Below, piece by piece: positions 1 to 64,000 of a stretch of 64,000 nt of DNA. The translations under genes and the position numbers were made by a program. The number at the start of each line of letters is the position of its first letter. The stretch's first letter is position 1. The notes under the pieces were generated by a model. That model was not told the origin of the DNA and made no database searches. It saw only the letters and a program-made list of their open reading frames with translations. This DNA comes from an uncultured Actinomycetes bacterium (GTDB taxonomy: Bacteria > Actinomycetota > Thermoleophilia > Gaiellales > JAICJC01): NCBI GenBank assembly GCA_963703275.1, contig OY969804.1, positions 3,692,392 to 3,756,391 on the forward strand, in the 5' to 3' direction.

Positions 1-42
1 AGCCCACATGAGCTGGATCGCGAGGACAACGAGAAAGGGCAT
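1..42 (-). CDS. 5' end of a gene running off the left edge (hydrophobic N-terminus MPFLVVLAIQLMWA)
   Basis: ATG at 42..40. AGGAGG (complement of 48..53) lies 5 nt upstream. Only 14 codons are visible. Confidence 0.35.
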   Translation of the reverse strand, partial: MPFLVVLAIQLMWA

Positions 43-139
43 GAGCTCCTCCTTCAATTCGACCTTGTGTTCTCGTATACATCGGCAAGAGGGCCACGCT
101 CCGTAACCATCTTGGCGCCCAGCCACCGTCCGCGAGCTG

Positions 140-224
140 GGAGTGGCAGCTCACTGTGAAAGGCCGTCGACCGGCAGGCCGTTGTAGCCCAACGGTTGGT
201 AGGTTCGACTCCTGCGCCGCTCCG
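140..224 (+). tRNA. tRNA-like element (selC-like T-arm and 8-bp acceptor-type helix); no canonical cloverleaf or anticodon resolved
   Basis: GGAGTGGC (140..147) pairs with GCCGCTCC (216..223). T-arm is GTAGG-TTCGACT-CCTGC (199..215). A 5+7+5 hairpin sits at 179..195. There is no credible D-arm and no UCA anticodon. Confidence 0.3.
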
Positions 225-275
225 CTCAGAGGGCCGCTCACCCGGCCATCCGTAACCTCCGACGCCGCGCTCGAT

Positions 276-1004
276 CTACCCGAGCCGTCGTGTTGTCAGG
301 GGCTGCTCGTGCACGGTGCCGTCCGGCCGCCGGCTCACCTCGTAGCCGAGTGCGCCCGACCTGTCGCATATCACGTCGTGCAACTCGGTTCCGAGGTACA
401 CGAGGCCGGCGCCGTTGTCGGTGGCGTAGCCGTCCGGGAGTACCCCCTGGGCGATCAGCTCATGGAAGAGCGGGCGCCGCTGTTCCTCTGCGTCGTGGTG
501 GGGGCTGTTCGAGTACGGCAGGAAGGCGAGCGCGTCGGTCACGGGCCGCAGGCGTAGTCCGAAGGAGTCCGTCGTGCCGCCGACGTGCCAGCACACGGAG
601 CCGGCCGAGACGCCCATGAGGACGATGCCGGCCTGCCAGCAGTCATGGAACACCGTATCCAGACCGTGGGCGCGCCAGAGCGCAAGCAGATTGACCGTGC
701 TGCCGCCGGCGACCCAGATCACGTCCTGGCGCAGGAGGTGCGAGCGCGGGTCGTCGTGGTTGGGCCGCGGGAACAGCGCCAGATGCGAGAGCTCGGCATC
801 GAGCTCGGCGAACGCCGCGTAGAACTTCATGAGCCACATCGAATCGTCGCCGACCGCGGTCGCGACGATGCAAACGCGAGCTCGCCGGCCATTCGGCCGT
901 GCCAGTCGCAACGCCTCGGCGTACGCCGGGCCGGGGTGGAACGCGACATCGTCACCATCGAATCCGATGCTCGTCGCAACGATCGTCGGCCGGCTCGCGG
1001 ACAC
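276..1004 (-). CDS. peptidase S51 (dipeptidase E-like) family protein
   Basis: 242-aa ORF with S51-like pattern VIWVAGGSTVNLL...GVSAGSVCW. Codon usage is GC3-rich. Confidence 0.75.
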   Translation of the reverse strand: MSASRPTIVATSIGFDGDDVAFHPGPAYAEALRLARPNGRRARVCIVATAVGDDSMWLMKFYAAFAELDAELSHLALFPRPNHDDPRSHLLRQDVIWVAGGSTVNLLALWRAHGLDTVFHDCWQAGIVLMGVSAGSVCWHVGGTTDSFGLRLRPVTDALAFLPYSNSPHHDAEEQRRPLFHELIAQGVLPDGYATDNGAGLVYLGTELHDVICDRSGALGYEVSRRPDGTVHEQPLTTRRLG

Positions 1005-1052
1005 GAGCTCAGACTAGTGCACAGATACCGATCGAAGCACCGCGCTCGACCT

Positions 1053-1850
1053 TCAGTTTGGTTCGGCTGCCCGGCGCTGGTTGTAGAGGCGGATGGCCCA
1101 GAGGTAGGCGACGACGGCGATGCCGATGCTCCAGCCGGTGGCGGCGATGGCATGGTCGCCAACGGGGGCGCCGGTGAGCAGTTCGCGCACGGTGTCGGCG
1201 ACCGGGGTGAAGGGCTGGTATTCGGCGAACTGCCGCAGCCCGGCCGGCATCGTCTGGGTGCGAACGAACCCGCTGCTGAGGAAGAGCAGCAGGATCAGGA
1301 TCATCGGGGTGTTGCTGGCGGTCTCCACGCTCTTGGCGGCAAGCCCGAGCGCGACGGCGAGCCAGGTGAGCGCGAAGGCGAACAGGACCAGTATCCCGAT
1401 CGCGGCGAGCCACTGGAGTGGCCCCGCGCTCGAGCGGAATCCGATGCCGAACGCGACGCCGATGAGGATGGCGACTCCGGCGAGCGTTTGGATCAGGCTG
1501 CCGAGTACGTGGCCGGTGAGGACCGAGGCGCGGGCGATGGCCATGGTCCGGAACCGGTCGATGATGCCGCCGGTCATGTCCATCGCGACCATGATCGCGG
1601 TGCCCTGGACGGCGGAGACGGCGGTGATGAGCAGCAGGCCCGGCACCACGTAGGTGAGGTAGGCGCCGCGACCCTCGTGGGGGCCCAGACCCGCACCGAG
1701 TTGGCCGCCCAGGACGTAGACGAACAGCAACAGCAGAACGATCGGCGTGCCCACCAGCATCAGGGTCATCGAGGGGTACCGCAGCTGATGCTTGAGGTTG
1801 CGGCGCAGCATGACGCGCGAGTCGCTGAGCGTGTAGGTGAACGTGGTCAT
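1053..1850 (-). CDS. ABC-2 type transporter permease (DrrB-like)
   Basis: 265 aa with about 6 predicted TM segments. ATGA start/stop overlap with the upstream ATPase. Confidence 0.85.
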   Translation of the reverse strand: MTTFTYTLSDSRVMLRRNLKHQLRYPSMTLMLVGTPIVLLLLFVYVLGGQLGAGLGPHEGRGAYLTYVVPGLLLITAVSAVQGTAIMVAMDMTGGIIDRFRTMAIARASVLTGHVLGSLIQTLAGVAILIGVAFGIGFRSSAGPLQWLAAIGILVLFAFALTWLAVALGLAAKSVETASNTPMILILLLFLSSGFVRTQTMPAGLRQFAEYQPFTPVADTVRELLTGAPVGDHAIAATGWSIGIAVVAYLWAIRLYNQRRAAEPN

Positions 1851-2833
1851 CGTTGCACTGCTCCTTCTGGCGTGCGGTTCTCGTCGAGCCGGCCGCTGAC
1901 ATGACTGCCGGTCACGGCCAGAAACACGTCGTCGAGCTCGGGAGTGTGGATCGACAGCCTCTCGACATCGACGCGGGCGCGGTGGAGCTCGTCGAGGAGC
2001 TCACGGAGCGAGTCCACGGTGCCGTCTGCGGGGACCTGCAGGACGAGCTGGTCCTCGTCAAGGGCCGCCGCCTCGAGGAGTTGAGCCGCCGAATGCAGCA
2101 GGTCGGGACGGGCGAAGTGGAGCCGCACGTGGCTGCCGGGGATGCGGCTCTTCAGCTCGCTGGCCGTTCCTTCGGCGACGATCCGGCCCTCGTCGAGCAC
2201 CGCGATCCGGTCGGCCAGCTGGTCCGCTTCGTCGAGGTTCTGGGTGGTGAGCAGTATGGTCACGCCGGACCTCGCCAGGTCACGGATGATCTGCCACATG
2301 GTGAGGCGGCTGCGCGGGTCGAGGCCGGTGGTGGGCTCGTCCAGGAAGATCACCCTGGGCTCACCGACCAGGGTCATGGCCAGATCGAGCCGCCGTCGCA
2401 TCCCGCCGGAGTAGGTGGAAAGCATCCTGTCGGCGGCGTCTGTGAGGTCGAACTGCTCCAGCAGCTCGGCCACCCGCCGCCGGCCAGCCTCGCGGCCGAG
2501 GTGGCGAAGATCGGCCATCAACCGCAGGTTCTCGGTCCCGGTGAGCAGGTTATCCACGGCCGAGAACTGGCCTGTGACCCCGATGAGCGCCCGGACCCCG
2601 TCGGGGTCGCCGATCACGTCGCGGCCGGCGATGTGCATGGAGCCGGAGTCGGCCGTGATCAGGGTGGAGAGGATGCGGACGATCGTGGTCTTGCCGGCTC
2701 CGTTCGGACCCAGCAGCGCGAGGATCCTGCCCTCATCCGCGGTCAGGTTCACCCTGTTGAGCACGAGATGGCTGCCGAATGACTTGCAGACGTCCCTGGC
2801 CACGATCCCCGAACTGCTGGTCTGGACTGTCAT
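1847..2833 (-). CDS. ABC transporter ATP-binding protein (DrrA/daunorubicin-resistance family)
   Basis: Walker A GPNGAGKTT, signature YSGGMRRR, Walker B VIFLDEP. Start moved to the internal ATG (MTVQTSS) that overlaps the MarR stop (ATGA). Confidence 0.9.
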   Translation of the reverse strand: MTVQTSSSGIVARDVCKSFGSHLVLNRVNLTADEGRILALLGPNGAGKTTIVRILSTLITADSGSMHIAGRDVIGDPDGVRALIGVTGQFSAVDNLLTGTENLRLMADLRHLGREAGRRRVAELLEQFDLTDAADRMLSTYSGGMRRRLDLAMTLVGEPRVIFLDEPTTGLDPRSRLTMWQIIRDLARSGVTILLTTQNLDEADQLADRIAVLDEGRIVAEGTASELKSRIPGSHVRLHFARPDLLHSAAQLLEAAALDEDQLVLQVPADGTVDSLRELLDELHRARVDVERLSIHTPELDDVFLAVTGSHVSGRLDENRTPEGAVQR

Positions 2834-3360
2834 CGTGTTCCCTTCTCGCGCTTCGGCCCCGGCGCCTTTGGCAGCTCGCCGGCGGCTTGCAGCGCCTCCC
2901 GCCGTTCCTTCCACTCCTGCTCCACCACCGGAAGCCGCGTCACCAGGAAATCCGCGAACGCCGCCCACTCCAACAAGATCGCTCGTCGTTCGGGCGGAGC
3001 GCCCTCCAGAACGCGAAGACCCTCCCGCGCCAGCTCGCCCTGTTCCCGGTACTCGGAGATGTCAAACCCCGTCGCCTGGGGTGAGGACATGTCGATGCGG
3101 ACCCGGTCCATACGCTCGCCCGCGGCCCGGGATCGCTGGATGAGGTGGAGGGTCTCCAGCGTGTTGACCGCTCCGGCGATGGCGCTCCGGCTTGCCAGCA
3201 GTGCGTCAGCCAGCTCCGCGATGCTCTGCTCCCGGGGGTCGCAGACCGCCAGGTATCCCAGGAGCCGGCCCACCATCGGAGCGAGCCCGTAGCGGCGGGC
3301 GTAGAACCGGCCGGTGTGGTCGGCGAACGTGATCTCTGCGTCGCTGGGCATGCTGACCAT
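2830..3360 (-). CDS. MarR/GbsR-family transcriptional regulator
   Basis: wHTH region SIAELADALLASRSAIAGAVNTLETLHLIQR. First gene of the marR-drrA-drrB operon. Start is uncertain (3360 or 3351). Confidence 0.8.
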   Translation of the reverse strand: MVSMPSDAEITFADHTGRFYARRYGLAPMVGRLLGYLAVCDPREQSIAELADALLASRSAIAGAVNTLETLHLIQRSRAAGERMDRVRIDMSSPQATGFDISEYREQGELAREGLRVLEGAPPERRAILLEWAAFADFLVTRLPVVEQEWKERREALQAAGELPKAPGPKREKGTR

Positions 3361-3372
3361 TTTACACAGGCT

Positions 3373-3404
3373 ACTGAGATAACACAAATCCTCGTCATCT
3401 CAGT
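3373..3404. promoter_or_regulatory. inverted repeat ACTGAGAT-N16-ATCTCAGT in the marR/ECF-sigma divergent region (candidate MarR operator)
   Basis: Perfect 8-bp arms read directly. AT-richer than surroundings. Immediately upstream of the marR start. Confidence 0.35.
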
Positions 3405-3447
3405 GTGATCATTCGCCGATCGGTCGTCTCGTAGACTCGGTCGGCGG

Positions 3448-4053
3448 ATGCGACTGAAGAAATCGCGTCCGTCGGGGTTCTTGATGGATGTGGACTGCAG
3501 ACAGTCGGAGGAGGCGGCAATTCCCAGTCGGTCGCGGTCGGCCCTGGGTGCGAGCGTCGAGGAGATCGAGGCCGTCTATCGGGAGCGGCTGGAGGCGTTC
3601 GTGCGGGTGTGTGCGGCCATTCTGGGCGACCGTGAGCTGGCGGTGGACGCGGTGCAGGAGGGGTTCGCGTCGACGATCAGGAACCGGGCATCGTTTCGGG
3701 GCGAGGGGACAGTGGAGGGATGGGTATGGGGGGCGGTTGTGAACGCGGCTCGGAACCATCGCCGGACGCGTTCCGGGCACGAGGCCTACGCGGCCGGGAG
3801 TGGCTGGGGATGGAGCGCAGGCCGAATCGCCTCGACAGTCGAGGGTGTTGAGGCTCGTAGCGGGCTGCGTGACGAGGTGGCGATGTTGCCGGAGCGGCAG
3901 CGACTCGCCCTGTTTCTGCGCTACTACGCGGATCTCGACTATCGCGAGATCGCGGCGGTGCTGGAGGTGTCGGTGGGGACGGTCGGCTCGACGCTGAACG
4001 CCGCGCACGCGGCGCTTCGCCGGGCCCTGGCGGGGGGTGTGGACGATGCCTGA
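3448..4053 (+). CDS. ECF-type RNA polymerase sigma-70 factor
   Basis: Region 2 is DAVQEGFASTIRN...EGWVWGAVVNAARN. Region 4 is LPERQRLALFLRYYADLDYREIAAVLEVSVGTVGSTL. The exact start is uncertain. Confidence 0.85.
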   Translation: MRLKKSRPSGFLMDVDCRQSEEAAIPSRSRSALGASVEEIEAVYRERLEAFVRVCAAILGDRELAVDAVQEGFASTIRNRASFRGEGTVEGWVWGAVVNAARNHRRTRSGHEAYAAGSGWGWSAGRIASTVEGVEARSGLRDEVAMLPERQRLALFLRYYADLDYREIAAVLEVSVGTVGSTLNAAHAALRRALAGGVDDA

Positions 4054-5302
4054 TGTCGACCCGCAGGTCGGCGAACTGCTTGACCGGCGCACGCCGCCGG
4101 TGAAGGTTGAGCCGCGATGGGACGATGTTCTGCGCCGAGCCGAACTCGAGGCGGGGGCAGAGCGCCGGCCGATGCTGCGTCTGCCGCGCCGGCGGTGGCT
4201 CCTCCTCGCCGCTGTGCTGGCCGTACCGGTGGGGATCGCCGCAGCTCAGGCGCATCGCGTGTTCGTCCACTATCTCTCCGGTGGCGCGTCCACGAAGCAG
4301 CGCGACCAGATCCGGTCATCCGCCCATGCCGGCCATTATTTCAATTTGACTCACGGGCACATCCGGGCCGATCTTCACCGAGCTCGACGGTTGGTCTCCG
4401 TCTCGCTCGGTGGCCATCACTACGTGTTCCTCATGGCGCCGCTCACACATGGCAGCGGCGGCTGCTTCTTCGAGATCGTCGATGGGCGTCAAATTGTTGA
4501 TTCAGAGTGTGGCTATGACCCGAAGGCGCGCCATCCCGTTGTCTCGGGTCGCCGCGTCGTGGGCGCCGGAACCGCGCTCGGCGCCCAGGTGTTTCAGGTT
4601 GGCGCGAAGCCGGTGTGGGTCGTCATCGGGGTCATGCCCGCCGCCCGCGAGGTGTCCTCGGTGCGAGTGCGGTTCCAGGATGGAACCAGCGCCCGCGCGC
4701 CCACGAACGGCCCCTTCTTCAGCTATGTGGTCAGCGGCGCACACTCGCGGGCGAATCGCCGGCCGACCGCCCTCGTCGGCCTGACAGACGGCGGCAAGGT
4801 CGGCGCCACCCAACTGCTTGACCCACAGACCTTCAACGCCGCGGCGACCTATCCCTTACACCCCCTGAATACCCGCCGGAGAGCCGTCCTCTACCTGATC
4901 CTCCGCGCGAGGCGGAGTCTCCCGGCGCGTGGGCTGCATGCCGAAGCCCGCGTCTCGACGACCCCGGGAAAGGTGGCGCGAATGTTCGGAGGAAGCGCCC
5001 GAATGTACCCACCCCATCCCGTGGTGGTCGTGCTCCGAGGGCCGTTCACGATCTCCGCCATCCGCCGCACCTGTTCGTCGACGCCGCGGGTGTGCCCAGT
5101 TCCCAAAGGCCGGTGGGCGTACTTCGCGTATCTCATCAACCCCGACGAGTACCGGTACAACACGCTCCCCGGCAAGGCCATCGTCTGGCTTCGGAAAGCA
5201 CCGGTCGGCGCGCCCTACCCCGATCTGTCTCGGCTCGGGCACGTCTTCCACGACCGCCGAGTCCTCACCGTTCGAGCCAAGCGGGTACAACCGCCGGCGT
5301 GA
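4046..5302 (+). CDS. single-pass membrane protein coupled to the ECF sigma (possible anti-sigma/partner); function unknown
   Basis: ATG overlaps the sigma stop. About 55-aa cytoplasmic head, one TM (WLLLAAVLAVPVGIAAA), and a large external part. Confidence 0.6.
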   Translation: MPDVDPQVGELLDRRTPPVKVEPRWDDVLRRAELEAGAERRPMLRLPRRRWLLLAAVLAVPVGIAAAQAHRVFVHYLSGGASTKQRDQIRSSAHAGHYFNLTHGHIRADLHRARRLVSVSLGGHHYVFLMAPLTHGSGGCFFEIVDGRQIVDSECGYDPKARHPVVSGRRVVGAGTALGAQVFQVGAKPVWVVIGVMPAAREVSSVRVRFQDGTSARAPTNGPFFSYVVSGAHSRANRRPTALVGLTDGGKVGATQLLDPQTFNAAATYPLHPLNTRRRAVLYLILRARRSLPARGLHAEARVSTTPGKVARMFGGSARMYPPHPVVVVLRGPFTISAIRRTCSSTPRVCPVPKGRWAYFAYLINPDEYRYNTLPGKAIVWLRKAPVGAPYPDLSRLGHVFHDRRVLTVRAKRVQPPA

Positions 5303-5371
5303 CGTTTGGAGCTCGAGGTAGGCGCTTTGAGGTCTACAGTGACCAGGACCCGCGAGGGACTCGCCGCCGCC

Positions 5372-5875
5372 ATGACCGACATCCGAACATCGCGCCTCGA
5401 GCTGCATGCGATCGATGTCGCAGAGGCAGAGCGAATCGTCGCTCGGAGTCCCGGACCAGCCGATAGCTGGGCCGGCGACTACCCCTTCGAGGGCGATGTT
5501 GGCGCGGTCGGGGGCTTCCTTCGCGCCACCGCCGCGCAGGGAGACCAGCGGCCGTTCGGCTACTACCGCATCACCCGCCTGGCCGACGGGCAGGCCATCG
5601 GTGGGCTCGGCTTCAAGGGCCGGCCGGATGGGGGCTGCGCCGAGATCGGTTACGGCCTGGCTCCCTCGGCCCGCGGACATAGGTATGCCGCGGAGGCGGT
5701 CATCGCCCTGCTGTCCGTGGCCGCCGACCACGGGCTCTCCAGGGTGATCGCCGACACGACTCTCGACAATATCGCCTCCCAGCGCACCCTCGTCCGAGCC
5801 GGATTCCGCCTCGTGCGCACCGACGCTGAGCTCCACCATTACGAGGTGCTCCTGAACGAGGACGCCGCCACGTAG
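5372..5875 (+). CDS. GNAT family N-acetyltransferase (RimJ/RimL-like)
   Basis: Pattern TSRLELHAI...IGYGLAPSARGHRYAAEAV...NIASQRTLVRAGF. Internal ATG chosen as start. Confidence 0.8.
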   Translation: MTDIRTSRLELHAIDVAEAERIVARSPGPADSWAGDYPFEGDVGAVGGFLRATAAQGDQRPFGYYRITRLADGQAIGGLGFKGRPDGGCAEIGYGLAPSARGHRYAAEAVIALLSVAADHGLSRVIADTTLDNIASQRTLVRAGFRLVRTDAELHHYEVLLNEDAAT

Positions 5876-5922
5876 CCGGCGAGCGGGGGCCAGGGCAGTT
5901 CGCGTAGGCTGCTTCGGAGCCG

Positions 5923-6984
5923 ATGGCGCACGAACCGCTGCACCCCGAAACGATCGCCGTCATCGCCGGGCGTCCTGCTCGAGCACCGGGCGCGCCGCTG
6001 AACGCGCCGATCGTGCCGGCCTCGACCTACCACCAGGGCGGTGACCTGGTATACGGCCGCGAAGGCAACCCTGGCTGGGCGGCATTCGAGGAGGCCCTCG
6101 GCGCGCTCGAGCACGGCAGCTGCGTCGCGTTCGCCTCCGGGCTTGCAGGCAGCAACGCGATCTTCGACGAGCTGGCCTCCGGCATGCGCCTCGTGGCGCA
6201 GCGCGCGCCGTACTTCGGCGTGGCCGAGCAGCTCCGCGAACGAGCCGGCCGCGGCCAGATCGAGCTCGAGACGTTGCTCGAGATGACGCCTGCGGCCCTC
6301 GCGGCCACCGTCGCCGGTGCCGGGCTCGTCTGGATCGAGTCGCCGACGAATCCGATGCTGGACGTCGTCGACCTTCCCGCCGTGATTGGCATCGCCCACG
6401 CCGCGGGCGCCCTCGTCGTCGTCGACAACACCTTCGCGACGCCGCTCGGGCAGACGCCACTGTCGCTGGGCGCCGACCTCGTCCTCCACTCGGCCACGAA
6501 GCTGATCGGCGGCCACTCGGATCTGCTCCTCGGTGCCGTTGTGGTGCGCGACGCAGCCCTCGCGGCGCGCCTGCGCGAACGCCGCTCGACGACGGGCGCA
6601 ACACCGGGTGCGCTCGAGGCGTACCTCGCACTTCGCGGTCTCCGCACGCTGCCCACCCGCCTGAGCCGCGCCCAGGCCAGCGCCCGCCACCTTGCCGGCG
6701 AGCTCGCAGCGCATTCACGTGTGGCACGCGTGCGCTATCCCGGCAGCGGCACAATGGTCTCGTTCGAAACCGCGGGCACGGCCGAGGATGCGGAAGCCGT
6801 CTGTGACGCGTGCCGGCTGATCGTCCACGCCACCAGCCTGGGCGGCGTCGAGAGCAGCCTCGAACGCCGCGCCCGCTACCCCTCCGAACGCGACGCCGGC
6901 ACACCCCCGACACTGATCCGGCTCAGCGTCGGGCTCGAGCACCCCGACGACCTGTGGCGCGACCTCGCACGCGCCCTCGGGTAG
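5923..6984 (+). CDS. PLP-dependent Cys/Met metabolism enzyme (cystathionine gamma-synthase/lyase family)
   Basis: 353 aa. PLP-lysine context SATKLIGGHSD and family-typical VDNTFATP. Confidence 0.85.
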   Translation: MAHEPLHPETIAVIAGRPARAPGAPLNAPIVPASTYHQGGDLVYGREGNPGWAAFEEALGALEHGSCVAFASGLAGSNAIFDELASGMRLVAQRAPYFGVAEQLRERAGRGQIELETLLEMTPAALAATVAGAGLVWIESPTNPMLDVVDLPAVIGIAHAAGALVVVDNTFATPLGQTPLSLGADLVLHSATKLIGGHSDLLLGAVVVRDAALAARLRERRSTTGATPGALEAYLALRGLRTLPTRLSRAQASARHLAGELAAHSRVARVRYPGSGTMVSFETAGTAEDAEAVCDACRLIVHATSLGGVESSLERRARYPSERDAGTPPTLIRLSVGLEHPDDLWRDLARALG

Positions 6985-6996
6985 ATCTGCGAGTCC

Positions 6997-7015
6997 ATCC
7001 TGCCTAGGGCAGGAT
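6997..7015. terminator. short hairpin ATCCTGCC-TAG-GGCAGGAT between convergent genes
   Basis: 8-bp perfect stem read directly. It overlaps the rph stop codon. No U-tract. Confidence 0.25.
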
Positions 7016-9532
7016 CTCGACGTACCCGTCCGTTCCATGCACCCGGATCCGCCGCCCGTCCTGGATCAGCTGGGTGGCGCGCTCGACCCCCACGACGGCC
7101 GGCAGGCCGTACTCCCGGGCGATCACCGCGCCATGGGTCATCAGGCCCCCCACCTCCGTCACCAGGCCGGTGATCGCGACGAACAGCGGCGTCCAGCTGG
7201 GGTCGGTGTAGGCGGTGACCAGGATGTCACCCGGTTCGAGATCGGCCTTCGCCATGTCCAGGATCACGCGGGCTCGCCCCTCGACCGTCCCGGCGGAGAC
7301 CGGCAGGCCGACGAGCGCGCCGGCCGGCACGCCTTCGCGCCGGTAGGCCCCCGCCATGATCTCGCCATCCGATGTGAGCACCCGGGGCGGCGTGAGCGCC
7401 TGATACGACCGGAACGCCTCCTTGCGCCCGCGGATGAGCTCGGCATCCACCTGGCCGGTGCGCACGACGTCCCGGAGTTCCTGGAAGCTGAGGTAGAAGA
7501 TGTCCTCGGGCTCACGAAGCACGTGGGCCTGCACCATCCGCTCGGCCTCTCCCAGGAGTGCCTGCTTGTACACGAAGTAGCGGCTGACCATGCCGTACTT
7601 CGGATACTCCCGGTATCCGATGAAGGTCCGGACGCGGTCGATCATCCGCTTCACCTCTTCGGCCTTGGCCTCCCCGTCCGGCAGGGCCCGCAGGGCCTCG
7701 ACCAACTCCTGTTCCTTCTTCCAGGCCTCCTGCCGGCCCTGCTCGAAGCGGCGCTCGCCCGCGCCGGGCTCGAAGTTCTTGATGTTGCCGAGGATCAGGG
7801 GCACGAGCGTGGTGGGACGTTCGCTCCACCGCGGCCGCGTGATGTCGATCTCACCGACGCAGCGCATGCCGTACCTGTCGAGGTAGGCCAGGATTGCGTC
7901 CCGCCCCTCCCGCCCACCCGCGAGCTTGGGCAACTCGTCCAGGAAGTCGTCGTCCTCGACCTGCTGCAGGAAGGCCACGACGTCCGGATGCGGGCGGATC
8001 ACGTCCGCGACATCCAGGAGCGCCAGTCCCATCTCCGACGTGACGTTGTGCGGGACGGACTGGGTGAGCGTATCTGCCGCGTTTGTCTCGCCCAGCCACG
8101 TCTGCAGGTGCTCGTTCAGCCACCACGTGGCCTCCATCGCCGACATGAACACCCGGTGGCTTTGCGGATCGAACAGGATCCGCTTCAGCTCATGGATGTC
8201 CTCCAGGATGAAGTCGAGCAGCGCCGGGCCCGACTTCGACCGGATGCCGCATTTCAGAGCTGCGATGGATTCCTGGTTGCGCGTGATCAGGTCGGTGACG
8301 ATGGCTGGATCGGTCTCGATCGGGGCCTGGGCGGCGCGCGCGGGCGGTGGCCCGGCGGGCTCCTCGTCCGGGAGTGATGGAAGGAAGCCGCTGCGATCGA
8401 CGATCGACCGCAGCGCGTCCCCGGACAGCGGGTCAGCCCTCCCAAACGCCTCCACCAGCCGGGCGCGGCTCGCCGGCGATGCGAGGTCGTGCGTGACGTC
8501 GACGAACAGCCTCCCGCCGGCGTGGTGCATCGGCCGGCCGGCGGTGAGCTGCCACATCGAGATCCCAAGCGGCTTCATGGGGTCGGTCATCATCTGCTGG
8601 TGGCCGACCGAGAGGTACACGTGGTTCTCGGCGTCGCCGGCCGCGGGGATCGGGAACAGCGTGGTGATGGGCCGGCTCTGGACAATCTGGAATCCGTCGT
8701 CGGCCAGGCACCATTCGATGTCCTGAGGGCGGCCGAAATGCGCTTCGATCCGCCGGCCGAGCTGCGCGAGTTGCACCACCTGCGCATCCGTCAGCGCCGG
8801 CTGCGCGGCGGCGATCGTCCGCTCGGCGACCTCGCCGTCGCGGACCGTGTAGATGTCCGGGTTCACCAGGCCCGAGACCAGGTCCTCGCTGAGGCCGAAG
8901 CCGGCCTCGATGGAGGCGACCTTCCGGTTGGAGGTGATGGGGTCGGCCGTGAACAGGATGCCGGCGGCCTGTGGGAAGACCATCTGCTGCACGACCACGG
9001 CCATCTGCACCCTGCGGTGGTCGATGCCGTTCCGCAGGCGGTAGGTCACGGCCCGCTCGGTGAAGAGCGAGCCCCAGCACCGGCTCACGGCCTGGAGGAT
9101 CGCCGCCCGCCCCACGACGTTCAGGTACGTGTCCTGCTGTCCCGCGAAGGAGGCCGTCGGCAGGTCCTCCGCCGTCGCGCTCGATCGGACGGCGTAGGGG
9201 GCGTGCTCGCCGAGCCCGGCGAGCGCGCGGGTGATCGCCGCCGCCACATCGTCGGGGATGGCGATTCCCTCGATGGCGCGGCGGATCTCCGCGCTGAGCG
9301 CGCCGATCGCCTCCCGGTCGTTGGGCCGCAGGAGCGACAGGCGGTCGAGCCGATCGCCGATCGACGGCGCGCCCGCCATGATCCGCCCGAAGGCGTCGGT
9401 CGTCACGCAGAAGCCGGCGGGCACGCGGACGCCTTCGATCCTCGACAGCTCGCCAAGGTTGGCAGCCTTGCCGCCGACGACGGCGACCTGCGTCCGGTCG
9501 ATCTCCTCGAAACCCAACACGTAGCGGCTCAT
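7004..9532 (-). CDS. rph: rifampin phosphotransferase-type PEP-utilising enzyme (annotated elsewhere as phosphoenolpyruvate synthase-like)
   Basis: 842 aa from the internal ATG (MSRYVLGFEEI). N-terminal ATP-grasp (VGGKAANLGEL). The protein ends with the swivel His domain GGLMTHGAVIAREYGLPAVVG and has no C-terminal TIM barrel. An RAE-like repeat lies upstream. Confidence 0.8.
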   Translation of the reverse strand: MSRYVLGFEEIDRTQVAVVGGKAANLGELSRIEGVRVPAGFCVTTDAFGRIMAGAPSIGDRLDRLSLLRPNDREAIGALSAEIRRAIEGIAIPDDVAAAITRALAGLGEHAPYAVRSSATAEDLPTASFAGQQDTYLNVVGRAAILQAVSRCWGSLFTERAVTYRLRNGIDHRRVQMAVVVQQMVFPQAAGILFTADPITSNRKVASIEAGFGLSEDLVSGLVNPDIYTVRDGEVAERTIAAAQPALTDAQVVQLAQLGRRIEAHFGRPQDIEWCLADDGFQIVQSRPITTLFPIPAAGDAENHVYLSVGHQQMMTDPMKPLGISMWQLTAGRPMHHAGGRLFVDVTHDLASPASRARLVEAFGRADPLSGDALRSIVDRSGFLPSLPDEEPAGPPPARAAQAPIETDPAIVTDLITRNQESIAALKCGIRSKSGPALLDFILEDIHELKRILFDPQSHRVFMSAMEATWWLNEHLQTWLGETNAADTLTQSVPHNVTSEMGLALLDVADVIRPHPDVVAFLQQVEDDDFLDELPKLAGGREGRDAILAYLDRYGMRCVGEIDITRPRWSERPTTLVPLILGNIKNFEPGAGERRFEQGRQEAWKKEQELVEALRALPDGEAKAEEVKRMIDRVRTFIGYREYPKYGMVSRYFVYKQALLGEAERMVQAHVLREPEDIFYLSFQELRDVVRTGQVDAELIRGRKEAFRSYQALTPPRVLTSDGEIMAGAYRREGVPAGALVGLPVSAGTVEGRARVILDMAKADLEPGDILVTAYTDPSWTPLFVAITGLVTEVGGLMTHGAVIAREYGLPAVVGVERATQLIQDGRRIRVHGTDGYVEILP

Positions 9533-9558
9533 GCGCTCGTGATTATGCGGCACGACAG

Positions 9559-9577
9559 GGTGCTTGCCGCAAGCCCC
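9559..9577 (-). promoter_or_regulatory. RAE-like 19-bp inverted repeat (coding-strand GGGGCTTGCGGCAAGCACC)
   Basis: 8 of 9 arm positions pair around a central base. The repeat lies 27..45 nt upstream of the rph ATG. Confidence 0.6.
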
Positions 9578-9709
9578 GGGTGGGCACACGTTGTTCGGGC
9601 GGTCGTCGGCGTCCCGAGCCTCTTCCAAGCGGCCTCGGTCATTCGCGGCTGTCTGGTGTGAGGCCGAGGTCCGAGGTCGTGGGTGACCCGACCACGCGCC
9701 CCCGGAGCG

Positions 9710-10253
9710 GGAGAAGCGGAGGAGCTCGACGATGGTTGAGCTGGTCTGGCTGTCGAGGTTGCCGGCGGGCTCGTCGGCGAGGATGATCGACGGGTTGTTG
9801 GCGAGGGCTCGGGCATGCGAGAAGCCTGTTCTCCTCGAGCTCAATCTCCTTCGCGGTTGTCGCGCAGCTCGCCTGTTCAGCATGCCGCCCGGCCCTGCGG
9901 TCGCTCGTAGATGCCGATGAACTCCATCGGGAGCATGACGTTCTCGGTGGACGTGAGGTTCGGGACGAGGTTATAGCTCTGGAAGACGAAGCCGACCTGC
10001 CGCGCGCGGTAGTGGACGAGTTCGCTCGGGCTGAGTCGCGTTATGTCCTGGCCGTCCACGAGAGATCATGCCGCTGGTCGGTTGCTCGAGCGCGCCGAGC
10101 AGGCTCATGAGCGTGGTCTTGCCGCTACCGCTGCGGCCGATGATCGCGATGAACTCGCCGTCGGCGACGGTCATCGTCACGCCCGTAGGTCACGGCCGAC
10201 GACGGCCCGATTCCAGAGAGGAACGATTGCGTCAGGTCCTTGGTCTCGAGCAC
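9710..10253 (-). pseudogene. MacB/LolD-type ABC ATPase, frameshifted and 3'-truncated
   Basis: Pieces lie in three frames. First: GTG-VLETKDLTQSF. Second: Walker [10 protein letters not shown]. Third: VDGQDITRL...FVFQSYNL. Last: ARALANNPSIILADEP, with the signature motif degraded to LSSRR. Homology stops at ...IVELLRF. Confidence 0.75.
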
Positions 10254-10255
10254 GG

Positions 10256-11622
10256 TCAGTCGCTCCGGAGGACTTCGGCGGGCCGGATCCTGCCGATCAT
10301 CCAGGTCGATGCCGCGCTGGCGAGGACCGCGATGACGAGCGCGGCGGCGAGGCCGCTCGAGGACCACCGCCGATCCGACCTGTGCGTTGATGTCATTCAG
10401 ATGGCTGAGGAACGGGTTCGGCGCGCCGAACAGGCCGCGGGCACCGGTCGCTGACGACACCCCACTGTGCGAAACGAGCGCCGAGGTGACCGGGCTTGCG
10501 GCGATGAGGCCGGCCAGGAGGCCCACGCCCAAGCGGAGCAGCGTGAAGGTCGCCGCTTCGACGTGGATTGCGCCATGATCCGGCCGTTCGAGGCCCCGAT
10601 CGCCTTCAGGATCCCGATCTCGCGTTTGCGCTCCCGCACGATCAGCACCATGACCAGGAGGAGGATCACGGCAGCGGCCCCGACGGCTCCGGCGAGGCTG
10701 TAGAGCGCGATCCTCTTGACGCCGTCGAGGTCGCCCACTGCCTATCGGCGTCGGCGACGTGCTCACCACGCTCGCCCGGGCCGAGTGTCGCTCGATCGCC
10801 GAGGTCACCGCGGAGAGCGGTGAGCGAGGCGGCGGTGATGGTGGCCGAGAAGACCTGGCCGGTGGGAGCCTCGAGACGCTCGAGCACCGGCAACGAGGTG
10901 ATGACCGAGTCATTGCCCTGCTGCGTGTCGCTCTCGAAGATCGCCGCGACGGTGAGCGTCTTGCCGTAGGCGGTGAACATCGAACCGACCTTCAGCCCGT
11001 TCTTGCGCGCCATGGTCGTGCTGACCATGGCGACGTTGGCCGAGGCGGTGCCCGAGATCGCGTGGCCGCTCACGACCTTGAGCGCCGAGGCGCCGATGTT
11101 CACCGGGTTCGTCGGCTTCGTAGATCCGGTGAAGTACACGGTCAGGTAGCTGATCGGCGGCGTGCAGGGCTTCGGCGCACAGGCGAGACCCGCCCCGGCG
11201 GCAGCCAGGCTTTCGGGGGACTTGAGGCTCGTCGAAGCGAGCGGCTTGTCGTGCTTGCATCCGCCGGCGCGGGCACATTTGCCGGCGCCACTGAGCCAGG
11301 CGCGACGCCCGACTGCGACGAGTCAGGGCCTTCGCGACGACGTCAGGCTCTTAAGCCCGTGACCCCCGGCAGGTGCGCGATCCGGGCCATTCCGGCGATC
11401 GTGAGGACTGCCGAGCCGCCCACCGGCGGCGTAGCCGGGCGGGCCGATGTTGACGGTATTGCCGACCGAGCTGAGCGTCGTCGCGACCTTGTCGCTGACC
11501 GAGCGATGCGCGACCAGCATCACGAAGGCAAGGCCGATCGCCAGCCCCAGGATCAGCACGATCGCGATCGCGCGGGTCGCGTTGCGAAACGCGTTTCGCA
11601 TCCCCCGCGGGACGACCGTCAC
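10256..11622 (-). pseudogene. FtsX/MacB-type ABC permease, multiply frameshifted
   Basis: N-terminal TM (AIAIVLILGLAIGLAFVML), periplasmic-domain piece (GKTLTVAAIFESD), KREIGILKAIGASN and C-terminus ...IRPAEVLRSD. All lie in different frames. Confidence 0.7.
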
Positions 11623-11723
11623 GAGCCGGCCCCCGCGGTGGAATCGCGCTCGGAGCGGGAACGAGATGGCACGCTCCGACGGGCCCTCGAGCGACCGCGA
11701 CCTCCAGGGCGCCGTAGACCGCG

Positions 11724-12137
11724 CTATGGGACCGGCGGCGGCCGGTCGGGCGATGACGAGCGTTTCGTCAGGTGGGACCGCCGCCGATCGTGAACCGGGC
11801 GGAATGGTTCGTCCTCAGAACGGACGAACCGACCGCGACACCGACATGCGTACGCGCAGGCTGGAACCAGCCGAGAGGGCACGTCTTGCCGGGCGGGACT
11901 TTCGGCGGCGGCGAAGGCGAGGAGCGCCCACCACCGTCGACCGATCATCAGCACGACGCCGATGAGGGCGAGCGTCAGTGCCCGCCCGAGCCCTCGTCCG
12001 AGCGCGTTGAAGCCGAGCGCCAGCCGGTGCCCGGCCTCGACCTGGAGATCGCGCATCCATTCCGACCAGATCCGGTCGATCGAGAGTGGCCCCGTCGGGA
12101 TGAGCAGGCCGACGACGACGACGAGGAGAACGAGCAC
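11724..12137 (-). CDS. hypothetical membrane protein, possibly a truncated remnant (PAP2-like N-terminus)
   Basis: The first ~70 aa look like TM protein. The remainder is Arg/Cys-rich and looks out of frame. Weak call. Confidence 0.3.
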   Translation of the reverse strand: MLVLLVVVVGLLIPTGPLSIDRIWSEWMRDLQVEAGHRLALGFNALGRGLGRALTLALIGVVLMIGRRWWALLAFAAAESPARQDVPSRLVPACAYACRCRGRFVRSEDEPFRPVHDRRRSHLTKRSSSPDRPPPVP

Positions 12138-12208
12138 CGCGCCGGCCAGGAGCGCCGGCTTCGGCCGTCGGACGAACTGGTCGCCGGCCGCGGCCGGCCG
12201 CAGACGGC

Positions 12209-12643
12209 TCAGGCGTACTCCGGCAGCAGCTGCGGATCGACGTAGGGCAGGCCGAACACGTCCTCGGCTGACGTGACCGGAATCATCAGCACGTACAGGT
12301 CGGCCAGCAGGCGGACCGGCCGCCGCATCAGGACGAGCTCCTCGCCGATCTGGCCGATCTCGCTGTCGAGACCGGGGGCGTCGGTGTCATCCTCCACGTC
12401 ATCGAGCGCGCCGCTCATCCGGGTCAGGGTGATGCCGTGGCGCCTCCCCCGGTCAGGCAGCGTCGCGACCAGGTCCCGCTGAGCGGCCGTGAGTGGCGTC
12501 CGGTGGCGGTGGTGGTTTCGGATCTCGCCCAGGTGCTCCTCGATCGCCTTGTACTCCGTCAGCGCGTCGGTATAGGCGCGCACGCACTCGCGGCGCAGCA
12601 GACGGAGCGTGGTGAGCGGCGAGGAGCCGGCCTCCGGGCTCAT
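12209..12643 (-). CDS. hypothetical protein
   Basis: 144-aa GC3-rich ORF downstream of the response regulator on the same strand. No recognisable motif. Confidence 0.55.
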   Translation of the reverse strand: MSPEAGSSPLTTLRLLRRECVRAYTDALTEYKAIEEHLGEIRNHHRHRTPLTAAQRDLVATLPDRGRRHGITLTRMSGALDDVEDDTDAPGLDSEIGQIGEELVLMRRPVRLLADLYVLMIPVTSAEDVFGLPYVDPQLLPEYA

Positions 12644-12731
12644 GTGGTCACCGTATCAGGCCTGCTCGGCCCGAAAGCCGCAATCGCAGCGAGCGGCTGA
12701 CGTCGACGCCGAGCGCAGCGGGCGTGGCGGG

Positions 12732-13415
12732 TCAGGGCCGTCCGTGGGGGATGACGAGGCCGGTTTCGTACGCCGCGACCACCGCTTGCGTCCGGTCGCG
12801 CAGGCCGAGCTTCCGCAGAACACGGCTGACGTGGGTCTTCACGGTTTCCTCGGTGACCACCAGCCTGGCGGCAATCTCGGGGTTTGAGAGGCCCTCGGCG
12901 AGGAGCCGCAGCACCTCGGTCTCGCGCGGCGTCAGCTCGTCGAGCTGGGGGATGCTCGCGGCGGCCGATCGAGGGCGGTTGCGGGCGAATTCACTGATGA
13001 GCCGGCGAGTCACGTTGGGAGCGAGGAGCGCGTCTCCGGCGGCGACGACGCGGACGGCGTCGAAGAGGCGTTCGGCGGTGACGTCCTTGAGCAGGAACCC
13101 ACTCGCGCCCGCACGCAGGGCGTCATAGACGTAGTCGTCCAGGTCGAAGGTGGTGAGAATCAGGACGCGCGGCGCGCGGGAGTCGGCGGCGAGCCGCTTG
13201 GTGGCCTCGATGCCGTCCGTCCCGGGCATGCGGACGTCCATGAGGATGACGTCGGGATGCAGGCGGCGGCAGATCCGCACCGCCTGGTCGCCGTCGGACG
13301 CCGTGCCGACCACGGTGAAGTCGGCCTGGCTCGAGAGCAGCGCGGCGAAGCCCTCCCGCACGACCTGCTGGTCGTCGGCGACGACGATTCGCACCGCGGC
13401 GGGAGTCGCGGTCAT
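12732..13415 (-). CDS. NarL/LuxR-family two-component response regulator
   Basis: Receiver domain VVADDQ...[15 protein letters not shown]-terminal [25 protein letters not shown]. Confidence 0.9.
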
Positions 13416-14716
13416 GGACGCGCCTCGGGGCTCTGCGGCAGCGTGACCTCGACCAGGAAGCCGCCGCCCCTCGCCGGGCCGGTGCGCAGCCGCCCGCCCA
13501 CCGCCGCCGCGCGTTCCCGCATCCCGGGCATGCCGTGGCCGCCGGCCGGGGTGGTCGTCGGCTCCGGCCCGGGGCCGTCGTCGCGGATCCGCAGCCGCAG
13601 CGCGTCGTCGGTGTAGCGGAGCTCGACGTCGACCGCCGCGCCGGCGGCGTGGCGGCGCGCGTTGGTGAGCGCCTCCTGGGTGATGCGGTACGCCGCCAGT
13701 TCCACCGTCGGGTCGAGCCGGATCGGCGTGCCGCTGACGATGAGGCGCGTACCGGTCGCGGATGTCTCTCGGGCCTCGTCGAGGAGTGCGTTCAGCTGGC
13801 TGAGGTCGGGTTGCGGCCGCCGGTCTGCGGGCTCGCCCTCGGCGTCCTCGCGCAGGACGCCGAGCAGCCTTCGCATCTCGCTGAGGGCCGTGCGGGCGGT
13901 GTCGCCGATCGCCGACAGTTGTCTGGCACCGGCATCGGGCAGCCCGGGGGTGGTCAGCCGGGCCGTCTCCGCCTGCACCGCGACGATGGAGATGTGGTGC
14001 GCGACGATGTCGTGCAGCTCGCGGGCGATTCGCGCCCGCTCACCGCGCGCGCTGTGCTCGACGAGGCTGCCGGCGATGACCTGGCGGGCCGCGCTCTGTG
14101 CCCTCGCCTCGGCCTGTGCCCGCCGGGCCACGCCCGCCCCGGCGGCCGCAAGCGAGAGCGCGGCGAGGACGACGGTCAGGGCGGCCGCCTCGGACGCGGC
14201 GGGACGCGGGCCGGCCAGCGCGAGCGCCGTGAACGGCAGCGCCAGCGCCACGGCCGCACGCTGCGTCCCCGGTCCAGGCGCGCCGATGCGGCCCAGCCGG
14301 TAGAGGACGATCAGCTCTGCAGCGACGCCGGCGACGGTGATGGTGTGGAAGAACGCGAGCGAGATCACGCACGCAGCCGTCACCGCGACGGCCGCCCCCG
14401 CGGGCGGCAGCAGCGCAAGCGGCAGCGTGGTCGCCAGCGCGAGCACGCCCAGCACCAGACCGACCTGCCCGCTCACGCCGATGAGGGCGGCCCTGGCGAT
14501 GGCCTCGGCGACCGCCAGCACCCCGAGCACCACCCCCATGGTTGCGGGCCATTGGTGCGCCGCGGCGACCCGCTGCCCGGTAACCCAGCTGCTGCGCCAG
14601 TTGATCTCGTGGCTCACAACCGGATTCTTGCCGCTCGGCCGGCCCCGCGGCGTCCCTGCCGCCAGCGATACCGGCATCCCTCGCGTGAGCGACAGGCGCC
14701 GGCCCATCCCGCCCAC
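13412..14716 (-). CDS. HisKA_3-type sensor histidine kinase
   Basis: Multi-TM N-terminus. H-box [13 protein letters not shown]. ATPase part [12 protein letters not shown]. The stop overlaps the RR start. Own start is uncertain. Confidence 0.85.
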
Positions 14717-14781
14717 GAGTGACAGCCAGGATCACTCGCCAGCACGACGACGGCGGGGCGTGCGCACCGTACCGTGTAGCC

Positions 14782-15714
14782 ATGGAAGCCACCATCGAGG
14801 TCACCGGCCTGCGCAAGCGCTTCGGCCAGACCGTTGCGCTCGACGGGCTGTCGTTCACGGTCTCCCCCGGAGACGTCACCGGCTTCGTCGGCCCCAACGG
14901 CGCCGGCAAGTCGACCACGATGCGGGTGATCGTGGGCCTCGATGCCGTCGACGAGGGCAGCGCGCTGATCGGCGGACAGCCATACGCGAGCCTGCGGCGC
15001 CCGCTCACCCATGTCGGCTCGCTGCTGGATGCCGGGGCACTGCACCCCGGGCGCAGCGCGCGCTCCCACCTGCTGTGGATGGCTCATTCGCAAGGACTCA
15101 CCGGCCGGCGGGTCGACGAGGTGCTCGAGCAGGCGGGCCTGGCGGGGGTGGCCCGGCGCAAGGCGGGCGGCTACTCCCTGGGCATGCGCCAGCGGCTGGG
15201 CGTCGCCGCGGCGATGCTCGGCGACCCCCCGATCGTGATGCTCGACGAGCCGTTCAACGGCCTCGATCCCGAGGGCATCGTCTGGATGCGCGGCTTCCTC
15301 CGCTCCCTCGCCGCCGAGGGCCGGGCCGTGTTCGTCTCGAGCCACCTGATGAGCGAGGTCCAGGACACGGCCACCCATCTGGTCGTGATCGGGCGCGGCC
15401 GCGTGGTCGCGGACACGAGCGTCACCGACCTGATCGACGCCGCATCCGCCGGCCGGGTCGCGCTGCGGACGACGGCGCGGGAGCAGGCGACGGAGGTGCT
15501 CGCCGGCGAGGGCGCGACGGTCGCCGTCACCGGGATCGACACGCTCACCGTCTCCGGCCTCGCGTCGGAGCGGGTCGTGGCGCTGCTGGCCGCGGCGGGC
15601 GTGCCGTTCGCCGAGGTGTCGACACACCGGGCGACGCTCGAGGAGGCCTATATGGAACTGACCAGGGAGTCGGTCGAGTTCCGGGCGACGACGCCCGAGG
15701 AGCGCACGCCGTGA
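14782..15714 (+). CDS. ABC transporter ATP-binding protein
   Basis: Walker A GPNGAGKST, signature YSLGMRQR, Walker B VMLDEP. Internal ATG (MEATIEV) chosen as start. Confidence 0.9.
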   Translation: MEATIEVTGLRKRFGQTVALDGLSFTVSPGDVTGFVGPNGAGKSTTMRVIVGLDAVDEGSALIGGQPYASLRRPLTHVGSLLDAGALHPGRSARSHLLWMAHSQGLTGRRVDEVLEQAGLAGVARRKAGGYSLGMRQRLGVAAAMLGDPPIVMLDEPFNGLDPEGIVWMRGFLRSLAAEGRAVFVSSHLMSEVQDTATHLVVIGRGRVVADTSVTDLIDAASAGRVALRTTAREQATEVLAGEGATVAVTGIDTLTVSGLASERVVALLAAAGVPFAEVSTHRATLEEAYMELTRESVEFRATTPEERTP

Positions 15715-17309
15715 GCGCTGTCCAGGCTCCCTACCGCTCGCCCCAACCGGCCGGCCGGGACGGATTCCTGCAGGTGCTGCACGCCGAGTGGACGAAGTTC
15801 CGGACGGTGCGCGGCTGGGTGATCGGAACCGGAGTCGGCGCGCTCGTCATCGTCCTCATGGCGATGCTCACCGGTGGCCTGAGTCACAGCGAGGTGTGCA
15901 TTGGCACGAGCGCCGGCGGCCCGCCGAAATGTCACGCCGTGCACCCTCGGATCCCGATCGGGCCGAGCGGTGTGCCCGTGACCGACCAGTACTACCTCGT
16001 CCACCGGCCGCTGCAGGGCAACGGCAGCATCACCGTCCGCGTCACGTCGTTGACCGGCCGGTATGTGGGTGCAGGGCCCAGCTCCGAACCCGTGGGGGTC
16101 GGCCCCGAGGCGGGCATGACCAGGGGTGTCCAGCCGTGGTCGAAGGCGGGTGTGATCGTCACCTCGGGCACGGCCCAGGGCGCACCGTACGCCGCGGTCA
16201 TGGTCACCGGCACCCACGGCGTGCGCATGCAATACGACTACACCCACGACACCGGAGGCATCCCCGGCAGCGTCTCCGCGACGTCCCCGCGTTGGCTGCG
16301 GCTGACCCGTGCAGGCGACACGATCACCGGGTACGACTCGACGGACGGCAGCCACTGGACGACGGTCGGCACCGCCCACCTGGCCGGTCTGCCCGCCACC
16401 GTGCAGGTCGGCATGTTCGCCACCTCTCCGGATCACCTGGTGGATGTGCAGCACCTGATCGGGCCCGGAGGCCCGAGCCTCGCGGCCGGCGTCTTCGACC
16501 ACGTCAACCTCCGCAGCGCGGCGTCCGGCGCCTGGATCGGCACCCCGGTCGGTGCCGGTGGCCTGCCCGGCGTCGGGCTTCACCGCAGCGGCGACACGTT
16601 CACCGTCGCGGGCTCCGGCGACATAGCCCCAGCCGTCGTCGGCGGTGTCACCGACCCCGGCCGCGGCATCGAGCGCACCCTGATCGGCGCGTTCATCGGG
16701 CTGATCGTGCTGGCGGTCGTGGCCGCCCTCTTCATCACCGGCGAGTACCGGCGCGGCCTCATCCGCAGCACCTTCGCCGCCAGCCCGCGCCGCGGTCGCG
16801 TGCTTGCGGCCAAGGCCGTCGTGATCGGCGCCGTCATGTTCGTGGCCGGGCTGGTCGGTGCGGGCATCGCGCTCCCGCTCGGCGAGCACGTACTACGTGA
16901 AAACGGCAACGCCATCTACCCGGCGAGCACCGGCACCGAACTGCGGGCGGTTATCGGGACTGCGGCGCTGCTCGCCGTCGCAGCGGTGCTCACCCTCGCC
17001 CTGGGCACGATCCTGCGCCGAAGCGCCCTCGCGGTGACGGCGGTCATCGTGCTGATCGTGCTGCCGTACATCCTGGCGGTCGCGTCCGTGCTGCCGCCCG
17101 ACCCGGCGGAATGGCTCCTGCGTGTCACCCCGGCCGCCGCCTTCGCCGTCCAGCAGACGCTTCCCCGGTATCCGCAGGTCGCTGCCGCCTACGCCCCCAT
17201 GGACGGCTACTTCCCGCTGGCGCCGTGGGCCGGCTTTGCGGTGCTCTGCGGCTACACCGCGTGCGCCCTCGGGCTGGCCACCTACCTCGTGCGCCGGCGT
17301 GACGTGTGA
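15711..17309 (+). CDS. ABC-2 permease with a ~300-aa extracytoplasmic beta-rich insertion after TM1
   Basis: GTGA overlap with the ATPase stop. N-terminus LHAEWTKFRTVRGW is paralogous to the next permease. The insertion shows a lectin/jelly-roll-like pattern (GNGSITVRVTS...RWLRLTRAGDTITGYDSTDGSHWTTVG). Confidence 0.8.
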   Translation: MSAVQAPYRSPQPAGRDGFLQVLHAEWTKFRTVRGWVIGTGVGALVIVLMAMLTGGLSHSEVCIGTSAGGPPKCHAVHPRIPIGPSGVPVTDQYYLVHRPLQGNGSITVRVTSLTGRYVGAGPSSEPVGVGPEAGMTRGVQPWSKAGVIVTSGTAQGAPYAAVMVTGTHGVRMQYDYTHDTGGIPGSVSATSPRWLRLTRAGDTITGYDSTDGSHWTTVGTAHLAGLPATVQVGMFATSPDHLVDVQHLIGPGGPSLAAGVFDHVNLRSAASGAWIGTPVGAGGLPGVGLHRSGDTFTVAGSGDIAPAVVGGVTDPGRGIERTLIGAFIGLIVLAVVAALFITGEYRRGLIRSTFAASPRRGRVLAAKAVVIGAVMFVAGLVGAGIALPLGEHVLRENGNAIYPASTGTELRAVIGTAALLAVAAVLTLALGTILRRSALAVTAVIVLIVLPYILAVASVLPPDPAEWLLRVTPAAAFAVQQTLPRYPQVAAAYAPMDGYFPLAPWAGFAVLCGYTACALGLATYLVRRRDV

Positions 17310-18082
17310 GCCTCGCCCTGCACGCCGAGTGGACGAAGCTGCGCACCCTTTCGGCGACCGCCTGGCTGCTGCTCGCGACGGTCGTGCTCACCGCCGCTCT
17401 CGGCGCTGCGTCCGACTCGACAGTCGCCTATACGGCGCTCGGCCCCGCCCAGGACACGACCAAGGACAGCCTGACGGGTGTTGTCCTGGGCCAGGCGGTC
17501 GTCGCCGCGCTGGCGGTGCTGGCGGTTGGCGGTGAGTACAGCACCGGCATGATCCAGACCACCCTCACCGCCGTCCCCCGCCGCTGCACGATGCTGGGTG
17601 CGAAGGCGGCCGTCCTGCTCGCCGCGGTGGTCCCGGCCGCGGCGGTCGGGGTGCTCTGCTCGCTGCTCGCCGGACGGCTGATCCTGCCGGGAAGCGGATT
17701 CACGACCGCGCACGGCTACGCACCGCTCTCGCTTGCCGACGGCTCGACGCTGCGGGCCGCGGCCGGCTCGGTCATCTATCTCGCCCTGATCGCGCTCCTG
17801 GGCCTCGGCGTCGGGGCCGCGGTGCGCGACTCGGCCACTGCGATCGGGATCGTCCTCGGCCTCCTCTACATCTTCCCGATCGTGGCCCAGACCGTCACCG
17901 ACCCGACCTGGCAGCGACATCTTCACGAGTTCGCGCCGATGACCGCCGGGCTCTACATCCAGGCCACCATCGGCGTCCACAGCCTGCCTATCACCCCGTG
18001 GCAGGGTCTCGGCGTGCTCGCAGGCTGGGCCGCGGCGGCGCTCCTCGCCGGCGGCGTCCTGCTGCAGGCGCGGGACGCCTGA
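17306..18082 (+). CDS. ABC-2 permease
   Basis: GTGA overlap. LHAEWTKLRTL start motif. About 6 TM segments. Confidence 0.85.
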   Translation: MSLALHAEWTKLRTLSATAWLLLATVVLTAALGAASDSTVAYTALGPAQDTTKDSLTGVVLGQAVVAALAVLAVGGEYSTGMIQTTLTAVPRRCTMLGAKAAVLLAAVVPAAAVGVLCSLLAGRLILPGSGFTTAHGYAPLSLADGSTLRAAAGSVIYLALIALLGLGVGAAVRDSATAIGIVLGLLYIFPIVAQTVTDPTWQRHLHEFAPMTAGLYIQATIGVHSLPITPWQGLGVLAGWAAAALLAGGVLLQARDA

Positions 18083-18095
18083 CCGCACCGTGCCG

Positions 18096-20777
18096 TTATT
18101 CGGTCAGGCTGGACGCCGGCCCAAGCGTCTCGCGTGCCCGCTCCAGCGCGGCGTCGAGGTCGAGGGCCGCGCCTTCGGCGGTCAGCGCCGACCATCGCCA
18201 CTCGCCCAGTGATGCACGGGCTTCATCAAGGTGATGCTGGGCCGGACCGAGCCGGTGCACGTCTGGCGTGCGGCACCAGTCGCGGATGTGCGGCGCGACA
18301 GCTCCGGCCAGGAGCGCGGCCTCGTCCGAAGCGCCGCCGAGCGCGAGCGCGCCGGCGACGGTGTGGGCGGTGACCTGGCGGGGGCAGTCAAGCGGATCGC
18401 CGGTCCGGTGCCAGAGCTCGAGCAGCTCGCTCGCGTCGAGCCGCGCGGCCGCGACGTCGCCGAGCATCAGCGCCGCACAGCACGCCACGAGGTGCCCCGT
18501 CTGTTCGGTGACCGGAAGCTGATCGGCCTCTGCGCGGGCGATCGCGTCCCGTCCATATGCGAGCGCGCGCTCGCCGTCGCCGAAGTTGATGGCCAGTCCC
18601 GCCAGGTCGCACAACTCGGCGCCGTCAATCGGGCCTGCGTTTGGCCCTCCACGCAGCTGGCGCTCGAAGAGATCGAGGTCCTCCGGGTCGGCCTCACTCG
18701 CAAGTGCCGCGATCGTGGCCTTCAGGAGCACCCACCAGCGGGCGGGCGCGTGCCCTGCCCGCTCCCCCTCGTCGATCGCGTTCCGGGCCGTCACGAGATC
18801 GCCGTGACGGCATGCGGTGAGGCAGAGGTCACGAAGGGCGATCCACAGGTAGGGGGTCCACCCGCTCGTTCGGGCGAGGTCGCGCGCACGCACCGCGAGC
18901 TCCAGAGAGCCGGGATACGGCTCATGCTCGCTTTCGAGGATCGCGCGCATGGTCTGCCCGGTGATCGTTTCGGGCCGTGATCCGGCCGTGTCGCGAAGGT
19001 AGCGCTGGGTGGGCGCGTCGCCCTCGAGCCTCCAGCTGAGGTGGGCGGTGTGGAACGCGATCCGCACGCCCATGTCCGGGAGCCGGTGACGGTTCGCGTA
19101 CGTGAGCGAGCGCCACACGTTGGGCATGTCCGATCCCAGCGCTCCGACCCCGGTGACGTCGTACCCGGTCTCGGACTGGAACCGGTCGACGAACTCCGCG
19201 TACCACTGCACCAGCCTCCGCTCCGCGGCCGCCGTCGCCCCGCGGGCCGCAAGCATCTCGGCGGCATACTGGCGGATGGGCTCGAGCACGCCGTATCGCG
19301 CCTCCTCCTCGTCGACGCTCGTGAGCCGCACCAGGCTCGCGTCGATCAGGCTCGTCAATCCGTCGAGCGCCTCGAACTCGTCTGCCTCGTTGACATACGC
19401 GATCGTCTCGAGTTGCGCCGGCCCCGCAAACACCGACAGCGTTTCGAACAGGTGCCGCTCGCGCGGAGCGAGCAGGTCGTAGCTCCAGCCGATCGCGCTT
19501 CTGATCGTCTGCTGGCGCGGGTCGCCGCGGCGGCGGGTGTCGGTCAGCAGGTCGAGCTGGCGGTCGAGGCGGTCGGCGACGCCGCGGGGAGTGAGCGAGC
19601 ACAGTCGGGCGGCGGCGAGCTCGATCGCCAGCGGCAGCCCGTCGAGGCGCTCTGCGATGTGGACGAGCGTCGCGGAGGGCCCCTTCGCGCCGCGGATCGC
19701 CGCGCCGCGTTCGCGCGCTCGATCGACGAGGAGCGTGACCGCGTCGTCGATGGGAAGGGGGGCAACGGTGTACACGTGCTCGCCGGGGGCGCCCAGCGGA
19801 GCGCGGCTCGTGACCAGGATCGTGAGGCGGCCGCACGCACCCAGGAGGCGCTCGACGACGGCCGCGATTTCGGGTATGTGCTCGGCGTTGTCCAGGATCA
19901 GGAGACCCTCGTGCTGGCCGAAGTACCGGGCGACGAGCTCCCAGGTGGTGGGCCCGTTCTCGCCCAACCGCCGCCCGACCTCGGCAGCGACCGCCTCGGC
20001 ACTCGCGAGCGGGGCCATCGGCACGAACACGACCGACCCCCGGATGAGCGGCGCGACGTTCCATCCGATCCGGCGTGCGAGCCGGGTCTTGCCCGACCCG
20101 CCGGCGCCTGTGAGCGTCAGCAGCCTGTGCTCGTCGAGCAGCCGGCGGATTGCCGCCAGATCGCTCTCGCGGCCGACCAGGGTGGAGAGCTCCCGAGGCA
20201 GTGCGACGGTGCGGGCGTCCTCGGCGCGCGGGGCGGTCGGGACGTCGGGGATGCCGTCGATGAGCACCCGGTAGAGCTCCTGCGGCTGTGGGAAGTCCTT
20301 GAGCAGATGCCGGCCGAGATCCGCGGTGCTCAGCCCCGCCGGGAGCTCGCCGGCGGCCGCCACCGCCTCGGCCGAGGCCAGCACCTGGCCGCCGCTGGCC
20401 GCCGAGCAAATGCGCGCCACCCGGTGCAGCTCGAGGCCGACGTATTCGCCGCCCACGATCTGGACGTCGCCGACCGAGACTCCCATCCGCACGCGCAGCG
20501 GCTCGGACGCCAGCTTGCGCTGCGTCTCCGCCGCGGCGCAGATCGCGTCTCGCGCGGTCTCGAAGGCGTAAAAGAGCGCGTCTCCGGCCGACCCGAACTC
20601 GACGCCGGCCGGACAGGCGTCGGCCATCAGGCGCCGGTGCCGGGTCAGCGCCGCGGCGTAGTCATCCGGCCGGTCGCGCAGGAGCTGCGTCGACGCCTCC
20701 ACGTCCGTGAAGACAAACGCCACCGTCCCGGCTGGCATGCGGGTCTGCCGCGGCGTGCGTCGCGCGAGTTCCCCCAT
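18096..20777 (-). CDS. class III nucleotidyl-cyclase-like domain + P-loop NTPase + TPR/helical-repeat protein (no HTH seen)
   Basis: Cyclase motifs FVFTDVEASTQL, GDALFYAF, VRMGVSVGDV. Walker A GAGGSGKTRLA, Walker B LLILDNAEH. Long helical C-terminus. Confidence 0.85.
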   Translation of the reverse strand: MGELARRTPRQTRMPAGTVAFVFTDVEASTQLLRDRPDDYAAALTRHRRLMADACPAGVEFGSAGDALFYAFETARDAICAAAETQRKLASEPLRVRMGVSVGDVQIVGGEYVGLELHRVARICSAASGGQVLASAEAVAAAGELPAGLSTADLGRHLLKDFPQPQELYRVLIDGIPDVPTAPRAEDARTVALPRELSTLVGRESDLAAIRRLLDEHRLLTLTGAGGSGKTRLARRIGWNVAPLIRGSVVFVPMAPLASAEAVAAEVGRRLGENGPTTWELVARYFGQHEGLLILDNAEHIPEIAAVVERLLGACGRLTILVTSRAPLGAPGEHVYTVAPLPIDDAVTLLVDRARERGAAIRGAKGPSATLVHIAERLDGLPLAIELAAARLCSLTPRGVADRLDRQLDLLTDTRRRGDPRQQTIRSAIGWSYDLLAPRERHLFETLSVFAGPAQLETIAYVNEADEFEALDGLTSLIDASLVRLTSVDEEEARYGVLEPIRQYAAEMLAARGATAAAERRLVQWYAEFVDRFQSETGYDVTGVGALGSDMPNVWRSLTYANRHRLPDMGVRIAFHTAHLSWRLEGDAPTQRYLRDTAGSRPETITGQTMRAILESEHEPYPGSLELAVRARDLARTSGWTPYLWIALRDLCLTACRHGDLVTARNAIDEGERAGHAPARWWVLLKATIAALASEADPEDLDLFERQLRGGPNAGPIDGAELCDLAGLAINFGDGERALAYGRDAIARAEADQLPVTEQTGHLVACCAALMLGDVAAARLDASELLELWHRTGDPLDCPRQVTAHTVAGALALGGASDEAALLAGAVAPHIRDWCRTPDVHRLGPAQHHLDEARASLGEWRWSALTAEGAALDLDAALERARETLGPASSLTE

Positions 20778-20862
20778 GCGAGGGTTGTAGCACTTGATGC
20801 GAGCGCCGTCATGTGACAGTTTGGCGTACGCATGTGACGGTTGGCACCAAAGGAGGGGAGAA

Positions 20863-21237
20863 ATGAGCGAGCGAGACCTGTGGCAATACAAGACGCCCGA
20901 CCTCTACTGGAAGCGGCTGGGAGCGGGCAACGGGTATGCCGAGCAACTGGTGGACACCTATCTCGTCGCCGTCAAATCCGATGCGAAGTTTGATGGCATC
21001 GCCTACTACGACCAGCCCAGGGAGGTTCTGTGCTCCCAGATCGACGGGTTCGACAAGTACGCGGGCTGGCCGGTCAGCGGCCACCGGCCCGCCGTCCACT
21101 GGACGCCGTGGAGGCCGGTCTGGGCGATGATCGTCGTCAGCATCTTCCAGCAGCTGGGCGTGATCGTGATCGTTGAGATCAAGCTGTGCGGTGACGAGAG
21201 CACGGCGTTCGACGAGGCGCTTGCCGCCACGGGCTAG
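20863..21237 (+). CDS. hypothetical small protein with C-terminal hydrophobic segment
   Basis: Strong SD AAAGGAGGGGAG before the ATG. Visibly less GC-rich than neighbours. Hydrophobic stretch VWAMIVVSIFQQLGVIVIVEI. Confidence 0.55.
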   Translation: MSERDLWQYKTPDLYWKRLGAGNGYAEQLVDTYLVAVKSDAKFDGIAYYDQPREVLCSQIDGFDKYAGWPVSGHRPAVHWTPWRPVWAMIVVSIFQQLGVIVIVEIKLCGDESTAFDEALAATG

Positions 21238-21247
21238 TGCTGACGAT

Positions 21248-21613
21248 CTACCGAACGCGTTCTGCGAGCCAGTCGGAGACCGACGTGGGCACGTCGTTTC
21301 CGAACTGCATCCGCACCGCCTGCTCGATGAGGCCGTTGGCCTCACGCGGCGGGTGGTGCGGCTGGGAGGCGCGATAGAGGACGATCGCAGCAGCCACGGC
21401 CAGGGCCGGACTGGTGCCGTCGGGGTCGAGTTCGTCGAGCGCCCCCGCGAGCCGCCGCTCGAGGTTGGGGACGGAGTTCACCGGGTCGTCGTCGTCCTCG
21501 AACCACTGCTCGAAATCGCCCAGAAGCCCGTCGGTGTCGGTGGGATCGACGGCGCCCACAGCTTCGCGAACGGCCTGCGAGAGGGTGAGTATGGGGTGTT
21601 TCCTGTTGGCCAC
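21248..21613 (-). CDS. hypothetical acidic protein
   Basis: 121-aa ORF 26 nt downstream of the GGDEF-EAL gene on the same strand. Confidence 0.55.
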   Translation of the reverse strand: MANRKHPILTLSQAVREAVGAVDPTDTDGLLGDFEQWFEDDDDPVNSVPNLERRLAGALDELDPDGTSPALAVAAAIVLYRASQPHHPPREANGLIEQAVRMQFGNDVPTSVSDWLAERVR

Positions 21614-21639
21614 GCGGGCATCCTATCCAAGCGCCCGGT

Positions 21640-24159
21640 TTACGCCGCGCGGCGCTCGCTTGCGATGAGTGCGTTGAACGCGGAGGCTGGGATTGGGCGG
21701 CTGTAGAGGTAGCCCTGGCCAAGCGGGCAGCCACGGTCGAGAAGGAACCGCAGCTGGGCCTCGGTCTCGATACCTTCGGCGAGGCATGTGATCCCGAGTT
21801 TCTGCGCCATGGTGACCATCGTCTCTACGAGGATGCCGGCGTCGTGGTCGGTGGCGAGGTCCCTCACGAATGACCGGTCGATCTTGATCATGCTGGGACG
21901 CAGGCGCCGCAATCGCTCGAGGGATGAGTAGCCGGTGCCGAAGTCGTCGATCGCAAGCCGCAGGCCCCCAGTGTGGATTTCCGCGAGCATGGGCTTGAGT
22001 TCTGTGCCGGTGTTCATCGCGGCTTCTTCCGTGACTTCGATCATGATCCGCTCGGCGCCGAGGCCGAACGATTCGATCATGGCGATCATGCGCCGGATGG
22101 CGGTCGGCTGCCAGTAGGCGGGCGGGATGTTGATCGACGCGTAGATGTCGAGGTCCTGGTCGCACCAGCGCTGCACCTGGACGCACGCCTGCTCCAGCAC
22201 CCACGCCGTGATGGGGCGGATGAGGCCGGTGCGTTCGGCGGCCGGCAGGAAGTCGCCCGGAAGCAGCAGCCCCCTCTCGGGGTGGTTCCAGCGAATCAGG
22301 GCCTCGGCGCCGACGATGGATGACGTGCTCAGGTCGACGATCGGCTGGTAGTACAGCTCGAGCTCGTCGCGCCGCTCGGCCTGCCGGAGTTGGGATGCGA
22401 TCGCAAGTTCGCCGCTCAGATCGCGCTTCGGCGGCTGGTAGAGGCGGTATCCGTCACGGCCGCCGTCCTTGGCGGTGTACATGGCGATGTCGGCGTGCTT
22501 GAGCAGGGTTTCGGCGCTGTCGCCGTCGGCCGGAAAGAGGCTCGCGCCGATGCTCGGAGTGACGTAGACGTTGGTGTTGGCGATCGCAAACGGCGCCTGG
22601 AGGGAGTCGACCAGTTGTGCGGCGACCCGTCCCGCGGTCGTTGTCGCGCCGGTGGAACCCTCACCCGCATCGAGGTCGGAGAGCAGAATCAGAAACTCAT
22701 CCCCGCCCTGGCGCGCAACCACGTCGCTCGGTCTCACCGCCGCGCTCAGCCGCACCGCGACCGATTGCAGGAGCTCGTCGCCGGCGCCGTGACCAAAACC
22801 GTCATTGACGAGCTTGAAGTCGTCGAGGTCGAGGAACAGGACGGCGACGCCGCGGCCGCTTCGCGTCGCGTGCGCGACGGCCACCTCCAGATGCTCGCGA
22901 AACATGGCCCGGTTGGGAAGGCCGGTGAGAGGGTCATGGTAGGCCAGGTGTGCGAGCCGCTCCTCGGCGTGTTTGCGGGGCGTGATGTCGAGCAGGTACC
23001 CCTGCCGGTAGAGCGGCACGCCCTCCGCGCTCGGGACGACCACCGACTCGTCGCGCACCCAGCGCTCGCTGCCGTCGGGTCGCACAATCCGGTACTCACA
23101 GCAGAAGTCGCTGTTGCGCTCATGCGCCGCGCCGAGTGCGGCCATCACCCGGTCGCGATCGTCGGGATGGACGGCCTTTTCGAACAGGTCAGGATCGGCC
23201 ACCCATTGCTCATGGGTGTAGCCCGTGATGTCGGCATTCTGGGGACTGTTGTAGATCGACGTGGCCTTCGCATCGAGGGCATCCACGTAGATGGCCAGCG
23301 GCAGCCGCTCGACCAGGTTGCGGTATCGCTCCTCGGCTTCGCGGAGGTGGACCTGTGAATCCCGAAGCGCCTGCTCGGCAAGTTTGTGCTTGGTGATCTC
23401 GAAGATCATTCCGTGTACGGCCGTCGGCTCGCCGTTCTCGTTGCGGAACGTCTCGGCCAGATCCGACACCCACCGCACCTCGCCTGCGGCGTCGATCAGG
23501 CGGTACTCCGCCTCGAACGACCCGCCGGCGGCGACGGCGGCTGCGTAGGCGGCCAATGTCGCTTCGCGATCGTCCGGGTGCACCTGCCGAGCCCAGCCCC
23601 CCGTGCCGTCCAGCCAGTCGCACACCGGCACGCCAAACAGTCGCTCGAGCTGGGGACTGATGTAGATGGGCGTGCCGGTCACCGGCTCGGACACATACGC
23701 GACGGCGGGGAACTGCTCGATCAGCGACGTGAGGACCGCCGCCGACCGTCGCACCGCGGCGTCGTCGAGGGCGTCTGCGAGCACCGGCGCCAGGACATCG
23801 CAGACGCGCGCCCAGTCATCGGCGCTGAGCGCATCGTGGGGCGGCGCCGCTTCGGCGGCCATCGTCAGCGCCCCCACGGGGCGGTCGAACGCGTGCAGCC
23901 CCATCGTGACGGTGCCGCCGGCGGTCATCGAGCCGCCGGCCGAGAGCAGCCGGGTAACCGCGTCGTCCGGGACCCACTCCCGGCCGCCGTCGGTCTTCAG
24001 AGCGCCGCGCTCCGGATCCCACAGCCACACCACGCCGCCACGGCGGCCGAACTCGGGAATGCGGTCGCGAAACTCCGCGATCACCCGATCGGGACTGCGC
24101 GATTCCTGGAGGGCAAGCGACAACCCGAGGAGCCACCGGTCCCGATCGAAAGTAGTCAT
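21640..24159 (-). CDS. PAS-PAS-GGDEF-EAL c-di-GMP signalling protein
   Basis: GGDEF motif RQGGDEFLILL and EAL motif GAEALIRW are both intact. PAS repeats lie N-terminal. Confidence 0.9.
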   Translation of the reverse strand: MTTFDRDRWLLGLSLALQESRSPDRVIAEFRDRIPEFGRRGGVVWLWDPERGALKTDGGREWVPDDAVTRLLSAGGSMTAGGTVTMGLHAFDRPVGALTMAAEAAPPHDALSADDWARVCDVLAPVLADALDDAAVRRSAAVLTSLIEQFPAVAYVSEPVTGTPIYISPQLERLFGVPVCDWLDGTGGWARQVHPDDREATLAAYAAAVAAGGSFEAEYRLIDAAGEVRWVSDLAETFRNENGEPTAVHGMIFEITKHKLAEQALRDSQVHLREAEERYRNLVERLPLAIYVDALDAKATSIYNSPQNADITGYTHEQWVADPDLFEKAVHPDDRDRVMAALGAAHERNSDFCCEYRIVRPDGSERWVRDESVVVPSAEGVPLYRQGYLLDITPRKHAEERLAHLAYHDPLTGLPNRAMFREHLEVAVAHATRSGRGVAVLFLDLDDFKLVNDGFGHGAGDELLQSVAVRLSAAVRPSDVVARQGGDEFLILLSDLDAGEGSTGATTTAGRVAAQLVDSLQAPFAIANTNVYVTPSIGASLFPADGDSAETLLKHADIAMYTAKDGGRDGYRLYQPPKRDLSGELAIASQLRQAERRDELELYYQPIVDLSTSSIVGAEALIRWNHPERGLLLPGDFLPAAERTGLIRPITAWVLEQACVQVQRWCDQDLDIYASINIPPAYWQPTAIRRMIAMIESFGLGAERIMIEVTEEAAMNTGTELKPMLAEIHTGGLRLAIDDFGTGYSSLERLRRLRPSMIKIDRSFVRDLATDHDAGILVETMVTMAQKLGITCLAEGIETEAQLRFLLDRGCPLGQGYLYSRPIPASAFNALIASERRAA

Positions 24160-24408
24160 CTCCCAGTAGTCGGACGACCCGGCGAGGCTTTGAGCGGCTC
24201 GTCACGAAGCCTTTCCGAGGCCTCGGGTGCCTTCGCGTCGCGTATCCCGTGGATATGGTGACATATCGCGCCTAGCTCACCCAGAGCCTCGATCCGCAGG
24301 GCGGTTGCGCGCAAACGGTCGGCCAAGCGTCAACTGGCCGGCCTGGCGATCCTTGCGGCAGTCGGCATTGGCCTGGCGACGTGGACGTCACTCACCCTCT
24401 TCGGGTGG

Positions 24409-24936
24409 TTGGTGATCGGATTCGCGCTGGCAATCGCGGTGATCCAGTTGGTCGTGATCGCCTGGGCACGCCAGGTGATCCGTCTCGCAGCGGATGAGCT
24501 CATCGATACGGGCACCACGGCCGGCGCCGACACTGAAGCGGCCGCCCAACTCGACGCCCGCATGCAGGAGCTGCGCGGCGAGCGGGAACGCCGGCGGACG
24601 GCCCGCACCCTCCGCGACGCGATCATCGACGCTCGCCGACCTCGATCCAGCAACCCGCTTGTGCTTGCCGGCCGGACGACAACGCTCACAAAGGGCGCCG
24701 CGCAGGCGCTTATCGTGGACCACGCGCTTGCGACACGCATCGCGACAGCCCTCCCCGAGTCAGACGCCGACCCGCGGGCGATCCTCGCCGTGCGCAAGGT
24801 GCTCTTTCCCCAACCTGGCGCCACCGTCTCTGTGGACGAACAGGAACGGGCTGCGCGTCAGGAACTCATCCGTGCAGCTCGCCTACTCGGCATCGACTCT
24901 CAGACTGCCGATGCCAAGCGAGCCGGCGGTGCCTGA
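24409..24936 (+). CDS. hypothetical protein (N-terminal TM; may start upstream)
   Basis: The frame stays open and hydrophobic from ~24334. Its 3' end overlaps the dyp 3' end. Moderate GC3. Confidence 0.45.
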   Translation: MVIGFALAIAVIQLVVIAWARQVIRLAADELIDTGTTAGADTEAAAQLDARMQELRGERERRRTARTLRDAIIDARRPRSSNPLVLAGRTTTLTKGAAQALIVDHALATRIATALPESDADPRAILAVRKVLFPQPGATVSVDEQERAARQELIRAARLLGIDSQTADAKRAGGA

Positions 24937-25926
24937 GGCATCGGTCTCGTCGATGGTGGGCGTCGCGGCCGCATCGGAGGTCGACGGCGTCGGCGGGTCG
25001 TCGAGGAACTGGGCGGAGGGTGCGAAGAACAGGTTGCCGGTGACCGCCGTTGAGAAGTCGAGGATCCGGTCGTAGTTGCCGGGCGGGTTGCCGACGAACA
25101 TGTTGCTCAGCATCTGCTCGATGACGTCCGGCCGCCGCGCGTAGCCGATGAAGTACGTGCCGAACTCGCCCACGCCGACCCGCCCGAACGGCATGTTGAA
25201 CCGTGCGATCTGGCGCTCGGTGCCGTCGCTGTCGACGATGGTGTTCAGTGCGACGTGCGAGTTGGAGGGTTTGACGTCGTCCGCCAGCTCGAGATCGCTC
25301 AGCTTCGTGCGGCCGATCATGCGTTCCTGCTCCTCCACGGCCAGCGCGTCCCAGCCGGCCAGGTCGTGAAGGTATTTCTGCACGACCACGTACGTGCCGC
25401 CCGCGAACTCGGGGTCTTCGGCGCCGATCACAACCGCGGACTCGGCCTCGGCTCCCTCGGGATTCTCGGTGCCGTCGACGAACCCCAGCAGGTCGCGCTC
25501 GTCGAACGACCTGAATCCGTGCACCTCGTCCACCACCGCCGCGCACCCGTTCGTTCGCGCCGTCAGCCGCTGCGCCAGCTCGAAGCACAGGTCGGCGCGG
25601 TGCGCGCGGATGTGGAACAGCAGATCACCGGGCGTCGCCACCGCCGTATGCCGGGCGCCCGCCACCGCGACGAACGGGTGCAGCCCCGCCGGGCGCGGGT
25701 CCCCGAACAGCCGGTCCCACAACCCCGATCCGATCCCGACGACGCAGCCGAGCCCGCCCTCGGGGATGCGAAACCCCACGGATCGCCGCAATCCGCCGAC
25801 GTCGGCCAGCAGGGCCCGGATCTCGTCCTCGCCGCCCGGGTGCACCGTCAGCACGAGAAAGATCGCCGCCTCGGTTGGGGGCGTCAGGACGGCCTGAGGT
25901 TCACCGGCACCCATGACGGACCGCAT
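24883..25926 (-). CDS. DyP-type peroxidase with C-terminal encapsulin-type targeting peptide
   Basis: DyP core contains GFVDGTENP. A Pro/Thr/Ser linker follows, then the terminal ...GSLGIGSLRVDAE. Confidence 0.9.
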   Translation of the reverse strand: MRSVMGAGEPQAVLTPPTEAAIFLVLTVHPGGEDEIRALLADVGGLRRSVGFRIPEGGLGCVVGIGSGLWDRLFGDPRPAGLHPFVAVAGARHTAVATPGDLLFHIRAHRADLCFELAQRLTARTNGCAAVVDEVHGFRSFDERDLLGFVDGTENPEGAEAESAVVIGAEDPEFAGGTYVVVQKYLHDLAGWDALAVEEQERMIGRTKLSDLELADDVKPSNSHVALNTIVDSDGTERQIARFNMPFGRVGVGEFGTYFIGYARRPDVIEQMLSNMFVGNPPGNYDRILDFSTAVTGNLFFAPSAQFLDDPPTPSTSDAAATPTIDETDASGTAGSLGIGSLRVDAE

Positions 25927-25974
25927 TCTTCCACGCGGCTCCGCCCCCCGGCTCAGGCGAGCATCGCCGTGCGT

Positions 25975-28038
25975 CTACGGCGCGGCCAGCTGAATGACCT
26001 CGCGCCGGAACGGCGGCAGCGAGTCGTCGCCGGGCGGAGCGTCGAGCTCCTCGGCGTAGCGGCGACCGTCCCAGACCGCGGCGGCGATCGTGCCCGGGCT
26101 CCACGCGTCGCCGACCAGGCGCACCACCGGCCCGTCGCCGGAGGCCTCGGCGAGCGCCCGCAGGCTCTCGCCGAGCTCGTCCTGCGGGAGCCGGCCGGTC
26201 ACGAGCACCACCGCATCGGCCGGGTGCTCGCGCTCGGCATCGGTGAAGACGCACGCGCTGACCGCGCGGCCGCCGTCCGCCCCAACGAGCGCTCGCGAGA
26301 CCAGCACCTCGACGCCGAGCTCCAGCAGGCCACCCTGGATCCGCGTCTGCTCCATCGTGTTGACCGTCCACGCCGAGGCCAGCGGCTCGGGTGTGACGAG
26401 GGTGACGTGCCGCCCCTCCCGTGCGAGCAGGCCGGCGAGCACACCGCCCATGTAGTAGTGGTCGTCGTCGTAGACGACCACGCGCTCGCCGGCGGGCCGG
26501 ACGCCCGCGAGCATGTCGTCGGGCGTCAGCACCTGCAAGCCGTCGCCGACCGCGATCGGCCGGGTGTGCCAGCGGCCGACGCCGTCGCCGCGCCACCGCG
26601 AGCCCGTCGCGACGGCGATGTGGTCAAAGCCGTAGGAGTACGCCTCCTCGGCGGTGAGCGGGCTGCCGAGCCCGATCTCGACATTCGGCAGCCGAGCCAG
26701 CTGGCTGCGGCGGTAGTCGACCACGCGGATCCAGGCGGCGAGGCCCGGCAGGCGTGCCTCGACCGCCACCCGACCGCCCAGGTCGTCACCGGCCTCGGCC
26801 AGCACCACGTCGTAGCCGCGCCGGCCGAGCATCATCGCCGCTTCGAGGCCGGCGGGCCCGCCGCCGACCACGAGGACACGCGCATCGGAGGTCTTCGCCC
26901 GGATCCGCTCCGGGTGCCAGCCCCGCCGCCACTCCTCGCCCATGCTCGGGTTCTGCGTGCACCGGATCGGCGTCACCGTCGAGTCCCCCGTGACGCAGAT
27001 GTTGCACCCGATGCATTCGCGGATGTCCTCCCACCGCCCTTCCTCGATCTTCTTCGGCAGGAAGGGATCGGCGATCGACGGCCGCGCCGCCCCGATGAGG
27101 TCGAGCACTCCGTCGCGCACCATGCGCACCATGGTGTCCGCCGAGGTGAACCGGCCGACGCCGACCACGGGCTTCGAGGTGAGCGCCTTGAGTCCGCGGA
27201 CGTACTCCTCCTGCGACCCCTCGGCGGCGAATCGCGACGTGATCGAGTCGAAGTCCCACTCGCCGACCATGAAGTCCCACACATCGGGCAGCTCGCCGAC
27301 GATGCCGAGCACCGCCTCGATCTCGCCCCGGTCGATCCCGCGCTCGCCGACCTGTTCGTCGACGCATATCCGGCACGCCACCGCCGCGCGCCCATCGACG
27401 AGCTCGACAGTGTCTTCGAGGATCTCGCGCAGGAGCCGCGCCCGGTTCTCGATGCTGCCGCCGTACTCGTCGGTGCGATCGTTGAACCGGCGCGAGAGGA
27501 AGTGCTGCAGCGTCGTCAGGCCGTGGGCGGCGTACACGTAGACGAGGTCGTACCCGGCCCGCAGCGAGCGCTCGACCGCGGCCCGGTGCCAGCGCCGCAG
27601 GTCGGCAATGTCGCTCTTGCTCATCCGCCGCGCCTGCACCGGGTCGGTGGTCTGCACCGGCAGGTGCGCAGGTCCCATCGGCGGTTGGCGGACGTAGAGG
27701 TTGGCGGCGGTCATCCCGCTGTGAACGAGCTCGATCCCGGCCAGCGACCCATGCTCGTGCACCTTCTCGACCAGCCGCGCGTGCATCGGGATGTCGGCGT
27801 CGTCCCAGAGCCGGCCTTCGACGAACCCGGCGACGTCGGTGGAGTGGTGGAGCTCGACCTCCTCGGTGCACACGACCGCCCAGCCGCCCTCGGCCTTCAC
27901 GCCGCGCATCTCGGCGTGGGCGCTCGGATGCTGGTGGCCCATGCCGTTGCAGTGCGGTACCTGGAAGAACCGGTTGCGGGCCGTGACCGGCCCCATCGGC
28001 ACCGGCTCGAACAGCACGTCGTAGCGGGGGTCGCGCAT
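25975..28038 (-). CDS. trimethylamine/dimethylamine dehydrogenase-like flavoprotein (OYE-like FMN + 4Fe-4S + FAD/NAD domains)
   Basis: 688 aa from the internal ATG (MRDPRYDVLFEPV). Cys cluster CIGCNICV...C. Dinucleotide fold VLVVGGGPAGLEAA. Confidence 0.88.
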   Translation of the reverse strand: MRDPRYDVLFEPVPMGPVTARNRFFQVPHCNGMGHQHPSAHAEMRGVKAEGGWAVVCTEEVELHHSTDVAGFVEGRLWDDADIPMHARLVEKVHEHGSLAGIELVHSGMTAANLYVRQPPMGPAHLPVQTTDPVQARRMSKSDIADLRRWHRAAVERSLRAGYDLVYVYAAHGLTTLQHFLSRRFNDRTDEYGGSIENRARLLREILEDTVELVDGRAAVACRICVDEQVGERGIDRGEIEAVLGIVGELPDVWDFMVGEWDFDSITSRFAAEGSQEEYVRGLKALTSKPVVGVGRFTSADTMVRMVRDGVLDLIGAARPSIADPFLPKKIEEGRWEDIRECIGCNICVTGDSTVTPIRCTQNPSMGEEWRRGWHPERIRAKTSDARVLVVGGGPAGLEAAMMLGRRGYDVVLAEAGDDLGGRVAVEARLPGLAAWIRVVDYRRSQLARLPNVEIGLGSPLTAEEAYSYGFDHIAVATGSRWRGDGVGRWHTRPIAVGDGLQVLTPDDMLAGVRPAGERVVVYDDDHYYMGGVLAGLLAREGRHVTLVTPEPLASAWTVNTMEQTRIQGGLLELGVEVLVSRALVGADGGRAVSACVFTDAEREHPADAVVLVTGRLPQDELGESLRALAEASGDGPVVRLVGDAWSPGTIAAAVWDGRRYAEELDAPPGDDSLPPFRREVIQLAAP

Positions 28039-28043
28039 CGGCG

Positions 28044-29216
28044 TCAGGCGGCGTCCGGCCGCAGCGAGCCCGCCGGCCGCTCCTTGCGCGGATCGACGAA
28101 CGGGATCGCGGCGGTGTGACCGGACACGGGTCCGTGCTCCGACTCGACATCGATGCGGTTGCCGGGGCCGGCCAGCCCGATCGGCACCTGGACGTACCCG
28201 ATGTTTCGACCGAGCCCGGGCGACCAGACGGCGTTCGTCACGCGGGCCACCGGCTGCCCATCGTGGCTCGCCGGCCAGCTGGTCGTGATGCCGGGGAAGG
28301 GCTCCTCGCGGTCGAACTCGATCCCGACGAGCTTTCGGTCGACGCCCTCGCCGCGGACGCGTTCGAGAGCCGCCTTGCCGATGTAGTCCTGCGGCTGCTC
28401 CTCGACGAGCCGCTCGAGCCCCATCACGTGGAACGGCGTATCGGCGAGCGTCATGTCGGAGCCCCAGTTGAAGATCCCCGCCTCGACCCGGCGGGCCTCG
28501 TTCGGGGCGATCGGGCGGATCGCAAACTCCTCGCCGGCGGCCATGATGGCATCCCAGAGCTCGCCTCCGCGGGTGCCGTCGAGCAGGTTCACCTCGAAGC
28601 CCGGCACCGCCGACCAGCCCGTGCGGCTGATGACGACCGGGATGTCGCCGATCTCGAACCGCTCGCACCAGTAGTAGCGGATGTCGTAGATGGCCTCGCC
28701 GACGAGCTTGGCCAGCGTCGCCGCGGCGTGCGGGCCCTGCACCTGCACGGGATGCACGTCCGGATAGGTGACCTCGGCGTCCAGGCCCGAGCTCGAGAGC
28801 ACCCCGAGCGCATAGAGGCCGGCGTCGCTATCGGCCAACTGCATCCACCACACGTTCTCGTCCACGTGGAGCAGGACGGGGTCGTTGACGATGCCCCCGC
28901 TCGGCGAGATGACGAGCATGTACTTGCCCTGCTTGACGGCGCAGCGGGTGAGGTCGCGGCAGGTCAGCATGTCGATCAGCCGGTCGGCGTCGGGGCCTGC
29001 GATCTGCACGGTCCGCTCGACGCCGACGTCCCACAGCGTGACGGCCTCGTTGAGCGCCCGGTACTCGTTCGCGACGTCGTCGTACTCGGCCGGCAGATAC
29101 ATCTTGTTGTAGATGTCGTACGCCTTGCAGCCGGCGCGGAGCGTCGATTCGAAGTACGGCGAGCGCCGGTACCAGGGGCCGAAATACAGCTTCGTCGTTG
29201 CGGGCAGGCCGGTCAC
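28044..29216 (-). CDS. GcvT-family aminomethyltransferase-like protein
   Basis: 390 aa. GcvT-like pattern (VTLWDVGVERTVQIAGPDA...RVEAGI). 5 nt upstream of the TMADH-like gene. Confidence 0.85.
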   Translation of the reverse strand: MTGLPATTKLYFGPWYRRSPYFESTLRAGCKAYDIYNKMYLPAEYDDVANEYRALNEAVTLWDVGVERTVQIAGPDADRLIDMLTCRDLTRCAVKQGKYMLVISPSGGIVNDPVLLHVDENVWWMQLADSDAGLYALGVLSSSGLDAEVTYPDVHPVQVQGPHAAATLAKLVGEAIYDIRYYWCERFEIGDIPVVISRTGWSAVPGFEVNLLDGTRGGELWDAIMAAGEEFAIRPIAPNEARRVEAGIFNWGSDMTLADTPFHVMGLERLVEEQPQDYIGKAALERVRGEGVDRKLVGIEFDREEPFPGITTSWPASHDGQPVARVTNAVWSPGLGRNIGYVQVPIGLAGPGNRIDVESEHGPVSGHTAAIPFVDPRKERPAGSLRPDAA

Positions 29217-29239
29217 GAAAACCTCCGGGTCGGAACACC

Positions 29240-29269
29240 AGGATCCTGACTGACTCGTCAGTCAGGATC
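29240..29269. promoter_or_regulatory. perfect 30-bp palindrome GGATCCTGACTGAC-TC-GTCAGTCAGGATCC
   Basis: 14-bp perfect arms read directly. Sits 24..53 nt upstream of the gcvT-like ATG and 35 nt downstream of the small LPXTG ORF. Confidence 0.5.
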
Positions 29270-29303
29270 CGAGCGTACCAGAGCCCCGACCGGCGCGCAG
29301 GCC

Positions 29304-29498
29304 TCAGGCGGTCGCGGTGCTGCGGCGGCCGCGGAGCACGAGCCCCGCGACGACGAGGAGCAGGCCGACGCCGGCAAAGGCCCCGGCATCGAAGCCGGTG
29401 AACGGCAGTGTCCCGCCGTTGTGAGCGGCCGCGGGCAGCGCGCCGCCGGGAGCGTGGGTGCCGTAGCCGTACTGGTGCTGTGCTGGGGTGCTGCTCAT
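29304..29498 (-). CDS. 64-aa protein consisting mainly of an LPXTG-type sorting signal
   Basis: LPFTG, then hydrophobic AFAGVGLLLVVAGLVL, then RGRR tail. GAAGGG 8 nt before the ATG. No N-terminal signal peptide. Confidence 0.45.
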   Translation of the reverse strand: MSSTPAQHQYGYGTHAPGGALPAAAHNGGTLPFTGFDAGAFAGVGLLLVVAGLVLRGRRSTATA

Positions 29499-29846
29499 GG
29501 GTATGCCCTTCGTCGCACACCGACGTGAACAGCGGGTTGCGCTGTTCGTGGCGGGATGTCTCGCCGATCACAAACCCGTCGGCGACGCAGGATGGTGGAT
29601 GACCGGGAAAGCCGACCCGTCACTCCGTGAAGTGCGCCCAACCCATGTGAGGGAGCCTGGTTTTGCCCCAAGCCGTGCGGCTTTCCACCCTCACGGTGGA
29701 CTCCTCAAGGGTACGTGTGTTCGGAGCTGCGCGCTACCCCGGCGCGCTCCGGGGGAAGAGAACCGCCGCCTCCGCCGTCGAGTGGAAAACGCGCACACCG
29801 CGCCCCGGGATGAGACACTCCGCGAGAACGCGAGGAGGGAACCCCG

Positions 29847-30239
29847 ATGACCTCAAGAGTGAACAAGCACCTCAAGCTCAGCGCCGACGGGAGAACCGTC
29901 CATGTGGTCGGCCCGATCGTGACCTGGGAGGGGGACGAGCGCAGCGCCGTCTTCTCGGTCGAGATCACCCAGCCGCCCAACGGCGCCGCGGTGGCCGCCA
30001 GGGGCCGGTCGGCGCAGACCTACCGCCCGAGCAACAGCTCGTGGAAGGCGAACGCCCGTGTCGGCGACGGCCCGCCGCTGCACGTCGGCCCGGCGCTGGC
30101 GACGGCGACAGCGACGATCACGCTCGCAAACGGGAAGACCGAGCCCTACGTCTGGCCGGTCCGCGTGACGCTCGTCCACCACCTTGCGGCGGCGGCCGGC
30201 GCGACCGACGCCGCCGAGCCGATCGGCACGACGCACTAG
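29847..30239 (+). CDS. hypothetical protein
   Basis: GAGGAGGG SD before the ATG. 130 aa with no recognisable motif. Confidence 0.55.
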   Translation: MTSRVNKHLKLSADGRTVHVVGPIVTWEGDERSAVFSVEITQPPNGAAVAARGRSAQTYRPSNSSWKANARVGDGPPLHVGPALATATATITLANGKTEPYVWPVRVTLVHHLAAAAGATDAAEPIGTTH

Positions 30240-30254
30240 ACGTACAATTCACGC

Positions 30255-30638
30255 GTGACGGCTGCGCATCCCGACCGCCGCATGGTCGACCATCGCTTCG
30301 CCGCGCTCTACATCCGGCTGGTCTGTGGGTTGGGAGTCGTCTGGATCGGCGGCTGGGTCGCGCTCCTGCTCGACGGTCACGGAGACGGCATCGCAGCGCT
30401 CATCGTGCTCGTCGGTTCGGCAGCGCTTGGGGGGCAACGGGCGGGAGCCGGCGTCTCTGGCTTCGTGCTCCTGGAGGTGGCGCTTCTGGTGGCGCTCGCC
30501 ATCCAGGTGCCGCTGCTCCTCTACGTGTGGGCTGACCTCGGGCGGCTCACACTGATCGCGGCCGCAGCCCTTCAGGCGCCGTTCGCGCTTGTCGCCACGC
30601 TCATTGCGCGCAGGCGTGGTCTCAGCGCAGCCGGCTGA
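30255..30638 (+). CDS. hypothetical membrane protein
   Basis: 127 aa with 3-4 hydrophobic segments. Confidence 0.5.
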   Translation: MTAAHPDRRMVDHRFAALYIRLVCGLGVVWIGGWVALLLDGHGDGIAALIVLVGSAALGGQRAGAGVSGFVLLEVALLVALAIQVPLLLYVWADLGRLTLIAAAALQAPFALVATLIARRRGLSAAG

Positions 30639-31500
30639 TCGCGACACCGCATAGGCAGAGCGCTCCTCCGGCGAACGCGAGTGCGGGAGGAGCCTCGGCC
30701 AGGATGATCCATCCCAGCAGGATCGAGAGCGGCGGCACCATGTAGGTGCTCACGCCGAGCCGGCCGGCGTCGGTTCGGGCGAGAGCGTACGCCCATGTGG
30801 TGAAGGCCACCGACGTCGGAAACACGCCGAGGTAGATGACCCACGCGACGCTCCTCGTCGGTGCGTGGGCGAGCTCGTGTGCGAGCGACGGCGCGAACGG
30901 CAGGCACGCCGCGGCGCCGACGGCGCAGCAGAGGAACGTGGTCTGCAGCGCCGTGACGCGGCGCAGCACGACCTTCTGGGCGACGACACCGCCCGCGTAC
31001 GCGGCCGCCGCGACCAGGCAGAGCAGCGGGCCGGTGCCGAACGCGATGCCGGAGCGGGTGGTCGCAAGACCGATCACGGCGACACCGGTGAACGCGACCG
31101 CGCAGCCGGCGACCAGCGGGCGCGGGAACCCCTCGCCGAGCAGCAGTCCGGCGAGAATTGCAACCAGGATCGGGCCGACGTTCACGAGCATCGCGGCCGT
31201 GCCGGCATCGACGCGCTGTTCCGCGGCATTGAGCGCGACGTTGTAGAGGCCAAACCACAGCAGGCCGCAAACGCAGATCAGGGGGACGTCACGCCGCTGC
31301 GGGAGCGGCTCGCGGCGCGCGAGCGCGAGCACCCCCAGCACCAGGCAGCCCACGAGCAGGCGGCCGAGCGCGAGCGGCCCGGCGGCGAAGTGGGTACCCG
31401 CCGCCCTGATGCCGACGAACGCCGATGCCCACAGCGTGACGGTCACCGCGACCGCCGCCGCGGTGACGAGCCCTGCAGGGCGGGACTTGACGGCCGTCAT
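30622..31500 (-). CDS. DMT superfamily (EamA-like) transporter
   Basis: 292 aa, about 10 TM segments in a duplicated EamA-like pattern. Confidence 0.85.
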   Translation of the reverse strand: MTAVKSRPAGLVTAAAVAVTVTLWASAFVGIRAAGTHFAAGPLALGRLLVGCLVLGVLALARREPLPQRRDVPLICVCGLLWFGLYNVALNAAEQRVDAGTAAMLVNVGPILVAILAGLLLGEGFPRPLVAGCAVAFTGVAVIGLATTRSGIAFGTGPLLCLVAAAAYAGGVVAQKVVLRRVTALQTTFLCCAVGAAACLPFAPSLAHELAHAPTRSVAWVIYLGVFPTSVAFTTWAYALARTDAGRLGVSTYMVPPLSILLGWIILAEAPPALAFAGGALCLCGVAISRLR

Positions 31501-31518
31501 CCGCCAATCTTGCCAGCC

Positions 31519-32373
31519 TCACCCTTCGGCGCCCGCCGAAGGCTCGGCGGCGGCTTGCGCCCAGTCCTTCCGAAGCTGAAGCGCGTGGTTCTGGTACCAG
31601 ATGACGAAGACCAGGCTCACCAGCGCCCAGAGCACGAGACCGTCGACGAGCCACCGGTTCAGGTCGAGATGGAAGCTCTGATACGCGCCGATCGCGAGCA
31701 CCGCCCCGACCACGCAGGCGAGCGCGTCGATCAGCCACAGGTGCCGGGGGACGCCCTTGGGGGGATACGCCCCGTCGGAGAGGACGGCGACTCGGAACGC
31801 CGCGTGCTCCGCGTCGTACACGCTCAGACTCCAGAACAGGTCGCGCTTGTCCGCGAACGCCAGCACCCCCAGCATGGCTGACGCGGCGAGCAGAGCCAGA
31901 GCCGCAGATCCAAGGCCGTAGCCGATCTCCCAGAGCACTGAGGAGGAGGCCCCCGTCCGGTTCAGGGCGGTGCCGACCAGCGCGGCGATCGCGCCCAGGG
32001 TGAGACCGCCCGGCAGGTGGATCGTGGTCAGCGTCGCCAGCGCCGGATTGTGGGAGAGGGTGGCGTCGAGCTGCGCGCAGCGGGCATCCGACTCGCGCAG
32101 CCGCCCGGGGTCTCCTCCATCGGCGTCGAACGCCGGCAGCACCGCAAACCGCGCGTTCGCCCGGCGGATCTCCTGCAGGTGATCGCTGATCGCCGCCTGG
32201 GTGTAGAAGCGGGTGAACTCGGGTCGTGCCAGCCACCGCCGCAGCATCCCACCGTGCACGGGTGGGTGATCAACCGCGATCAGCGCGCAGACGTAGCGCT
32301 CGAGCAGATGCTCGCGCGCCGCCACCACCTCGTGCGGTCTTGGGGGCGATCCGTCGTACGGCCGGCTGGACAC
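31519..32373 (-). CDS. hypothetical membrane protein (soluble N-domain + ~4 TM)
   Basis: 284-aa GC3-rich ORF, divergent from the PadR gene. Confidence 0.6.
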   Translation of the reverse strand: MSSRPYDGSPPRPHEVVAAREHLLERYVCALIAVDHPPVHGGMLRRWLARPEFTRFYTQAAISDHLQEIRRANARFAVLPAFDADGGDPGRLRESDARCAQLDATLSHNPALATLTTIHLPGGLTLGAIAALVGTALNRTGASSSVLWEIGYGLGSAALALLAASAMLGVLAFADKRDLFWSLSVYDAEHAAFRVAVLSDGAYPPKGVPRHLWLIDALACVVGAVLAIGAYQSFHLDLNRWLVDGLVLWALVSLVFVIWYQNHALQLRKDWAQAAAEPSAGAEG

Positions 32374-32415
32374 TGTCGCGCGATCCTAACGCCCCGATCC
32401 CCTCGCATCGGCGAC

Positions 32416-32444
32416 TTGACGAATACATCGTCAGGATATATCTT
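32416..32444 (+). promoter_or_regulatory. candidate promoter TTGACG-N17-TATCTT giving a leaderless PadR transcript
   Basis: The hexamers were read directly. The ATG lies 8 nt after the -10 box, and no SD is present. The region also contains GACGA-N5-TCGTC and GATATATC palindromes. Confidence 0.35.
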
Positions 32445-32452
32445 CTCGGTAT

Positions 32453-32977
32453 ATGGAACCGACCGCCGTGACCTGGGTGGTGCTGGGGCTGATCGCGGAC
32501 AAGCCCCGCAGCGGGTATGACATCAAGCGCATCGTCGATCGGACGATCCGCCACTTCTGGGCTGCGAGCTACGGCCAGATCTACCCCGAGCTGAAGCGGC
32601 TCGAGGAGGCCGGGTGGATCGTCGGCGGCAAGGCTCCCCGAGGGGGTCGCGCGCGCACGGTCTACCGGATCACCCCGACCGGGAGCGACGCGCTGCGCGA
32701 GTGGTCCGGCGGTCGCGACACGCGGGTCGAGCTGCGCGACGAGTCGCTTCTGCGCCTGTTCTTCGCCGACACGCTCCCGCGCGACCAGGCCATGGGCCTG
32801 CTCGCCGCGCGGCGTGAGGGCTACCGCCAGATGCTCGACTATCTGGAGGACCTTGACGACGGGACCGGGCCGGACCCGCCGTTCGTCGACCTGGTCTACC
32901 GGTGGGGCCTCGACCACTGCCGGTGGGGGATCGAGTGGTGCGACCGGCAGGAGCGGCGCCTGCGGAAGGCGGCATGA
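32453..32977 (+). CDS. PadR-family transcriptional regulator
   Basis: WVVLGLIADKPRSGYDIKR...YGQIYPELKRLEEAGWI...YRITPTG. Confidence 0.9.
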   Translation: MEPTAVTWVVLGLIADKPRSGYDIKRIVDRTIRHFWAASYGQIYPELKRLEEAGWIVGGKAPRGGRARTVYRITPTGSDALREWSGGRDTRVELRDESLLRLFFADTLPRDQAMGLLAARREGYRQMLDYLEDLDDGTGPDPPFVDLVYRWGLDHCRWGIEWCDRQERRLRKAA

Positions 32978-33630
32978 GCGAGCTCCCGGAGCCGACGTGG
33001 CGCATGCTGCTTGCCCGCGGGCTCCCGACCTTCGCGCTCGAGGGATTCGTCCCCGTGCTCGCGTTCTACACGGCGTGGCACGCGGCCGGTCTGGCCGCGG
33101 GCATCGTGGCGTCGACGGCCGCGGCGGCCCTGGTCGTGCTGATCCAGCTGCGGCGCGGCTGCGATGTCGCACTCGCCGCGGCGACCGGCGTCTTCATCGC
33201 CATCCAGGCGGTGGTCGCACTCGCAGCGCACAGCGCGACCGTGTACCTGGCACAGCCGGTCCTGCTCACCGCCTGCTGGGGCGTCGCCTACCTCACCTCC
33301 GCCGCGATCGGCCGGCCCCTGGTCGGCGCGTTCGCGCGCGGGTGGTATCCCTTCCCGCCCGAGTTTCGGGCGAGCCAGACCTACCGGCGCGAGTTCGGCA
33401 TGCAGTCCATCGTCTGGGGCGTCTACTGCCTGACGACGGCGGCGCTGCGGATCGCCGTTCTGCTCACCGTGGGCGTGGGTAGCCTCGTCGTCGTCTCGTT
33501 CGTGACCAGCACGCCCGTCCTGCTCGCCCTGGTGCTGTGGTGCGTGTGGCACGCCCGGCGCACGTTCACCTACCAACAGCCGAGGTCGATCCCGGTCGCC
33601 GAGGCCGGGTCGATGCAGCTGCGCAGGTAG
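32974..33630 (+). CDS. multi-pass membrane protein coupled to PadR
   Basis: ATGA overlap with the PadR stop. About 6 TM segments. Confidence 0.7.
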   Translation: MSELPEPTWRMLLARGLPTFALEGFVPVLAFYTAWHAAGLAAGIVASTAAAALVVLIQLRRGCDVALAAATGVFIAIQAVVALAAHSATVYLAQPVLLTACWGVAYLTSAAIGRPLVGAFARGWYPFPPEFRASQTYRREFGMQSIVWGVYCLTTAALRIAVLLTVGVGSLVVVSFVTSTPVLLALVLWCVWHARRTFTYQQPRSIPVAEAGSMQLRR

Positions 33631-34772
33631 AGCGCGACGCCCGGATCGCCGGTCCAGAGCGAATGGCGTCCCCGCCCGTGCTCGGCGCGCGCGCGTTGCA
33701 CCTGGTCGGCGGCGTGCATCGCGAAGCGCCGCGCCCGCTCGAGCCAGAGCTCGTCGCCCGTGCGGCGCAGCAGCGCCAGAAAGGCGAGGCCGTTCCCGGC
33801 GGTGCCGTGGCAGAGCGTCGGCCCCTTGCGCAGCGGGCCCGCCTCCCAGGCCAGCTCGCCGCCGGCCACCAGCAGTCGTGTGAAGGCCTCGTTGTCGGGC
33901 GCGACTCCGGCCAGCGTCGCCACCATGCCGGGCGCGCCGTGGCACCACTGCGTGCGGATCTCAGCCGGCCCGCGCACGGGCAGGCCGCCACCCGCGATGG
34001 GCTCCCAGTTGGCCCGCCCGCCCTCCACGAACGCGGTGGCGGTGGCCGCCCGCACCGCGTCGTGCTCGAGCTCGCGGGCGCGTCCGGCTCCCAGCAGGTC
34101 GGGCCGCTGCGCGAGGGCGGCGATGCACCCCGCCATGCCGTGGGCGGGGCCCACGTACCGCGCGACGTGCCCGTAGAGGTGCTGGGTCCAGATCCGGTAG
34201 CCGAGTGCGTCGTCGTGCACCCACGCGTCCCACACCGCGTCAGCCAGCCGGCGCCAGACCACCCCGAAGCGTTCCTCGCCGGTGCGGTGAAGGAGTGCGG
34301 CCGCCACCAGCATCGAGCCCGGTGCGCCCCACATCACCTCGACCGCGGGGTTCTCGGCGTTCTCGTCGAGCAGGGCGTGCAGCAGGTCGCGGCGGGCGGG
34401 GTCGGGCGCCAATCGCTCGGCGACCGCGAGGATGCCAGCCCGGCCAAGCCAGAGCCCCGGCGCCGGCGGGCCGGAATCGGGACGCGCCAGGTAGCGCTCG
34501 TCCAGCCCGTCCGCGATCGCCGCGAAGTCGCGCTGCGAGCCGAGCTCGGCCAGCGCCCAGATGACCCCGGCGGCGCCCATGTAGAGCCCGGTGTACGACC
34601 GCTCCGCATCCTCGTCGTCGTCCCAGTCGAGCGGGTGCAGCGTCCACAGTCGGGCGCGGTCGAAGGCCTGCTCCGCATCGGCGACGATCGCGGCGATCGC
34701 GGCCCGGGCGCGACCCTCGTCCCACGCCCGGTCGACCAGCGGCTCGTGTTGCTCAGGCGAAAACAGGGCCAC
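33570..34772 (-). CDS. LanC-like (lanthionine synthetase C-like) protein, stand-alone
   Basis: Motifs GPAHGMAG, WCHGAPG and LCHGTAGN lie in the expected order. No precursor, dehydratase or kinase gene is adjacent. Confidence 0.85.
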   Translation of the reverse strand: MALFSPEQHEPLVDRAWDEGRARAAIAAIVADAEQAFDRARLWTLHPLDWDDDEDAERSYTGLYMGAAGVIWALAELGSQRDFAAIADGLDERYLARPDSGPPAPGLWLGRAGILAVAERLAPDPARRDLLHALLDENAENPAVEVMWGAPGSMLVAAALLHRTGEERFGVVWRRLADAVWDAWVHDDALGYRIWTQHLYGHVARYVGPAHGMAGCIAALAQRPDLLGAGRARELEHDAVRAATATAFVEGGRANWEPIAGGGLPVRGPAEIRTQWCHGAPGMVATLAGVAPDNEAFTRLLVAGGELAWEAGPLRKGPTLCHGTAGNGLAFLALLRRTGDELWLERARRFAMHAADQVQRARAEHGRGRHSLWTGDPGVALYLRSCIDPASATGIDLGCW

Positions 34773-35661
34773 GGCGCCACTCTATCGAGGTGGCGAATCC
34801 GAGGAACTCCGTTGCCACCTGCCGCGACGGGCCGACCGAGGAGCGCATGATGTACCAGTCGCGCGGCGGCGGTGCCGAGGCGACCGTGATCGTGCCGACC
34901 AGTCCGGCGTCGAGCTCGGTGGCCACCGCCGCGCGCGAGACGAACGACACGCCGAGGCCGGCGCGGGCGGCCTGCTTGATCGCGCCGTTTGAGCCCAGGG
35001 TCATCGTCTGGACGTCGATCCCGACGCTCGCGATGAACTCCTCGTTGACGGCGCGCGTACCCGACCCCGGCTCGCGCAAGAGCCAGCGCCGGCCGGCGAG
35101 CCTCGCCGCCGAGACCGTCTTGCCTCCGGCGAGCGGGTCGTCGGGCGCGGTGATCAGCATGAGCTCGTTCGCAAGGATCGGGTGCGCCTCGATGCGCTCC
35201 TGCGGCGGCGGGCGGCCGCCGATGGCCAGGTCGGCCTCGTGGTTCTGGATCACGGCCAGGACGTGGTCGCGGTTGCCGACGTCGAGGGCCAGGCCGATCT
35301 GCGGATGCGCGGTTGCGAACGCCCGCATGAGCGGGGGCACGAACGATTCGGCGGCCGTCGTGACCGCGGCGATCGTCAGCGTGAGCGCGCCGCGCGCCTC
35401 GGCGTCACGGGCGGCATGCCGGCCCTGCTCGAGCAGGCCGATGACGTCGGCCGCGTACGCGGCGAACTCGCGTCCGGCCGGGGTCGGCCGCACTCCGCGG
35501 CCCGCCCGCTCGAGCAGGCTCACGCCCACCTCGCGCGAGAGCGCGGCGACGGCGGCTGAGATCGCCGGCTGGGTCACGACCAGCTCGTCGGCGGCGGCCG
35601 TCACCGAGCCGCCGTTCACGACCGCGAGGAAGCTGCGCAGCTGGGTCAGCGTGATCGACAC
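34753..35661 (-). CDS. cbbR: LysR-family regulator, CbbR-type by position
   Basis: HTH LTQLRSFLAVVNGGSVTAAADELVVTQPAIS. Divergent from cbbL. Confidence 0.88.
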   Translation of the reverse strand: MSITLTQLRSFLAVVNGGSVTAAADELVVTQPAISAAVAALSREVGVSLLERAGRGVRPTPAGREFAAYAADVIGLLEQGRHAARDAEARGALTLTIAAVTTAAESFVPPLMRAFATAHPQIGLALDVGNRDHVLAVIQNHEADLAIGGRPPPQERIEAHPILANELMLITAPDDPLAGGKTVSAARLAGRRWLLREPGSGTRAVNEEFIASVGIDVQTMTLGSNGAIKQAARAGLGVSFVSRAAVATELDAGLVGTITVASAPPPRDWYIMRSSVGPSRQVATEFLGFATSIEWRRGPVFA

Positions 35662-35674
35662 CGTGGCTCAAAGC

Positions 35675-35690
35675 ATAACCGATCACTTAT
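35675..35690. promoter_or_regulatory. ATAA-N8-TTAT dyad in the cbbR-cbbL intergenic region (candidate LysR/CbbR box)
   Basis: ATAACCGATCACTTAT read directly, 14 nt from the cbbR start. Confidence 0.3.
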
Positions 35691-35737
35691 CTCTCATCGT
35701 CAAAGTTTCATTGGACGGCTCTGACTACCGCTCGTAG

Positions 35738-37231
<1,494 letters not shown>

Positions 37232-37252
37232 CCATCCATCGAGGAGATCAGG

Positions 37253-37717
37253 ATGCGAATCACGCAGGGAACGTTCTCCCACCTTCCCGACCTGACCGAC
37301 GACGAGATCGAGGCGCAGCTGCGCTACGCCCTGCGCAACGGCTGGGCGATCATGGTCGAGCACACCGATGACCCGCATCCGCGCAACTCGCTGTGGGAGA
37401 TGTGGGGCCAACCGCTGTTCGAGCTGGCCGAGGACGAGGTCGTGATCGCCCTGCGCGAGGTGCGGGCCGCCCGCGAGGCCTGCCCGCACGAGTACGTCAA
37501 GGTCGTCGCCTACGACCGCTCGCTGGGCCGCCAGACCACCGCCCTCGCCTTCATCGTGGGCCGGCCCGCGTTCGAGCCCGGCTTCCGGCTCGAGCGGCAG
37601 GAGAAGGCCGACCGCCAGATCCGTTACACGCTGCATCCGTACGCGGCCGACGTTCCGGCCGGCATGCGCTACCGCGCGACCGGCACCGCGACCGGCAACG
37701 GAGCGCCCGCCCGGTGA
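37253..37717 (+). CDS. cbbS: RuBisCO small subunit
   Basis: [19 protein letters not shown]...YVKVVAYD, with a C-terminal extension. Confidence 0.95.
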
Positions 37718-38595
37718 ACGCCCGGCTCCAGCCGGTGACCCCGCCCGACACCGACATCGAGGGGGTGCTGGCCCAGCTCGATCTGGATCTGGTCGCCCTC
37801 GAGCCGGTGAAGACGCGCATCCGCGAGATCGCGGCGCTGCTCGTGATCGACCGCATGCGCCGCGAGCAGGGCCTGATCTCGTCGCGCCCGTCGCTGCACA
37901 TGAGCTTCACCGGCAACCCCGGCACGGGCAAGACGACGGTCGCGCTGCGGATGGCCGAGATCCTGCACCGGCTCGGCTACATCGAGAAGCCGAAGGTGGT
38001 GTCGGTCACGCGCGACGACCTGGTCGGCCAGTACGTGGGCCACACCGCCCCCAAGACCCGCGAGGTGCTCAAGCGCGCCCGCGGCGGAGTGCTCTTCATC
38101 GACGAGGCCTACTACCTGTACCGGCCCGAGAACGAGCGGGACTACGGCCAGGAGGCCATCGAAATCCTGCTGCAGGTCATGGAGACCGAACGAGACGATC
38201 TCGTCGTCGTGCTGGCGGGCTACCGCGACCGCATGGAGACCTTCTTCCGCTCCAACCCCGGCATGGGCTCGCGCGTTGCCCACCACATCCACTTTCCCGA
38301 CTTCGACGTCGACGAGTTGATGGCGATCGCCGCGCTGATGCTGGGCCGGCAGGCATACGAGCTCACGCCCGCCGCGCAGACCGCGCTGCGCGGGTACGTC
38401 GAGCGGCGGGTGCGCCGGCCGCGGTTCGCACACGGCCGCAGCATCCGAAACGCGATCGACCGGGCGCGGATGCGCCAGGCCAGCCGCCTGTACGACCGCC
38501 GCGATGCGCTCGACCGGACCGACCTCGTCACGATCGAGGCTGAGGATATTCTCGCGAGCTCCGTGTTCGCCGACCCGTCCGCCGACCCCAGCTGA
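37714..38595 (+). CDS. cbbX: CbbX AAA+ RuBisCO activase
   Basis: GTGA overlap with cbbS. Walker [12 protein letters not shown], Walker [11 protein letters not shown]. Confidence 0.92.
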
Positions 38596-38608
38596 GCAGG
38601 AGCACAGG

Positions 38609-39553
38609 ATGCCTCGTCCGATCATTCTCGGAGTCGTCGGTGACTCCGCAGCCGGAAAGACCACCATCACGCGCGGCCTCGTGCGCGCGCTCGGCGAGGA
38701 CGCCGTCACCCACGTCTGCACCGACGACTACCACCGCTACGACCGCGCCCAGCGAGCCGAGCTCGGCATCACGCCGCTTGACCCCGACTGCAACTACATC
38801 GACATCATGGAGCAGCACCTCACGCTCCTGCGCCGCGGCGAGGCGATCTTGAAGCCGGTGTACAGCCACGCCGACGGGACGTTCGGGCCGCCTCGGTACG
38901 TGCGGCCGCAGCGCTTCACGGTGGTGGAGGGGCTCCTGGGGTATCACACCGCGGCGATGCGCGACGTCTGCGATGTCCGTGTCTACCTCGCTCCGCCCGA
39001 AGACGTTCGCCGGCGCTGGAAGGTCAACCGCGACTGCTCGCGGCGCGGCTACACCACCGACCAGGTGCTGGCCGAGCTCGACCGGCGCGAGGACGACTCG
39101 GCCGCCTTCATCCGCCCCCAGGAGCGCTTCGCCGATCTCGTCATCGCCTTCACCTCTCCCGACGGCAGCGACCCCGACCACCTGGACGCCCAGCTGACCC
39201 TGCGCGACGGCCTGGCCCACCCGGATCTCGCGCCGTTCATCGACGACGACGGGGGCATCACGCTGACCGAGCAGGACGGCGAGCGGCTGGTGCGCATCCC
39301 CGGCCGGCTCGACGCCGACCGCGCCGGCGCGATCGAGCAGGCGATCTGGGAGAAGATGCACTTCGCGAGCCATCTGCGCTCGCAGCGCCTGGGTGAGTTC
39401 ACGGTGGGCAACGACCTCCACCGCTCGGAGTCGCTCGCGCTCGTCCAGCTCCTGATCCTGTACCACATGGTCACCGCCCGGGCCACGATCGCGCTCGGCG
39501 GCGAGGAGGTGCGCTGCGACGTTCCCGGCCCCGACGTGGAGGCGGTCGTCTAG
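38609..39553 (+). CDS. prk: phosphoribulokinase
   Basis: P-loop GVVGDSAAGKTT. PRK/uridine-kinase family pattern. Last gene of the cbb operon. Confidence 0.88.
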   Translation: MPRPIILGVVGDSAAGKTTITRGLVRALGEDAVTHVCTDDYHRYDRAQRAELGITPLDPDCNYIDIMEQHLTLLRRGEAILKPVYSHADGTFGPPRYVRPQRFTVVEGLLGYHTAAMRDVCDVRVYLAPPEDVRRRWKVNRDCSRRGYTTDQVLAELDRREDDSAAFIRPQERFADLVIAFTSPDGSDPDHLDAQLTLRDGLAHPDLAPFIDDDGGITLTEQDGERLVRIPGRLDADRAGAIEQAIWEKMHFASHLRSQRLGEFTVGNDLHRSESLALVQLLILYHMVTARATIALGGEEVRCDVPGPDVEAVV

Positions 39554-39584
39554 TCCATATTGCGGTATATCGCAATTCGGACTA
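39551..39584. promoter_or_regulatory. AT-rich 34-bp imperfect palindrome TAGTCCATATTGCGGTATATCGCAATTCGGACTA (PadR operator and/or cbb terminator)
   Basis: 28 of 34 positions are self-complementary. It begins at the prk stop codon and overlaps a possible TTGCGG-N17-TATTCT promoter, 6 nt before the GTG of the PadR gene. Confidence 0.4.
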
Positions 39585-39594
39585 TTCTTGGGAG

Positions 39595-39930
39595 GTGGCC
39601 GCTCCCACCGGATCCGATCTCGCCGGGCTCGGCCGGTACTCCGACCCGGCTCTCGTCGTCCTGACCAGCCTCTCCGACGGGCCAAAGCACGGGTACGCGA
39701 TCATCCAGGACGTGGAGGCAATGGGAGGGCCGCGGCTGCGGCCAGGCACGCTGTATGCCGCCCTCACCCGGCTCGAGGATCGCGGCCTGATCGAGGCGCT
39801 GCCTCCCGAGGAGCGCCGCCGCCCCTACCGACTCACTGCGGCCGGCGCCGCCGCCCTGCGGGCGCAGCTCGAGCACCTGCAGCGGGTGACCACCGTCGGA
39901 CTGGCCCGGCTGGAGGTGTCCACGCCATGA
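39595..39930 (+). CDS. PadR-family transcriptional regulator
   Basis: LVVLTSLSDGPKHGYAIIQDV...GTLYAALTRLEDRGLI...YRLTAAG. Confidence 0.85.
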   Translation: MAAPTGSDLAGLGRYSDPALVVLTSLSDGPKHGYAIIQDVEAMGGPRLRPGTLYAALTRLEDRGLIEALPPEERRRPYRLTAAGAAALRAQLEHLQRVTTVGLARLEVSTP

Positions 39931-40850
39931 CCGCGAGGCTCGTGGCGCTGCTCCTGCGCCTGTACCCGGAGGCATGGAGGGCGCGCTACGGGGCGGAGTA
40001 CGCGGCACTGCTCGAGCAGCACGGCATCGACGCGCGCACGCTGGCCGACGTGGTTCTGGGCGCGGTCGATGCCCGCCGCGGCGCCGGCGCGCGGCGGTCT
40101 GCGGATGCGGTGAAGCGCCGGGCGCTGGTCGCGTCGCTCTGGGCCCTCGTGCTCTTCGGGGCCGCCGGGGCCGGGTTCCAGCGGATGGCCGAGTACGACG
40201 ACTTCACGAGCGCCGCCGCCCATCATCCGCTGGTCGGGGCCGGCATGGACATGATCGTCGCGGGAGCGTGCGTGGTCGGCCTCGCGGCCGCGGGCTGCGG
40301 GCTTGCGCTCGCCCGCAGCGTGGCGGATGACGTGGTGCGCAGGCGCCGGCCGGAGGTCGTGCGGCCGCTGGTGATGTCCGCGGCGGGGGCGATCGTCGTC
40401 GTGCTCGCCCTCGTGGCACTCGTGGTCTACGCGCACACCTCGTCCGCCCGTGCGCCTCAGGGCGCCGGCAACCTGGCCGCGCTCGCGGCATGGATGTTTG
40501 CCTCGGCGGTGGGTGTCGCCGTCGCGATCGCCGGTGCGGCCCGGGCCCTCTCGCGCGCGACGATCTCAACGGTTCCGCTCCGCCGTGCCGTCCGGTGTGC
40601 GTGGGCCGGCGCCGCCGGGATGACGATCACCCTCGTCGGCATCCTCGTGTGGGGGATCGCCCTGCGGGTCGACGCGGCCGGCATCTTCGGCCTGCAGCAC
40701 GGCGGCGACCTGGCCACGCCCGCTCCCTACACCTGGGCCGCCGGGGCGATCGCGATGGCCGCCGCGCTCGCGCTCACCGTGCGCCCGCTGCGCGCTACGG
40801 CAGCTCGACCCGGCGCAGCGCCCGCGCCGCCGCCCACCCCGCCAGGCTGA
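39927..40850 (+). CDS. multi-pass membrane protein coupled to PadR
   Basis: ATGA overlap. N-terminus LLRLYPEAWRARYGAE, followed by 6 or more TM segments. Confidence 0.65.
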   Translation: MTARLVALLLRLYPEAWRARYGAEYAALLEQHGIDARTLADVVLGAVDARRGAGARRSADAVKRRALVASLWALVLFGAAGAGFQRMAEYDDFTSAAAHHPLVGAGMDMIVAGACVVGLAAAGCGLALARSVADDVVRRRRPEVVRPLVMSAAGAIVVVLALVALVVYAHTSSARAPQGAGNLAALAAWMFASAVGVAVAIAGAARALSRATISTVPLRRAVRCAWAGAAGMTITLVGILVWGIALRVDAAGIFGLQHGGDLATPAPYTWAAGAIAMAAALALTVRPLRATAARPGAAPAPPPTPPG

Positions 40851-41514
40851 TGACCGCGACGAGGACGAGCGCCGAGACCGCGGTGCCCGCCACCGGCCGG
40901 GAGGCCTGCGGCAGGACGTGTGCGGCAAAGGCGCGGCCGTAGGCCGAGATCGAGAGCTTCGCGGCCGAGGCCGCGAACGTCGCGATCGACCCTTCCCAGA
41001 GCAGGATGTAGAGGACGCCGATCACGATCGGGCGGCGGCTGTAGAGCGACAGGAGCACCGAGGCGGCGCAGTAGGCCAGGCTCGCCAGCACCACGCCCAC
41101 GAGCGGCCAGCCGATCAGCCCGGCGGTGACGCCGCTGCGCAGACTGAGAAGGCCGCTCAAGACGAGGCTCGGCACGAGCAGGATCAGCGCGGCCGCCCAG
41201 GCCGCGGCGATCTTCGCGACGACCAGCTCCAGACGCGGCTGCGGAGTCGCGACCAGATACAGGATCGTGCCGTCCTCGCGCTCGTCGCCGAAGGCGCTGA
41301 CGCCGAACACGAGCGAGATCAGCGCGGCCACCGTCGGCACGAACAGCTGCTGGACGAGGTCGGAGTAGAACGAGTGGTCATGGCTCCCCGGCGACCGGGC
41401 GAGGGCGTAAACCAGCGCCATCAGCACGGGGGCGGCCGCGACCAGCGCGAGCACGATCGTGCGCCGCTGGAGGAGCAGTGAGCGCAGCGTGAGCGCGAAG
41501 ACGGGCCGGATCAC
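40795..41514 (-). CDS. ABC-2 family permease (second of pair)
   Basis: GTGA overlap with the upstream ATPase stop. About 6 TM segments. Confidence 0.75.
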   Translation of the reverse strand: MIRPVFALTLRSLLLQRRTIVLALVAAAPVLMALVYALARSPGSHDHSFYSDLVQQLFVPTVAALISLVFGVSAFGDEREDGTILYLVATPQPRLELVVAKIAAAWAAALILLVPSLVLSGLLSLRSGVTAGLIGWPLVGVVLASLAYCAASVLLSLYSRRPIVIGVLYILLWEGSIATFAASAAKLSISAYGRAFAAHVLPQASRPVAGTAVSALVLVAVISLAGWAAARALRRVELP

Positions 41515-42449
41515 CGTCCCTGCCCCCGCGCGCGCTCGTGGAGGTATGCGTACACACTCTCGAGGTCGTCGCCGACCGGCTGGATCTCGCGCAGCAGCGT
41601 GTCGGTTCTGGCCGCCGCCGGCGGCAGCGCCCGGCTGAGCGCCTGCGGGTCGCTGGTCTCGACCTCGATCGTCCCGTCCACGAGCCGGACGGCATCGACG
41701 TCGGCAGCCGCGAGCAGCTCGCGCGCGAGCGCGCGGCCATTGCCGTCCGCGGTCACCAGCACCCGCCGGGGGCGCTCGCTGATCAGGCGCCGGATCGCGG
41801 CGGTCGACCCCTCCGCGACCAGGTGGCCGTTGACCAGCACCAGCACCCGCGGCGCCATCCGCTCGACCTCGTGCAGAACGTGTGACGAGACGACGACCGT
41901 CCGGCCCTCGTGCCCGAGCTGTGAGAGCAGCTCGATCATGTGGCTGCGCTGCGTCGGGTCGAGCCCGTTCAGGGGCTCGTCGAGCAACAGCAGCTCGGGA
42001 TCGTGGGCCAGCGCCTGGGCGAGCTTGACCCGCTGGCGCATGCCGTGGGAGAACTCGCCCACCGGCCGGTCGGCGGCCGGGAGCAGGCCGACGGACTCGA
42101 TCGCCGTGGTGGCCGCCTGGCGGAAGTCCTCCACCCGGTGCAGGCGCGCCGAGAGCTCGACCACCTGGCGGGCCGAAAGGAAGGGCCACGGGGGGCTGAG
42201 GTCGGGCACGATGCCCACGCGGCGGTAGACGTCCGGCGTCCGGCGCGGGTCGACGCCGAAGATCCGCACGCTGCCGCTGCTCGGCGTCGAGAATCCCCCG
42301 CACAGCTTGAGCGTGGTGGATTTGCCCGCGCCGTTGTGCCCGAGCAGGCCGATCACGCCGCCGTCGGCGGTGAACGAGACGTCGGCGAGCGCGACCGTGT
42401 CGCCGAACCAGCGCGAGACGCCCGTGAACTCGATCGCCGGCGGGTTCAT
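41511..42449 (-). CDS. ABC transporter ATP-binding protein (second)
   Basis: Walker A GHNGAGKST, signature FSHGMRQR, Walker B LLLDEP. ATGA overlap upstream. Confidence 0.9.
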   Translation of the reverse strand: MNPPAIEFTGVSRWFGDTVALADVSFTADGGVIGLLGHNGAGKSTTLKLCGGFSTPSSGSVRIFGVDPRRTPDVYRRVGIVPDLSPPWPFLSARQVVELSARLHRVEDFRQAATTAIESVGLLPAADRPVGEFSHGMRQRVKLAQALAHDPELLLLDEPLNGLDPTQRSHMIELLSQLGHEGRTVVVSSHVLHEVERMAPRVLVLVNGHLVAEGSTAAIRRLISERPRRVLVTADGNGRALARELLAAADVDAVRLVDGTIEVETSDPQALSRALPPAAARTDTLLREIQPVGDDLESVYAYLHERARGQGR

Positions 42450-43315
42450 CCCTCGTCCCGCCCGTACCTGATCGCGAGCACCGCGATCGCCACCACCATC
42501 AGCTCCACCGCCGTCGCCCCCCACAGCCCCGCGCTCAGGTGGCCGCGGTCGGTGTACCCGGGATAGAGCCCGCGGGCGGTCTGGATCGGTGCGGCGGCGA
42601 ACGCGAGCAGGCGCAGGTAGCGCTCGTTGAGCGCGTGCGCGAGCACCCCCCCGACGATCGTCGGGATCACCAGGAACGCGAGATACCCGCCCACGGCGAA
42701 CGCCCGCCGCCCGGTCAGCGACGAGATCGCGAGCCCGATCAGGCTGTAGAAGAGGGCGATCACGATGCCGGCAGCGACGATCCGGGGCGGGTCGGCGAGG
42801 TGGTGCTCGAGGTAGCCGAGCGGGTGGACGGCGAACAGCAGGTTGCCGGCATACAGCACGAGGGGCGGCAGCATCGTGACGAGCAACAGTGGGAGCAGCG
42901 CGGCCAGGATCTTGCCGATCACGTAGTCCGCCCGGCCGATGGCCGTCGAGAAATAGAGCGACAGCGTACGGTCGCGGCGGTCGGGGCAGAGCAGCTCCGG
43001 CGTGATCACCACGCTGAACACCAGGATGACGATCGCGGTGTCCGCGCTGTAGTCGGAGTAGGGAAGCGCGTTTGCCAGGTTGGTCGTTCCGGCGGTGGTC
43101 CCGAACAGCGCCCGCAGGCCAAGGATCACGAGTGCCGGCGCGAAGGCGAGCAGGGTGAGGGTGATGGGAATCACCTTCGCCTTCCACCCGCGGCGGGCGC
43201 CGAGTGCGCGCAATGCGCTCCAACGCGCCAGCGACCAGATCGCCCCCATACGGCCGGCCCGGGGCCCGTCGTAGCGGCTGTACGCAATGTCGACGACGCG
43301 AGCGTCCTGCGTCAT
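42446..43315 (-). CDS. ABC-2 family permease (first of pair)
   Basis: The internal ATG (MTQDARVV) overlaps the upstream ATPase stop. About 6 TM segments. Confidence 0.8.
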   Translation of the reverse strand: MTQDARVVDIAYSRYDGPRAGRMGAIWSLARWSALRALGARRGWKAKVIPITLTLLAFAPALVILGLRALFGTTAGTTNLANALPYSDYSADTAIVILVFSVVITPELLCPDRRDRTLSLYFSTAIGRADYVIGKILAALLPLLLVTMLPPLVLYAGNLLFAVHPLGYLEHHLADPPRIVAAGIVIALFYSLIGLAISSLTGRRAFAVGGYLAFLVIPTIVGGVLAHALNERYLRLLAFAAAPIQTARGLYPGYTDRGHLSAGLWGATAVELMVVAIAVLAIRYGRDEG

Positions 43316-44253
43316 CCGATCGCCCCGATCAGCGCCTCTTCGAGGGTCGGCCCGGCGGGACGCAGCTCGCGCAGGCCCACTCCGGCCGCGCAGGCGGCGT
43401 CGCGGACGCCGGCCAGCACCCCGCCCGCGTCGGGGCCGCGCACCAGAAGCCACGCGTCCTCGTCCTCTCCGCCGCCGTCCACGGTCAGCCCGAGCCGTAC
43501 GGCCGCCACGGTGAACTCGCCCGCGTCGCCGACGATACGCACCTGGACGTCGCCCGAGGCGGCCTGCGCCGCGTGGTCGATCCGGCGGGTGGCGGCCACC
43601 TGCCCCTCGCGCAGCACGATCACCGAGTCACACGTGCGGGCCACGTCCTCGAGCACGTGCGACGAGATCACGACCGCGATCCCGAGGTCGTTCGAGAGCC
43701 GGCGCACGAGCGTCAGCATCTCCTCGCGCCCGGCGGGGTCGAGCCCGTTGGTCGGCTCGTCGAGGATCACGAGGCCCGGTGAGTGCACGATCGCCTGGGC
43801 CAGGTTCGTGCGCTGCTTCATGCCCACCGAGAACGTGCGGATCAGGCGCGAGCGCTCCTCCTCGAGCCCCACCTGGAAGAGCACCTCGGACGCCCGCAGC
43901 ACCGCCACCCGCCGCGGCAGGCCGCGCAGCTCACCCATGTGGACGACCAGATCGCGCGCGGTCATCCCGAGTGGCAGGCAGCTGTGCTCCGGCATGTAGC
44001 CCAGCCGGCGCCGGATCTCCCACGTCGGCGCCGATGCGTCGATGCCAAGCACCCTGACGCTGCCGGCGTCGGGCTTGATCAGCCCGAGGATCACGCGCAT
44101 CAGGGTCGACTTGCCGGCGCCGTTTGCCCCCAGCAGTCCCACGGCGCGCTCGGTGACCACGGCCGAGACGTCGTCCAGCGCGACGATGGCGCCGTAGCGC
44201 TTGGTCACCCCGTGAATCTCGACAAGCGGTTCGCTGCCGCCGTCGTCGCTCAC
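43312..44253 (-). CDS. ABC transporter ATP-binding protein (first)
   Basis: Walker A GANGAGKST, signature FSVGMKQR, Walker B VILDEP. Confidence 0.9.
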   Translation of the reverse strand: MSDDGGSEPLVEIHGVTKRYGAIVALDDVSAVVTERAVGLLGANGAGKSTLMRVILGLIKPDAGSVRVLGIDASAPTWEIRRRLGYMPEHSCLPLGMTARDLVVHMGELRGLPRRVAVLRASEVLFQVGLEEERSRLIRTFSVGMKQRTNLAQAIVHSPGLVILDEPTNGLDPAGREEMLTLVRRLSNDLGIAVVISSHVLEDVARTCDSVIVLREGQVAATRRIDHAAQAASGDVQVRIVGDAGEFTVAAVRLGLTVDGGGEDEDAWLLVRGPDAGGVLAGVRDAACAAGVGLRELRPAGPTLEEALIGAIG

Positions 44254-45374
44254 GCCAGGGCTTGGGCCGCGGTCATGATGGTGCCGGCCGGCCGCGATCC
44301 GACCACCGTGTAGGTGACGCCCCCACGCGTGAACCGCACGAGGGAGCCGAGCGTCGTTTGCAGCTCATGCCTGCCACCCTTGCCGCCGGCCTGCTCGAGC
44401 ACGAAGATCGTGCCCAGGCCGCGGCCGTAGGTGACAAGCGCTGCCGGCGCGTTGCCCAGGTTGACCGACCGCACCTCACCCCGGCCGAGACCGGCGAGCG
44501 TGGCGGGCGCCGCCAGGCGGAAGCCGACGGCTCGCGACACGGCCGTGACGCCCGTCGCCGGAGCGGCGTGGGCCGCCATGGAGTGGAGCCGGCTTCGGCT
44601 CGGCAGGTGGACGCGCACGATCTTGGTGCCCGGCGCGGGGACGATCTGCAGCCGCGAGCTCGGCACGGTGCCGTAGCGGATATGGGTGACGGTGATGGCG
44701 ATTGCCGGGGTGCTCGACCCGCGCGGGTAGATGGCGAACCGGAGCGGAACGCCGTGGGCGGCGTCCCAGGCGAGCGCGAAGTCGCCGAACAGGCCGCCGT
44801 TTCGGCGCGGTGACATGCGCACCTCGTACGCGGGCCGGCCGGCGACATTGCTCGGGATCGCTCCCGAGATGACCGCCTCGCGCCCGAGCGCGTTGAGCGC
44901 ACCGTTGATCGCGGCGATGGTCGGGACGGCGGGAGCGCCATGGGTGTCACGGTGCGTGGTCTTGCTCCGCGCGATCGGGAGCACGTAGGCGACATGGTGG
45001 CTGCGGTCATACAGCATCAGCCGGTGGCCGTCGTAGGTGAGCTCGGTGGTGCCGAGCTGCGACCGGATCTGGAGCCGGACGTGCCCGCCGCCGACCCAGA
45101 CCGACCCCGTCGCTCCGCCGAGCGTGCTCGCGGAGATCGTGGATGACCTGGCGCCAAGAAGGTTCTGGGCGATGGTGAACCGGGCCGAGACACCGGCGAC
45201 CGGCTTGCCGGAGAGCGCCGTGTGGACCGCGCTTGCGAGCGACCGGTTGGGAGGCTTGGCGGCACCGGGGCGGGTGACCGCATACGCCGTCACACTGATC
45301 GCCGAGAGGAGCACCGCGAGCAGCGCGAACCATCCGATTAGACGACGTGCTTGTGACCGCTTGATGATCCCCAT
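44250..45374 (-). CDS. membrane-anchored LolA/RseB-like (DUF4367-like) protein
   Basis: N-terminal anchor WFALLAVLLSAISVTAYA. Pattern VAGRPAYEVRMSPR...LAWDAAHGVPLRFAIY. First gene of the 5-gene operon. Confidence 0.6.
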   Translation of the reverse strand: MGIIKRSQARRLIGWFALLAVLLSAISVTAYAVTRPGAAKPPNRSLASAVHTALSGKPVAGVSARFTIAQNLLGARSSTISASTLGGATGSVWVGGGHVRLQIRSQLGTTELTYDGHRLMLYDRSHHVAYVLPIARSKTTHRDTHGAPAVPTIAAINGALNALGREAVISGAIPSNVAGRPAYEVRMSPRRNGGLFGDFALAWDAAHGVPLRFAIYPRGSSTPAIAITVTHIRYGTVPSSRLQIVPAPGTKIVRVHLPSRSRLHSMAAHAAPATGVTAVSRAVGFRLAAPATLAGLGRGEVRSVNLGNAPAALVTYGRGLGTIFVLEQAGGKGGRHELQTTLGSLVRFTRGGVTYTVVGSRPAGTIMTAAQALA

Positions 45375-45442
45375 TGCGCTTCCTCCTGGCGAGACCCCTG
45401 AACGGTAGCCGCCGACCTTGAAAGCCGCGTGAGGCCGGCAGG

Positions 45443-45471
45443 TTGACAGGTTCCCGATCCGGTGGTGAACT
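45443..45471 (+). promoter_or_regulatory. candidate promoter TTGACA-N17-TGAACT, leaderless start
   Basis: Read directly. The ATG lies 6 nt after the -10-like hexamer and no SD is present. Confidence 0.3.
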
Positions 45472-45477
45472 CAAGTC

Positions 45478-47085
45478 ATGCGCATTGCAACGAACGCCCG
45501 CAGGGGCTGGGTGCTCACCATCATGGTCGTGTCGGCGCTGGTCGCTGCGGTCGGCATCTCGGGGTCGGCAGCGCTCGCGGCGACGAACCTGATCTCGAAC
45601 GGAACGTTCGAGGGCACCGGCTCGGGCTCGCTCAGCGGATGGGGTGCAAGCAGCGGGTCGCTGGCGCTCGTCGCCGGCAGCGGTGGTGGCCATGCCGCGC
45701 AGTTGACCGCGACCAAGGGTGCGTCCAAGACGTATGCCTACACGACGTCGAAGCCGGTGACGGGAGCCGCCGCGGGGACCGCCTACACGCTCGCCGGCCA
45801 GGTCGAGAGCGGCCTCGCCGGACAGTCGGTGTGCCTGGTGCTGAAGGAGCTCAAGGCGGGGACGTCGACGTCGGTCGGAAGCGCGCAGTCGTGTCTCACC
45901 GCGACATCCGCCTGGCAGAGCGTTCCAACAGTGGACTACACCGTCAAGACGTCCGGGGACTCGCTGACGGTCAACGTGTCCGAGAGCACGGCCGTGTCGG
46001 GCGCCACGTTCGCCTTCGACAACCTCGTCCTCGCCCAGGGCTCGGGCGGCCCGACCGACACCCAGGCCCCGAGCGTGCCGAAGAACGTCGCCGCGGTCGC
46101 TAACAGCGCGACGTCGGTCACCGTCTCGTGGGCGCCGTCGACCGACAACGTCGGCGTGACCGGCTACGACGTCTACCGGGGCGGGACGAACGTGGCGACC
46201 GTGAGCGGCGGCACCACGTCGTGGACGGACACCGGCGTGAAGGCGAGCACGTCCTACTCCTACACGGTGGACGCCTTCGACGCCGCGCACAACGTGTCGA
46301 ACCAGTCCTCACCGGCCACGGTCACGACGCCGGCGGGCGGCGGCGGCGGTGGCGGCACCGGTCCGGCCGAGCCGATCATCGTGATCGTCATGGAGAACAA
46401 GCACTACACCGACATCGTGGGCAACGCGGACGCGCCCTACATCCAGTCGATGATCGCCCGCGGCACGCTCTACACCAACTACGAGGCCGGCCCCGGCAGC
46501 CTCCCCGACTACCTCGCCATGACGAGCGGGCTGACCGGCTCGACCTCGGCCTCGAACAACATCTTCAACCAGCTTCAGGCGAAGGGCATCAGCTGGGGCG
46601 AATACGAGGAGTCCATGCCGAGCGTCTGTGACAAGGGCGGCGACACCGGCTCGTACAAGAAGGCGCACAACCCGGCGGTCTACTACAACGACATCACCTC
46701 GAGCACGAGCGCCTGCGCCAACGTGGTGCCGTACTCGCAGTTCTCGACGAGCAATCTGCGCGCCTTCTCCTACGTCGTCCCGAACCTGACCGATGACATG
46801 CACACGGGATCGACCCGCACCGCCGAGATCGAGGCCGGTGACGCCTGGCTGGCCGCCAACGTGCCGGCGATGCTGAGCGCCGGTGCCGAGGTGATCCTCA
46901 CCTGGGACGAGGGCAGCGCGAGCGACGAGCACGTCGCCACGATCGCCATCGGCGGCACGGCGGGCGTCGGTGTCACCGACTCGCACGCCTACACCCATCC
47001 CGGGCTGCTGGCCGGCCTCGAGGATGCGTGGGGCCTGCCGCTGGTGAACGCCGCGCAGACGGCCACGCCGCTCCCGATCTCGTAG
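45478..47085 (+). CDS. secreted CBM-like + fibronectin-III + phosphoesterase (SapM/acid-phosphatase-like) protein
   Basis: Signal peptide ...SGSAALAA. FN3 (SVTVSWAPSTDNVGVTGYDVYR). Gly7 linker. IIVIVMENKHYTDIVG...SLPDYLAMTSG. Confidence 0.82.
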   Translation: MRIATNARRGWVLTIMVVSALVAAVGISGSAALAATNLISNGTFEGTGSGSLSGWGASSGSLALVAGSGGGHAAQLTATKGASKTYAYTTSKPVTGAAAGTAYTLAGQVESGLAGQSVCLVLKELKAGTSTSVGSAQSCLTATSAWQSVPTVDYTVKTSGDSLTVNVSESTAVSGATFAFDNLVLAQGSGGPTDTQAPSVPKNVAAVANSATSVTVSWAPSTDNVGVTGYDVYRGGTNVATVSGGTTSWTDTGVKASTSYSYTVDAFDAAHNVSNQSSPATVTTPAGGGGGGGTGPAEPIIVIVMENKHYTDIVGNADAPYIQSMIARGTLYTNYEAGPGSLPDYLAMTSGLTGSTSASNNIFNQLQAKGISWGEYEESMPSVCDKGGDTGSYKKAHNPAVYYNDITSSTSACANVVPYSQFSTSNLRAFSYVVPNLTDDMHTGSTRTAEIEAGDAWLAANVPAMLSAGAEVILTWDEGSASDEHVATIAIGGTAGVGVTDSHAYTHPGLLAGLEDAWGLPLVNAAQTATPLPIS

Positions 47086-47097
47086 ATATCTGGCCGT

Positions 47098-47124
47098 GAA
47101 TAACGGGGCCTGGCCCCATTATTC
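47098..47124 (+). terminator. hairpin GAATAACGGGGCC-T-GGCCCCATTATTC after the phosphoesterase gene
   Basis: 13-bp stem with one mismatch, 13 nt after the stop, T-rich 3' side. Confidence 0.45.
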
Positions 47125-47161
47125 AAGAGACGATGGTCTCAATCGTCTCGACCCGGCGCCG

Positions 47162-49219
47162 ATGACGACGAGTAGTGCTGTGAGTTCATCGCCGCCACCG
47201 GATGCTGCAAATTCGCCGACGAGCATTGCGGCGCCTGGAACGCTGCGCCGGCTCCTCGGGCGCATGAGCCGCGGGTCGCGGAACGAGGCCCGGCTCGCGC
47301 GCATCCTCGACCTGTTCGAGGAGCACGTGTACGCCGGCGAGATCACGCCCGACGGCCACTACGTCCATCACGCGTCCGCGGCCACCTACGAGAGCCTCAT
47401 CGGCGGCCCGGTGCCGGAGGGCGTCGAGGTCGGCGAGTTCTGGGAGTCGCGCATCGTCGCCGAGGACTTCCCCCAGTACGAGGCGTTCAACCAGCGGCTT
47501 CTGCGTGGTCAGGACGCCGAGGTCACCTACCGCCTGCTGGGTCTCGACGGGATCACGCGGGTGGCGCGGGATCGCGCCCGCCCGCGCCGCAAGGGTGACG
47601 GCCGCATCCTCGTCGACGGCATCATCTCCGACGTCACCGCCCGCGAGGAGGCGGCCGCCCGCCTGGCCGAGGCCGGCGACCGGTTCACGAGCCTGCTCGA
47701 CGTCGTCGGCGCGCACGTCTATCTCGCCCACGCCCTCCCCGACGGCACGCTGCAGGAGCTGTTCCAGGGCCCCGGCGGCGACCGCCTGCTGGGCGGCGCC
47801 GAGCCGGACTCGGCGATGGAGAACTGGGACGCCGCCGTGCATCCCGAGGATCAGGCCGCCTACAACGCGTTCAACCAGGCGCTCGGCCGGGGCGAGGACG
47901 CGGAGGTGATGTACCGCCTGATCGGCGCCGACGGGATCACCCGCTGGGTGCACGACCGCGGCGCCACGCGCAGCCGCCCGGACGGCACCTATGAGGTGAG
48001 CGGCATCGTCTCGGACGTGACCGAGCGGCGCCGGCTCGAGGACGATCTGCGCCGGAGCATGAGCGAGATGCAGAAGGCCCACCGCGAGCTCGAGCGCGCC
48101 CGCGCCGACGCCGAGCTGCGCGCGGGCACCGACGAGCTCACGGGCACCTTCAACCGGCGCCACTTCGTCCAGATCGCCACCGAGGCGCTCGAGGCCGATC
48201 CCCGCCGGTGCGGCCTGCTCCTGCTCGACGCCGACCACTTCAAGCACATCAACGATGCGTATGGGCACGCGGTCGGAGACGCGGTCCTGATCGACCTTGC
48301 GCAGCGGCTGCGATCGGGTCTCGAGCCCGGAGACTGCCTGGCCCGCTGGGGCGGCGAGGAGTTCGCCGTGCTCCTGCGCGGTGTCGCGTCGGCCCGCGGC
48401 CTGGCCCAGCGGGCCGAGCGCCTGCGGCGAGCGGTCAGCAAGGCGCCGATCGTGCACGAGGCCGTTCGCCTCGACCTGACGATCTCGGTCGGCGCCGCCC
48501 TCTCGGCCCATGACGGCACGAGTCTCGACGCGCTCGTGGACAAGGCCGACGGCTGCCTCTACGCCGCCAAGTACCAGGGCCGAAACCGCGTCTCGCTCCT
48601 TCCCGGAGGTTTCGACGCCGACTCGTCGACCAGCGAGCCCGAGGTGGTGGGGATGGCGCGCGCGCTCGCGTACGCGAGCAGCCTGCGCGAGGGCATTCCC
48701 GAGGAGCACGCCGAAACGGTCGCCCGGCTCGCGGTCATGACCGCCGAGCAGCTCGACCTGCCTGTCGGGGTCGTCCTGCGCTGCCGGCTCGCCGGGTGGC
48801 TGCACGACGTCGGCAAGCTCGCGATCCCCGAGCAGATCCTGACCAAGCCGGGGCCGCTCGACGAGAACGAATGGACGATCATGCGCACGCACCCGGCCGC
48901 CGGGGCCGCGATCGTCCGCCGCGTGGCGGCCCTGCGGGAGGCCGCCGCCGCGGTGCGCCACCACCACGAGCGCTTCGCGGGCCATGGCTACCCCGACGGC
49001 CTGGCCGGCACCGCGATCCCCATCGAGGCGCGCATCGTGGCCGCGGCAGATGCGTACGCCGCGATGACCGCGACCCGGCCGTACTCGGTCGCCCGGTCGC
49101 CGGAGGCGGCCGCGGAGGAGCTCGCGCGGAGCGCGGGCTCGCACCTGGATCCCGCCGTGGTCGACGCGCTCCTCACCGTGCTCGGCTTCGGCGACCAGGT
49201 CGTGCGCAAGGCGGCCTAG
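47162..49219 (+). CDS. PAS-PAS-GGDEF-HD-GYP c-di-GMP signalling protein
   Basis: GGEEF motif (RWGGEEFAVLL). HD-GYP motifs (HDVGKLAIP, HHERFAGHGYP). Start moved to the ATG (MTTSS) downstream of the terminator hairpin. Confidence 0.88.
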   Translation: MTTSSAVSSSPPPDAANSPTSIAAPGTLRRLLGRMSRGSRNEARLARILDLFEEHVYAGEITPDGHYVHHASAATYESLIGGPVPEGVEVGEFWESRIVAEDFPQYEAFNQRLLRGQDAEVTYRLLGLDGITRVARDRARPRRKGDGRILVDGIISDVTAREEAAARLAEAGDRFTSLLDVVGAHVYLAHALPDGTLQELFQGPGGDRLLGGAEPDSAMENWDAAVHPEDQAAYNAFNQALGRGEDAEVMYRLIGADGITRWVHDRGATRSRPDGTYEVSGIVSDVTERRRLEDDLRRSMSEMQKAHRELERARADAELRAGTDELTGTFNRRHFVQIATEALEADPRRCGLLLLDADHFKHINDAYGHAVGDAVLIDLAQRLRSGLEPGDCLARWGGEEFAVLLRGVASARGLAQRAERLRRAVSKAPIVHEAVRLDLTISVGAALSAHDGTSLDALVDKADGCLYAAKYQGRNRVSLLPGGFDADSSTSEPEVVGMARALAYASSLREGIPEEHAETVARLAVMTAEQLDLPVGVVLRCRLAGWLHDVGKLAIPEQILTKPGPLDENEWTIMRTHPAAGAAIVRRVAALREAAAAVRHHHERFAGHGYPDGLAGTAIPIEARIVAAADAYAAMTATRPYSVARSPEAAAEELARSAGSHLDPAVVDALLTVLGFGDQVVRKAA

Positions 49220-50223
49220 ATAAAGGGCATTACCTCGGCCGAGAAGCGGTGCATCATCTCGATCGTCTCCGCCGCCGGCTGGCCGAAGTTCGAGCTCAGG
49301 ATCAACTCGTCGATGCCGGCCTCGGCGTAGCCGGCCAGCCGCTCGATCATCTCCGCCGGTGGGCAGATGACCAGGTTCTGGCCCAGCTCTGCGAGTGACT
49401 GCGCCCGCGGCAGCGGCTCGATCATGCCGCCGCGCACGCTGCCCGGGCCGCTGAAGACGTTGTCGAACCGCTTGTAGTACTCGTGGGCGAGGCCGAGCTT
49501 GTGGCGGGCGTCAGCCTCGTCGCGGGCCGCGTACACGCCGCGCATCAGCGCCAGCCGCAGGTCCGGGCCCGCCGGGCCGGCATCGGCCTGGCCGCTGCGG
49601 AAGGCGTCGACCTGCTCCAGCAGGCGAGCATGCGAGCCGCCGAGAGGCGTGGTCTGGACGTGGAAGCCGCGCCGGGCGGCGTCGCGGATCGCCTCGGGCG
49701 CCATGGCCGCGATCATGATCGGCAGTCTCCGCGACGGCCTCGGCATCACGGTCAGCGGCTCGAACCGGTAATACCGCCCGTCCCACGCCACATCCTCTCC
49801 CTCGAGCAGCGCCTGCAGCACGGCGAGGGTCTCGGTGAACCGGTCGCGGGAGGTCTCGATGGGCACGCCGAGGCGACCCATCTCGTAGCCGAACGCGCCC
49901 CGGCCGACGCCAACGACCAGCCGGCCCTCGCACAGCATGTCCGCCTGCACCGTCTCGCCGGCGAGGATGCGCGGGTCGTGCAGTGGCAGCACCACCACGG
50001 CGGTGACCAGGCGGATCCGGGAGGTGGTGGCCGCGAGCCGCACCGCCAGCTGCAGGGGTGACGGCACGAGCAGGATGTTGATCAGGTGGTGCTCGGGGAT
50101 CGACACCGCGGCGTAGCCGAGCCGGTCGGCGGCCTCCGCCTGCGCGATCATGTCGGCGTAGATGCGGCGCTGGTCACGCTCGCGGTCCGGTAGGAACGCG
50201 GTCAGGAAGTGGTTGCAATCCAT
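49216..50223 (-). CDS. LLM-class (luciferase-like) flavin-dependent oxidoreductase
   Basis: 335 aa from the internal ATG (MDCNHFLTAF). LLM pattern SIPEHH...VVLPLHDP. Confidence 0.82.
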   Translation of the reverse strand: MDCNHFLTAFLPDRERDQRRIYADMIAQAEAADRLGYAAVSIPEHHLINILLVPSPLQLAVRLAATTSRIRLVTAVVVLPLHDPRILAGETVQADMLCEGRLVVGVGRGAFGYEMGRLGVPIETSRDRFTETLAVLQALLEGEDVAWDGRYYRFEPLTVMPRPSRRLPIMIAAMAPEAIRDAARRGFHVQTTPLGGSHARLLEQVDAFRSGQADAGPAGPDLRLALMRGVYAARDEADARHKLGLAHEYYKRFDNVFSGPGSVRGGMIEPLPRAQSLAELGQNLVICPPAEMIERLAGYAEAGIDELILSSNFGQPAAETIEMMHRFSAEVMPFI

Positions 50224-51812
50224 GGCGCACGGTGGACGATGTGGCCCGCGACGATGGTCAGGTCGGCCTCCAGGGCCGGCAGTTCCGCGGGCGGGCTGGA
50301 CAGGGGGTCGCTGCGGTAGACCGCGACGTCTCCGCAGCCCCCGGGGGCGATCACGCCTCGCGCCGCCTCGGCGAACGTGGCGTGGGCGGCAAACCGGGTC
50401 GGCGCGAGCACCGCCTCGGCGAGCGAGACGGCCTCGCTCTCGGGGGGCACCGCCTCGCCCTCGCCGTTGCGGCGCAGCACCATCGCCGCAACCCCGTGCC
50501 ACGGTGTGGTGGCGAACGGCGCCGTGCCCGCGCTGTCGGAGTTCCCGGGCGGCTGCAGGCCGGCCGCGAGCAGCGTCCGGAACGGGAAGGGCAGGTTCGC
50601 CGCCGGGATCGTGCCCGCCCGTGCCGGCCGGTAGCGGTGCATGAACGACGCCGTCGGGACGGGCACGATGCCGGCCGGGGCCAGCCGCGGCAGGATGGCC
50701 GGGTCGCACACCGCATTGCCGACGTGCTCGATGCGCGACCGGTGGTCGGGGTCGGGGTGGGTGCGGTTGGTCTCCTCGACCGCGTCCACCGCGAGCTCCT
50801 GCGCGACGGCGCCCACCGCGTGCATCCAGACCTGCACCCGGTGCTCGCGGCAGTCGGCGAGCACGGCTCGCAGCGCGGCGTAGGGGAAGCCCGGCAGGCC
50901 CCACCCGGCGGGGCCCCGGGCCAGCTGCTCCCGCGTCCAGGCCGCGTCGCCCGCTCCGTCCAGGAACAGCTTGAGCGCGCCCACCGTCAGCCACGGATGG
51001 CTGCCGCCGAGCGACGACCGCAGGTCGAGGAACTCCGTCACGTCGCGGACGGTCGGCTGGTGGCCGGGTGCGAGGATCGGGTTCAGGACGATCCGGCACG
51101 GCAGCTCATCGGCGGCGGCGAGGGTGCGCCACGCGGCGAGCGCCGCCTGTGAGGCGGGGAGCTCGTGGATCGTGGTGACGCCGTGGCGGACGAACGACTC
51201 GGCCGCCTGTGCGGGCAGGCTGCGGGCGAGCCAGGCCGCGTCCGGGCTCGGCGCCGGGAAGAGGTCGAAACCCTCTTCGACGACGCCGCTGGGATGGCCG
51301 TCGGCCGACCGGCGCACACGCGTGCCGACCGGCTCGACGTACCGGCGGTCGATCCCCGCGAGGGCAAGCGCCGTCGAGTTCGCCACCAGCCGGTGCATGC
51401 TCTCCCGGATCACCACCGGGTGCTCGGGCGCGACCCGGTCGAGCTCGCTGCGGTCGGGGAGCGGCTGTCCGAACGTGCCCTGAGCGACGATCCAGTCGCC
51501 GCGGCCGCGCTCGCCGGCGGCGGCGGCCACACGCGCGAGGGTGGTCGGCACGTCGGCGGTGCGCACGTCGAGCCAGAGCCGGTCGGCGAGCGCCGACAGC
51601 TCGAGATGGGCGTGGGCGTCGATCAGGCCCGGCATCGCCACACGGCCGGCCAGGTCGACGATCGCCGTCCCGGCGGGCGCGGCGGCGAGCACGTCCCGGT
51701 CGGAGCCGACGGCGGTGACCAGGCCGGCTTCGATCAGCACCGCCTCGGCCACACTGCCGCCACGGTCGAGCGTGTGGACGCGACCACCGACGAGTGCGAG
51801 GTCGCCGGTCAG
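50202..51812 (-). CDS. metal-dependent amidohydrolase (amidohydrolase_3-like)
   Basis: DLALVGGRVHTLD...MPGLIDAHAHLE...IEHVG. There is no ATG/GTG/TTG at the expected N-terminus. The only candidate is a CTG overlapping the upstream stop. Confidence 0.75.
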   Translation of the reverse strand: MTGDLALVGGRVHTLDRGGSVAEAVLIEAGLVTAVGSDRDVLAAAPAGTAIVDLAGRVAMPGLIDAHAHLELSALADRLWLDVRTADVPTTLARVAAAAGERGRGDWIVAQGTFGQPLPDRSELDRVAPEHPVVIRESMHRLVANSTALALAGIDRRYVEPVGTRVRRSADGHPSGVVEEGFDLFPAPSPDAAWLARSLPAQAAESFVRHGVTTIHELPASQAALAAWRTLAAADELPCRIVLNPILAPGHQPTVRDVTEFLDLRSSLGGSHPWLTVGALKLFLDGAGDAAWTREQLARGPAGWGLPGFPYAALRAVLADCREHRVQVWMHAVGAVAQELAVDAVEETNRTHPDPDHRSRIEHVGNAVCDPAILPRLAPAGIVPVPTASFMHRYRPARAGTIPAANLPFPFRTLLAAGLQPPGNSDSAGTAPFATTPWHGVAAMVLRRNGEGEAVPPESEAVSLAEAVLAPTRFAAHATFAEAARGVIAPGGCGDVAVYRSDPLSSPPAELPALEADLTIVAGHIVHRAPWIATTS

Positions 51813-52975
51813 GGCGTGGCCTCGAGCCGGGGCACGTGCTCGGCGGCCTGGCTCATCGCCCTGCGGAACCGCGGCGACCGCGCGACCACCGGGACGAGCC
51901 GCGAACGCACATCGAGCAGCGGCCGTGGCCAGCGCGTGCCGACCCGCCCATAGATGTAGGAGTAGCGCTGTGTGTGGTCGGTGATCGGGCGCTCGGCGGC
52001 CTCCCAGATGCGCAGGGCGGTGGGCACGTCGGTGTGTGCGGTCACCGCCTGTCCCAGGGCGAGCGCGTTTGCCATCGCGATGCATGCGCCCTGGCCGAGA
52101 TTGGGCGACATGGCATGGGCGGCGTCGCCGACGAGCGCCACCCGGCCGCGCGACCACGCCCGGCAGCGGACGTTGTAGAACGTCAGCCAGCGGCCCTCCG
52201 GATGGCGTGGGATCCGGCGGAGCTGACCGGCGTATGCCGGGTGGGAGCCGATCCACTCGTCGGAATCGAAGGGCTGCTGCAGGCGGCCGCCGATGTCGCT
52301 GCTGGGACAGCACAGGAAGACGTACACCGAGTCGGGGCTGGCCGGGGCGATCCCCAGCCGCCGGCCGCCGTTCCAGGCCTCGATCGTGCTCTGCACCGGG
52401 TCGTCGGGCCGGCGCTCGATCAGGTGGCGTCCGCATCCGTCCTGCAGGTCGATGATGGACGCGGCCAGCCCGAGCGAGTCGCGCACGCGGGAGTGGACGC
52501 CATCGGCCCCGACCACCAGGTCGGCCCGGTCGCCGAATCCGGATGCGAACTCGAGCCGGCCGTCGGCCGTCGCGGCCAGCGCCTGCGAGTTCGTGACGAT
52601 CTCGGCGCCCGCGGCCACCGCGGCGCGCGCAAGGGCGGCGTGCAGGTCGCCGCGCACGGCGACGTAGAGCCGCGAGGCAACCGCCCGCCGCTCGTTGCGG
52701 CGGATGACCAGCCGGTCTCGGTGGTCGCGGACATCCCCGTCGAGAATCAGCTCGGCGCGGCCGGCGACGTCGTCGTAGGCGCCGATGGCCTCGAGGACGC
52801 GCAGGGCGTTCTCGAACAGGTAGATGCCCGCGCCGATCTCGCGCAGCTCCGACGCCTGCTCGTGCACCCGCACCCGCCACCCGCGCTGCGCCAGGACCGC
52901 GGCGACCGTCAGGCCGGCCAGACCCGCTCCGGCCACCTCTGCTCGCCGTTGCTCCAACCGGCACACTCTACGCAA
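51809..52975 (-). CDS. FAD-dependent monooxygenase (UbiH/salicylate-hydroxylase-like)
   Basis: GAGLAGL dinucleotide fold, DLVVGADGVHSRVR, GDAAHAMSPNLGQGA. Confidence 0.85.
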   Translation of the reverse strand: MRRVCRLEQRRAEVAGAGLAGLTVAAVLAQRGWRVRVHEQASELREIGAGIYLFENALRVLEAIGAYDDVAGRAELILDGDVRDHRDRLVIRRNERRAVASRLYVAVRGDLHAALARAAVAAGAEIVTNSQALAATADGRLEFASGFGDRADLVVGADGVHSRVRDSLGLAASIIDLQDGCGRHLIERRPDDPVQSTIEAWNGGRRLGIAPASPDSVYVFLCCPSSDIGGRLQQPFDSDEWIGSHPAYAGQLRRIPRHPEGRWLTFYNVRCRAWSRGRVALVGDAAHAMSPNLGQGACIAMANALALGQAVTAHTDVPTALRIWEAAERPITDHTQRYSYIYGRVGTRWPRPLLDVRSRLVPVVARSPRFRRAMSQAAEHVPRLEATP

Positions 52976-53041
52976 TCCGGTGAATGGCGGTCAGCACGTG
53001 GCGGGTGTAGGTTCGGGCGGCAACCGACAAGGAGTTGGATC

Positions 53042-53575
53042 ATGCGGAATCGACTGGTTGGTGGAGCAGTGCTCGCCGTTACCGTCGCGGTCGTGATCGC
53101 GGCGGCGGCCGGGACGGCCCTGGCGCACAGGTCGGCGGCAACCACTCCCCGCTGCAGGGTGCGGGCCTTGCAGGTCTGGATCGGGGTCGGCGAGGGCACC
53201 GGGGCGCTCGGAAGCAACTACTACCCGCTCGAGTTCTCCAACATCTCGCGCCGGACGTGTGCGCTGCTCGGTTTTCCCGGAGTCTCGGCCTTCGGCGTCC
53301 ACCAGATCGGCAGGCCGGCGGGGCGGAGCGGAGGGCCCGGAGTGGCGGTGACGCTGGCACCCCACCAGACCGGCCACGCTGTGCTCCAGATCGTGGACGT
53401 CGGGAACTTCCCGCCGGCCACCTGCAAGCCGGTCAAGGCGAGCGAGCTGCGGGTCTTCCCGCCGAATGCGGCCAAGTCGGAGTTCGTCCCGTTCGCCTTC
53501 CGGGCCTGCTCGGGCACCCCGGTCTTCATGCAGGTGAGGCCCGTGCAGCGACGCGTGGGGATCCCCGGATTCTGA
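53042..53575 (+). CDS. secreted DUF4232-like protein
   Basis: Signal peptide AVTVAVVIAAAAGTALA. Cys-spaced pattern C...CALLGFPGVS...C...C. Confidence 0.65.
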   Translation: MRNRLVGGAVLAVTVAVVIAAAAGTALAHRSAATTPRCRVRALQVWIGVGEGTGALGSNYYPLEFSNISRRTCALLGFPGVSAFGVHQIGRPAGRSGGPGVAVTLAPHQTGHAVLQIVDVGNFPPATCKPVKASELRVFPPNAAKSEFVPFAFRACSGTPVFMQVRPVQRRVGIPGF

Positions 53576-53593
53576 CCCAATAGACTGCCCGCG

Positions 53594-54355
53594 ATGGAGC
53601 GGCTCAACGGCAAGGCGGCGCTGATCACCGGCGGCGCGTCGGGGATCGGCCGGGCGACCGCGCAGCTCTTCCTCGAGGAGGGCGCGCGGGTGACGATCGC
53701 CGACCTCAACGGGCCGCTGCTCGAGCAGACCGCCGCCGAGCTCGCAGCGCTGGGCCCGGTGCACACGGTTGTCGGCGACGTCTCGAGCGTTCCCGACGGC
53801 GAGCGGATGGTGCGCGAGGCGGCGGCCGCGCACGGTGCGCTCGACATCGTGGTCTGCGCGGCCGGGATCACCAGCCGCTCCCGCATCGCCGTCCTCGACG
53901 AGGACGAGTTCGACCGCATCATCGCCGTGAACCTGAAGGGCATGTACACGGTCATCCACGCCGCCGTTCCCCGGCTCAAGGAGCAGGGCGGCGGGGTGAT
54001 CGTGACCGTCGGCTCGGAGATGGGGTTCGTCGCCGACCCGAACGCGCCGGCCTACAACGCGAGCAAGGGCGGCGTGATCATGTTCACGAAGTCGATCGCG
54101 GTCGACCTCATCGCCGACAACATCCGCGTGAACTGCCTCTGCCCCGGCATCACCCAGACGCCGCTGCTCGACGAGGAGGTGGCCACCAGCCCCGACCCCG
54201 AGGCCACCCGGGCCGAGTTCGCGCAGTGGGCGCCCATCGGCCGCGCGGCCGACCCCATGGAACAGGCGCGGGGCATCCTCTTTCTGGCCAGCGAGGAGAG
54301 CTCGTTCGCCGTCGGCACCGCCCTGCTCCTCGACGGCGGCTTCACGTCTCGTTAG
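53594..54355 (+). CDS. SDR-family oxidoreductase
   Basis: TGGASGIG, NASK (YxxxK region YNASKGG), PGITQTP. Confidence 0.9.
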   Translation: MERLNGKAALITGGASGIGRATAQLFLEEGARVTIADLNGPLLEQTAAELAALGPVHTVVGDVSSVPDGERMVREAAAAHGALDIVVCAAGITSRSRIAVLDEDEFDRIIAVNLKGMYTVIHAAVPRLKEQGGGVIVTVGSEMGFVADPNAPAYNASKGGVIMFTKSIAVDLIADNIRVNCLCPGITQTPLLDEEVATSPDPEATRAEFAQWAPIGRAADPMEQARGILFLASEESSFAVGTALLLDGGFTSR

Positions 54356-56325
54356 ATCTCGACGTAGGCGCCGACCTCGAACACGCGGTCGGGCGGGATG
54401 TGGTACGACCGGGCGATCGGGGCGGAATTCTGGTGGAGGAGCGCGAACAGGCGCTTGCGCCACCCGGCCAGCTTGCTGTGCCCGGTCGGCAGGATGGTGA
54501 CGTGGTCGACGTAGTAGGACGTGTGCTTCAGGTCGATGTCGAGCCCCTGCCGGCGCGCGAGCCGCAGCGCCTGGACGACGTCGGGCTCGTCCTGGTAGCC
54601 GTAGTTGGCGGTGATCGCGATGAATCCGAGCCGCAGCTTCTGGATCGTGACGCGATCGGCGTCGTCGACGTGCGGCACCCCGAGCGTGTGCAGCTTGACC
54701 ATGATGACGCGCTCGTGGACGATGCCGTTGTGCTCGGCGTTGTTGAGCAGCGCGGTCGGCACCGTCTCGAGTGAGGTGGTGAGGAAGACGGCCGTGCCGG
54801 GGATGCGGTTGGGCGGCTCGTCGATCATGTGGTTGATGTAGCGCCGCAGCGAGACGCGCCCCTCGCGCATCGCCTTGGCGAGGATCAGACGGCCGCGGTG
54901 CCACGTGGTGAGGATGGTGAAGAAGATCGCGCCGACGATGAGCGGGAACCAGCCGCCGCTCAGGAGCTTGGTGAGGTTCGCGGCGAAGAAGGTGAGCTCC
55001 ACGGTGATGAAGAGGGCGGCGCCGGGAATGACCATCCAGAGCGGCTTTCGCCAGACGGTCCGGAACACCACGAAGGCCAGGAACGTGTTCGTTGCGAAGA
55101 TGGCGCTCAGGGCGATGCCGTAGGCGTTGGCGAGGCCGGTGGGTGAGCGGAAGGTGAGCACGAGGACGACGACCGCCGCGAGCAGGAACCAGTTCACGAG
55201 CGGGATGTAGATCTGGCCGATGATGCGCTTCGACGTGTGCCGGATCGTCATCCGCGGCAGGAAGCCGAGCTGGATCACCTGCTGCGTCACCGAGAACGCG
55301 CCCGAGATCACCGCCTGCGAGGCGATCACCGTTGCGACGGTGGCGAGCACGACCATCGCCTTCTGCCCGCTCTGGCCGCCGGGGACGAGCAGGAAGAACG
55401 GGTTCACGATGTCCCGCGGGTGGGCGAGGATCAGCGCCCCCTGGCCCATGTAGTTCAGGATGAGCGCCGGGAAGCACAGGAAGAGCCAGGCGCGCGTGAT
55501 CGCCTTGCGGCCGAAATGGCCCATGTCGGCATAGATCGCCTCGGCGCCCGTCACCGCCAGGAAGACGGAGCCGAGCGCGAGGAAGCCGAGCGTCGGGTCG
55601 TCGGCGAGGAACGCGCCGGCGTAGGTTGGCGAGAGCGCCCGGAGGATGTCGGGATTGGTCGCGACCTCGCGCAGCCCGAGCGCGCCGATCACCACGAACC
55701 AGATCACCATGACGGGGCCGAAGAGCCCGCCGACCGCGCCGGTGCCGAATCGCTGCAGGGCGAACAGGCCGATCAGGATCACCAGCGAGAACGGGACGAT
55801 CTCGGTCGCGAGCGCCGGTGAGGCCACCTTGAGTCCCGACACCGCCGACACCACCGAGATCGCCGGTGTCAGCATTCCGTCGCCATAGAAGAGCGAGGCG
55901 CCGAGCACGCCGACCATCACGAGGCCGGTCTTGCGGCGCGACTTGACCACCCGCTCGATCAGTGCGACGAGCGCCATGATCCCGCCCTCGCCGTGGTTGT
56001 CCACGCGCAGGATCAGGAGCACGTACTTGAGCGTGACGATCAGCGCGAGCGCCCAGAAGATCAGGGACAGCGCGCCGTACACGCGCACCGGGGAGGGGGC
56101 CATCGGATGGTCGCCGCTGAAGATCAGCTGGACGGTGTAGAGGGGGCTCGTCCCGATGTCGCCGTAGACGACGCCGAGCGCGCCCAGCGACAGGGCCAGC
56201 GCACCGAAGCGCGATGACCGGTGCCTGTCGCCGTGGCTGTGCGCGGCCGGCGCCGGCTTGGCCCGGCGAGGAGCCGGGGCCGCCGTGTCGGGGAGCGCCT
56301 GGGTTGGGATGTCGGTCGTGCTCAT
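54352..56325 (-). CDS. kup: KUP/HAK/KT potassium transporter
   Basis: GVVYGDIGTSPLY, NHGEGGIMAL, FYGDGMLTPAISV. 657 aa from the ATG that overlaps the upstream stop. Confidence 0.93.
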   Translation of the reverse strand: MSTTDIPTQALPDTAAPAPRRAKPAPAAHSHGDRHRSSRFGALALSLGALGVVYGDIGTSPLYTVQLIFSGDHPMAPSPVRVYGALSLIFWALALIVTLKYVLLILRVDNHGEGGIMALVALIERVVKSRRKTGLVMVGVLGASLFYGDGMLTPAISVVSAVSGLKVASPALATEIVPFSLVILIGLFALQRFGTGAVGGLFGPVMVIWFVVIGALGLREVATNPDILRALSPTYAGAFLADDPTLGFLALGSVFLAVTGAEAIYADMGHFGRKAITRAWLFLCFPALILNYMGQGALILAHPRDIVNPFFLLVPGGQSGQKAMVVLATVATVIASQAVISGAFSVTQQVIQLGFLPRMTIRHTSKRIIGQIYIPLVNWFLLAAVVVLVLTFRSPTGLANAYGIALSAIFATNTFLAFVVFRTVWRKPLWMVIPGAALFITVELTFFAANLTKLLSGGWFPLIVGAIFFTILTTWHRGRLILAKAMREGRVSLRRYINHMIDEPPNRIPGTAVFLTTSLETVPTALLNNAEHNGIVHERVIMVKLHTLGVPHVDDADRVTIQKLRLGFIAITANYGYQDEPDVVQALRLARRQGLDIDLKHTSYYVDHVTILPTGHSKLAGWRKRLFALLHQNSAPIARSYHIPPDRVFEVGAYVEI

Positions 56326-56784
56326 GGCCGCTGCGTGATCGCCTGTGGTTGCGAGGCCGGCGCCGGCGCCGTCCCGCGTCGGGTGGGCGTCGAGCGGGCC
56401 GGGATGACGACGACCTCCGGGGCGACGCCGCGGGCGGCGCGGCGGATGCTCCAGCCGGCCTTGCCGACGAGGATCAGCGTGTCGACCGGCCAGACGGCCT
56501 GCGAGCAGCGCTGCGACGCTCCGGCAGGGCACGATCTCGACCCGGCCCGGCGGGGTGAGCGATCCCACGAGCGCCTCGGTGGCATCGCGCAGCCTGTCGA
56601 GACGCGCGGCCAGGCGAGGCGGCCAGGCGGTGATCGGCAGCGTCGGCGGGAGCACCGCGGGGATCTGGACGTTCACGACCATCACGGCGCCCCTCGTCCG
56701 CTCCCTCGCGCGGTGGACGGCATCGGCCAGCAGTTGCGGCTGGACGTGCGAGTCGGTGGCGACGATCAGGACGTGATGCCTCAT
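56322..56784 (-). pseudogene. small Usp-like protein interrupted by a 1-nt frameshift
   Basis: Frame A (MRHHVLIVATDSHV...CRSVAALLA) and frame B (QAVWPVDTLILVGKAGW...APEVVVIPA..stop) are both GC3-rich. ATGA couplings are present at both ends. Frame A otherwise reads through into kup. Confidence 0.5.
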
Positions 56785-58745
56785 GCCCGCGCCCGTTCCG
56801 GCTGGATGATCATGACCCGCTGCTTGGCCTCGGCCACGATGCGGCGCACGACGTGGTCGTAGGCAACCCGGCGGAAGGTAGTCCGATCGAGGCCGGTCGC
56901 CCGCAGCAGGATCACCTGGGAGTCGCGGCGGGTGGCCTCGGCCAGGATCGAGTCGGCGGGATCGCGGGTGCGCAGATGCGTCGTGTGGACGCGGATCCCG
57001 TACTGCTCGCCGATGGTGCGCGCCCGGTTGGCGAGGCGCTCGACATCGGCGTCGAGCCCGTCGATCTCGATGTCCATCTCCTCCGAGAGCGGGATCTGCG
57101 TGAACGCGAGTAGGACGAGGGAGGCGCGCCGCTCTGCCGCCAGGCGGGCTGCGACCTCGACCACGTCGGCCGGGATGTCGGGCTGGTCGGTGTTGACCGG
57201 GATCAGGATCGTCTGGAACTCGACCGCGATTCCGGGCCCGGACTGCTGGCTGAAGTCGCGCCGTGTGCGCTCGGTCAGGCTCAGGCCCCGGTGCCGGCGA
57301 TACGCCGCGTAGCCGGCGAAGCCGATCAGGATCCACGCCGATCCCAGGTAGCGGGGGCCGCCCTCGAGCACGACGACCGCGACCCACGCCGCGGCGGTCG
57401 CGGCGCCTCCGAGGATCGCGAGCACGGGCACCCTGCGCCCGTCCACCGGAATGTTCACCGGCACCTCGAATGGGCGGTAGCGGAGCGGATCGCGCCAGCG
57501 CATCGCGATGATCGAGACCTGAACGCTCGTGAACGCGAGCAGGGCCCCGTACGCGTAGGTGCCGGCCAGGAAGCTCAGTCCACCGGCATAGGCCTGTCCG
57601 ATCACGAGCGCCGAGGCCGCGACGGCGGAGCACGCCACCGCGACGTAGGCGGTGTCGTAGGCCGGATGCAGGTCGGCGACGGGGGCCGGGAGCTGATGAT
57701 GCTCGGTGAGCCAGTAGCTCAGTCGCGACAGACCGGTCATCGCGGAGTGGGCCGTCACGAGCAGCATGATCGCCACGAGCAGCCCGACGAAGTATTCGAG
57801 CCCGGTCGAGAAGACGTGCAGCGGGAACCGGGCGACGATCCCGAGCACCGGATAGGCCACATAGCCGTGCGGCGGGCCCTGGGCCAGGCGGGTCGTGTAC
57901 GCGCCGGAGGCACTCCTCGTGACCGGCATCGCCATCATCGCGACCAGCGAGAGGGCGACGTAGAGCGCCACCACCGATCCGGTGACCCCCCGCGCCGCGC
58001 GCGGCAGGTCGCGATCGGGATCGCGCGCCTCGCCGGCCATCTCTCCGATCGCCTCGACGCCGGTGTAGGCGACCATCGCCACCGCGCAGGCCAGGATCAG
58101 CTGCTCGAGCGACGGCGCCGTTCCGAAGTGCACGTTCTGCCGGAGCTGCTGGGGATCGAAGATGAAGACCGCTCCGACGATCACCAGCACGACCTGGGTG
58201 ATCAGGTTGACGATCCCGAGGAACACGGCCACGCCGGCCGACGGCACCAGCCCGCGCACGTTGACCGCCGCCACGACGCCGATCACGACGAGGCCGCCGA
58301 CCACGTCCCAGGGCCGGGTCGCAAGCGGCGTCCAGAATACGCTCAGGTACTGCGGGACGAACAGGGCGGCCAGTGCCGTGATCGCGACGAGCGCGAGGCA
58401 CATCGCCCACCCGGTGACAAAGCTCACCGCCTCGTTGAAGCCGTTGCGCGCGAACGCCGCAGAACCGCCCGCCTCGGGGAACATCGAGACCCCCTCGGCA
58501 TAGCATGCCGCGACGGCCGCGAAGACCAGCCCGGCGACGAGAAGAGCGACAGGCGTGAGCCCCAGACCGTGGATCGCAACCAACCCCAGCGCCAGATAGA
58601 TCGACGAGCCCATCCGCGGATGGGCCGCCGCGTACAGGCCGCTGCCGCCGAGGCTCGCGCGCCGGGTGCCAGCGTGCCTGCGGACGACCGGCGAGCGGCG
58701 GGCCTGCGACGGGCCGTTTGATGGCGAGAGAACACCCATACTCAC
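56781..58745 (-). CDS. APC-family amino-acid/cation permease with C-terminal universal-stress-protein domain
   Basis: About 12 TM segments, followed by ILIPVNTD...SQVILLRATG...RIVAEAKQRVMII. Confidence 0.85.
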   Translation of the reverse strand: MSMGVLSPSNGPSQARRSPVVRRHAGTRRASLGGSGLYAAAHPRMGSSIYLALGLVAIHGLGLTPVALLVAGLVFAAVAACYAEGVSMFPEAGGSAAFARNGFNEAVSFVTGWAMCLALVAITALAALFVPQYLSVFWTPLATRPWDVVGGLVVIGVVAAVNVRGLVPSAGVAVFLGIVNLITQVVLVIVGAVFIFDPQQLRQNVHFGTAPSLEQLILACAVAMVAYTGVEAIGEMAGEARDPDRDLPRAARGVTGSVVALYVALSLVAMMAMPVTRSASGAYTTRLAQGPPHGYVAYPVLGIVARFPLHVFSTGLEYFVGLLVAIMLLVTAHSAMTGLSRLSYWLTEHHQLPAPVADLHPAYDTAYVAVACSAVAASALVIGQAYAGGLSFLAGTYAYGALLAFTSVQVSIIAMRWRDPLRYRPFEVPVNIPVDGRRVPVLAILGGAATAAAWVAVVVLEGGPRYLGSAWILIGFAGYAAYRRHRGLSLTERTRRDFSQQSGPGIAVEFQTILIPVNTDQPDIPADVVEVAARLAAERRASLVLLAFTQIPLSEEMDIEIDGLDADVERLANRARTIGEQYGIRVHTTHLRTRDPADSILAEATRRDSQVILLRATGLDRTTFRRVAYDHVVRRIVAEAKQRVMIIQPERARA

Positions 58746-58814
58746 ACGGTGCCACGCCGGCCGTCACGCGCGTGTCACGATCACGCCCGGACTCGTCCCA
58801 ATCACATCACATGG

Positions 58815-58836
58815 CCATCACGGTCCCATCACGGTC
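58815..58836. repeat. tandem direct repeat 2 x CCATCACGGTC
   Basis: Read directly. Located in the divergent region between the APC-Usp permease and trkA, amid further ATCAC/GTCACG repeats. Confidence 0.6.
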
Positions 58837-58848
58837 CAGGCGGCTCGC

Positions 58849-59511
58849 GTGTACATCCTGATCGCAGGCGGCGGCAAGGTCGGGTCGAATCTGGCCGCAA
58901 CCCTGCTGAAGCTCGGGCACGAGGTCACGCTGGTCGACAACAACCGCGGCCGGTATCCGGCGCTCGAGCAGCGGTTCGGCAGCCTCGTGCATCTTGGCGA
59001 CGTCACCGAGGTCGCGGTGCTCGAGCGGGCGGGCGTCGAGCGCGCGGATCTGGTGATCGCGGTGACGGGCGACGACGAGGACAACCTCGTCGCGTGTCAG
59101 CTCGCGCGCGACAAGTACGGGGCCCCCAAGGTCATCGCCCGCGTCAATGACCCCCGCAACCAGTCCCACTTCGAGATGCTCGACGTCCACCTGACCGTCT
59201 CCACGACGAAGACGATCCTCACGCTGATCGAGCACGAGCTCCCCCAGCACGAGCTGCTCACGCTCGTCGACCTGCGCCGCGAGGGCCTCGAGGTCGTCGA
59301 GCTGGTGATCGCCGCCGGCTCACCCGCGGACGGCCGTGCTGTGCGCGAGCTCAACCTGCCGGATGAAGCCCGGCTGATCTCGATCAGCCGGGACGGCATC
59401 CCCGAGATCGCCGTCGGCGAGTCGGAGCTCCGCCCCGGCGACAGCGTCCTCGCGATCCTGGCGCCGAGCGCCAAGGAGCAGCTGCGGAGGGCGCTGCTCG
59501 CCGGGGCGTAG
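58849..59511 (+). CDS. trkA: TrkA-family K+ transport regulatory protein (TrkA-N + TrkA-C)
   Basis: GTG start. ILIAGGGKVGSNLA Rossmann fold. C-terminal TrkA-C pattern. Confidence 0.85.
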   Translation: MYILIAGGGKVGSNLAATLLKLGHEVTLVDNNRGRYPALEQRFGSLVHLGDVTEVAVLERAGVERADLVIAVTGDDEDNLVACQLARDKYGAPKVIARVNDPRNQSHFEMLDVHLTVSTTKTILTLIEHELPQHELLTLVDLRREGLEVVELVIAAGSPADGRAVRELNLPDEARLISISRDGIPEIAVGESELRPGDSVLAILAPSAKEQLRRALLAGA

Positions 59512-59526
59512 AGGCCGCCCGGTGCG

Positions 59527-61214
59527 CTACTTCACCCAGGCCTGATCGATGAGGAAGTTGCCGTCGACCGAGTCGGCGAACTCGACGTGCCCGACGCGCT
59601 TGGAAGTGAACGTCACCTTCTTGGGGACGAACAGCGAGATCTGCGGGGCCTGATTCGTGGTGGCACGGTCGATCGCCGTCCAGAGCTTGTTGGCAGCGGC
59701 GCGATCCGTCTCCTCGACGGTGAGCGCGTGGGCGGTCATTGCCTGAATCGCCGGGTCGCAGAACTCCGAGAGGTTCGGGCTCGTGTCGCTCTTGGGATGG
59801 AACCCGGCGCACCCGACCTCAAGGGTGAAGAAGTCGGCGGGGTCGGGATAGTCGGGATACCAGTAGCTCAGACTGATCTGGGGCTTGAACGTCGAGTTCT
59901 GCTGGATGGAGTACTCGACCGAGGCCGCGAGCGGCTTCAGACGCGCCTTGTATCCGAGGCTGTCGAGCAACTGCACGAAGTAGACGCCGATGTTCTTGCT
60001 GGTCGAGTCGGTGGCCGTGATGACGGCGACGGAGTCGCCCTTCGTGCCAGACTCGTTCATGAGCTGCTGGGCCTTCGTTCGGTCGGGCGCCGACCACGTG
60101 GTGCCCGGATTCTTCGTGTAGGGGCAGTACGGCTCGTAGGCGGGGAAGTTCGGCGGCAGGATCTGACACGACGGCTCGGCGACGCCGGGGCCGCCCCAGA
60201 GTTTGATGATTGCTCCGCGGTCGGTTGCGTAGTTGACGGCCAGCCGGGCCTTCAGATTGTTGAACGGAGGCGTGCGCGTGTCGAGCGCCATGTAGTACAG
60301 CTGCGGCACCGGGTTCACGTGCACCTGCTTGGGGTACTTGGTGGCGATCTCGTTCAGGCGATCGCTCGCCGGCTGGTCGTACATCCAGTCGGCCTCGCCC
60401 TGCTCGACCTCGGTCGTCTCCTCCTCGATCGGCAGTCCGATCTTCATGACGATCTCGTTCGGGTACCCAGCGGGCTGGGCGAGCGCCGACCACTGGTGGA
60501 ACTTGGGGTTGCGGACAAGGGTCATCTGCTGGTTCGGGTCGTAGCTCTTGATCATGTACGGACCCGAGGCGGGCACCGGTTGGGACACGGACTCCTTGAT
60601 GGGTGTGCCGGCGGGCAGGACATCCGTAAGCGGCAGGGCCAGCTGCTCGGGCAGGAGCGGGTCGGGGGAGGTGAGGTGGATCGTCACCGTCCCGGCGCCG
60701 TTGTCGGCCGCGACGCCCTGGGCCAGATTGCACGTCTTTGGTGACGTGGCGCAGGCGGACGCGCCAACGATCTGCGAAAGGAAGCTCGTTCCGGGCCCGT
60801 GGATCTCGAATTCCCGCTCGATCGAGGCCGTGACGTCCGTGGGTGTGAGGAGGCCCCGTTGGAGTAGTGGATGCCGGGTCGGATATGGAACAGCCAGGTC
60901 TTCCCGCCGTTCGTGGGGACCGGGATGGCGGTCGCCAGGTCGGGGACGAGCTGCGATCCGGCTGTCCCGTTGACGCGTTTCCAGGCCGTCAGGCCGTCGT
61001 TCGTCATGACGAGGATCTGCCAGTTCTGGTCGTAGTCGACCTGCGGATCGATCGACGTCCCGACTCCGCTCCACACCATGGTGAACGTGCCGCCGCGATG
61101 CGAGGCGCTGCCGGATGGGGACGACGACGAAGATGCGCCGCTGCCTCCGCACCCGGCCGCTGCGGTGACCACGACTGCCATGACCAGCGCGGTGAGGGTG
61201 GCGGAGTGCTTCAT
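59527..61214 (-). pseudogene. family-5 (peptide/nickel) ABC substrate-binding lipoprotein, frameshifted in a G-run
   Basis: Lipobox VTAAAGC. N-terminal part ...FHIRPGIHYSNG lies in one frame and LLTPTDVTASIERE...to the stop in another. The junction is at AACGGGGCC (~60861..60869). Confidence 0.8.
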
Positions 61215-63082
61215 GGGTGGCTCCTTCCAGAGACCGGATGACGTACATGGGGCGCCGAGAGTGCATGTGCCAGCAGGTCGACCCGGCGCTGGGCCTCCTG
61301 CTCCTGGCGGGCCTGGGAATCGCGCAGGGATCGCTCGACCCATGATCCAAACGGCCGCGCGCCGGGCTCGCCCCGGAGCGATCTGATCGCCGCGGTGAGA
61401 TCGGGGCTGCGGGTGAGGTGGCTGGCGGCGGCCCACGAGTCGCGCCGCGGCCGGCGGGCGCGGGCGATCCGGCGCGCCGCGGGCGAGAGGTGGTCGACGA
61501 CGTGGTTGTCGCCAACCTTCATCGCCGCACGGGCTGCTCCGCTGCGATCACCGGCCTGGAGGCACCCCACGGCGGTCTCGAGATTGCGGGCGTCCGCTGC
61601 GGCCTGCGCGTGCAGGTAGCCCGTCTCGCCGGCGGCGTCCACCCCAAGGCCGAGACGGGTCAGGCGGGTAAAGGCCGCCCGCGAACCGGCCAGTTCATAC
61701 GCGGTGGCGGCGCGGACCAGAGGGGCGCGGTCGACGAGCGCGTTGGCCGCGCGCACGACGTGGCGGGCGCGGGCGGGGTGGTCGAGCAGGCGATCCGCGG
61801 TGGCGTCCGCGGCAACCAGCACCTGCGTATAGAGCTTGGTCAGGTCGGCCAGGTGGTCTGCGTCGACCATCGCCGGGACGTCGTTGGTGGTGTGATAGTC
61901 GCTGCGCGCGAAGCGGGTATGCCAGTTGTAGACGCTCAGGCTGGGCACCCCCCGAAGCTGGAACTGCCACGCCTCGGTACCGGTGACCGGCGGTCCGTAG
62001 ATCCAACCCTGCGGGAACCGCCCAGCGCGGGCGGCGGGACGGAAGATCCGATTTGCAAACCGGCGCAGCTCCGGCGGACCCTCGACGCGAAGGGGGAGGC
62101 CGAGGTGTCCCGACGCCTCAACATTGAGGTAGAACGGCACCTCGCCGCCCCACCGCGGGTGGGTCACCGAGACCTGGTGCCACGCGCCCGCGCACCAGGG
62201 ACGGTCGTCGTCGAGATGCCCGTACTCCTCGGCGGTGTGCGACGTGAAGACAACGGGGCCGTTACCGCGCCAACCCGTCTCGACGAGCGCCCGCGCGATG
62301 CCGAGCATCGCCGCGACGCCGCTGGCGTTGTCGAACGCTCCCCGGAACCAGCCGTCGTGGTGCGCCCCCACGACCATCGGCGCACCCCGTCGGCGCCCGG
62401 GGAGAACGCCGATCACGTTGCGCCCCGAGGCGCCTCGCTCGATGTGCGCCTTCAGGGTCACCCGCGCCGTCAGGTGACCAGAGCGGCATCGCTCAGAGAG
62501 CTCCCGGGCCGCCTCGCGTCGCACGGTGACGAGCGGCGGCGCCTGATCGTGCCATCCCCCAAGGCCGCCTCCAAGGGCGCCGTCACCCTGGAATCTCGGG
62601 CCGCCGTCGAGGCAGCCGAGGATGATCGCCGAGGCGCCGCGCAGGCCCAGTTCGAGGCCGATGCTGCCGATTCGCACCGAGGAGCTGCGCCAGTCGAGCA
62701 GCGCGATCTTGCCTCGAACGTCGAGGCGATCGAGCCTTCTCAGGCGGCCGTCACCGACAAACACGACCTCGCCATCCACCCCGGACTCGCCCGTCGGCGG
62801 GACGCCTCCCAGCGATGCCGCCTCGATCTCACGGCCGTCAGCGAGCGTCACGCTCGCGCCGAGAAAGCGCCAGGCGTCGACCGGCACGAGCTCGATCCCC
62901 ACGTCGCAGAGGCCGATGGCCTCCATCTCGCTTGCAACGAGGTCTGCGACCCGCTCGTCCTCGGGGGTCCCGGTGACCCGGAAACCGAGTGGGTGTGAGC
63001 CAACCGCCGCGATCGACTGGATCACCCGCGCGAGCGTCGCCGGGTCGACGAAAAGGCTATTGACAGACGGGGTTGGTGTCAC
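61211..63082 (-). CDS. M28-family peptidase (PA domain + aminopeptidase domain) with long C-terminal extension
   Basis: NVIGVLPG...VVGAHHDGW..GAFDNASGVA...TAEEYG. ATGA-coupled to the SBP gene. Confidence 0.78.
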   Translation of the reverse strand: MTPTPSVNSLFVDPATLARVIQSIAAVGSHPLGFRVTGTPEDERVADLVASEMEAIGLCDVGIELVPVDAWRFLGASVTLADGREIEAASLGGVPPTGESGVDGEVVFVGDGRLRRLDRLDVRGKIALLDWRSSSVRIGSIGLELGLRGASAIILGCLDGGPRFQGDGALGGGLGGWHDQAPPLVTVRREAARELSERCRSGHLTARVTLKAHIERGASGRNVIGVLPGRRRGAPMVVGAHHDGWFRGAFDNASGVAAMLGIARALVETGWRGNGPVVFTSHTAEEYGHLDDDRPWCAGAWHQVSVTHPRWGGEVPFYLNVEASGHLGLPLRVEGPPELRRFANRIFRPAARAGRFPQGWIYGPPVTGTEAWQFQLRGVPSLSVYNWHTRFARSDYHTTNDVPAMVDADHLADLTKLYTQVLVAADATADRLLDHPARARHVVRAANALVDRAPLVRAATAYELAGSRAAFTRLTRLGLGVDAAGETGYLHAQAAADARNLETAVGCLQAGDRSGAARAAMKVGDNHVVDHLSPAARRIARARRPRRDSWAAASHLTRSPDLTAAIRSLRGEPGARPFGSWVERSLRDSQARQEQEAQRRVDLLAHALSAPHVRHPVSGRSHP

Positions 63083-63123
63083 GGTAGGATGGTTGGGCCG
63101 ACTCTACCAACCGGTCGTCTTCT

Positions 63124-64000
63124 ATGTCAACGAACGTGAGCTCTCTGAACTCCCCCGATGATTTCGCAGGCGCTCGCCCGCTCGCACGACAGACGCTGGC
63201 GCGGCAGGTGGCGGATCAGCTCGTCGACCTGATCACCGCGGGCGACAGTGGAGGCGAGGTCACCCTGCCTCCGGAGCGGCGCCTGTGCGAGCAACTCGGG
63301 GTGGGTCGCAACAGTTTGCGAGAGGCCCTTTCGGCCCTTGACCGGCTCGGGATCATCGAGGCGCGGGGGCGAACACGGGTCGGCCTCCCGGACCGTGCCC
63401 GCGCCCACCGGATCGCAAGCGTTCCCTCCGTCGACCCCGATAGGGCGCGAACGAGGAGCGCTCCCGCAATTCCGCCGGCGCCGACCGTCGTGGGACTCTC
63501 ACGGACCGAAAAGCGGGTGGTGCGTGCAATCGCCGATGGCTCCGACGAGCTCGTCGAGCTCACCCGCACCCTCGTCGGCTACGACACGTGCACGCGAGAC
63601 GCCGGGGCGGAGTCGGGGCAGGACGCGGAACTTCAGGCGTACCTCGCGGACCGCCTGGTGCGGGCGGGGGCGGCCGTCGACGTTTTCGAGCCCGAGGCAA
63701 GCCTTGTCGCCGGCCACCCGATGATCCCGCGCGGATTCACGTTTCATGGCCGGCCGCATCTCGTCGCCCGGTTCCGCGGCAGCGGCGTGGGGCGCACGCT
63801 CCTCTTCAACGGTCACATCGACACGGTCGGAGTCGAGCCTCGCGACCGCTGGCAGCACGACCCGCTCGCCGCCGTGGTCATTGACGGAGCGATCCACGGT
63901 CGTGGCTCCTCGGACATGAAGGGCGGGGTGGCCTGCATGGTGTATGCGGCCGAGATGCTGTCCCGTGCCGGAGTCAAGCTGCCGGGCGACCTCATCGTGA
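63124..64000 (+). CDS. GntR-type wHTH fused in frame to an M20 (ArgE/DapE/CPG2-like) peptidase; 3'-partial
   Basis: Absent from the ORF track because it has no stop in the window. I translated frame 1 by hand. It gives LPPERRLCEQLGVGRNSLREALSALDRLGIIEARG, then LLFNGHIDTVGV...GRGSSDMKGG, with no stop codon between them. Confidence 0.7.
   Translation, partial: MSTNVSSLNSPDDFAGARPLARQTLARQVADQLVDLITAGDSGGEVTLPPERRLCEQLGVGRNSLREALSALDRLGIIEARGRTRVGLPDRARAHRIASVPSVDPDRARTRSAPAIPPAPTVVGLSRTEKRVVRAIADGSDELVELTRTLVGYDTCTRDAGAESGQDAELQAYLADRLVRAGAAVDVFEPEASLVAGHPMIPRGFTFHGRPHLVARFRGSGVGRTLLFNGHIDTVGVEPRDRWQHDPLAAVVIDGAIHGRGSSDMKGGVACMVYAAEMLSRAGVKLPGDLIV

Follow-up and report, generated by a model that had tools for sequence, protein, structure and literature searches.

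A gene for a DyP-type heme peroxidase (DyP) lies in the 64-kb stretch of DNA analysed here (the window). The gene ends in codons for a peptide of the kind found on the cargo of encapsulin shells, and no shell gene adjoins it. The question is whether this peptide is still in use and, if so, which shell receives the peroxidase. A sequence-only reading of the window had offered two answers: the DyP is an orphan that is packaged in a shell encoded far away, or it is what remains of a system whose shell was lost. The first of these is supported by a Family 1 shell gene on the contig that carries the DyP gene. With a probability of roughly 0.8 the DyP would be a cargo of this EncFtn-type Family 1 encapsulin, encoded away from the shell as a secondary cargo. 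We infer its loading from sequence evidence. The features are collected in Table 1.

Table 1. Features of the DyP gene, the overlapping open reading frame and the distal shell loci (window coordinates unless a contig is named)
Feature	Position	Strand	Basis or remark
DyP-type heme peroxidase gene with C-terminal encapsulin targeting peptide	24883..25926	-	open reading frame, Pfam, TIGR01413, solved relatives
Catalytic core, residues 1-310, two ferredoxin-like domains	24997..25926	-	Pfam limits; Asp151, His224, Arg242, Asn244
Flexible linker, residues 311-335 (PPTPSTSDAAATPTIDETDASGTAG)	24922..24996	-	variable length and sequence, low pLDDT
Targeting peptide core SLGIGSLR, residues 336-343	24898..24921	-	homologue conservation, known tags
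Variable tail VDAE and stop codon	24883..24897	-	1-28 residues among homologues (median 5), unconserved
Convergent open reading frame, 174-175 aa, not part of the system	24409..24936	+	called as gene by source pipeline
Cupin_2 gene	contig_9387 612,524-612,892		precedes EncFtn-encapsulin pair
EncFtn-like gene (PF22277), 130 aa	contig_9387 612,918-613,310		overlaps shell gene start by 4 nt
Family 1 encapsulin shell, Linocin_M18 (PF04454), 266 aa	contig_9387 613,307-614,107 (L129:10001-10801)		
EncFtn-encapsulin operon of a relative (L082)	OY969568.1 3,250,720-3,251,912		

The DyP gene and its catalytic core

The DyP open reading frame is intact. It encodes 347 amino acids from an ATG start and ends with ...DETDASGTAGSLGIGSLRVDAE before the stop codon; the C-terminus of the protein is GSLGIGSLRVDAE. 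Pfam models match as Dyp_perox_N (PF04261) at residues 11–139 (E=1e-31, 110 bits, cut-off 20.4) and Dyp_perox_C (PF20628) at residues 142–306 (E=5e-58, 196 bits, cut-off 20), and the NCBIfam model TIGR01413 matches with E=2e-81 (274 bits, cut-off 100.5). Thus the sequence displays the two-domain fold of the DyP family, with all three models above their curated cut-offs.

The catalytic motifs are present as well. The distal Asp151 is part of GFVDG, which follows the GXXDG pattern of DyP-type enzymes; the proximal heme ligand His224 is found in SHVA, and the distal Arg242, together with Asn244, in RFNMPF. These four residues are invariant in 44 DyP homologues and correspond to the active-site residues Asp147, His220, Arg238 and Asn240 of the M. 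smegmatis DyP (PMC8072242). An AlphaFold2 model made with 44 homologues has a pTM of 0.75, and the loops 140–151 and 207–229 show pLDDT values below 50. The best solved relatives are encapsulated DyPs, namely 7bok (E=1.5e-135), 9bkx, DypB of R. jostii and 8u4z, the last named 'Family 1 encapsulin-associated DyP peroxidase'. The alignment with 7bok extends through the tag, ...GSLGIGSLK. The gene product is most likely a functional cytoplasmic heme peroxidase.

The DyP gene appears to be co-transcribed with unrelated genes for an FMN/FAD flavoprotein and a GcvT-like aminomethyltransferase. Scans for promoters, terminators and inverted repeats around its 3′ end gave nothing above chance. Elsewhere in the window, look-up of a 959-aa open reading frame at positions 7004–9883 gave no record.

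Linker and targeting peptide

A Pro/Thr/Ser/Ala-rich linker had been described after the DyP core, and residues 311–335 agree with this: 25 residues rich in Pro, Thr, Ser, Ala and Asp follow residue 310. Among 119 homologues the linker has no conserved sequence, and its length lies between 12 and 35 residues. AlphaFold2 gives pLDDT values below 50 for residues 317–347 and places no secondary structure beyond residue 309.

The motif GSLGIGSLR, which includes Gly335, is situated 4 residues from the end of the DyP. It is therefore within the last 15 or so residues and behind a flexible linker, as is characteristic of targeting peptides. When all six frames of the window were searched for [SGTDE]L.[IVL]G[SGN][LIM], three matches were obtained, of which the DyP tag is the sole one near the end of an open reading frame. 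The nine residues are identical to the EncFtn tag of H. ochraceum, cited as GSLGIGSLR in PMC10960027. Thus the intact reading frame, the Pfam and TIGR01413 matches and this motif near the C-terminus confirm the sequence-only reading in its first claim, that of a DyP carrying an encapsulin cargo-loading peptide.

Conservation of the tag was scored in the 120 closest DyP homologues, which show 73–100% identity and of which the few named ones are Solirubrobacteraceae MAGs. The tag is present in 119 of the 120; the remaining homologue (313 aa) stops within the linker and is not scorable. The possibility that the motif lacks conservation among orthologues, which had been raised with the original claim, is thus disposed of. 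Counted by position, the conserved residues are S (118/119), L (119/119), I (114/119), G (119/119), L (115/119) and R or K (114/119). When the nine codons of GSLGIGSLR are set against those of the nearest relative (L134, DyP 91% identical), there are 3 synonymous and 0 non-synonymous changes. The same pair of DyPs shows replacements in the linker and a one-codon indel in the tail that follows the motif. The tag is kept in nearly all homologues while the linker varies, and its codons show synonymous changes only; this pattern is the one expected of a functional peptide and not of a relic.

The convergent open reading frame

The convergent open reading frame that had been reported to overlap the peptide codons does exist. 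The overlap is 54 nt and extends over 17 codons at the 3′ end of the DyP gene together with its stop codon. The frame has no Pfam or NCBIfam match. Its GC3 is 0.76 versus approximately 0.88 in neighbouring genes, and its predicted product has an N-terminal hydrophobic stretch. A counterpart is absent in the closest relative, L134, and in L005. In L134 the DNA is homologous up to the DyP stop codon and no further, and the gene next to it is another one. The open reading frame is doubtful as a gene: it was either called in error or is confined to this lineage. Because it is not conserved in the closest relative, its overlap with the DyP gene is without evident meaning. A constraint of this frame on the tag codons was considered and rejected, since the frame is absent in the nearest relative, where the tag is conserved.

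Search of the window for a shell gene

No hit below E=1 was obtained when the window was searched by tblastn with the encapsulins of T. maritima and M. tuberculosis; the M. tuberculosis query (Cfp29) was validated against PDB 7p1t. With the shell of this genome, described below, and three Solirubrobacterales shells as queries, the best hit (E=0.017) falls inside an ABC-ATPase gene. No encapsulin pseudogene was found downstream of the DyP gene with these four shells. PF04454 is likewise absent from the window, as determined by Pfam on the source gene calls between 14.9 and 57.1 kb and by scans of open reading frames at both ends. The earlier statement that the 64 kb hold no encapsulin-like open reading frame is thus borne out by both methods, and re-annotation reveals no overlooked shell gene directly adjoining the DyP gene. 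A core cargo gene directly adjoins its shell gene; the DyP gene does not. As there is no shell in the 64 kb and the shell found on the contig is 3.09 Mb away, the DyP is classed as a secondary and not a core cargo.

A distal EncFtn-encapsulin locus

The exact DyP protein has a single record, on contig_9387 (ena:ERZ25039470:contig_9387; 3,790,536 bp), and its closest relatives are named Solirubrobacteraceae. Contig positions are obtained by adding 3,676,557 to window positions, which places the DyP gene at 3,701,440–3,702,483, on the strand opposite to the shell locus. The shell was found by way of a scan of GTDB species genomes for a high-GC back-translated N-terminal motif, AP[ILV]x4Wx17Rx3Dx2GPxG. 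A protein search with the shell of a relative (L082) followed, and the cluster member P0582 led to contig_9387, on which it is encoded. The shell locus (L129) covers positions 603,307–624,107 of this contig. A profile search based on the shells of T. maritima and M. tuberculosis gave mostly Mycobacterium-like sequences, and a search among representative sequences gave 150 diverse shells. No encapsulins were found in viral contigs by an alignment search with two encapsulin sequences and a DNA pattern scan.

The locus consists of a cupin gene, an EncFtn-like gene and the shell gene. The EncFtn (PF22277) matches 33bf with E=1e-17 and 7oe2 with E=1e-16, is situated directly upstream of the shell gene and carries a tag of the GSLGIGSL[RK] type. 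Its C-terminus is DSLGLGSLRAAAS, also given as ...GTDSLGLGSLRAAAS and ...GEPVAGTDSLGLGSLRAAAS. The EncFtn tag DSLGLGSLR and the DyP tag GSLGIGSLR are nearly alike. The DyP and shell genes are separated by 3.09 Mb on contig_9387; were the contig circular, the distance would be approximately 0.70 Mb. The cupin-adjoining EncFtn-encapsulin operon is also found on contigs of the same species from other samples (L130–L133). Thus the genome that encodes the tagged DyP also has a Family 1 shell gene (PF04454, 266 aa), as is required of a Family 1 cargo. The concern that the whole genome might lack an encapsulin gene, raised by the sequence-only reading, is thereby removed.

Fit of the distal shell to the DyP tag

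Residues 1–265 of the 266-aa shell protein align with solved shells, with E=3e-76 for 9ry4 and E=7e-70 for K. pneumoniae 8u50. Further end-to-end matches are M. smegmatis 7boj, H. ochraceum 7odw and T. maritima 3dkt; these three and 9ry4 we take to be T=1 shells. The distal gene thus has the features of a Family 1 shell, i.e. a Linocin_M18/HK97-type sequence of about 265 aa with full-length homology.

The K. pneumoniae encapsulin is also a T=1 shell, and the tag of its DyP, SGSLNIGSLK, was resolved in the shell pocket (Jones et al. 2024, PMC10960027). Leu340, Ile342, Gly343, Leu345 and Lys346 of this tag are essential for loading (PMC10960027). The residues in register in the DyP of the window are Leu337, Ile339, Gly340, Leu342 and Arg343. 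On the shell side, mutation of Arg34 or Asp229 nearly abolished loading and mutation of Ile230 or Asp38 reduced it, with Thr217 named as a possible alternative partner of the tag lysine (PMC10960027). Four of these five residues are kept in the distal shell, namely Arg34, Asp38, Asp231 (Asp229 in K. pneumoniae) and Ile232 (Ile230). The fifth is changed, as the position of Thr217 is occupied by Leu219. The tag-binding site is thus conserved with a difference at this one position.

Relatives and the picture in the clade

Stand-alone tagged DyPs are found in the source genome and in 3/3 relatives examined (P0010, P0072 and P0100). No shell is found within 10 kb of the DyP gene in any of these four, and the genes that neighbour the DyP gene differ among them. 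The relative with DyP P0010 (79% identical) has an EncFtn-encapsulin operon elsewhere, on a chromosome equal in length to the contig of P0010 (OY969568.1, 4,277,331 bp). In this operon (L082) the gene for a 130-aa EncFtn, which ends in ...GSESLGIGALRAASS with the tag ESLGIGALR, runs into the beginning of the gene for a 267-aa shell. If the ENA and NCBI copies share orientation, DyP and shell are 0.71 Mb apart in this relative, and otherwise about 1.5 Mb.

The GTDB motif scan gave at least 120 high-GC loci, and all 120 listed encode encapsulins. Nearly every upstream cargo among these 120, of whatever type, ends in ...SL.IGSL[KR].... Labels of Solirubrobacterales, Solirubrobacteraceae, Thermoleophilia, Baekduia or Paraconexibacteraceae are attached to 26 of the listed loci. 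Among these 26 matches listed, EncFtn is directly upstream of the shell gene in 21 and a DyP in 2 (L062 on OY969580.1 and L093 on OY969572.1), and 3 are unreadable. The DyPs of the L062 and L093 operons are 68–70% identical to the stand-alone DyP, and the stand-alone DyPs are on this basis orthologues of ordinary core-cargo DyPs. Two Solirubrobacterales MAGs carry Family 1 encapsulins of FLP type (Andreas & Giessen 2021, PMC8346489 Supplementary Data 1), which suggests a ferritin-type operon elsewhere in the genome. An EncFtn-shell operon with a separate DyP gene appears to be the rule in a large, mostly uncultured soil clade and not a sporadic arrangement.

Proposed loading and alternative explanations

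If the EncFtn-type shell takes up the DyP as a secondary cargo, the tag that follows the disordered linker would dock, during assembly of a 60-subunit, T=1-type shell, in a pocket that a shell subunit has on its luminal side. Leu337, Ile339 and Leu342 would occupy hydrophobic sub-pockets, Arg343 would pair with Asp38 of the shell, and the tag backbone would form hydrogen bonds to Arg34, Asp231 and Ile232. DyP oligomers may in this way be enclosed beside the ferroxidase cargo EncFtn or in alternative shells, as both cargos would compete for the same 60 sites. A T=1 shell is reported to hold one to at most three DyP hexamers (PMC10960027). Because of this limited room, DyP that shares a shell with EncFtn decamers may be sterically restricted. 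The physiological role of the DyP is probably in peroxide and iron stress. Counted against loading into this shell are the separate locations of the DyP and shell genes, the apparent co-transcription of the DyP gene with an unrelated flavoprotein gene and the change of Thr217 to Leu219.

Descent from a DyP-encapsulin operon gives another explanation for a tagged DyP with no shell within 64 kb. The gene would have lost its shell partner, the enzyme would be free in the cytoplasm and the motif would be without function. Core operons in the same order do show the DyP-encapsulin arrangement (L062 and L093), and their identity to the stand-alone DyP makes such an ancestry plausible. However, the motif has been kept in 119 of 120 homologues spanning 73–100% identity while the adjoining linker drifts, the tag codons show only synonymous changes relative to the nearest relative, and no encapsulin pseudogene is left downstream of the DyP gene. 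The genome moreover has a compatible shell, whose own cargo carries the same tag. A functionless tag is thus unlikely.

The genome might instead encode, at another locus, a second encapsulin of DyP type into which the DyP is loaded and which is dedicated to it. Two encapsulin core operons are given for 14 species in 10.1101/085266, both shell lineages occur in Solirubrobacterales, and the inspected part of the 3.79-Mb contig_9387 is approximately 85 kb, so that the contig may encode other shells or tagged proteins. No second shell came to light in these 85 kb, however, and DyP-type shells are normally encoded directly downstream of the DyP gene, where the window has none. The DyP and the EncFtn cargo also have matching tags, and the binding residues are conserved in the EncFtn-type shell. 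A dedicated second shell is for these reasons quite improbable, and because of the matching tag and the kept residues it would not exclude loading into the first.

A role of the conserved motif in oligomerisation, membrane association or degradation is very improbable, as the motif does not differ from GSLGIGSLR of H. ochraceum, whose binding to the shell has been solved, has the residues that mutagenesis defined as needed in the K. pneumoniae DyP tag (PMC10960027) and ends nearly every gene directly upstream of an encapsulin in the 120 high-GC genomes listed.

Implications

Two features stand out here, the pairing of an EncFtn core cargo with a DyP secondary cargo and the apparent generality of this pairing in a soil order that is abundant and mostly uncultured. 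The usual operon of the Solirubrobacterales is of EncFtn type and the tagged DyP stands alone, from which one would predict that shells of one type are loaded with both cargos or with either. It is a tentative proposal, and for now a rather doubtful one, that a single EncFtn-type T=1 shell routinely serves both the adjoining EncFtn and a distant, separately regulated DyP across soil Solirubrobacterales, being re-purposed or dual-loaded according to conditions. If true, the same shell would be used for iron mineralisation and for peroxide removal.

The separate genomic context of the DyP gene may give a lead on when the peroxidase is loaded. The gene conserved beside the DyP in its operon might also hint at the native setting, long sought, of encapsulated DyPs. 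Cargo of this kind would be missed by annotation pipelines that check only the genes adjoining a shell gene.

Comparison with known systems

Secondary cargos are tag-bearing proteins encoded outside the core operon, as described by Giessen & Silver (bioRxiv 10.1101/085266, published 2017). They report 76 secondary cargos with the core consensus, 8 of them DyPs ('Peroxi'), and a DyP case that they name is Pseudonocardia dioxanivorans CB1190, with hemerythrin as core cargo and DyP as secondary cargo. Other secondary cargos given there are BfrB and FolB of M. tuberculosis. The earlier view that described shells lie directly downstream of dyp is therefore incomplete, as DyP cargo at separate loci has also been described (10.1101/085266). 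The DyP reported here is like the secondary cargos of Giessen & Silver in its C-terminal tag of the core consensus, its separate locus and a shell that has its own adjoining core cargo. It differs from the P. dioxanivorans case, as presented there, in that the core cargo is EncFtn and not hemerythrin. Thus the DyP has the characteristics of a secondary cargo, of a kind already described in 2016/2017, and is ordinary for the field and no anomaly.

The DyP-encapsulin core operons compared are those of M. smegmatis (MSMEG_5829/5830; 7bok/7boj), M. tuberculosis (9bkx), R. jostii (DypB, 3qnr) and K. pneumoniae (8u4z/8u50). The DyP of the window belongs to the same DyP subfamily (E=1e-135 to 1e-117) and shares the design of a linker followed by a tag. 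The distal shell is of the same length as theirs and homologous throughout, with tag-binding residues conserved. Unlike in these operons, the shell gene is 3.09 Mb off, or approximately 0.70 Mb on a circular contig, and its translation is coupled to that of another cargo gene.

Among the EncFtn encapsulins (R. rubrum 5da5; H. ochraceum 7oe2/7odw; 9ry4/9rzu) the distal operon finds its own type. The difference is that this genome adds a peroxidase client, encoded elsewhere and bearing the same tag.

Gene neighborhood of the DyP gene

The flavoprotein gene (table) ends 48 nt upstream of the DyP gene, on the same strand (window region 25975-29216). Since the GcvT-like, flavoprotein and DyP genes follow in succession on one strand, the three look like a single operon. 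L134, the nearest relative, retains the flavoprotein-DyP adjacency, with an upstream gene of 97% identity; the three more distant relatives do not retain it.

On the other side of the DyP gene, the convergent open reading frame shares 54 nt with the codons of the encapsulin tag. It gives no family match and is missing from the closest relative. The predicted 175 aa chain displays a hydrophobic stretch at its N-terminus. The PAS-PAS-GGDEF-EAL gene is not found at the corresponding position in a second relative, L002; an ABC-2 transporter trio situated further on is common to L002 and the source genome. The window also carries a Calvin-cycle cluster, which suggests a capacity for CO2 fixation in this Solirubrobacterales genome.

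Features of the window around the tagged DyP gene
Feature	Window position	Strand	Details
Cyclic-di-GMP signalling protein	21640-24159	-	PAS-PAS-GGDEF-EAL, 839 aa; just downstream of DyP region
Convergent open reading frame	24409-24936	+	175 aa
Flavoprotein	25975-28038	-	Oxidored_FMN + Pyr_redox_2, 687 aa
GcvT-like aminomethyltransferase	28044-29216	-	upstream of flavoprotein gene
Calvin-cycle cluster	34753-39553		LysR regulator (divergent), RuBisCO large and small subunits, CbbX-type AAA protein, phosphoribulokinase

Encapsulin loci in other genomes

Some Solirubrobacterales genomes show a classical DyP-encapsulin core operon instead (L062 in OY969580.1 and L093 in OY969572.1). With 57-63% identity to the EncFtn-associated shell, the shells of these two loci rank with those that diverge most from it, and Solirubrobacterales therefore contain two shell lineages.

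Two loci outside this order, L045 and L078, contain a long open frame upstream of the shell gene (449 and 777 aa, respectively, stop-to-stop). Both frames are probably over-extended, and they end in a tag-like motif, …GSLAIGRLK… and …TLGIGSLRE…. The cargo at these loci is probably EncFtn-like, since a tblastn search with the source EncFtn matches both loci.

The distal shell operon

The DyP gene and the shell are separated by ~0.70 Mb in the source genome, provided contig_9387 is circular, and by 0.71 Mb in the relative OY969568.1, provided its two records share orientation. The similar spacing hints at a conserved chromosome layout between the two; the immediate neighbors of both the DyP and the shell loci differ.

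The shell-operon neighborhood was viewed over 604.6-624.1 kb of contig_9387 (L129:1262-20800). An AhpC/Redoxin gene is found 8 kb upstream of the operon. On the downstream side, at a distance of 5 kb, is a cluster for a molybdenum hydroxylase (FAD_binding_5, Fer2_2, Ald_Xan_dh, XdhC). Immediately upstream of EncFtn is a Cupin_2 gene; cupins beside encapsulin operons have been reported in mycobacterial DyP systems (10.1101/085266).

Follow-up and report, generated by a model that had tools for sequence, protein, structure and literature searches.

Regulators of the GntR family are classed by the effector domain that lies C-terminal to their winged helix-turn-helix (wHTH), with FCD/FadR_C, UTRA, aminotransferase, short YtrA and AraR-type PBP domains making up the recognised types; to our knowledge, an M20 hydrolase is not among them. 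In FadR-type regulators, dimerisation and the response to ligand both depend on the FCD domain, and structures have been solved for members of this subfamily such as NanR and Rv0494. Another group of proteins that bears comparison is that of the trigger enzymes and enzyme-derived regulators, which include PepA, PutA, BirA and BzdR, and in which one and the same polypeptide is an enzyme, or has an enzyme fold, and controls the transcription of related genes, as in the case of the aminopeptidase PepA, which acts at carAB. PepA has been cited as a trigger enzyme (PMC2952853), and BzdR joins an HTH to a shikimate-kinase-like domain (PMC3602430). That regulators arise when enzymes gain DNA-binding domains is a widely held view that has rarely been tested (PMC3602430).

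Here we describe a locus at the end of a window (the whole stretch of 64,000 nucleotides of DNA that was analysed, with a G+C content of 70.6%) in which a GntR wHTH is fused in frame to an M20 (ArgE/DapE-type) enzyme (Table 1). The frame is unbroken over 292 codons from ATG 63124 to base 64000; an in-frame TAG (63085-63087) lies 12 codons upstream of this ATG, which is the sole ATG, GTG or TTG in the open stretch that follows the TAG. In this ORF, Pfam matches GntR (aa 25-84) with a score of 48.8 bits, the cut-off being 27, and, in what is a partial protein, Peptidase_M20 (aa 227-291) with one of 54.5 bits, the cut-off being 24.6. Neither FCD, UTRA nor any other GntR effector domain was found by Pfam, either in the ORF of the window or in the complete protein of 556 aa from a second locus, L088, which is described below, and an aminotransferase domain, the criterion for MocR, likewise had no Pfam match in either protein. 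The only C-terminal domains of the fusion in Pfam are Peptidase_M20 and M20_dimer, so that the usual criterion places it in no GntR subfamily. An earlier note on this DNA had proposed both the in-frame fusion and the lack of an FCD or UTRA domain, and both proposals hold, the first also because the fusion recurs at full length in the second lineage to which L088 belongs. The AF2 model of the fusion (mean pLDDT 87.6) consists of the wHTH, a stretch at residues 95-118 that is predicted to be disordered (pLDDT below 50) and the M20 fold; a single-sequence AF2 model was poor, with a mean pLDDT of 40.

Table 1. Features of the fusion locus and of the related two-gene locus L083, with Nei-Gojobori estimates of dS and dN/dS for the window against the intact fusion in L088
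Feature	Position	Strand	dS	dN/dS	Remarks
GntR-M20 fusion ORF	63124..64000	+			292 of ~556 codons; the window end cuts the gene off
GntR part, aa 1-104			0.70	0.10	
GntR winged helix-turn-helix, aa 25-84	63196..63375	+	0.60	0.07	PF00392, 5.7e-13; AF2 pLDDT 70-89
Conserved connector RVGLPDRARAHRIASVPSVD, aa 85-104	63376..63435	+	0.56	0.04	Equals the wing-to-FCD connector of FadR-type relatives
Junction tether, aa 105-124 (~20 residues)	63436..63495	+	1.10	0.42	Sequence unconstrained, length constant
M20 (ArgE/DapE-type) catalytic domain, N-terminal part, aa 125-292	63496..64000	+	0.75	0.16	PRK06837 (NCBIfam)
M28 peptidase gene	61211..63082	-			PF04389, 1.2e-19; divergent from the fusion
SBP_bac_5 peptide-binding protein gene	59539..61223	-			PF00496, 5.3e-43; downstream of M28
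Conserved intergenic block GGTAGGATGGTTGGGCC...CTACCAACC	63084..63112	.			Candidate operator
Promoter-like site, fusion gene	63060..63090	+			TTGACA (63060-63065), 19-nt spacer, TAGGAT (63085-63090); by eye
Promoter-like site toward M28	63101..63130	-			TTGACA (63130-63125), 18-nt spacer, TAGAGT (63106-63101)
L083 GntR+FCD regulator	5226-5984 (L083)				252 aa

The best full-length relatives of the N-terminal part are GntR+FCD proteins of 243-260 aa, namely P0125, P0126, P0132, P0133 and the GntR protein of locus L083. These align with it through the wing and a connector of the form RVG(L/I)P.RAR..RI... up to (D/E)P(L/M/V)E(V/A)R, the motif that opens the FCD, and the window ceases to resemble them at ...SVDP, the point at which helix 1 of the FCD starts. 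Matches in the PDB (9WFI and 6ON4) cover aa 14-89 of the fusion. Judged by the homologous wHTH and wing-to-effector connector that it shares with these proteins, the N-terminal half is a FadR-subfamily GntR by descent; whereas members of that subfamily carry an all-helical FCD, the fusion has an M20 enzyme of 430 residues in its place.

Locus L083, on a contig of 2.07 Mb, has the synteny of the window, but here GntR+FCD and M20 are two genes: SBP5 and M28 are read in one direction, and divergently from them come the GntR+FCD regulator of 252 aa, a gap of 16 bp and an M20 of 426 aa in another frame. This FadR-type GntR holds the same position relative to the M28-SBP operon as the fusion does and has the same upstream DNA block. 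In tblastn searches, residues 18-96 of the L083 GntR are the only part that is matched in the window and in a further locus, L001, with an identity of 56-61% over these residues, and no counterpart of residues 97-252, the FCD, was found in either; the M20 of L083 is 66% identical. Comparison with L083 shows the fusion to have arisen from a GntR+FCD/M20 gene pair through one deletion, after which regulator codon ~105 runs directly into the beginning of the enzyme. From the two-gene state of L083 and the end of the similarity at ...SVDP, it follows that this deletion removed the FCD, the stop codon and the spacer. Since the junction has the same length in the two lineages that carry the fusion, a single event before these lineages split is indicated.

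A deletion of the effector domain and the intergenic region had been offered in the earlier note as the alternative to a genuine fusion, and L083, which keeps GntR+FCD and M20 separate, bears out the deletion. The note had also named an orthologous locus with two separate genes, with this copy as a deletion derivative, as grounds for refutation. Such a locus exists in L083, and the window copy does derive from a deletion, but the fusion has persisted at a dS of ~0.7 and under purifying selection; since both halves are under selection in one frame over that divergence, the two-gene state of L083 is not taken as a refutation.

Further copies of the fusion have been found in a second lineage. A protein of 83% identity that had been called at 357 aa only (P0117) pointed to contig L001, where the gene order is that of the window, with SBP5 and M28 on one side and GntR and M20 on the other, divergent from them. 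In L001, the GntR frame passes through the linker into the N-terminus of the M20 part (...VGLSPAEKRVVQAVADGADELVELTR) and breaks at one extra base. The distance from ELVELTR to LVG(F/Y)DT is exactly one residue in the M20 homologues and in the window and is 4 nt in L001, and on the strength of this common spacing the extra base is assigned to L001 and not to the window. Past its frameshift, the M20 of L001 can be compared with that of L088 over 408 codons, in which there are 7/6/60 substitutions and no indel, so that the frameshift is either a consensus error or very recent. Looking up the cluster of the 153-aa ORF of L001 gave P0278 and, through it, contig L088 from a different sample, in which positions 1755-3425 hold an uninterrupted fusion of 556 codons. 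Its Pfam matches are GntR at 26-84 (47.8 bits), Peptidase_M20 at 227-550 (106.7 bits) and M20_dimer at 332-426 (28.9 bits), and precomputed and recomputed Pfam agree on all three domains. With PF07687 (M20_dimer) set into the catalytic PF01546, the protein has the arrangement of peptidase family M20 (ArgE/DapE/CPG2, clan MH). The gene call of 794 aa in L088 was set aside as the 556-aa fusion with a spurious upstream extension of 238 residues. That the 153-aa ORF of L001 is itself a true product, a stand-alone short GntR, was also rejected, as L088 is intact and the M20 of L001 is still constrained. A fourth copy, L089, lies in a noisy assembly with several further indels; it shares with L001, in sample ERZ25039594, a +1 G inside the M20 part, and both loci have frameshifts in their M20, M28 and SBP genes.

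At the nucleotide level, L001, L088 and L089 show 78-80% identity to the window (in the case of L001, ~80% over the gene and 83.5% over a syntenic block of 4.5 kb, an alignment figure of 89% being a mean over columns and not a pairwise value), as against 93-98% among these three, which sets the copies apart as two lineages. All of these sequences are metagenome assemblies with indels, and the relation of frame between HTH and M20 agrees across independent assemblies from three samples and both lineages. Orthologues with the same fusion, the finding to which the earlier note had looked, have thus been obtained in L001, L088 and L089, with L088 intact over its 556 codons. Comparison of these loci confirms that the GntR-M20 fusion is real, selected and lineage-restricted, its two diverged lineages belonging to uncultured soil actinobacteria.

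The pattern of substitution differs along the fusion (Table 1). When the window is compared with L001, dN/dS is 0.08 in the GntR part, 0.76 in the junction and 0.17 in the M20 part, and substitutions by codon position are 4/1/19 in the HTH, 0/0/8 in the connector, 8/8/9 in the junction and 16/13/51 in the M20 part. The HTH has a dN/dS of 0.06-0.07 and is 92-93% identical in amino acids to L001 and L088, and the connector has an amino acid identity of 100% with L001. In the junction, amino acid identity falls to 40-45% and GC3 periodicity is lost, with no net indel; the length of the tether and the frame have been kept across a dS of ~0.7. These comparisons show both halves to be under strong purifying selection in a single frame. 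As the HTH lacks its own stop codon, its translation necessarily yields a fusion to M20; since it is also the most constrained part, there is a strong case that cells produce and use the fusion protein.

The M20 half resembles stand-alone enzymes throughout. The best 120 matches to the 292-aa product are all stand-alone M20 proteins of 426-456 aa that start at about aa 123 and cover just 55-61% of the query (aa ~123-292). Most are from Gaiellales/Thermoleophilia-type MAGs, and a GntR domain is absent from all 120. To stand-alone orthologues from such MAGs, the M20 part is 66-69% identical. PRK06837 (NCBIfam, 'ArgE/DapE family deacylase') aligns from model position 7 at aa 128 to aa 291, which puts the start of the M20 part, at residue 122-125, close to its natural N-terminus. 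The nearest solved structure is 3PFO ('putative acetylornithine deacetylase'), followed by ArgE, DapE, NaaA and CPG2, and the target-normalised Foldseek TM-score is ~0.8 to 3PFO, DapE and ArgE. With the stand-alone ArgE/DapE enzymes (3PFO, ArgE 7RSF, DapE), the fusion shares the two-domain fold, the metal ligands and the dimerisation domain; it differs from them in an N-terminal extension of 124 residues with a DNA-binding domain, which is absent in the best 120 matches and in the PDB.

In alignments to 3PFO and to ArgE of E. coli (7RSF), the motifs GHIDTV, GRGSSDMKGG, TDEES, PEPSG and GPGSIHQAH fall on those of the solved enzymes and account for all five ligands of the binuclear metal site in 7RSF (His, bridging Asp, Glu, Glu/Asp, His) and for its catalytic Glu. 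Within the window these include His231 (63814-63816) and Asp264 (63913-63915), and the remainder were read in L088 and L001. As its metal-ligand and catalytic Glu motifs align with those of ArgE, the M20 half looks active. The earlier assignment of this part as the N-terminal half of an M20/ArgE/DapE-type enzyme agrees with the Pfam match, the PRK06837 alignment and the alignment of GRGSSDMKGG to ArgE. As to its substrate, the best NCBIfam matches of the truncated 292-aa query are generic 'ArgE/DapE family deacylase' and 'peptidase' models, all far below their cut-offs, and with this query no model reaches an equivalog cut-off (ArgE, DapE); the gene context is one of peptide uptake and degradation, not of arginine or lysine biosynthesis.

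The fusion gene is separated by 41 bp from an M28 peptidase gene, which is followed by a gene for a peptide-binding protein. The earlier description of the fusion as divergent from an M28 and peptide-SBP operon is in line with the two Pfam matches on the minus strand. M28 and SBP5 are present in all the loci, and M28 has the same synteny in L001, L083 and L089; L083 has in addition an alpha/beta-hydrolase and an Opp-like ABC transporter. The M28 gene of the window is collinear in one frame with that of L083, and its SBP gene requires a frame switch at ~60840-60854, tblastn with the L083 SBP giving two frames.

In the intergenic DNA, an element of the form GGTAGGATGGT(T/A)GGGCC...CTA(C/T)CA is conserved across the loci, and in a three-way alignment CGGTAGGATGGT(T/A)GGGCC...CTA(C/T)CA is kept even in L083. 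The block GGATGGTWGGGCC, GGATGGT(T/A)GGGCC, occurs once each, at the same place, in the window, L001, L083, L088 and L089, and was found in 0 of 85 other loci. The exact inverted repeat GGTTGG-N10-CCAACC to which the earlier note drew attention is indeed present in the 41-bp gap, at 63091-63112 inside the conserved block, but it is perfect in the window only and not in the other syntenic loci, and at up to 2 mismatches ~1.8 matches to it are expected by chance per 64 kb. Being window-specific and statistically weak, the exact repeat was rejected as a conserved operator, and what is conserved is the promoter- and operator-like block that overlaps it. For the ligand-modulated binding of a dimer to a palindrome that is typical of GntR regulators, this block is a candidate site. 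Promoter-like sites lie in both directions (Table 1). The consensus promoter scan was limited to spacers of up to 18 nt, so that the plus-strand site with its spacer of 19 nt fell outside it; L001 and L088 keep both TTGACA and TAGGAT of this site, and L083 shares the TAGGAT. The minus-strand site has 10/12 matches to the consensus, with 0 such sites expected in shuffles, and its -10 hexamer is within the conserved block. The two -10 elements flank or overlap this block, and the M28 peptidase gene is probably a regulated target.

The origin of the fusion, its integrity and the selection on both halves are shown by the comparisons above; the mechanism of its action is inferred. On balance, the protein is probably a bifunctional repressor-enzyme of ~556 aa, in which a FadR-type wHTH has been tethered by deletion to an apparently competent M20 deacylase whose dimer replaces the FCD. 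Solved ArgE/DapE-type M20 enzymes dimerise via a lid domain, and the lid domain is present in L088 as PF07687 (M20_dimer). The M20 lid-domain dimer would supply the dimerisation that was lost with the FCD, and the two tethered wHTHs would bind the conserved block overlapping the divergent promoters, repressing the fusion gene itself along with the operon for the M28 peptidase and the peptide-binding protein. Binding of substrate and closure of the M20 domain may in turn modulate DNA binding, in which case the fusion would be the enzyme of a locus for the use of peptides or N-acyl-amino acids and also its sensor, in the manner of a trigger enzyme or one-component regulator. A more far-reaching form of this proposal is put forward tentatively, at rather less than even chances: here the active M20 would be at once enzyme, dimerisation module and ligand sensor for the wHTH, its closure would set the level of repression, and the protein would found a new GntR architecture. 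In DapE-type dimers the catalytic domains, and hence the N-termini, lie at opposite ends; with N-termini so far apart and tethers of ~25-30 residues, the reach of two wHTHs to one operator is counted as a doubt.

A less likely explanation is that the fused ORF is real but without a role in sensing, either because free M20 is made from an internal start (GTG 63517/63520 or 63490), or because the protein is a ligand-blind constitutive autorepressor that uses M20 as a dimerisation scaffold. The pair GTG-GTG at 63517-63522 is kept in L001 and lies where the M20 of L083 has its called start, all the other homologues are stand-alone enzymes of ~440 aa, and the sequence of the tether is unconstrained, all of which speaks for this explanation. 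However, no recognisable Shine-Dalgarno was found at any internal candidate start, and GTG 63490, from which the earlier note had thought a separate peptidase could be translated, is GTC in L001; that idea is weakened accordingly, and 63490 was rejected as a conserved start. Also against an idle or separable HTH are its lack of a stop codon together with its standing as the most constrained part (dN/dS 0.06-0.10), and the preservation of tether length over a dS of ~0.7.

It is improbable that the M20 part has turned into a non-catalytic sensor. There are precedents for such a change, as MocR regulators carry an aminotransferase fold, and the shikimate-kinase-like domain of BzdR lost its activity on becoming regulatory (PMC3602430). 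In contrast, L088 retains every metal-binding and catalytic motif, as does the window for those that fall within it, the dN/dS of 0.16 is what a working enzyme typically shows, and the syntenic loci revealed no further copy of M20. Lastly, it is most improbable, and largely refuted, that the locus is decaying after a deletion that killed the regulator, or is an artefact of assembly, with an in-frame fusion that is accidental or due to indel errors: although the two genes are separate and intact in the orthologous L083, the window SBP and the L001 and L089 genes have the frame defects given above and the junction is without a codon-position signature, three samples and two lineages agree on the HTH-M20 frame, L088 is intact from end to end, the window has the same one-residue spacing from ELVELTR to LVGYDT as all M20 homologues, and purifying selection acts on both halves, as well as on the L001 M20 past its frameshift.

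Taken as a repressor-enzyme, the fusion is like MocR in design only, in that a GntR wHTH is followed by a long linker and by a dimeric enzyme fold as the effector or oligomerisation module. The enzyme fold of MocR is that of a PLP aminotransferase (fold-type-I), whereas that of the fusion is an unrelated binuclear-metal M20 hydrolase with its catalytic residues intact, and, unlike MocR, the fusion is of recent, lineage-restricted origin with an unfused ancestor that can still be observed. It differs from PepA, PutA, BirA and BzdR in its DNA-binding module, a GntR wHTH, and in its enzyme family, M20. Unlike cases of the PepA and BzdR type, it was formed from operon neighbours joined by deletion, and the states before and after this event survive in related genomes.

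A GntR wHTH and an M20 enzyme in one protein appear to be a rare combination, and what makes it most appealing is the coexistence of its ancestral and derived states; its value is more evolutionary and mechanistic than taxonomic. The gene pair of L083 and the fused gene of the window and L088 form a natural before-and-after pair for the birth of an enzyme-regulator fusion, and this pair makes it possible to test the view that regulators arise when enzymes gain DNA-binding domains, and to ask if an enzyme that is still active can take over directly from a dedicated sensor domain. If the active M20 does act as the sensor, the locus would offer a tractable snapshot of how MocR- or BzdR-like fusions are born.

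Searches for further proteins of this kind agree with the earlier remark that no fusion of GntR to an M20 peptidase was known. Among 5.8 billion clustered proteins, none of the best 120 matches had both halves, and an exhaustive HMMER search of 1.84 billion representatives with a query spanning the junction found no protein with both; the 15 long matches with several matched stretches that were scanned were all tandem GntR or GntR+FCD. GTDB representative genomes had stand-alone M20 genes only, JGI metagenome contigs gave no further members with single-sequence or alignment queries, no chain in the PDB combines GntR and M20, and no report of a GntR-M20 fusion was found in the literature searched. 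Clustering at 50% can hide fusions under M20 representatives, as was seen at 90% with P0117, and gene callers mishandle the fusion, which they gave as calls of 153 aa and 357 aa in L001 and as one of 794 aa in L088. Given such splitting and mis-extension, together with the fusion hidden under an M20 representative at 90%, fusions of this kind are probably under-counted. A word-indexed search with the GntR part gave 3 matches, among them P0121, a protein of 110 aa from a read-level assembly of soil; it is 78% identical to the GntR part and has the connector, and by this resemblance it looks like a third lineage devoid of the FCD.

The fusion of the GntR winged helix to the M20 hydrolase is hidden from routine searches by over-extended ORF calls and by 90% clustering under an M20 representative. 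In two contigs of the second fusion lineage, gene callers and the ORF listing alike have carried the fusion ORF 238-256 codons too far upstream (L088:1041-1754, L001:8635-9402), in a stretch that lies antisense to the M28 gene. This over-extension arises because these relatives have no stop codon there, unlike the window, where a TAG is found at 63085-63087 upstream of the fusion ORF.

In L083, the syntenic contig that has the ancestral arrangement of separate GntR and M20 genes, homology to other M20 N-termini (an S..E..V pattern, region L083:5950-6003) reaches upstream of the called GTG start and runs across the GntR stop codon. The true M20 start could be a CTG at about 5971, which follows AAGGAG, so that the GntR and M20 genes would overlap. 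Given such an overlap, it is easy to picture how a small deletion could fuse the two genes in frame. A third lineage without the FCD domain may be represented by P0121, a 110-aa fragment from a read-level soil assembly (SRR5438874) with 78% identity to the HTH and connector of the window, because it terminates in '...VDPARAF' and the FCD-opening motif is absent at this end.

Within the M20 part, L001 (at about 9849) and L089, which come from the same sample and are 94.8% identical to each other, have in common an additional G directly after the ELVELTR codons (alignment column 533, equivalent to 63569/63570 in the window), while L088 and the window are without it. This +1 G is not explained by simple homopolymer extension, and strong constraint persists in the M20 region downstream of it; it may stem from mixed strains, through a systematic error in the consensus, or be a genuine frameshift of very recent origin. 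Frame switches are also required in the SBP_bac_5 gene, where the site in the window adjoins a C4/G4 run and that in L001 lies at another place, about 58 nt away; they reflect either indel errors in long reads or a decay of the SBP gene that took place independently. Since this gene needs a frame switch, the 662-aa ORF 59527..61515, in which the SBP_bac_5 match is confined to aa 224-569, is a hybrid.

Stand-alone orthologues of the fusion's M20 (62-67% identity) are found in other MAGs (L084, L085, L086), beside a divergent IclR-family regulator and class-III aminotransferase and MTTB-family genes. The same enzyme family is thus elsewhere wired to a different regulator family, IclR as opposed to GntR.

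Among the other genes of the window, most of the 1471-aa ORF is an artefact of an open frame in high-GC DNA, as transporter domains fill only its terminal part. The Kup-type and TrkA-N/TrkA-C genes have no relation to the peptidase locus, whose boundary they mark, and the PAS-GGDEF-HD-GYP protein putatively acts in c-di-GMP turnover.

Coordinates of genes in the window and of stand-alone M20 genes in other MAGs
Feature	Position	Strand	Remark
SBP_bac_5 gene, downstream of M28	59539-61223	minus	frame switch required at about 60840-60854
1471-aa ORF	54352-58767	minus	Kup-type K+ transporter domains only in aa 860-1471
TrkA-N/TrkA-C gene	58666-59511	plus	adjoins Kup-type ORF
PAS-GGDEF-HD-GYP (HD_5) protein	47096-49219	plus	putative role in c-di-GMP turnover
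M20 gene in L084/L085/L086	about 6001 or 1840
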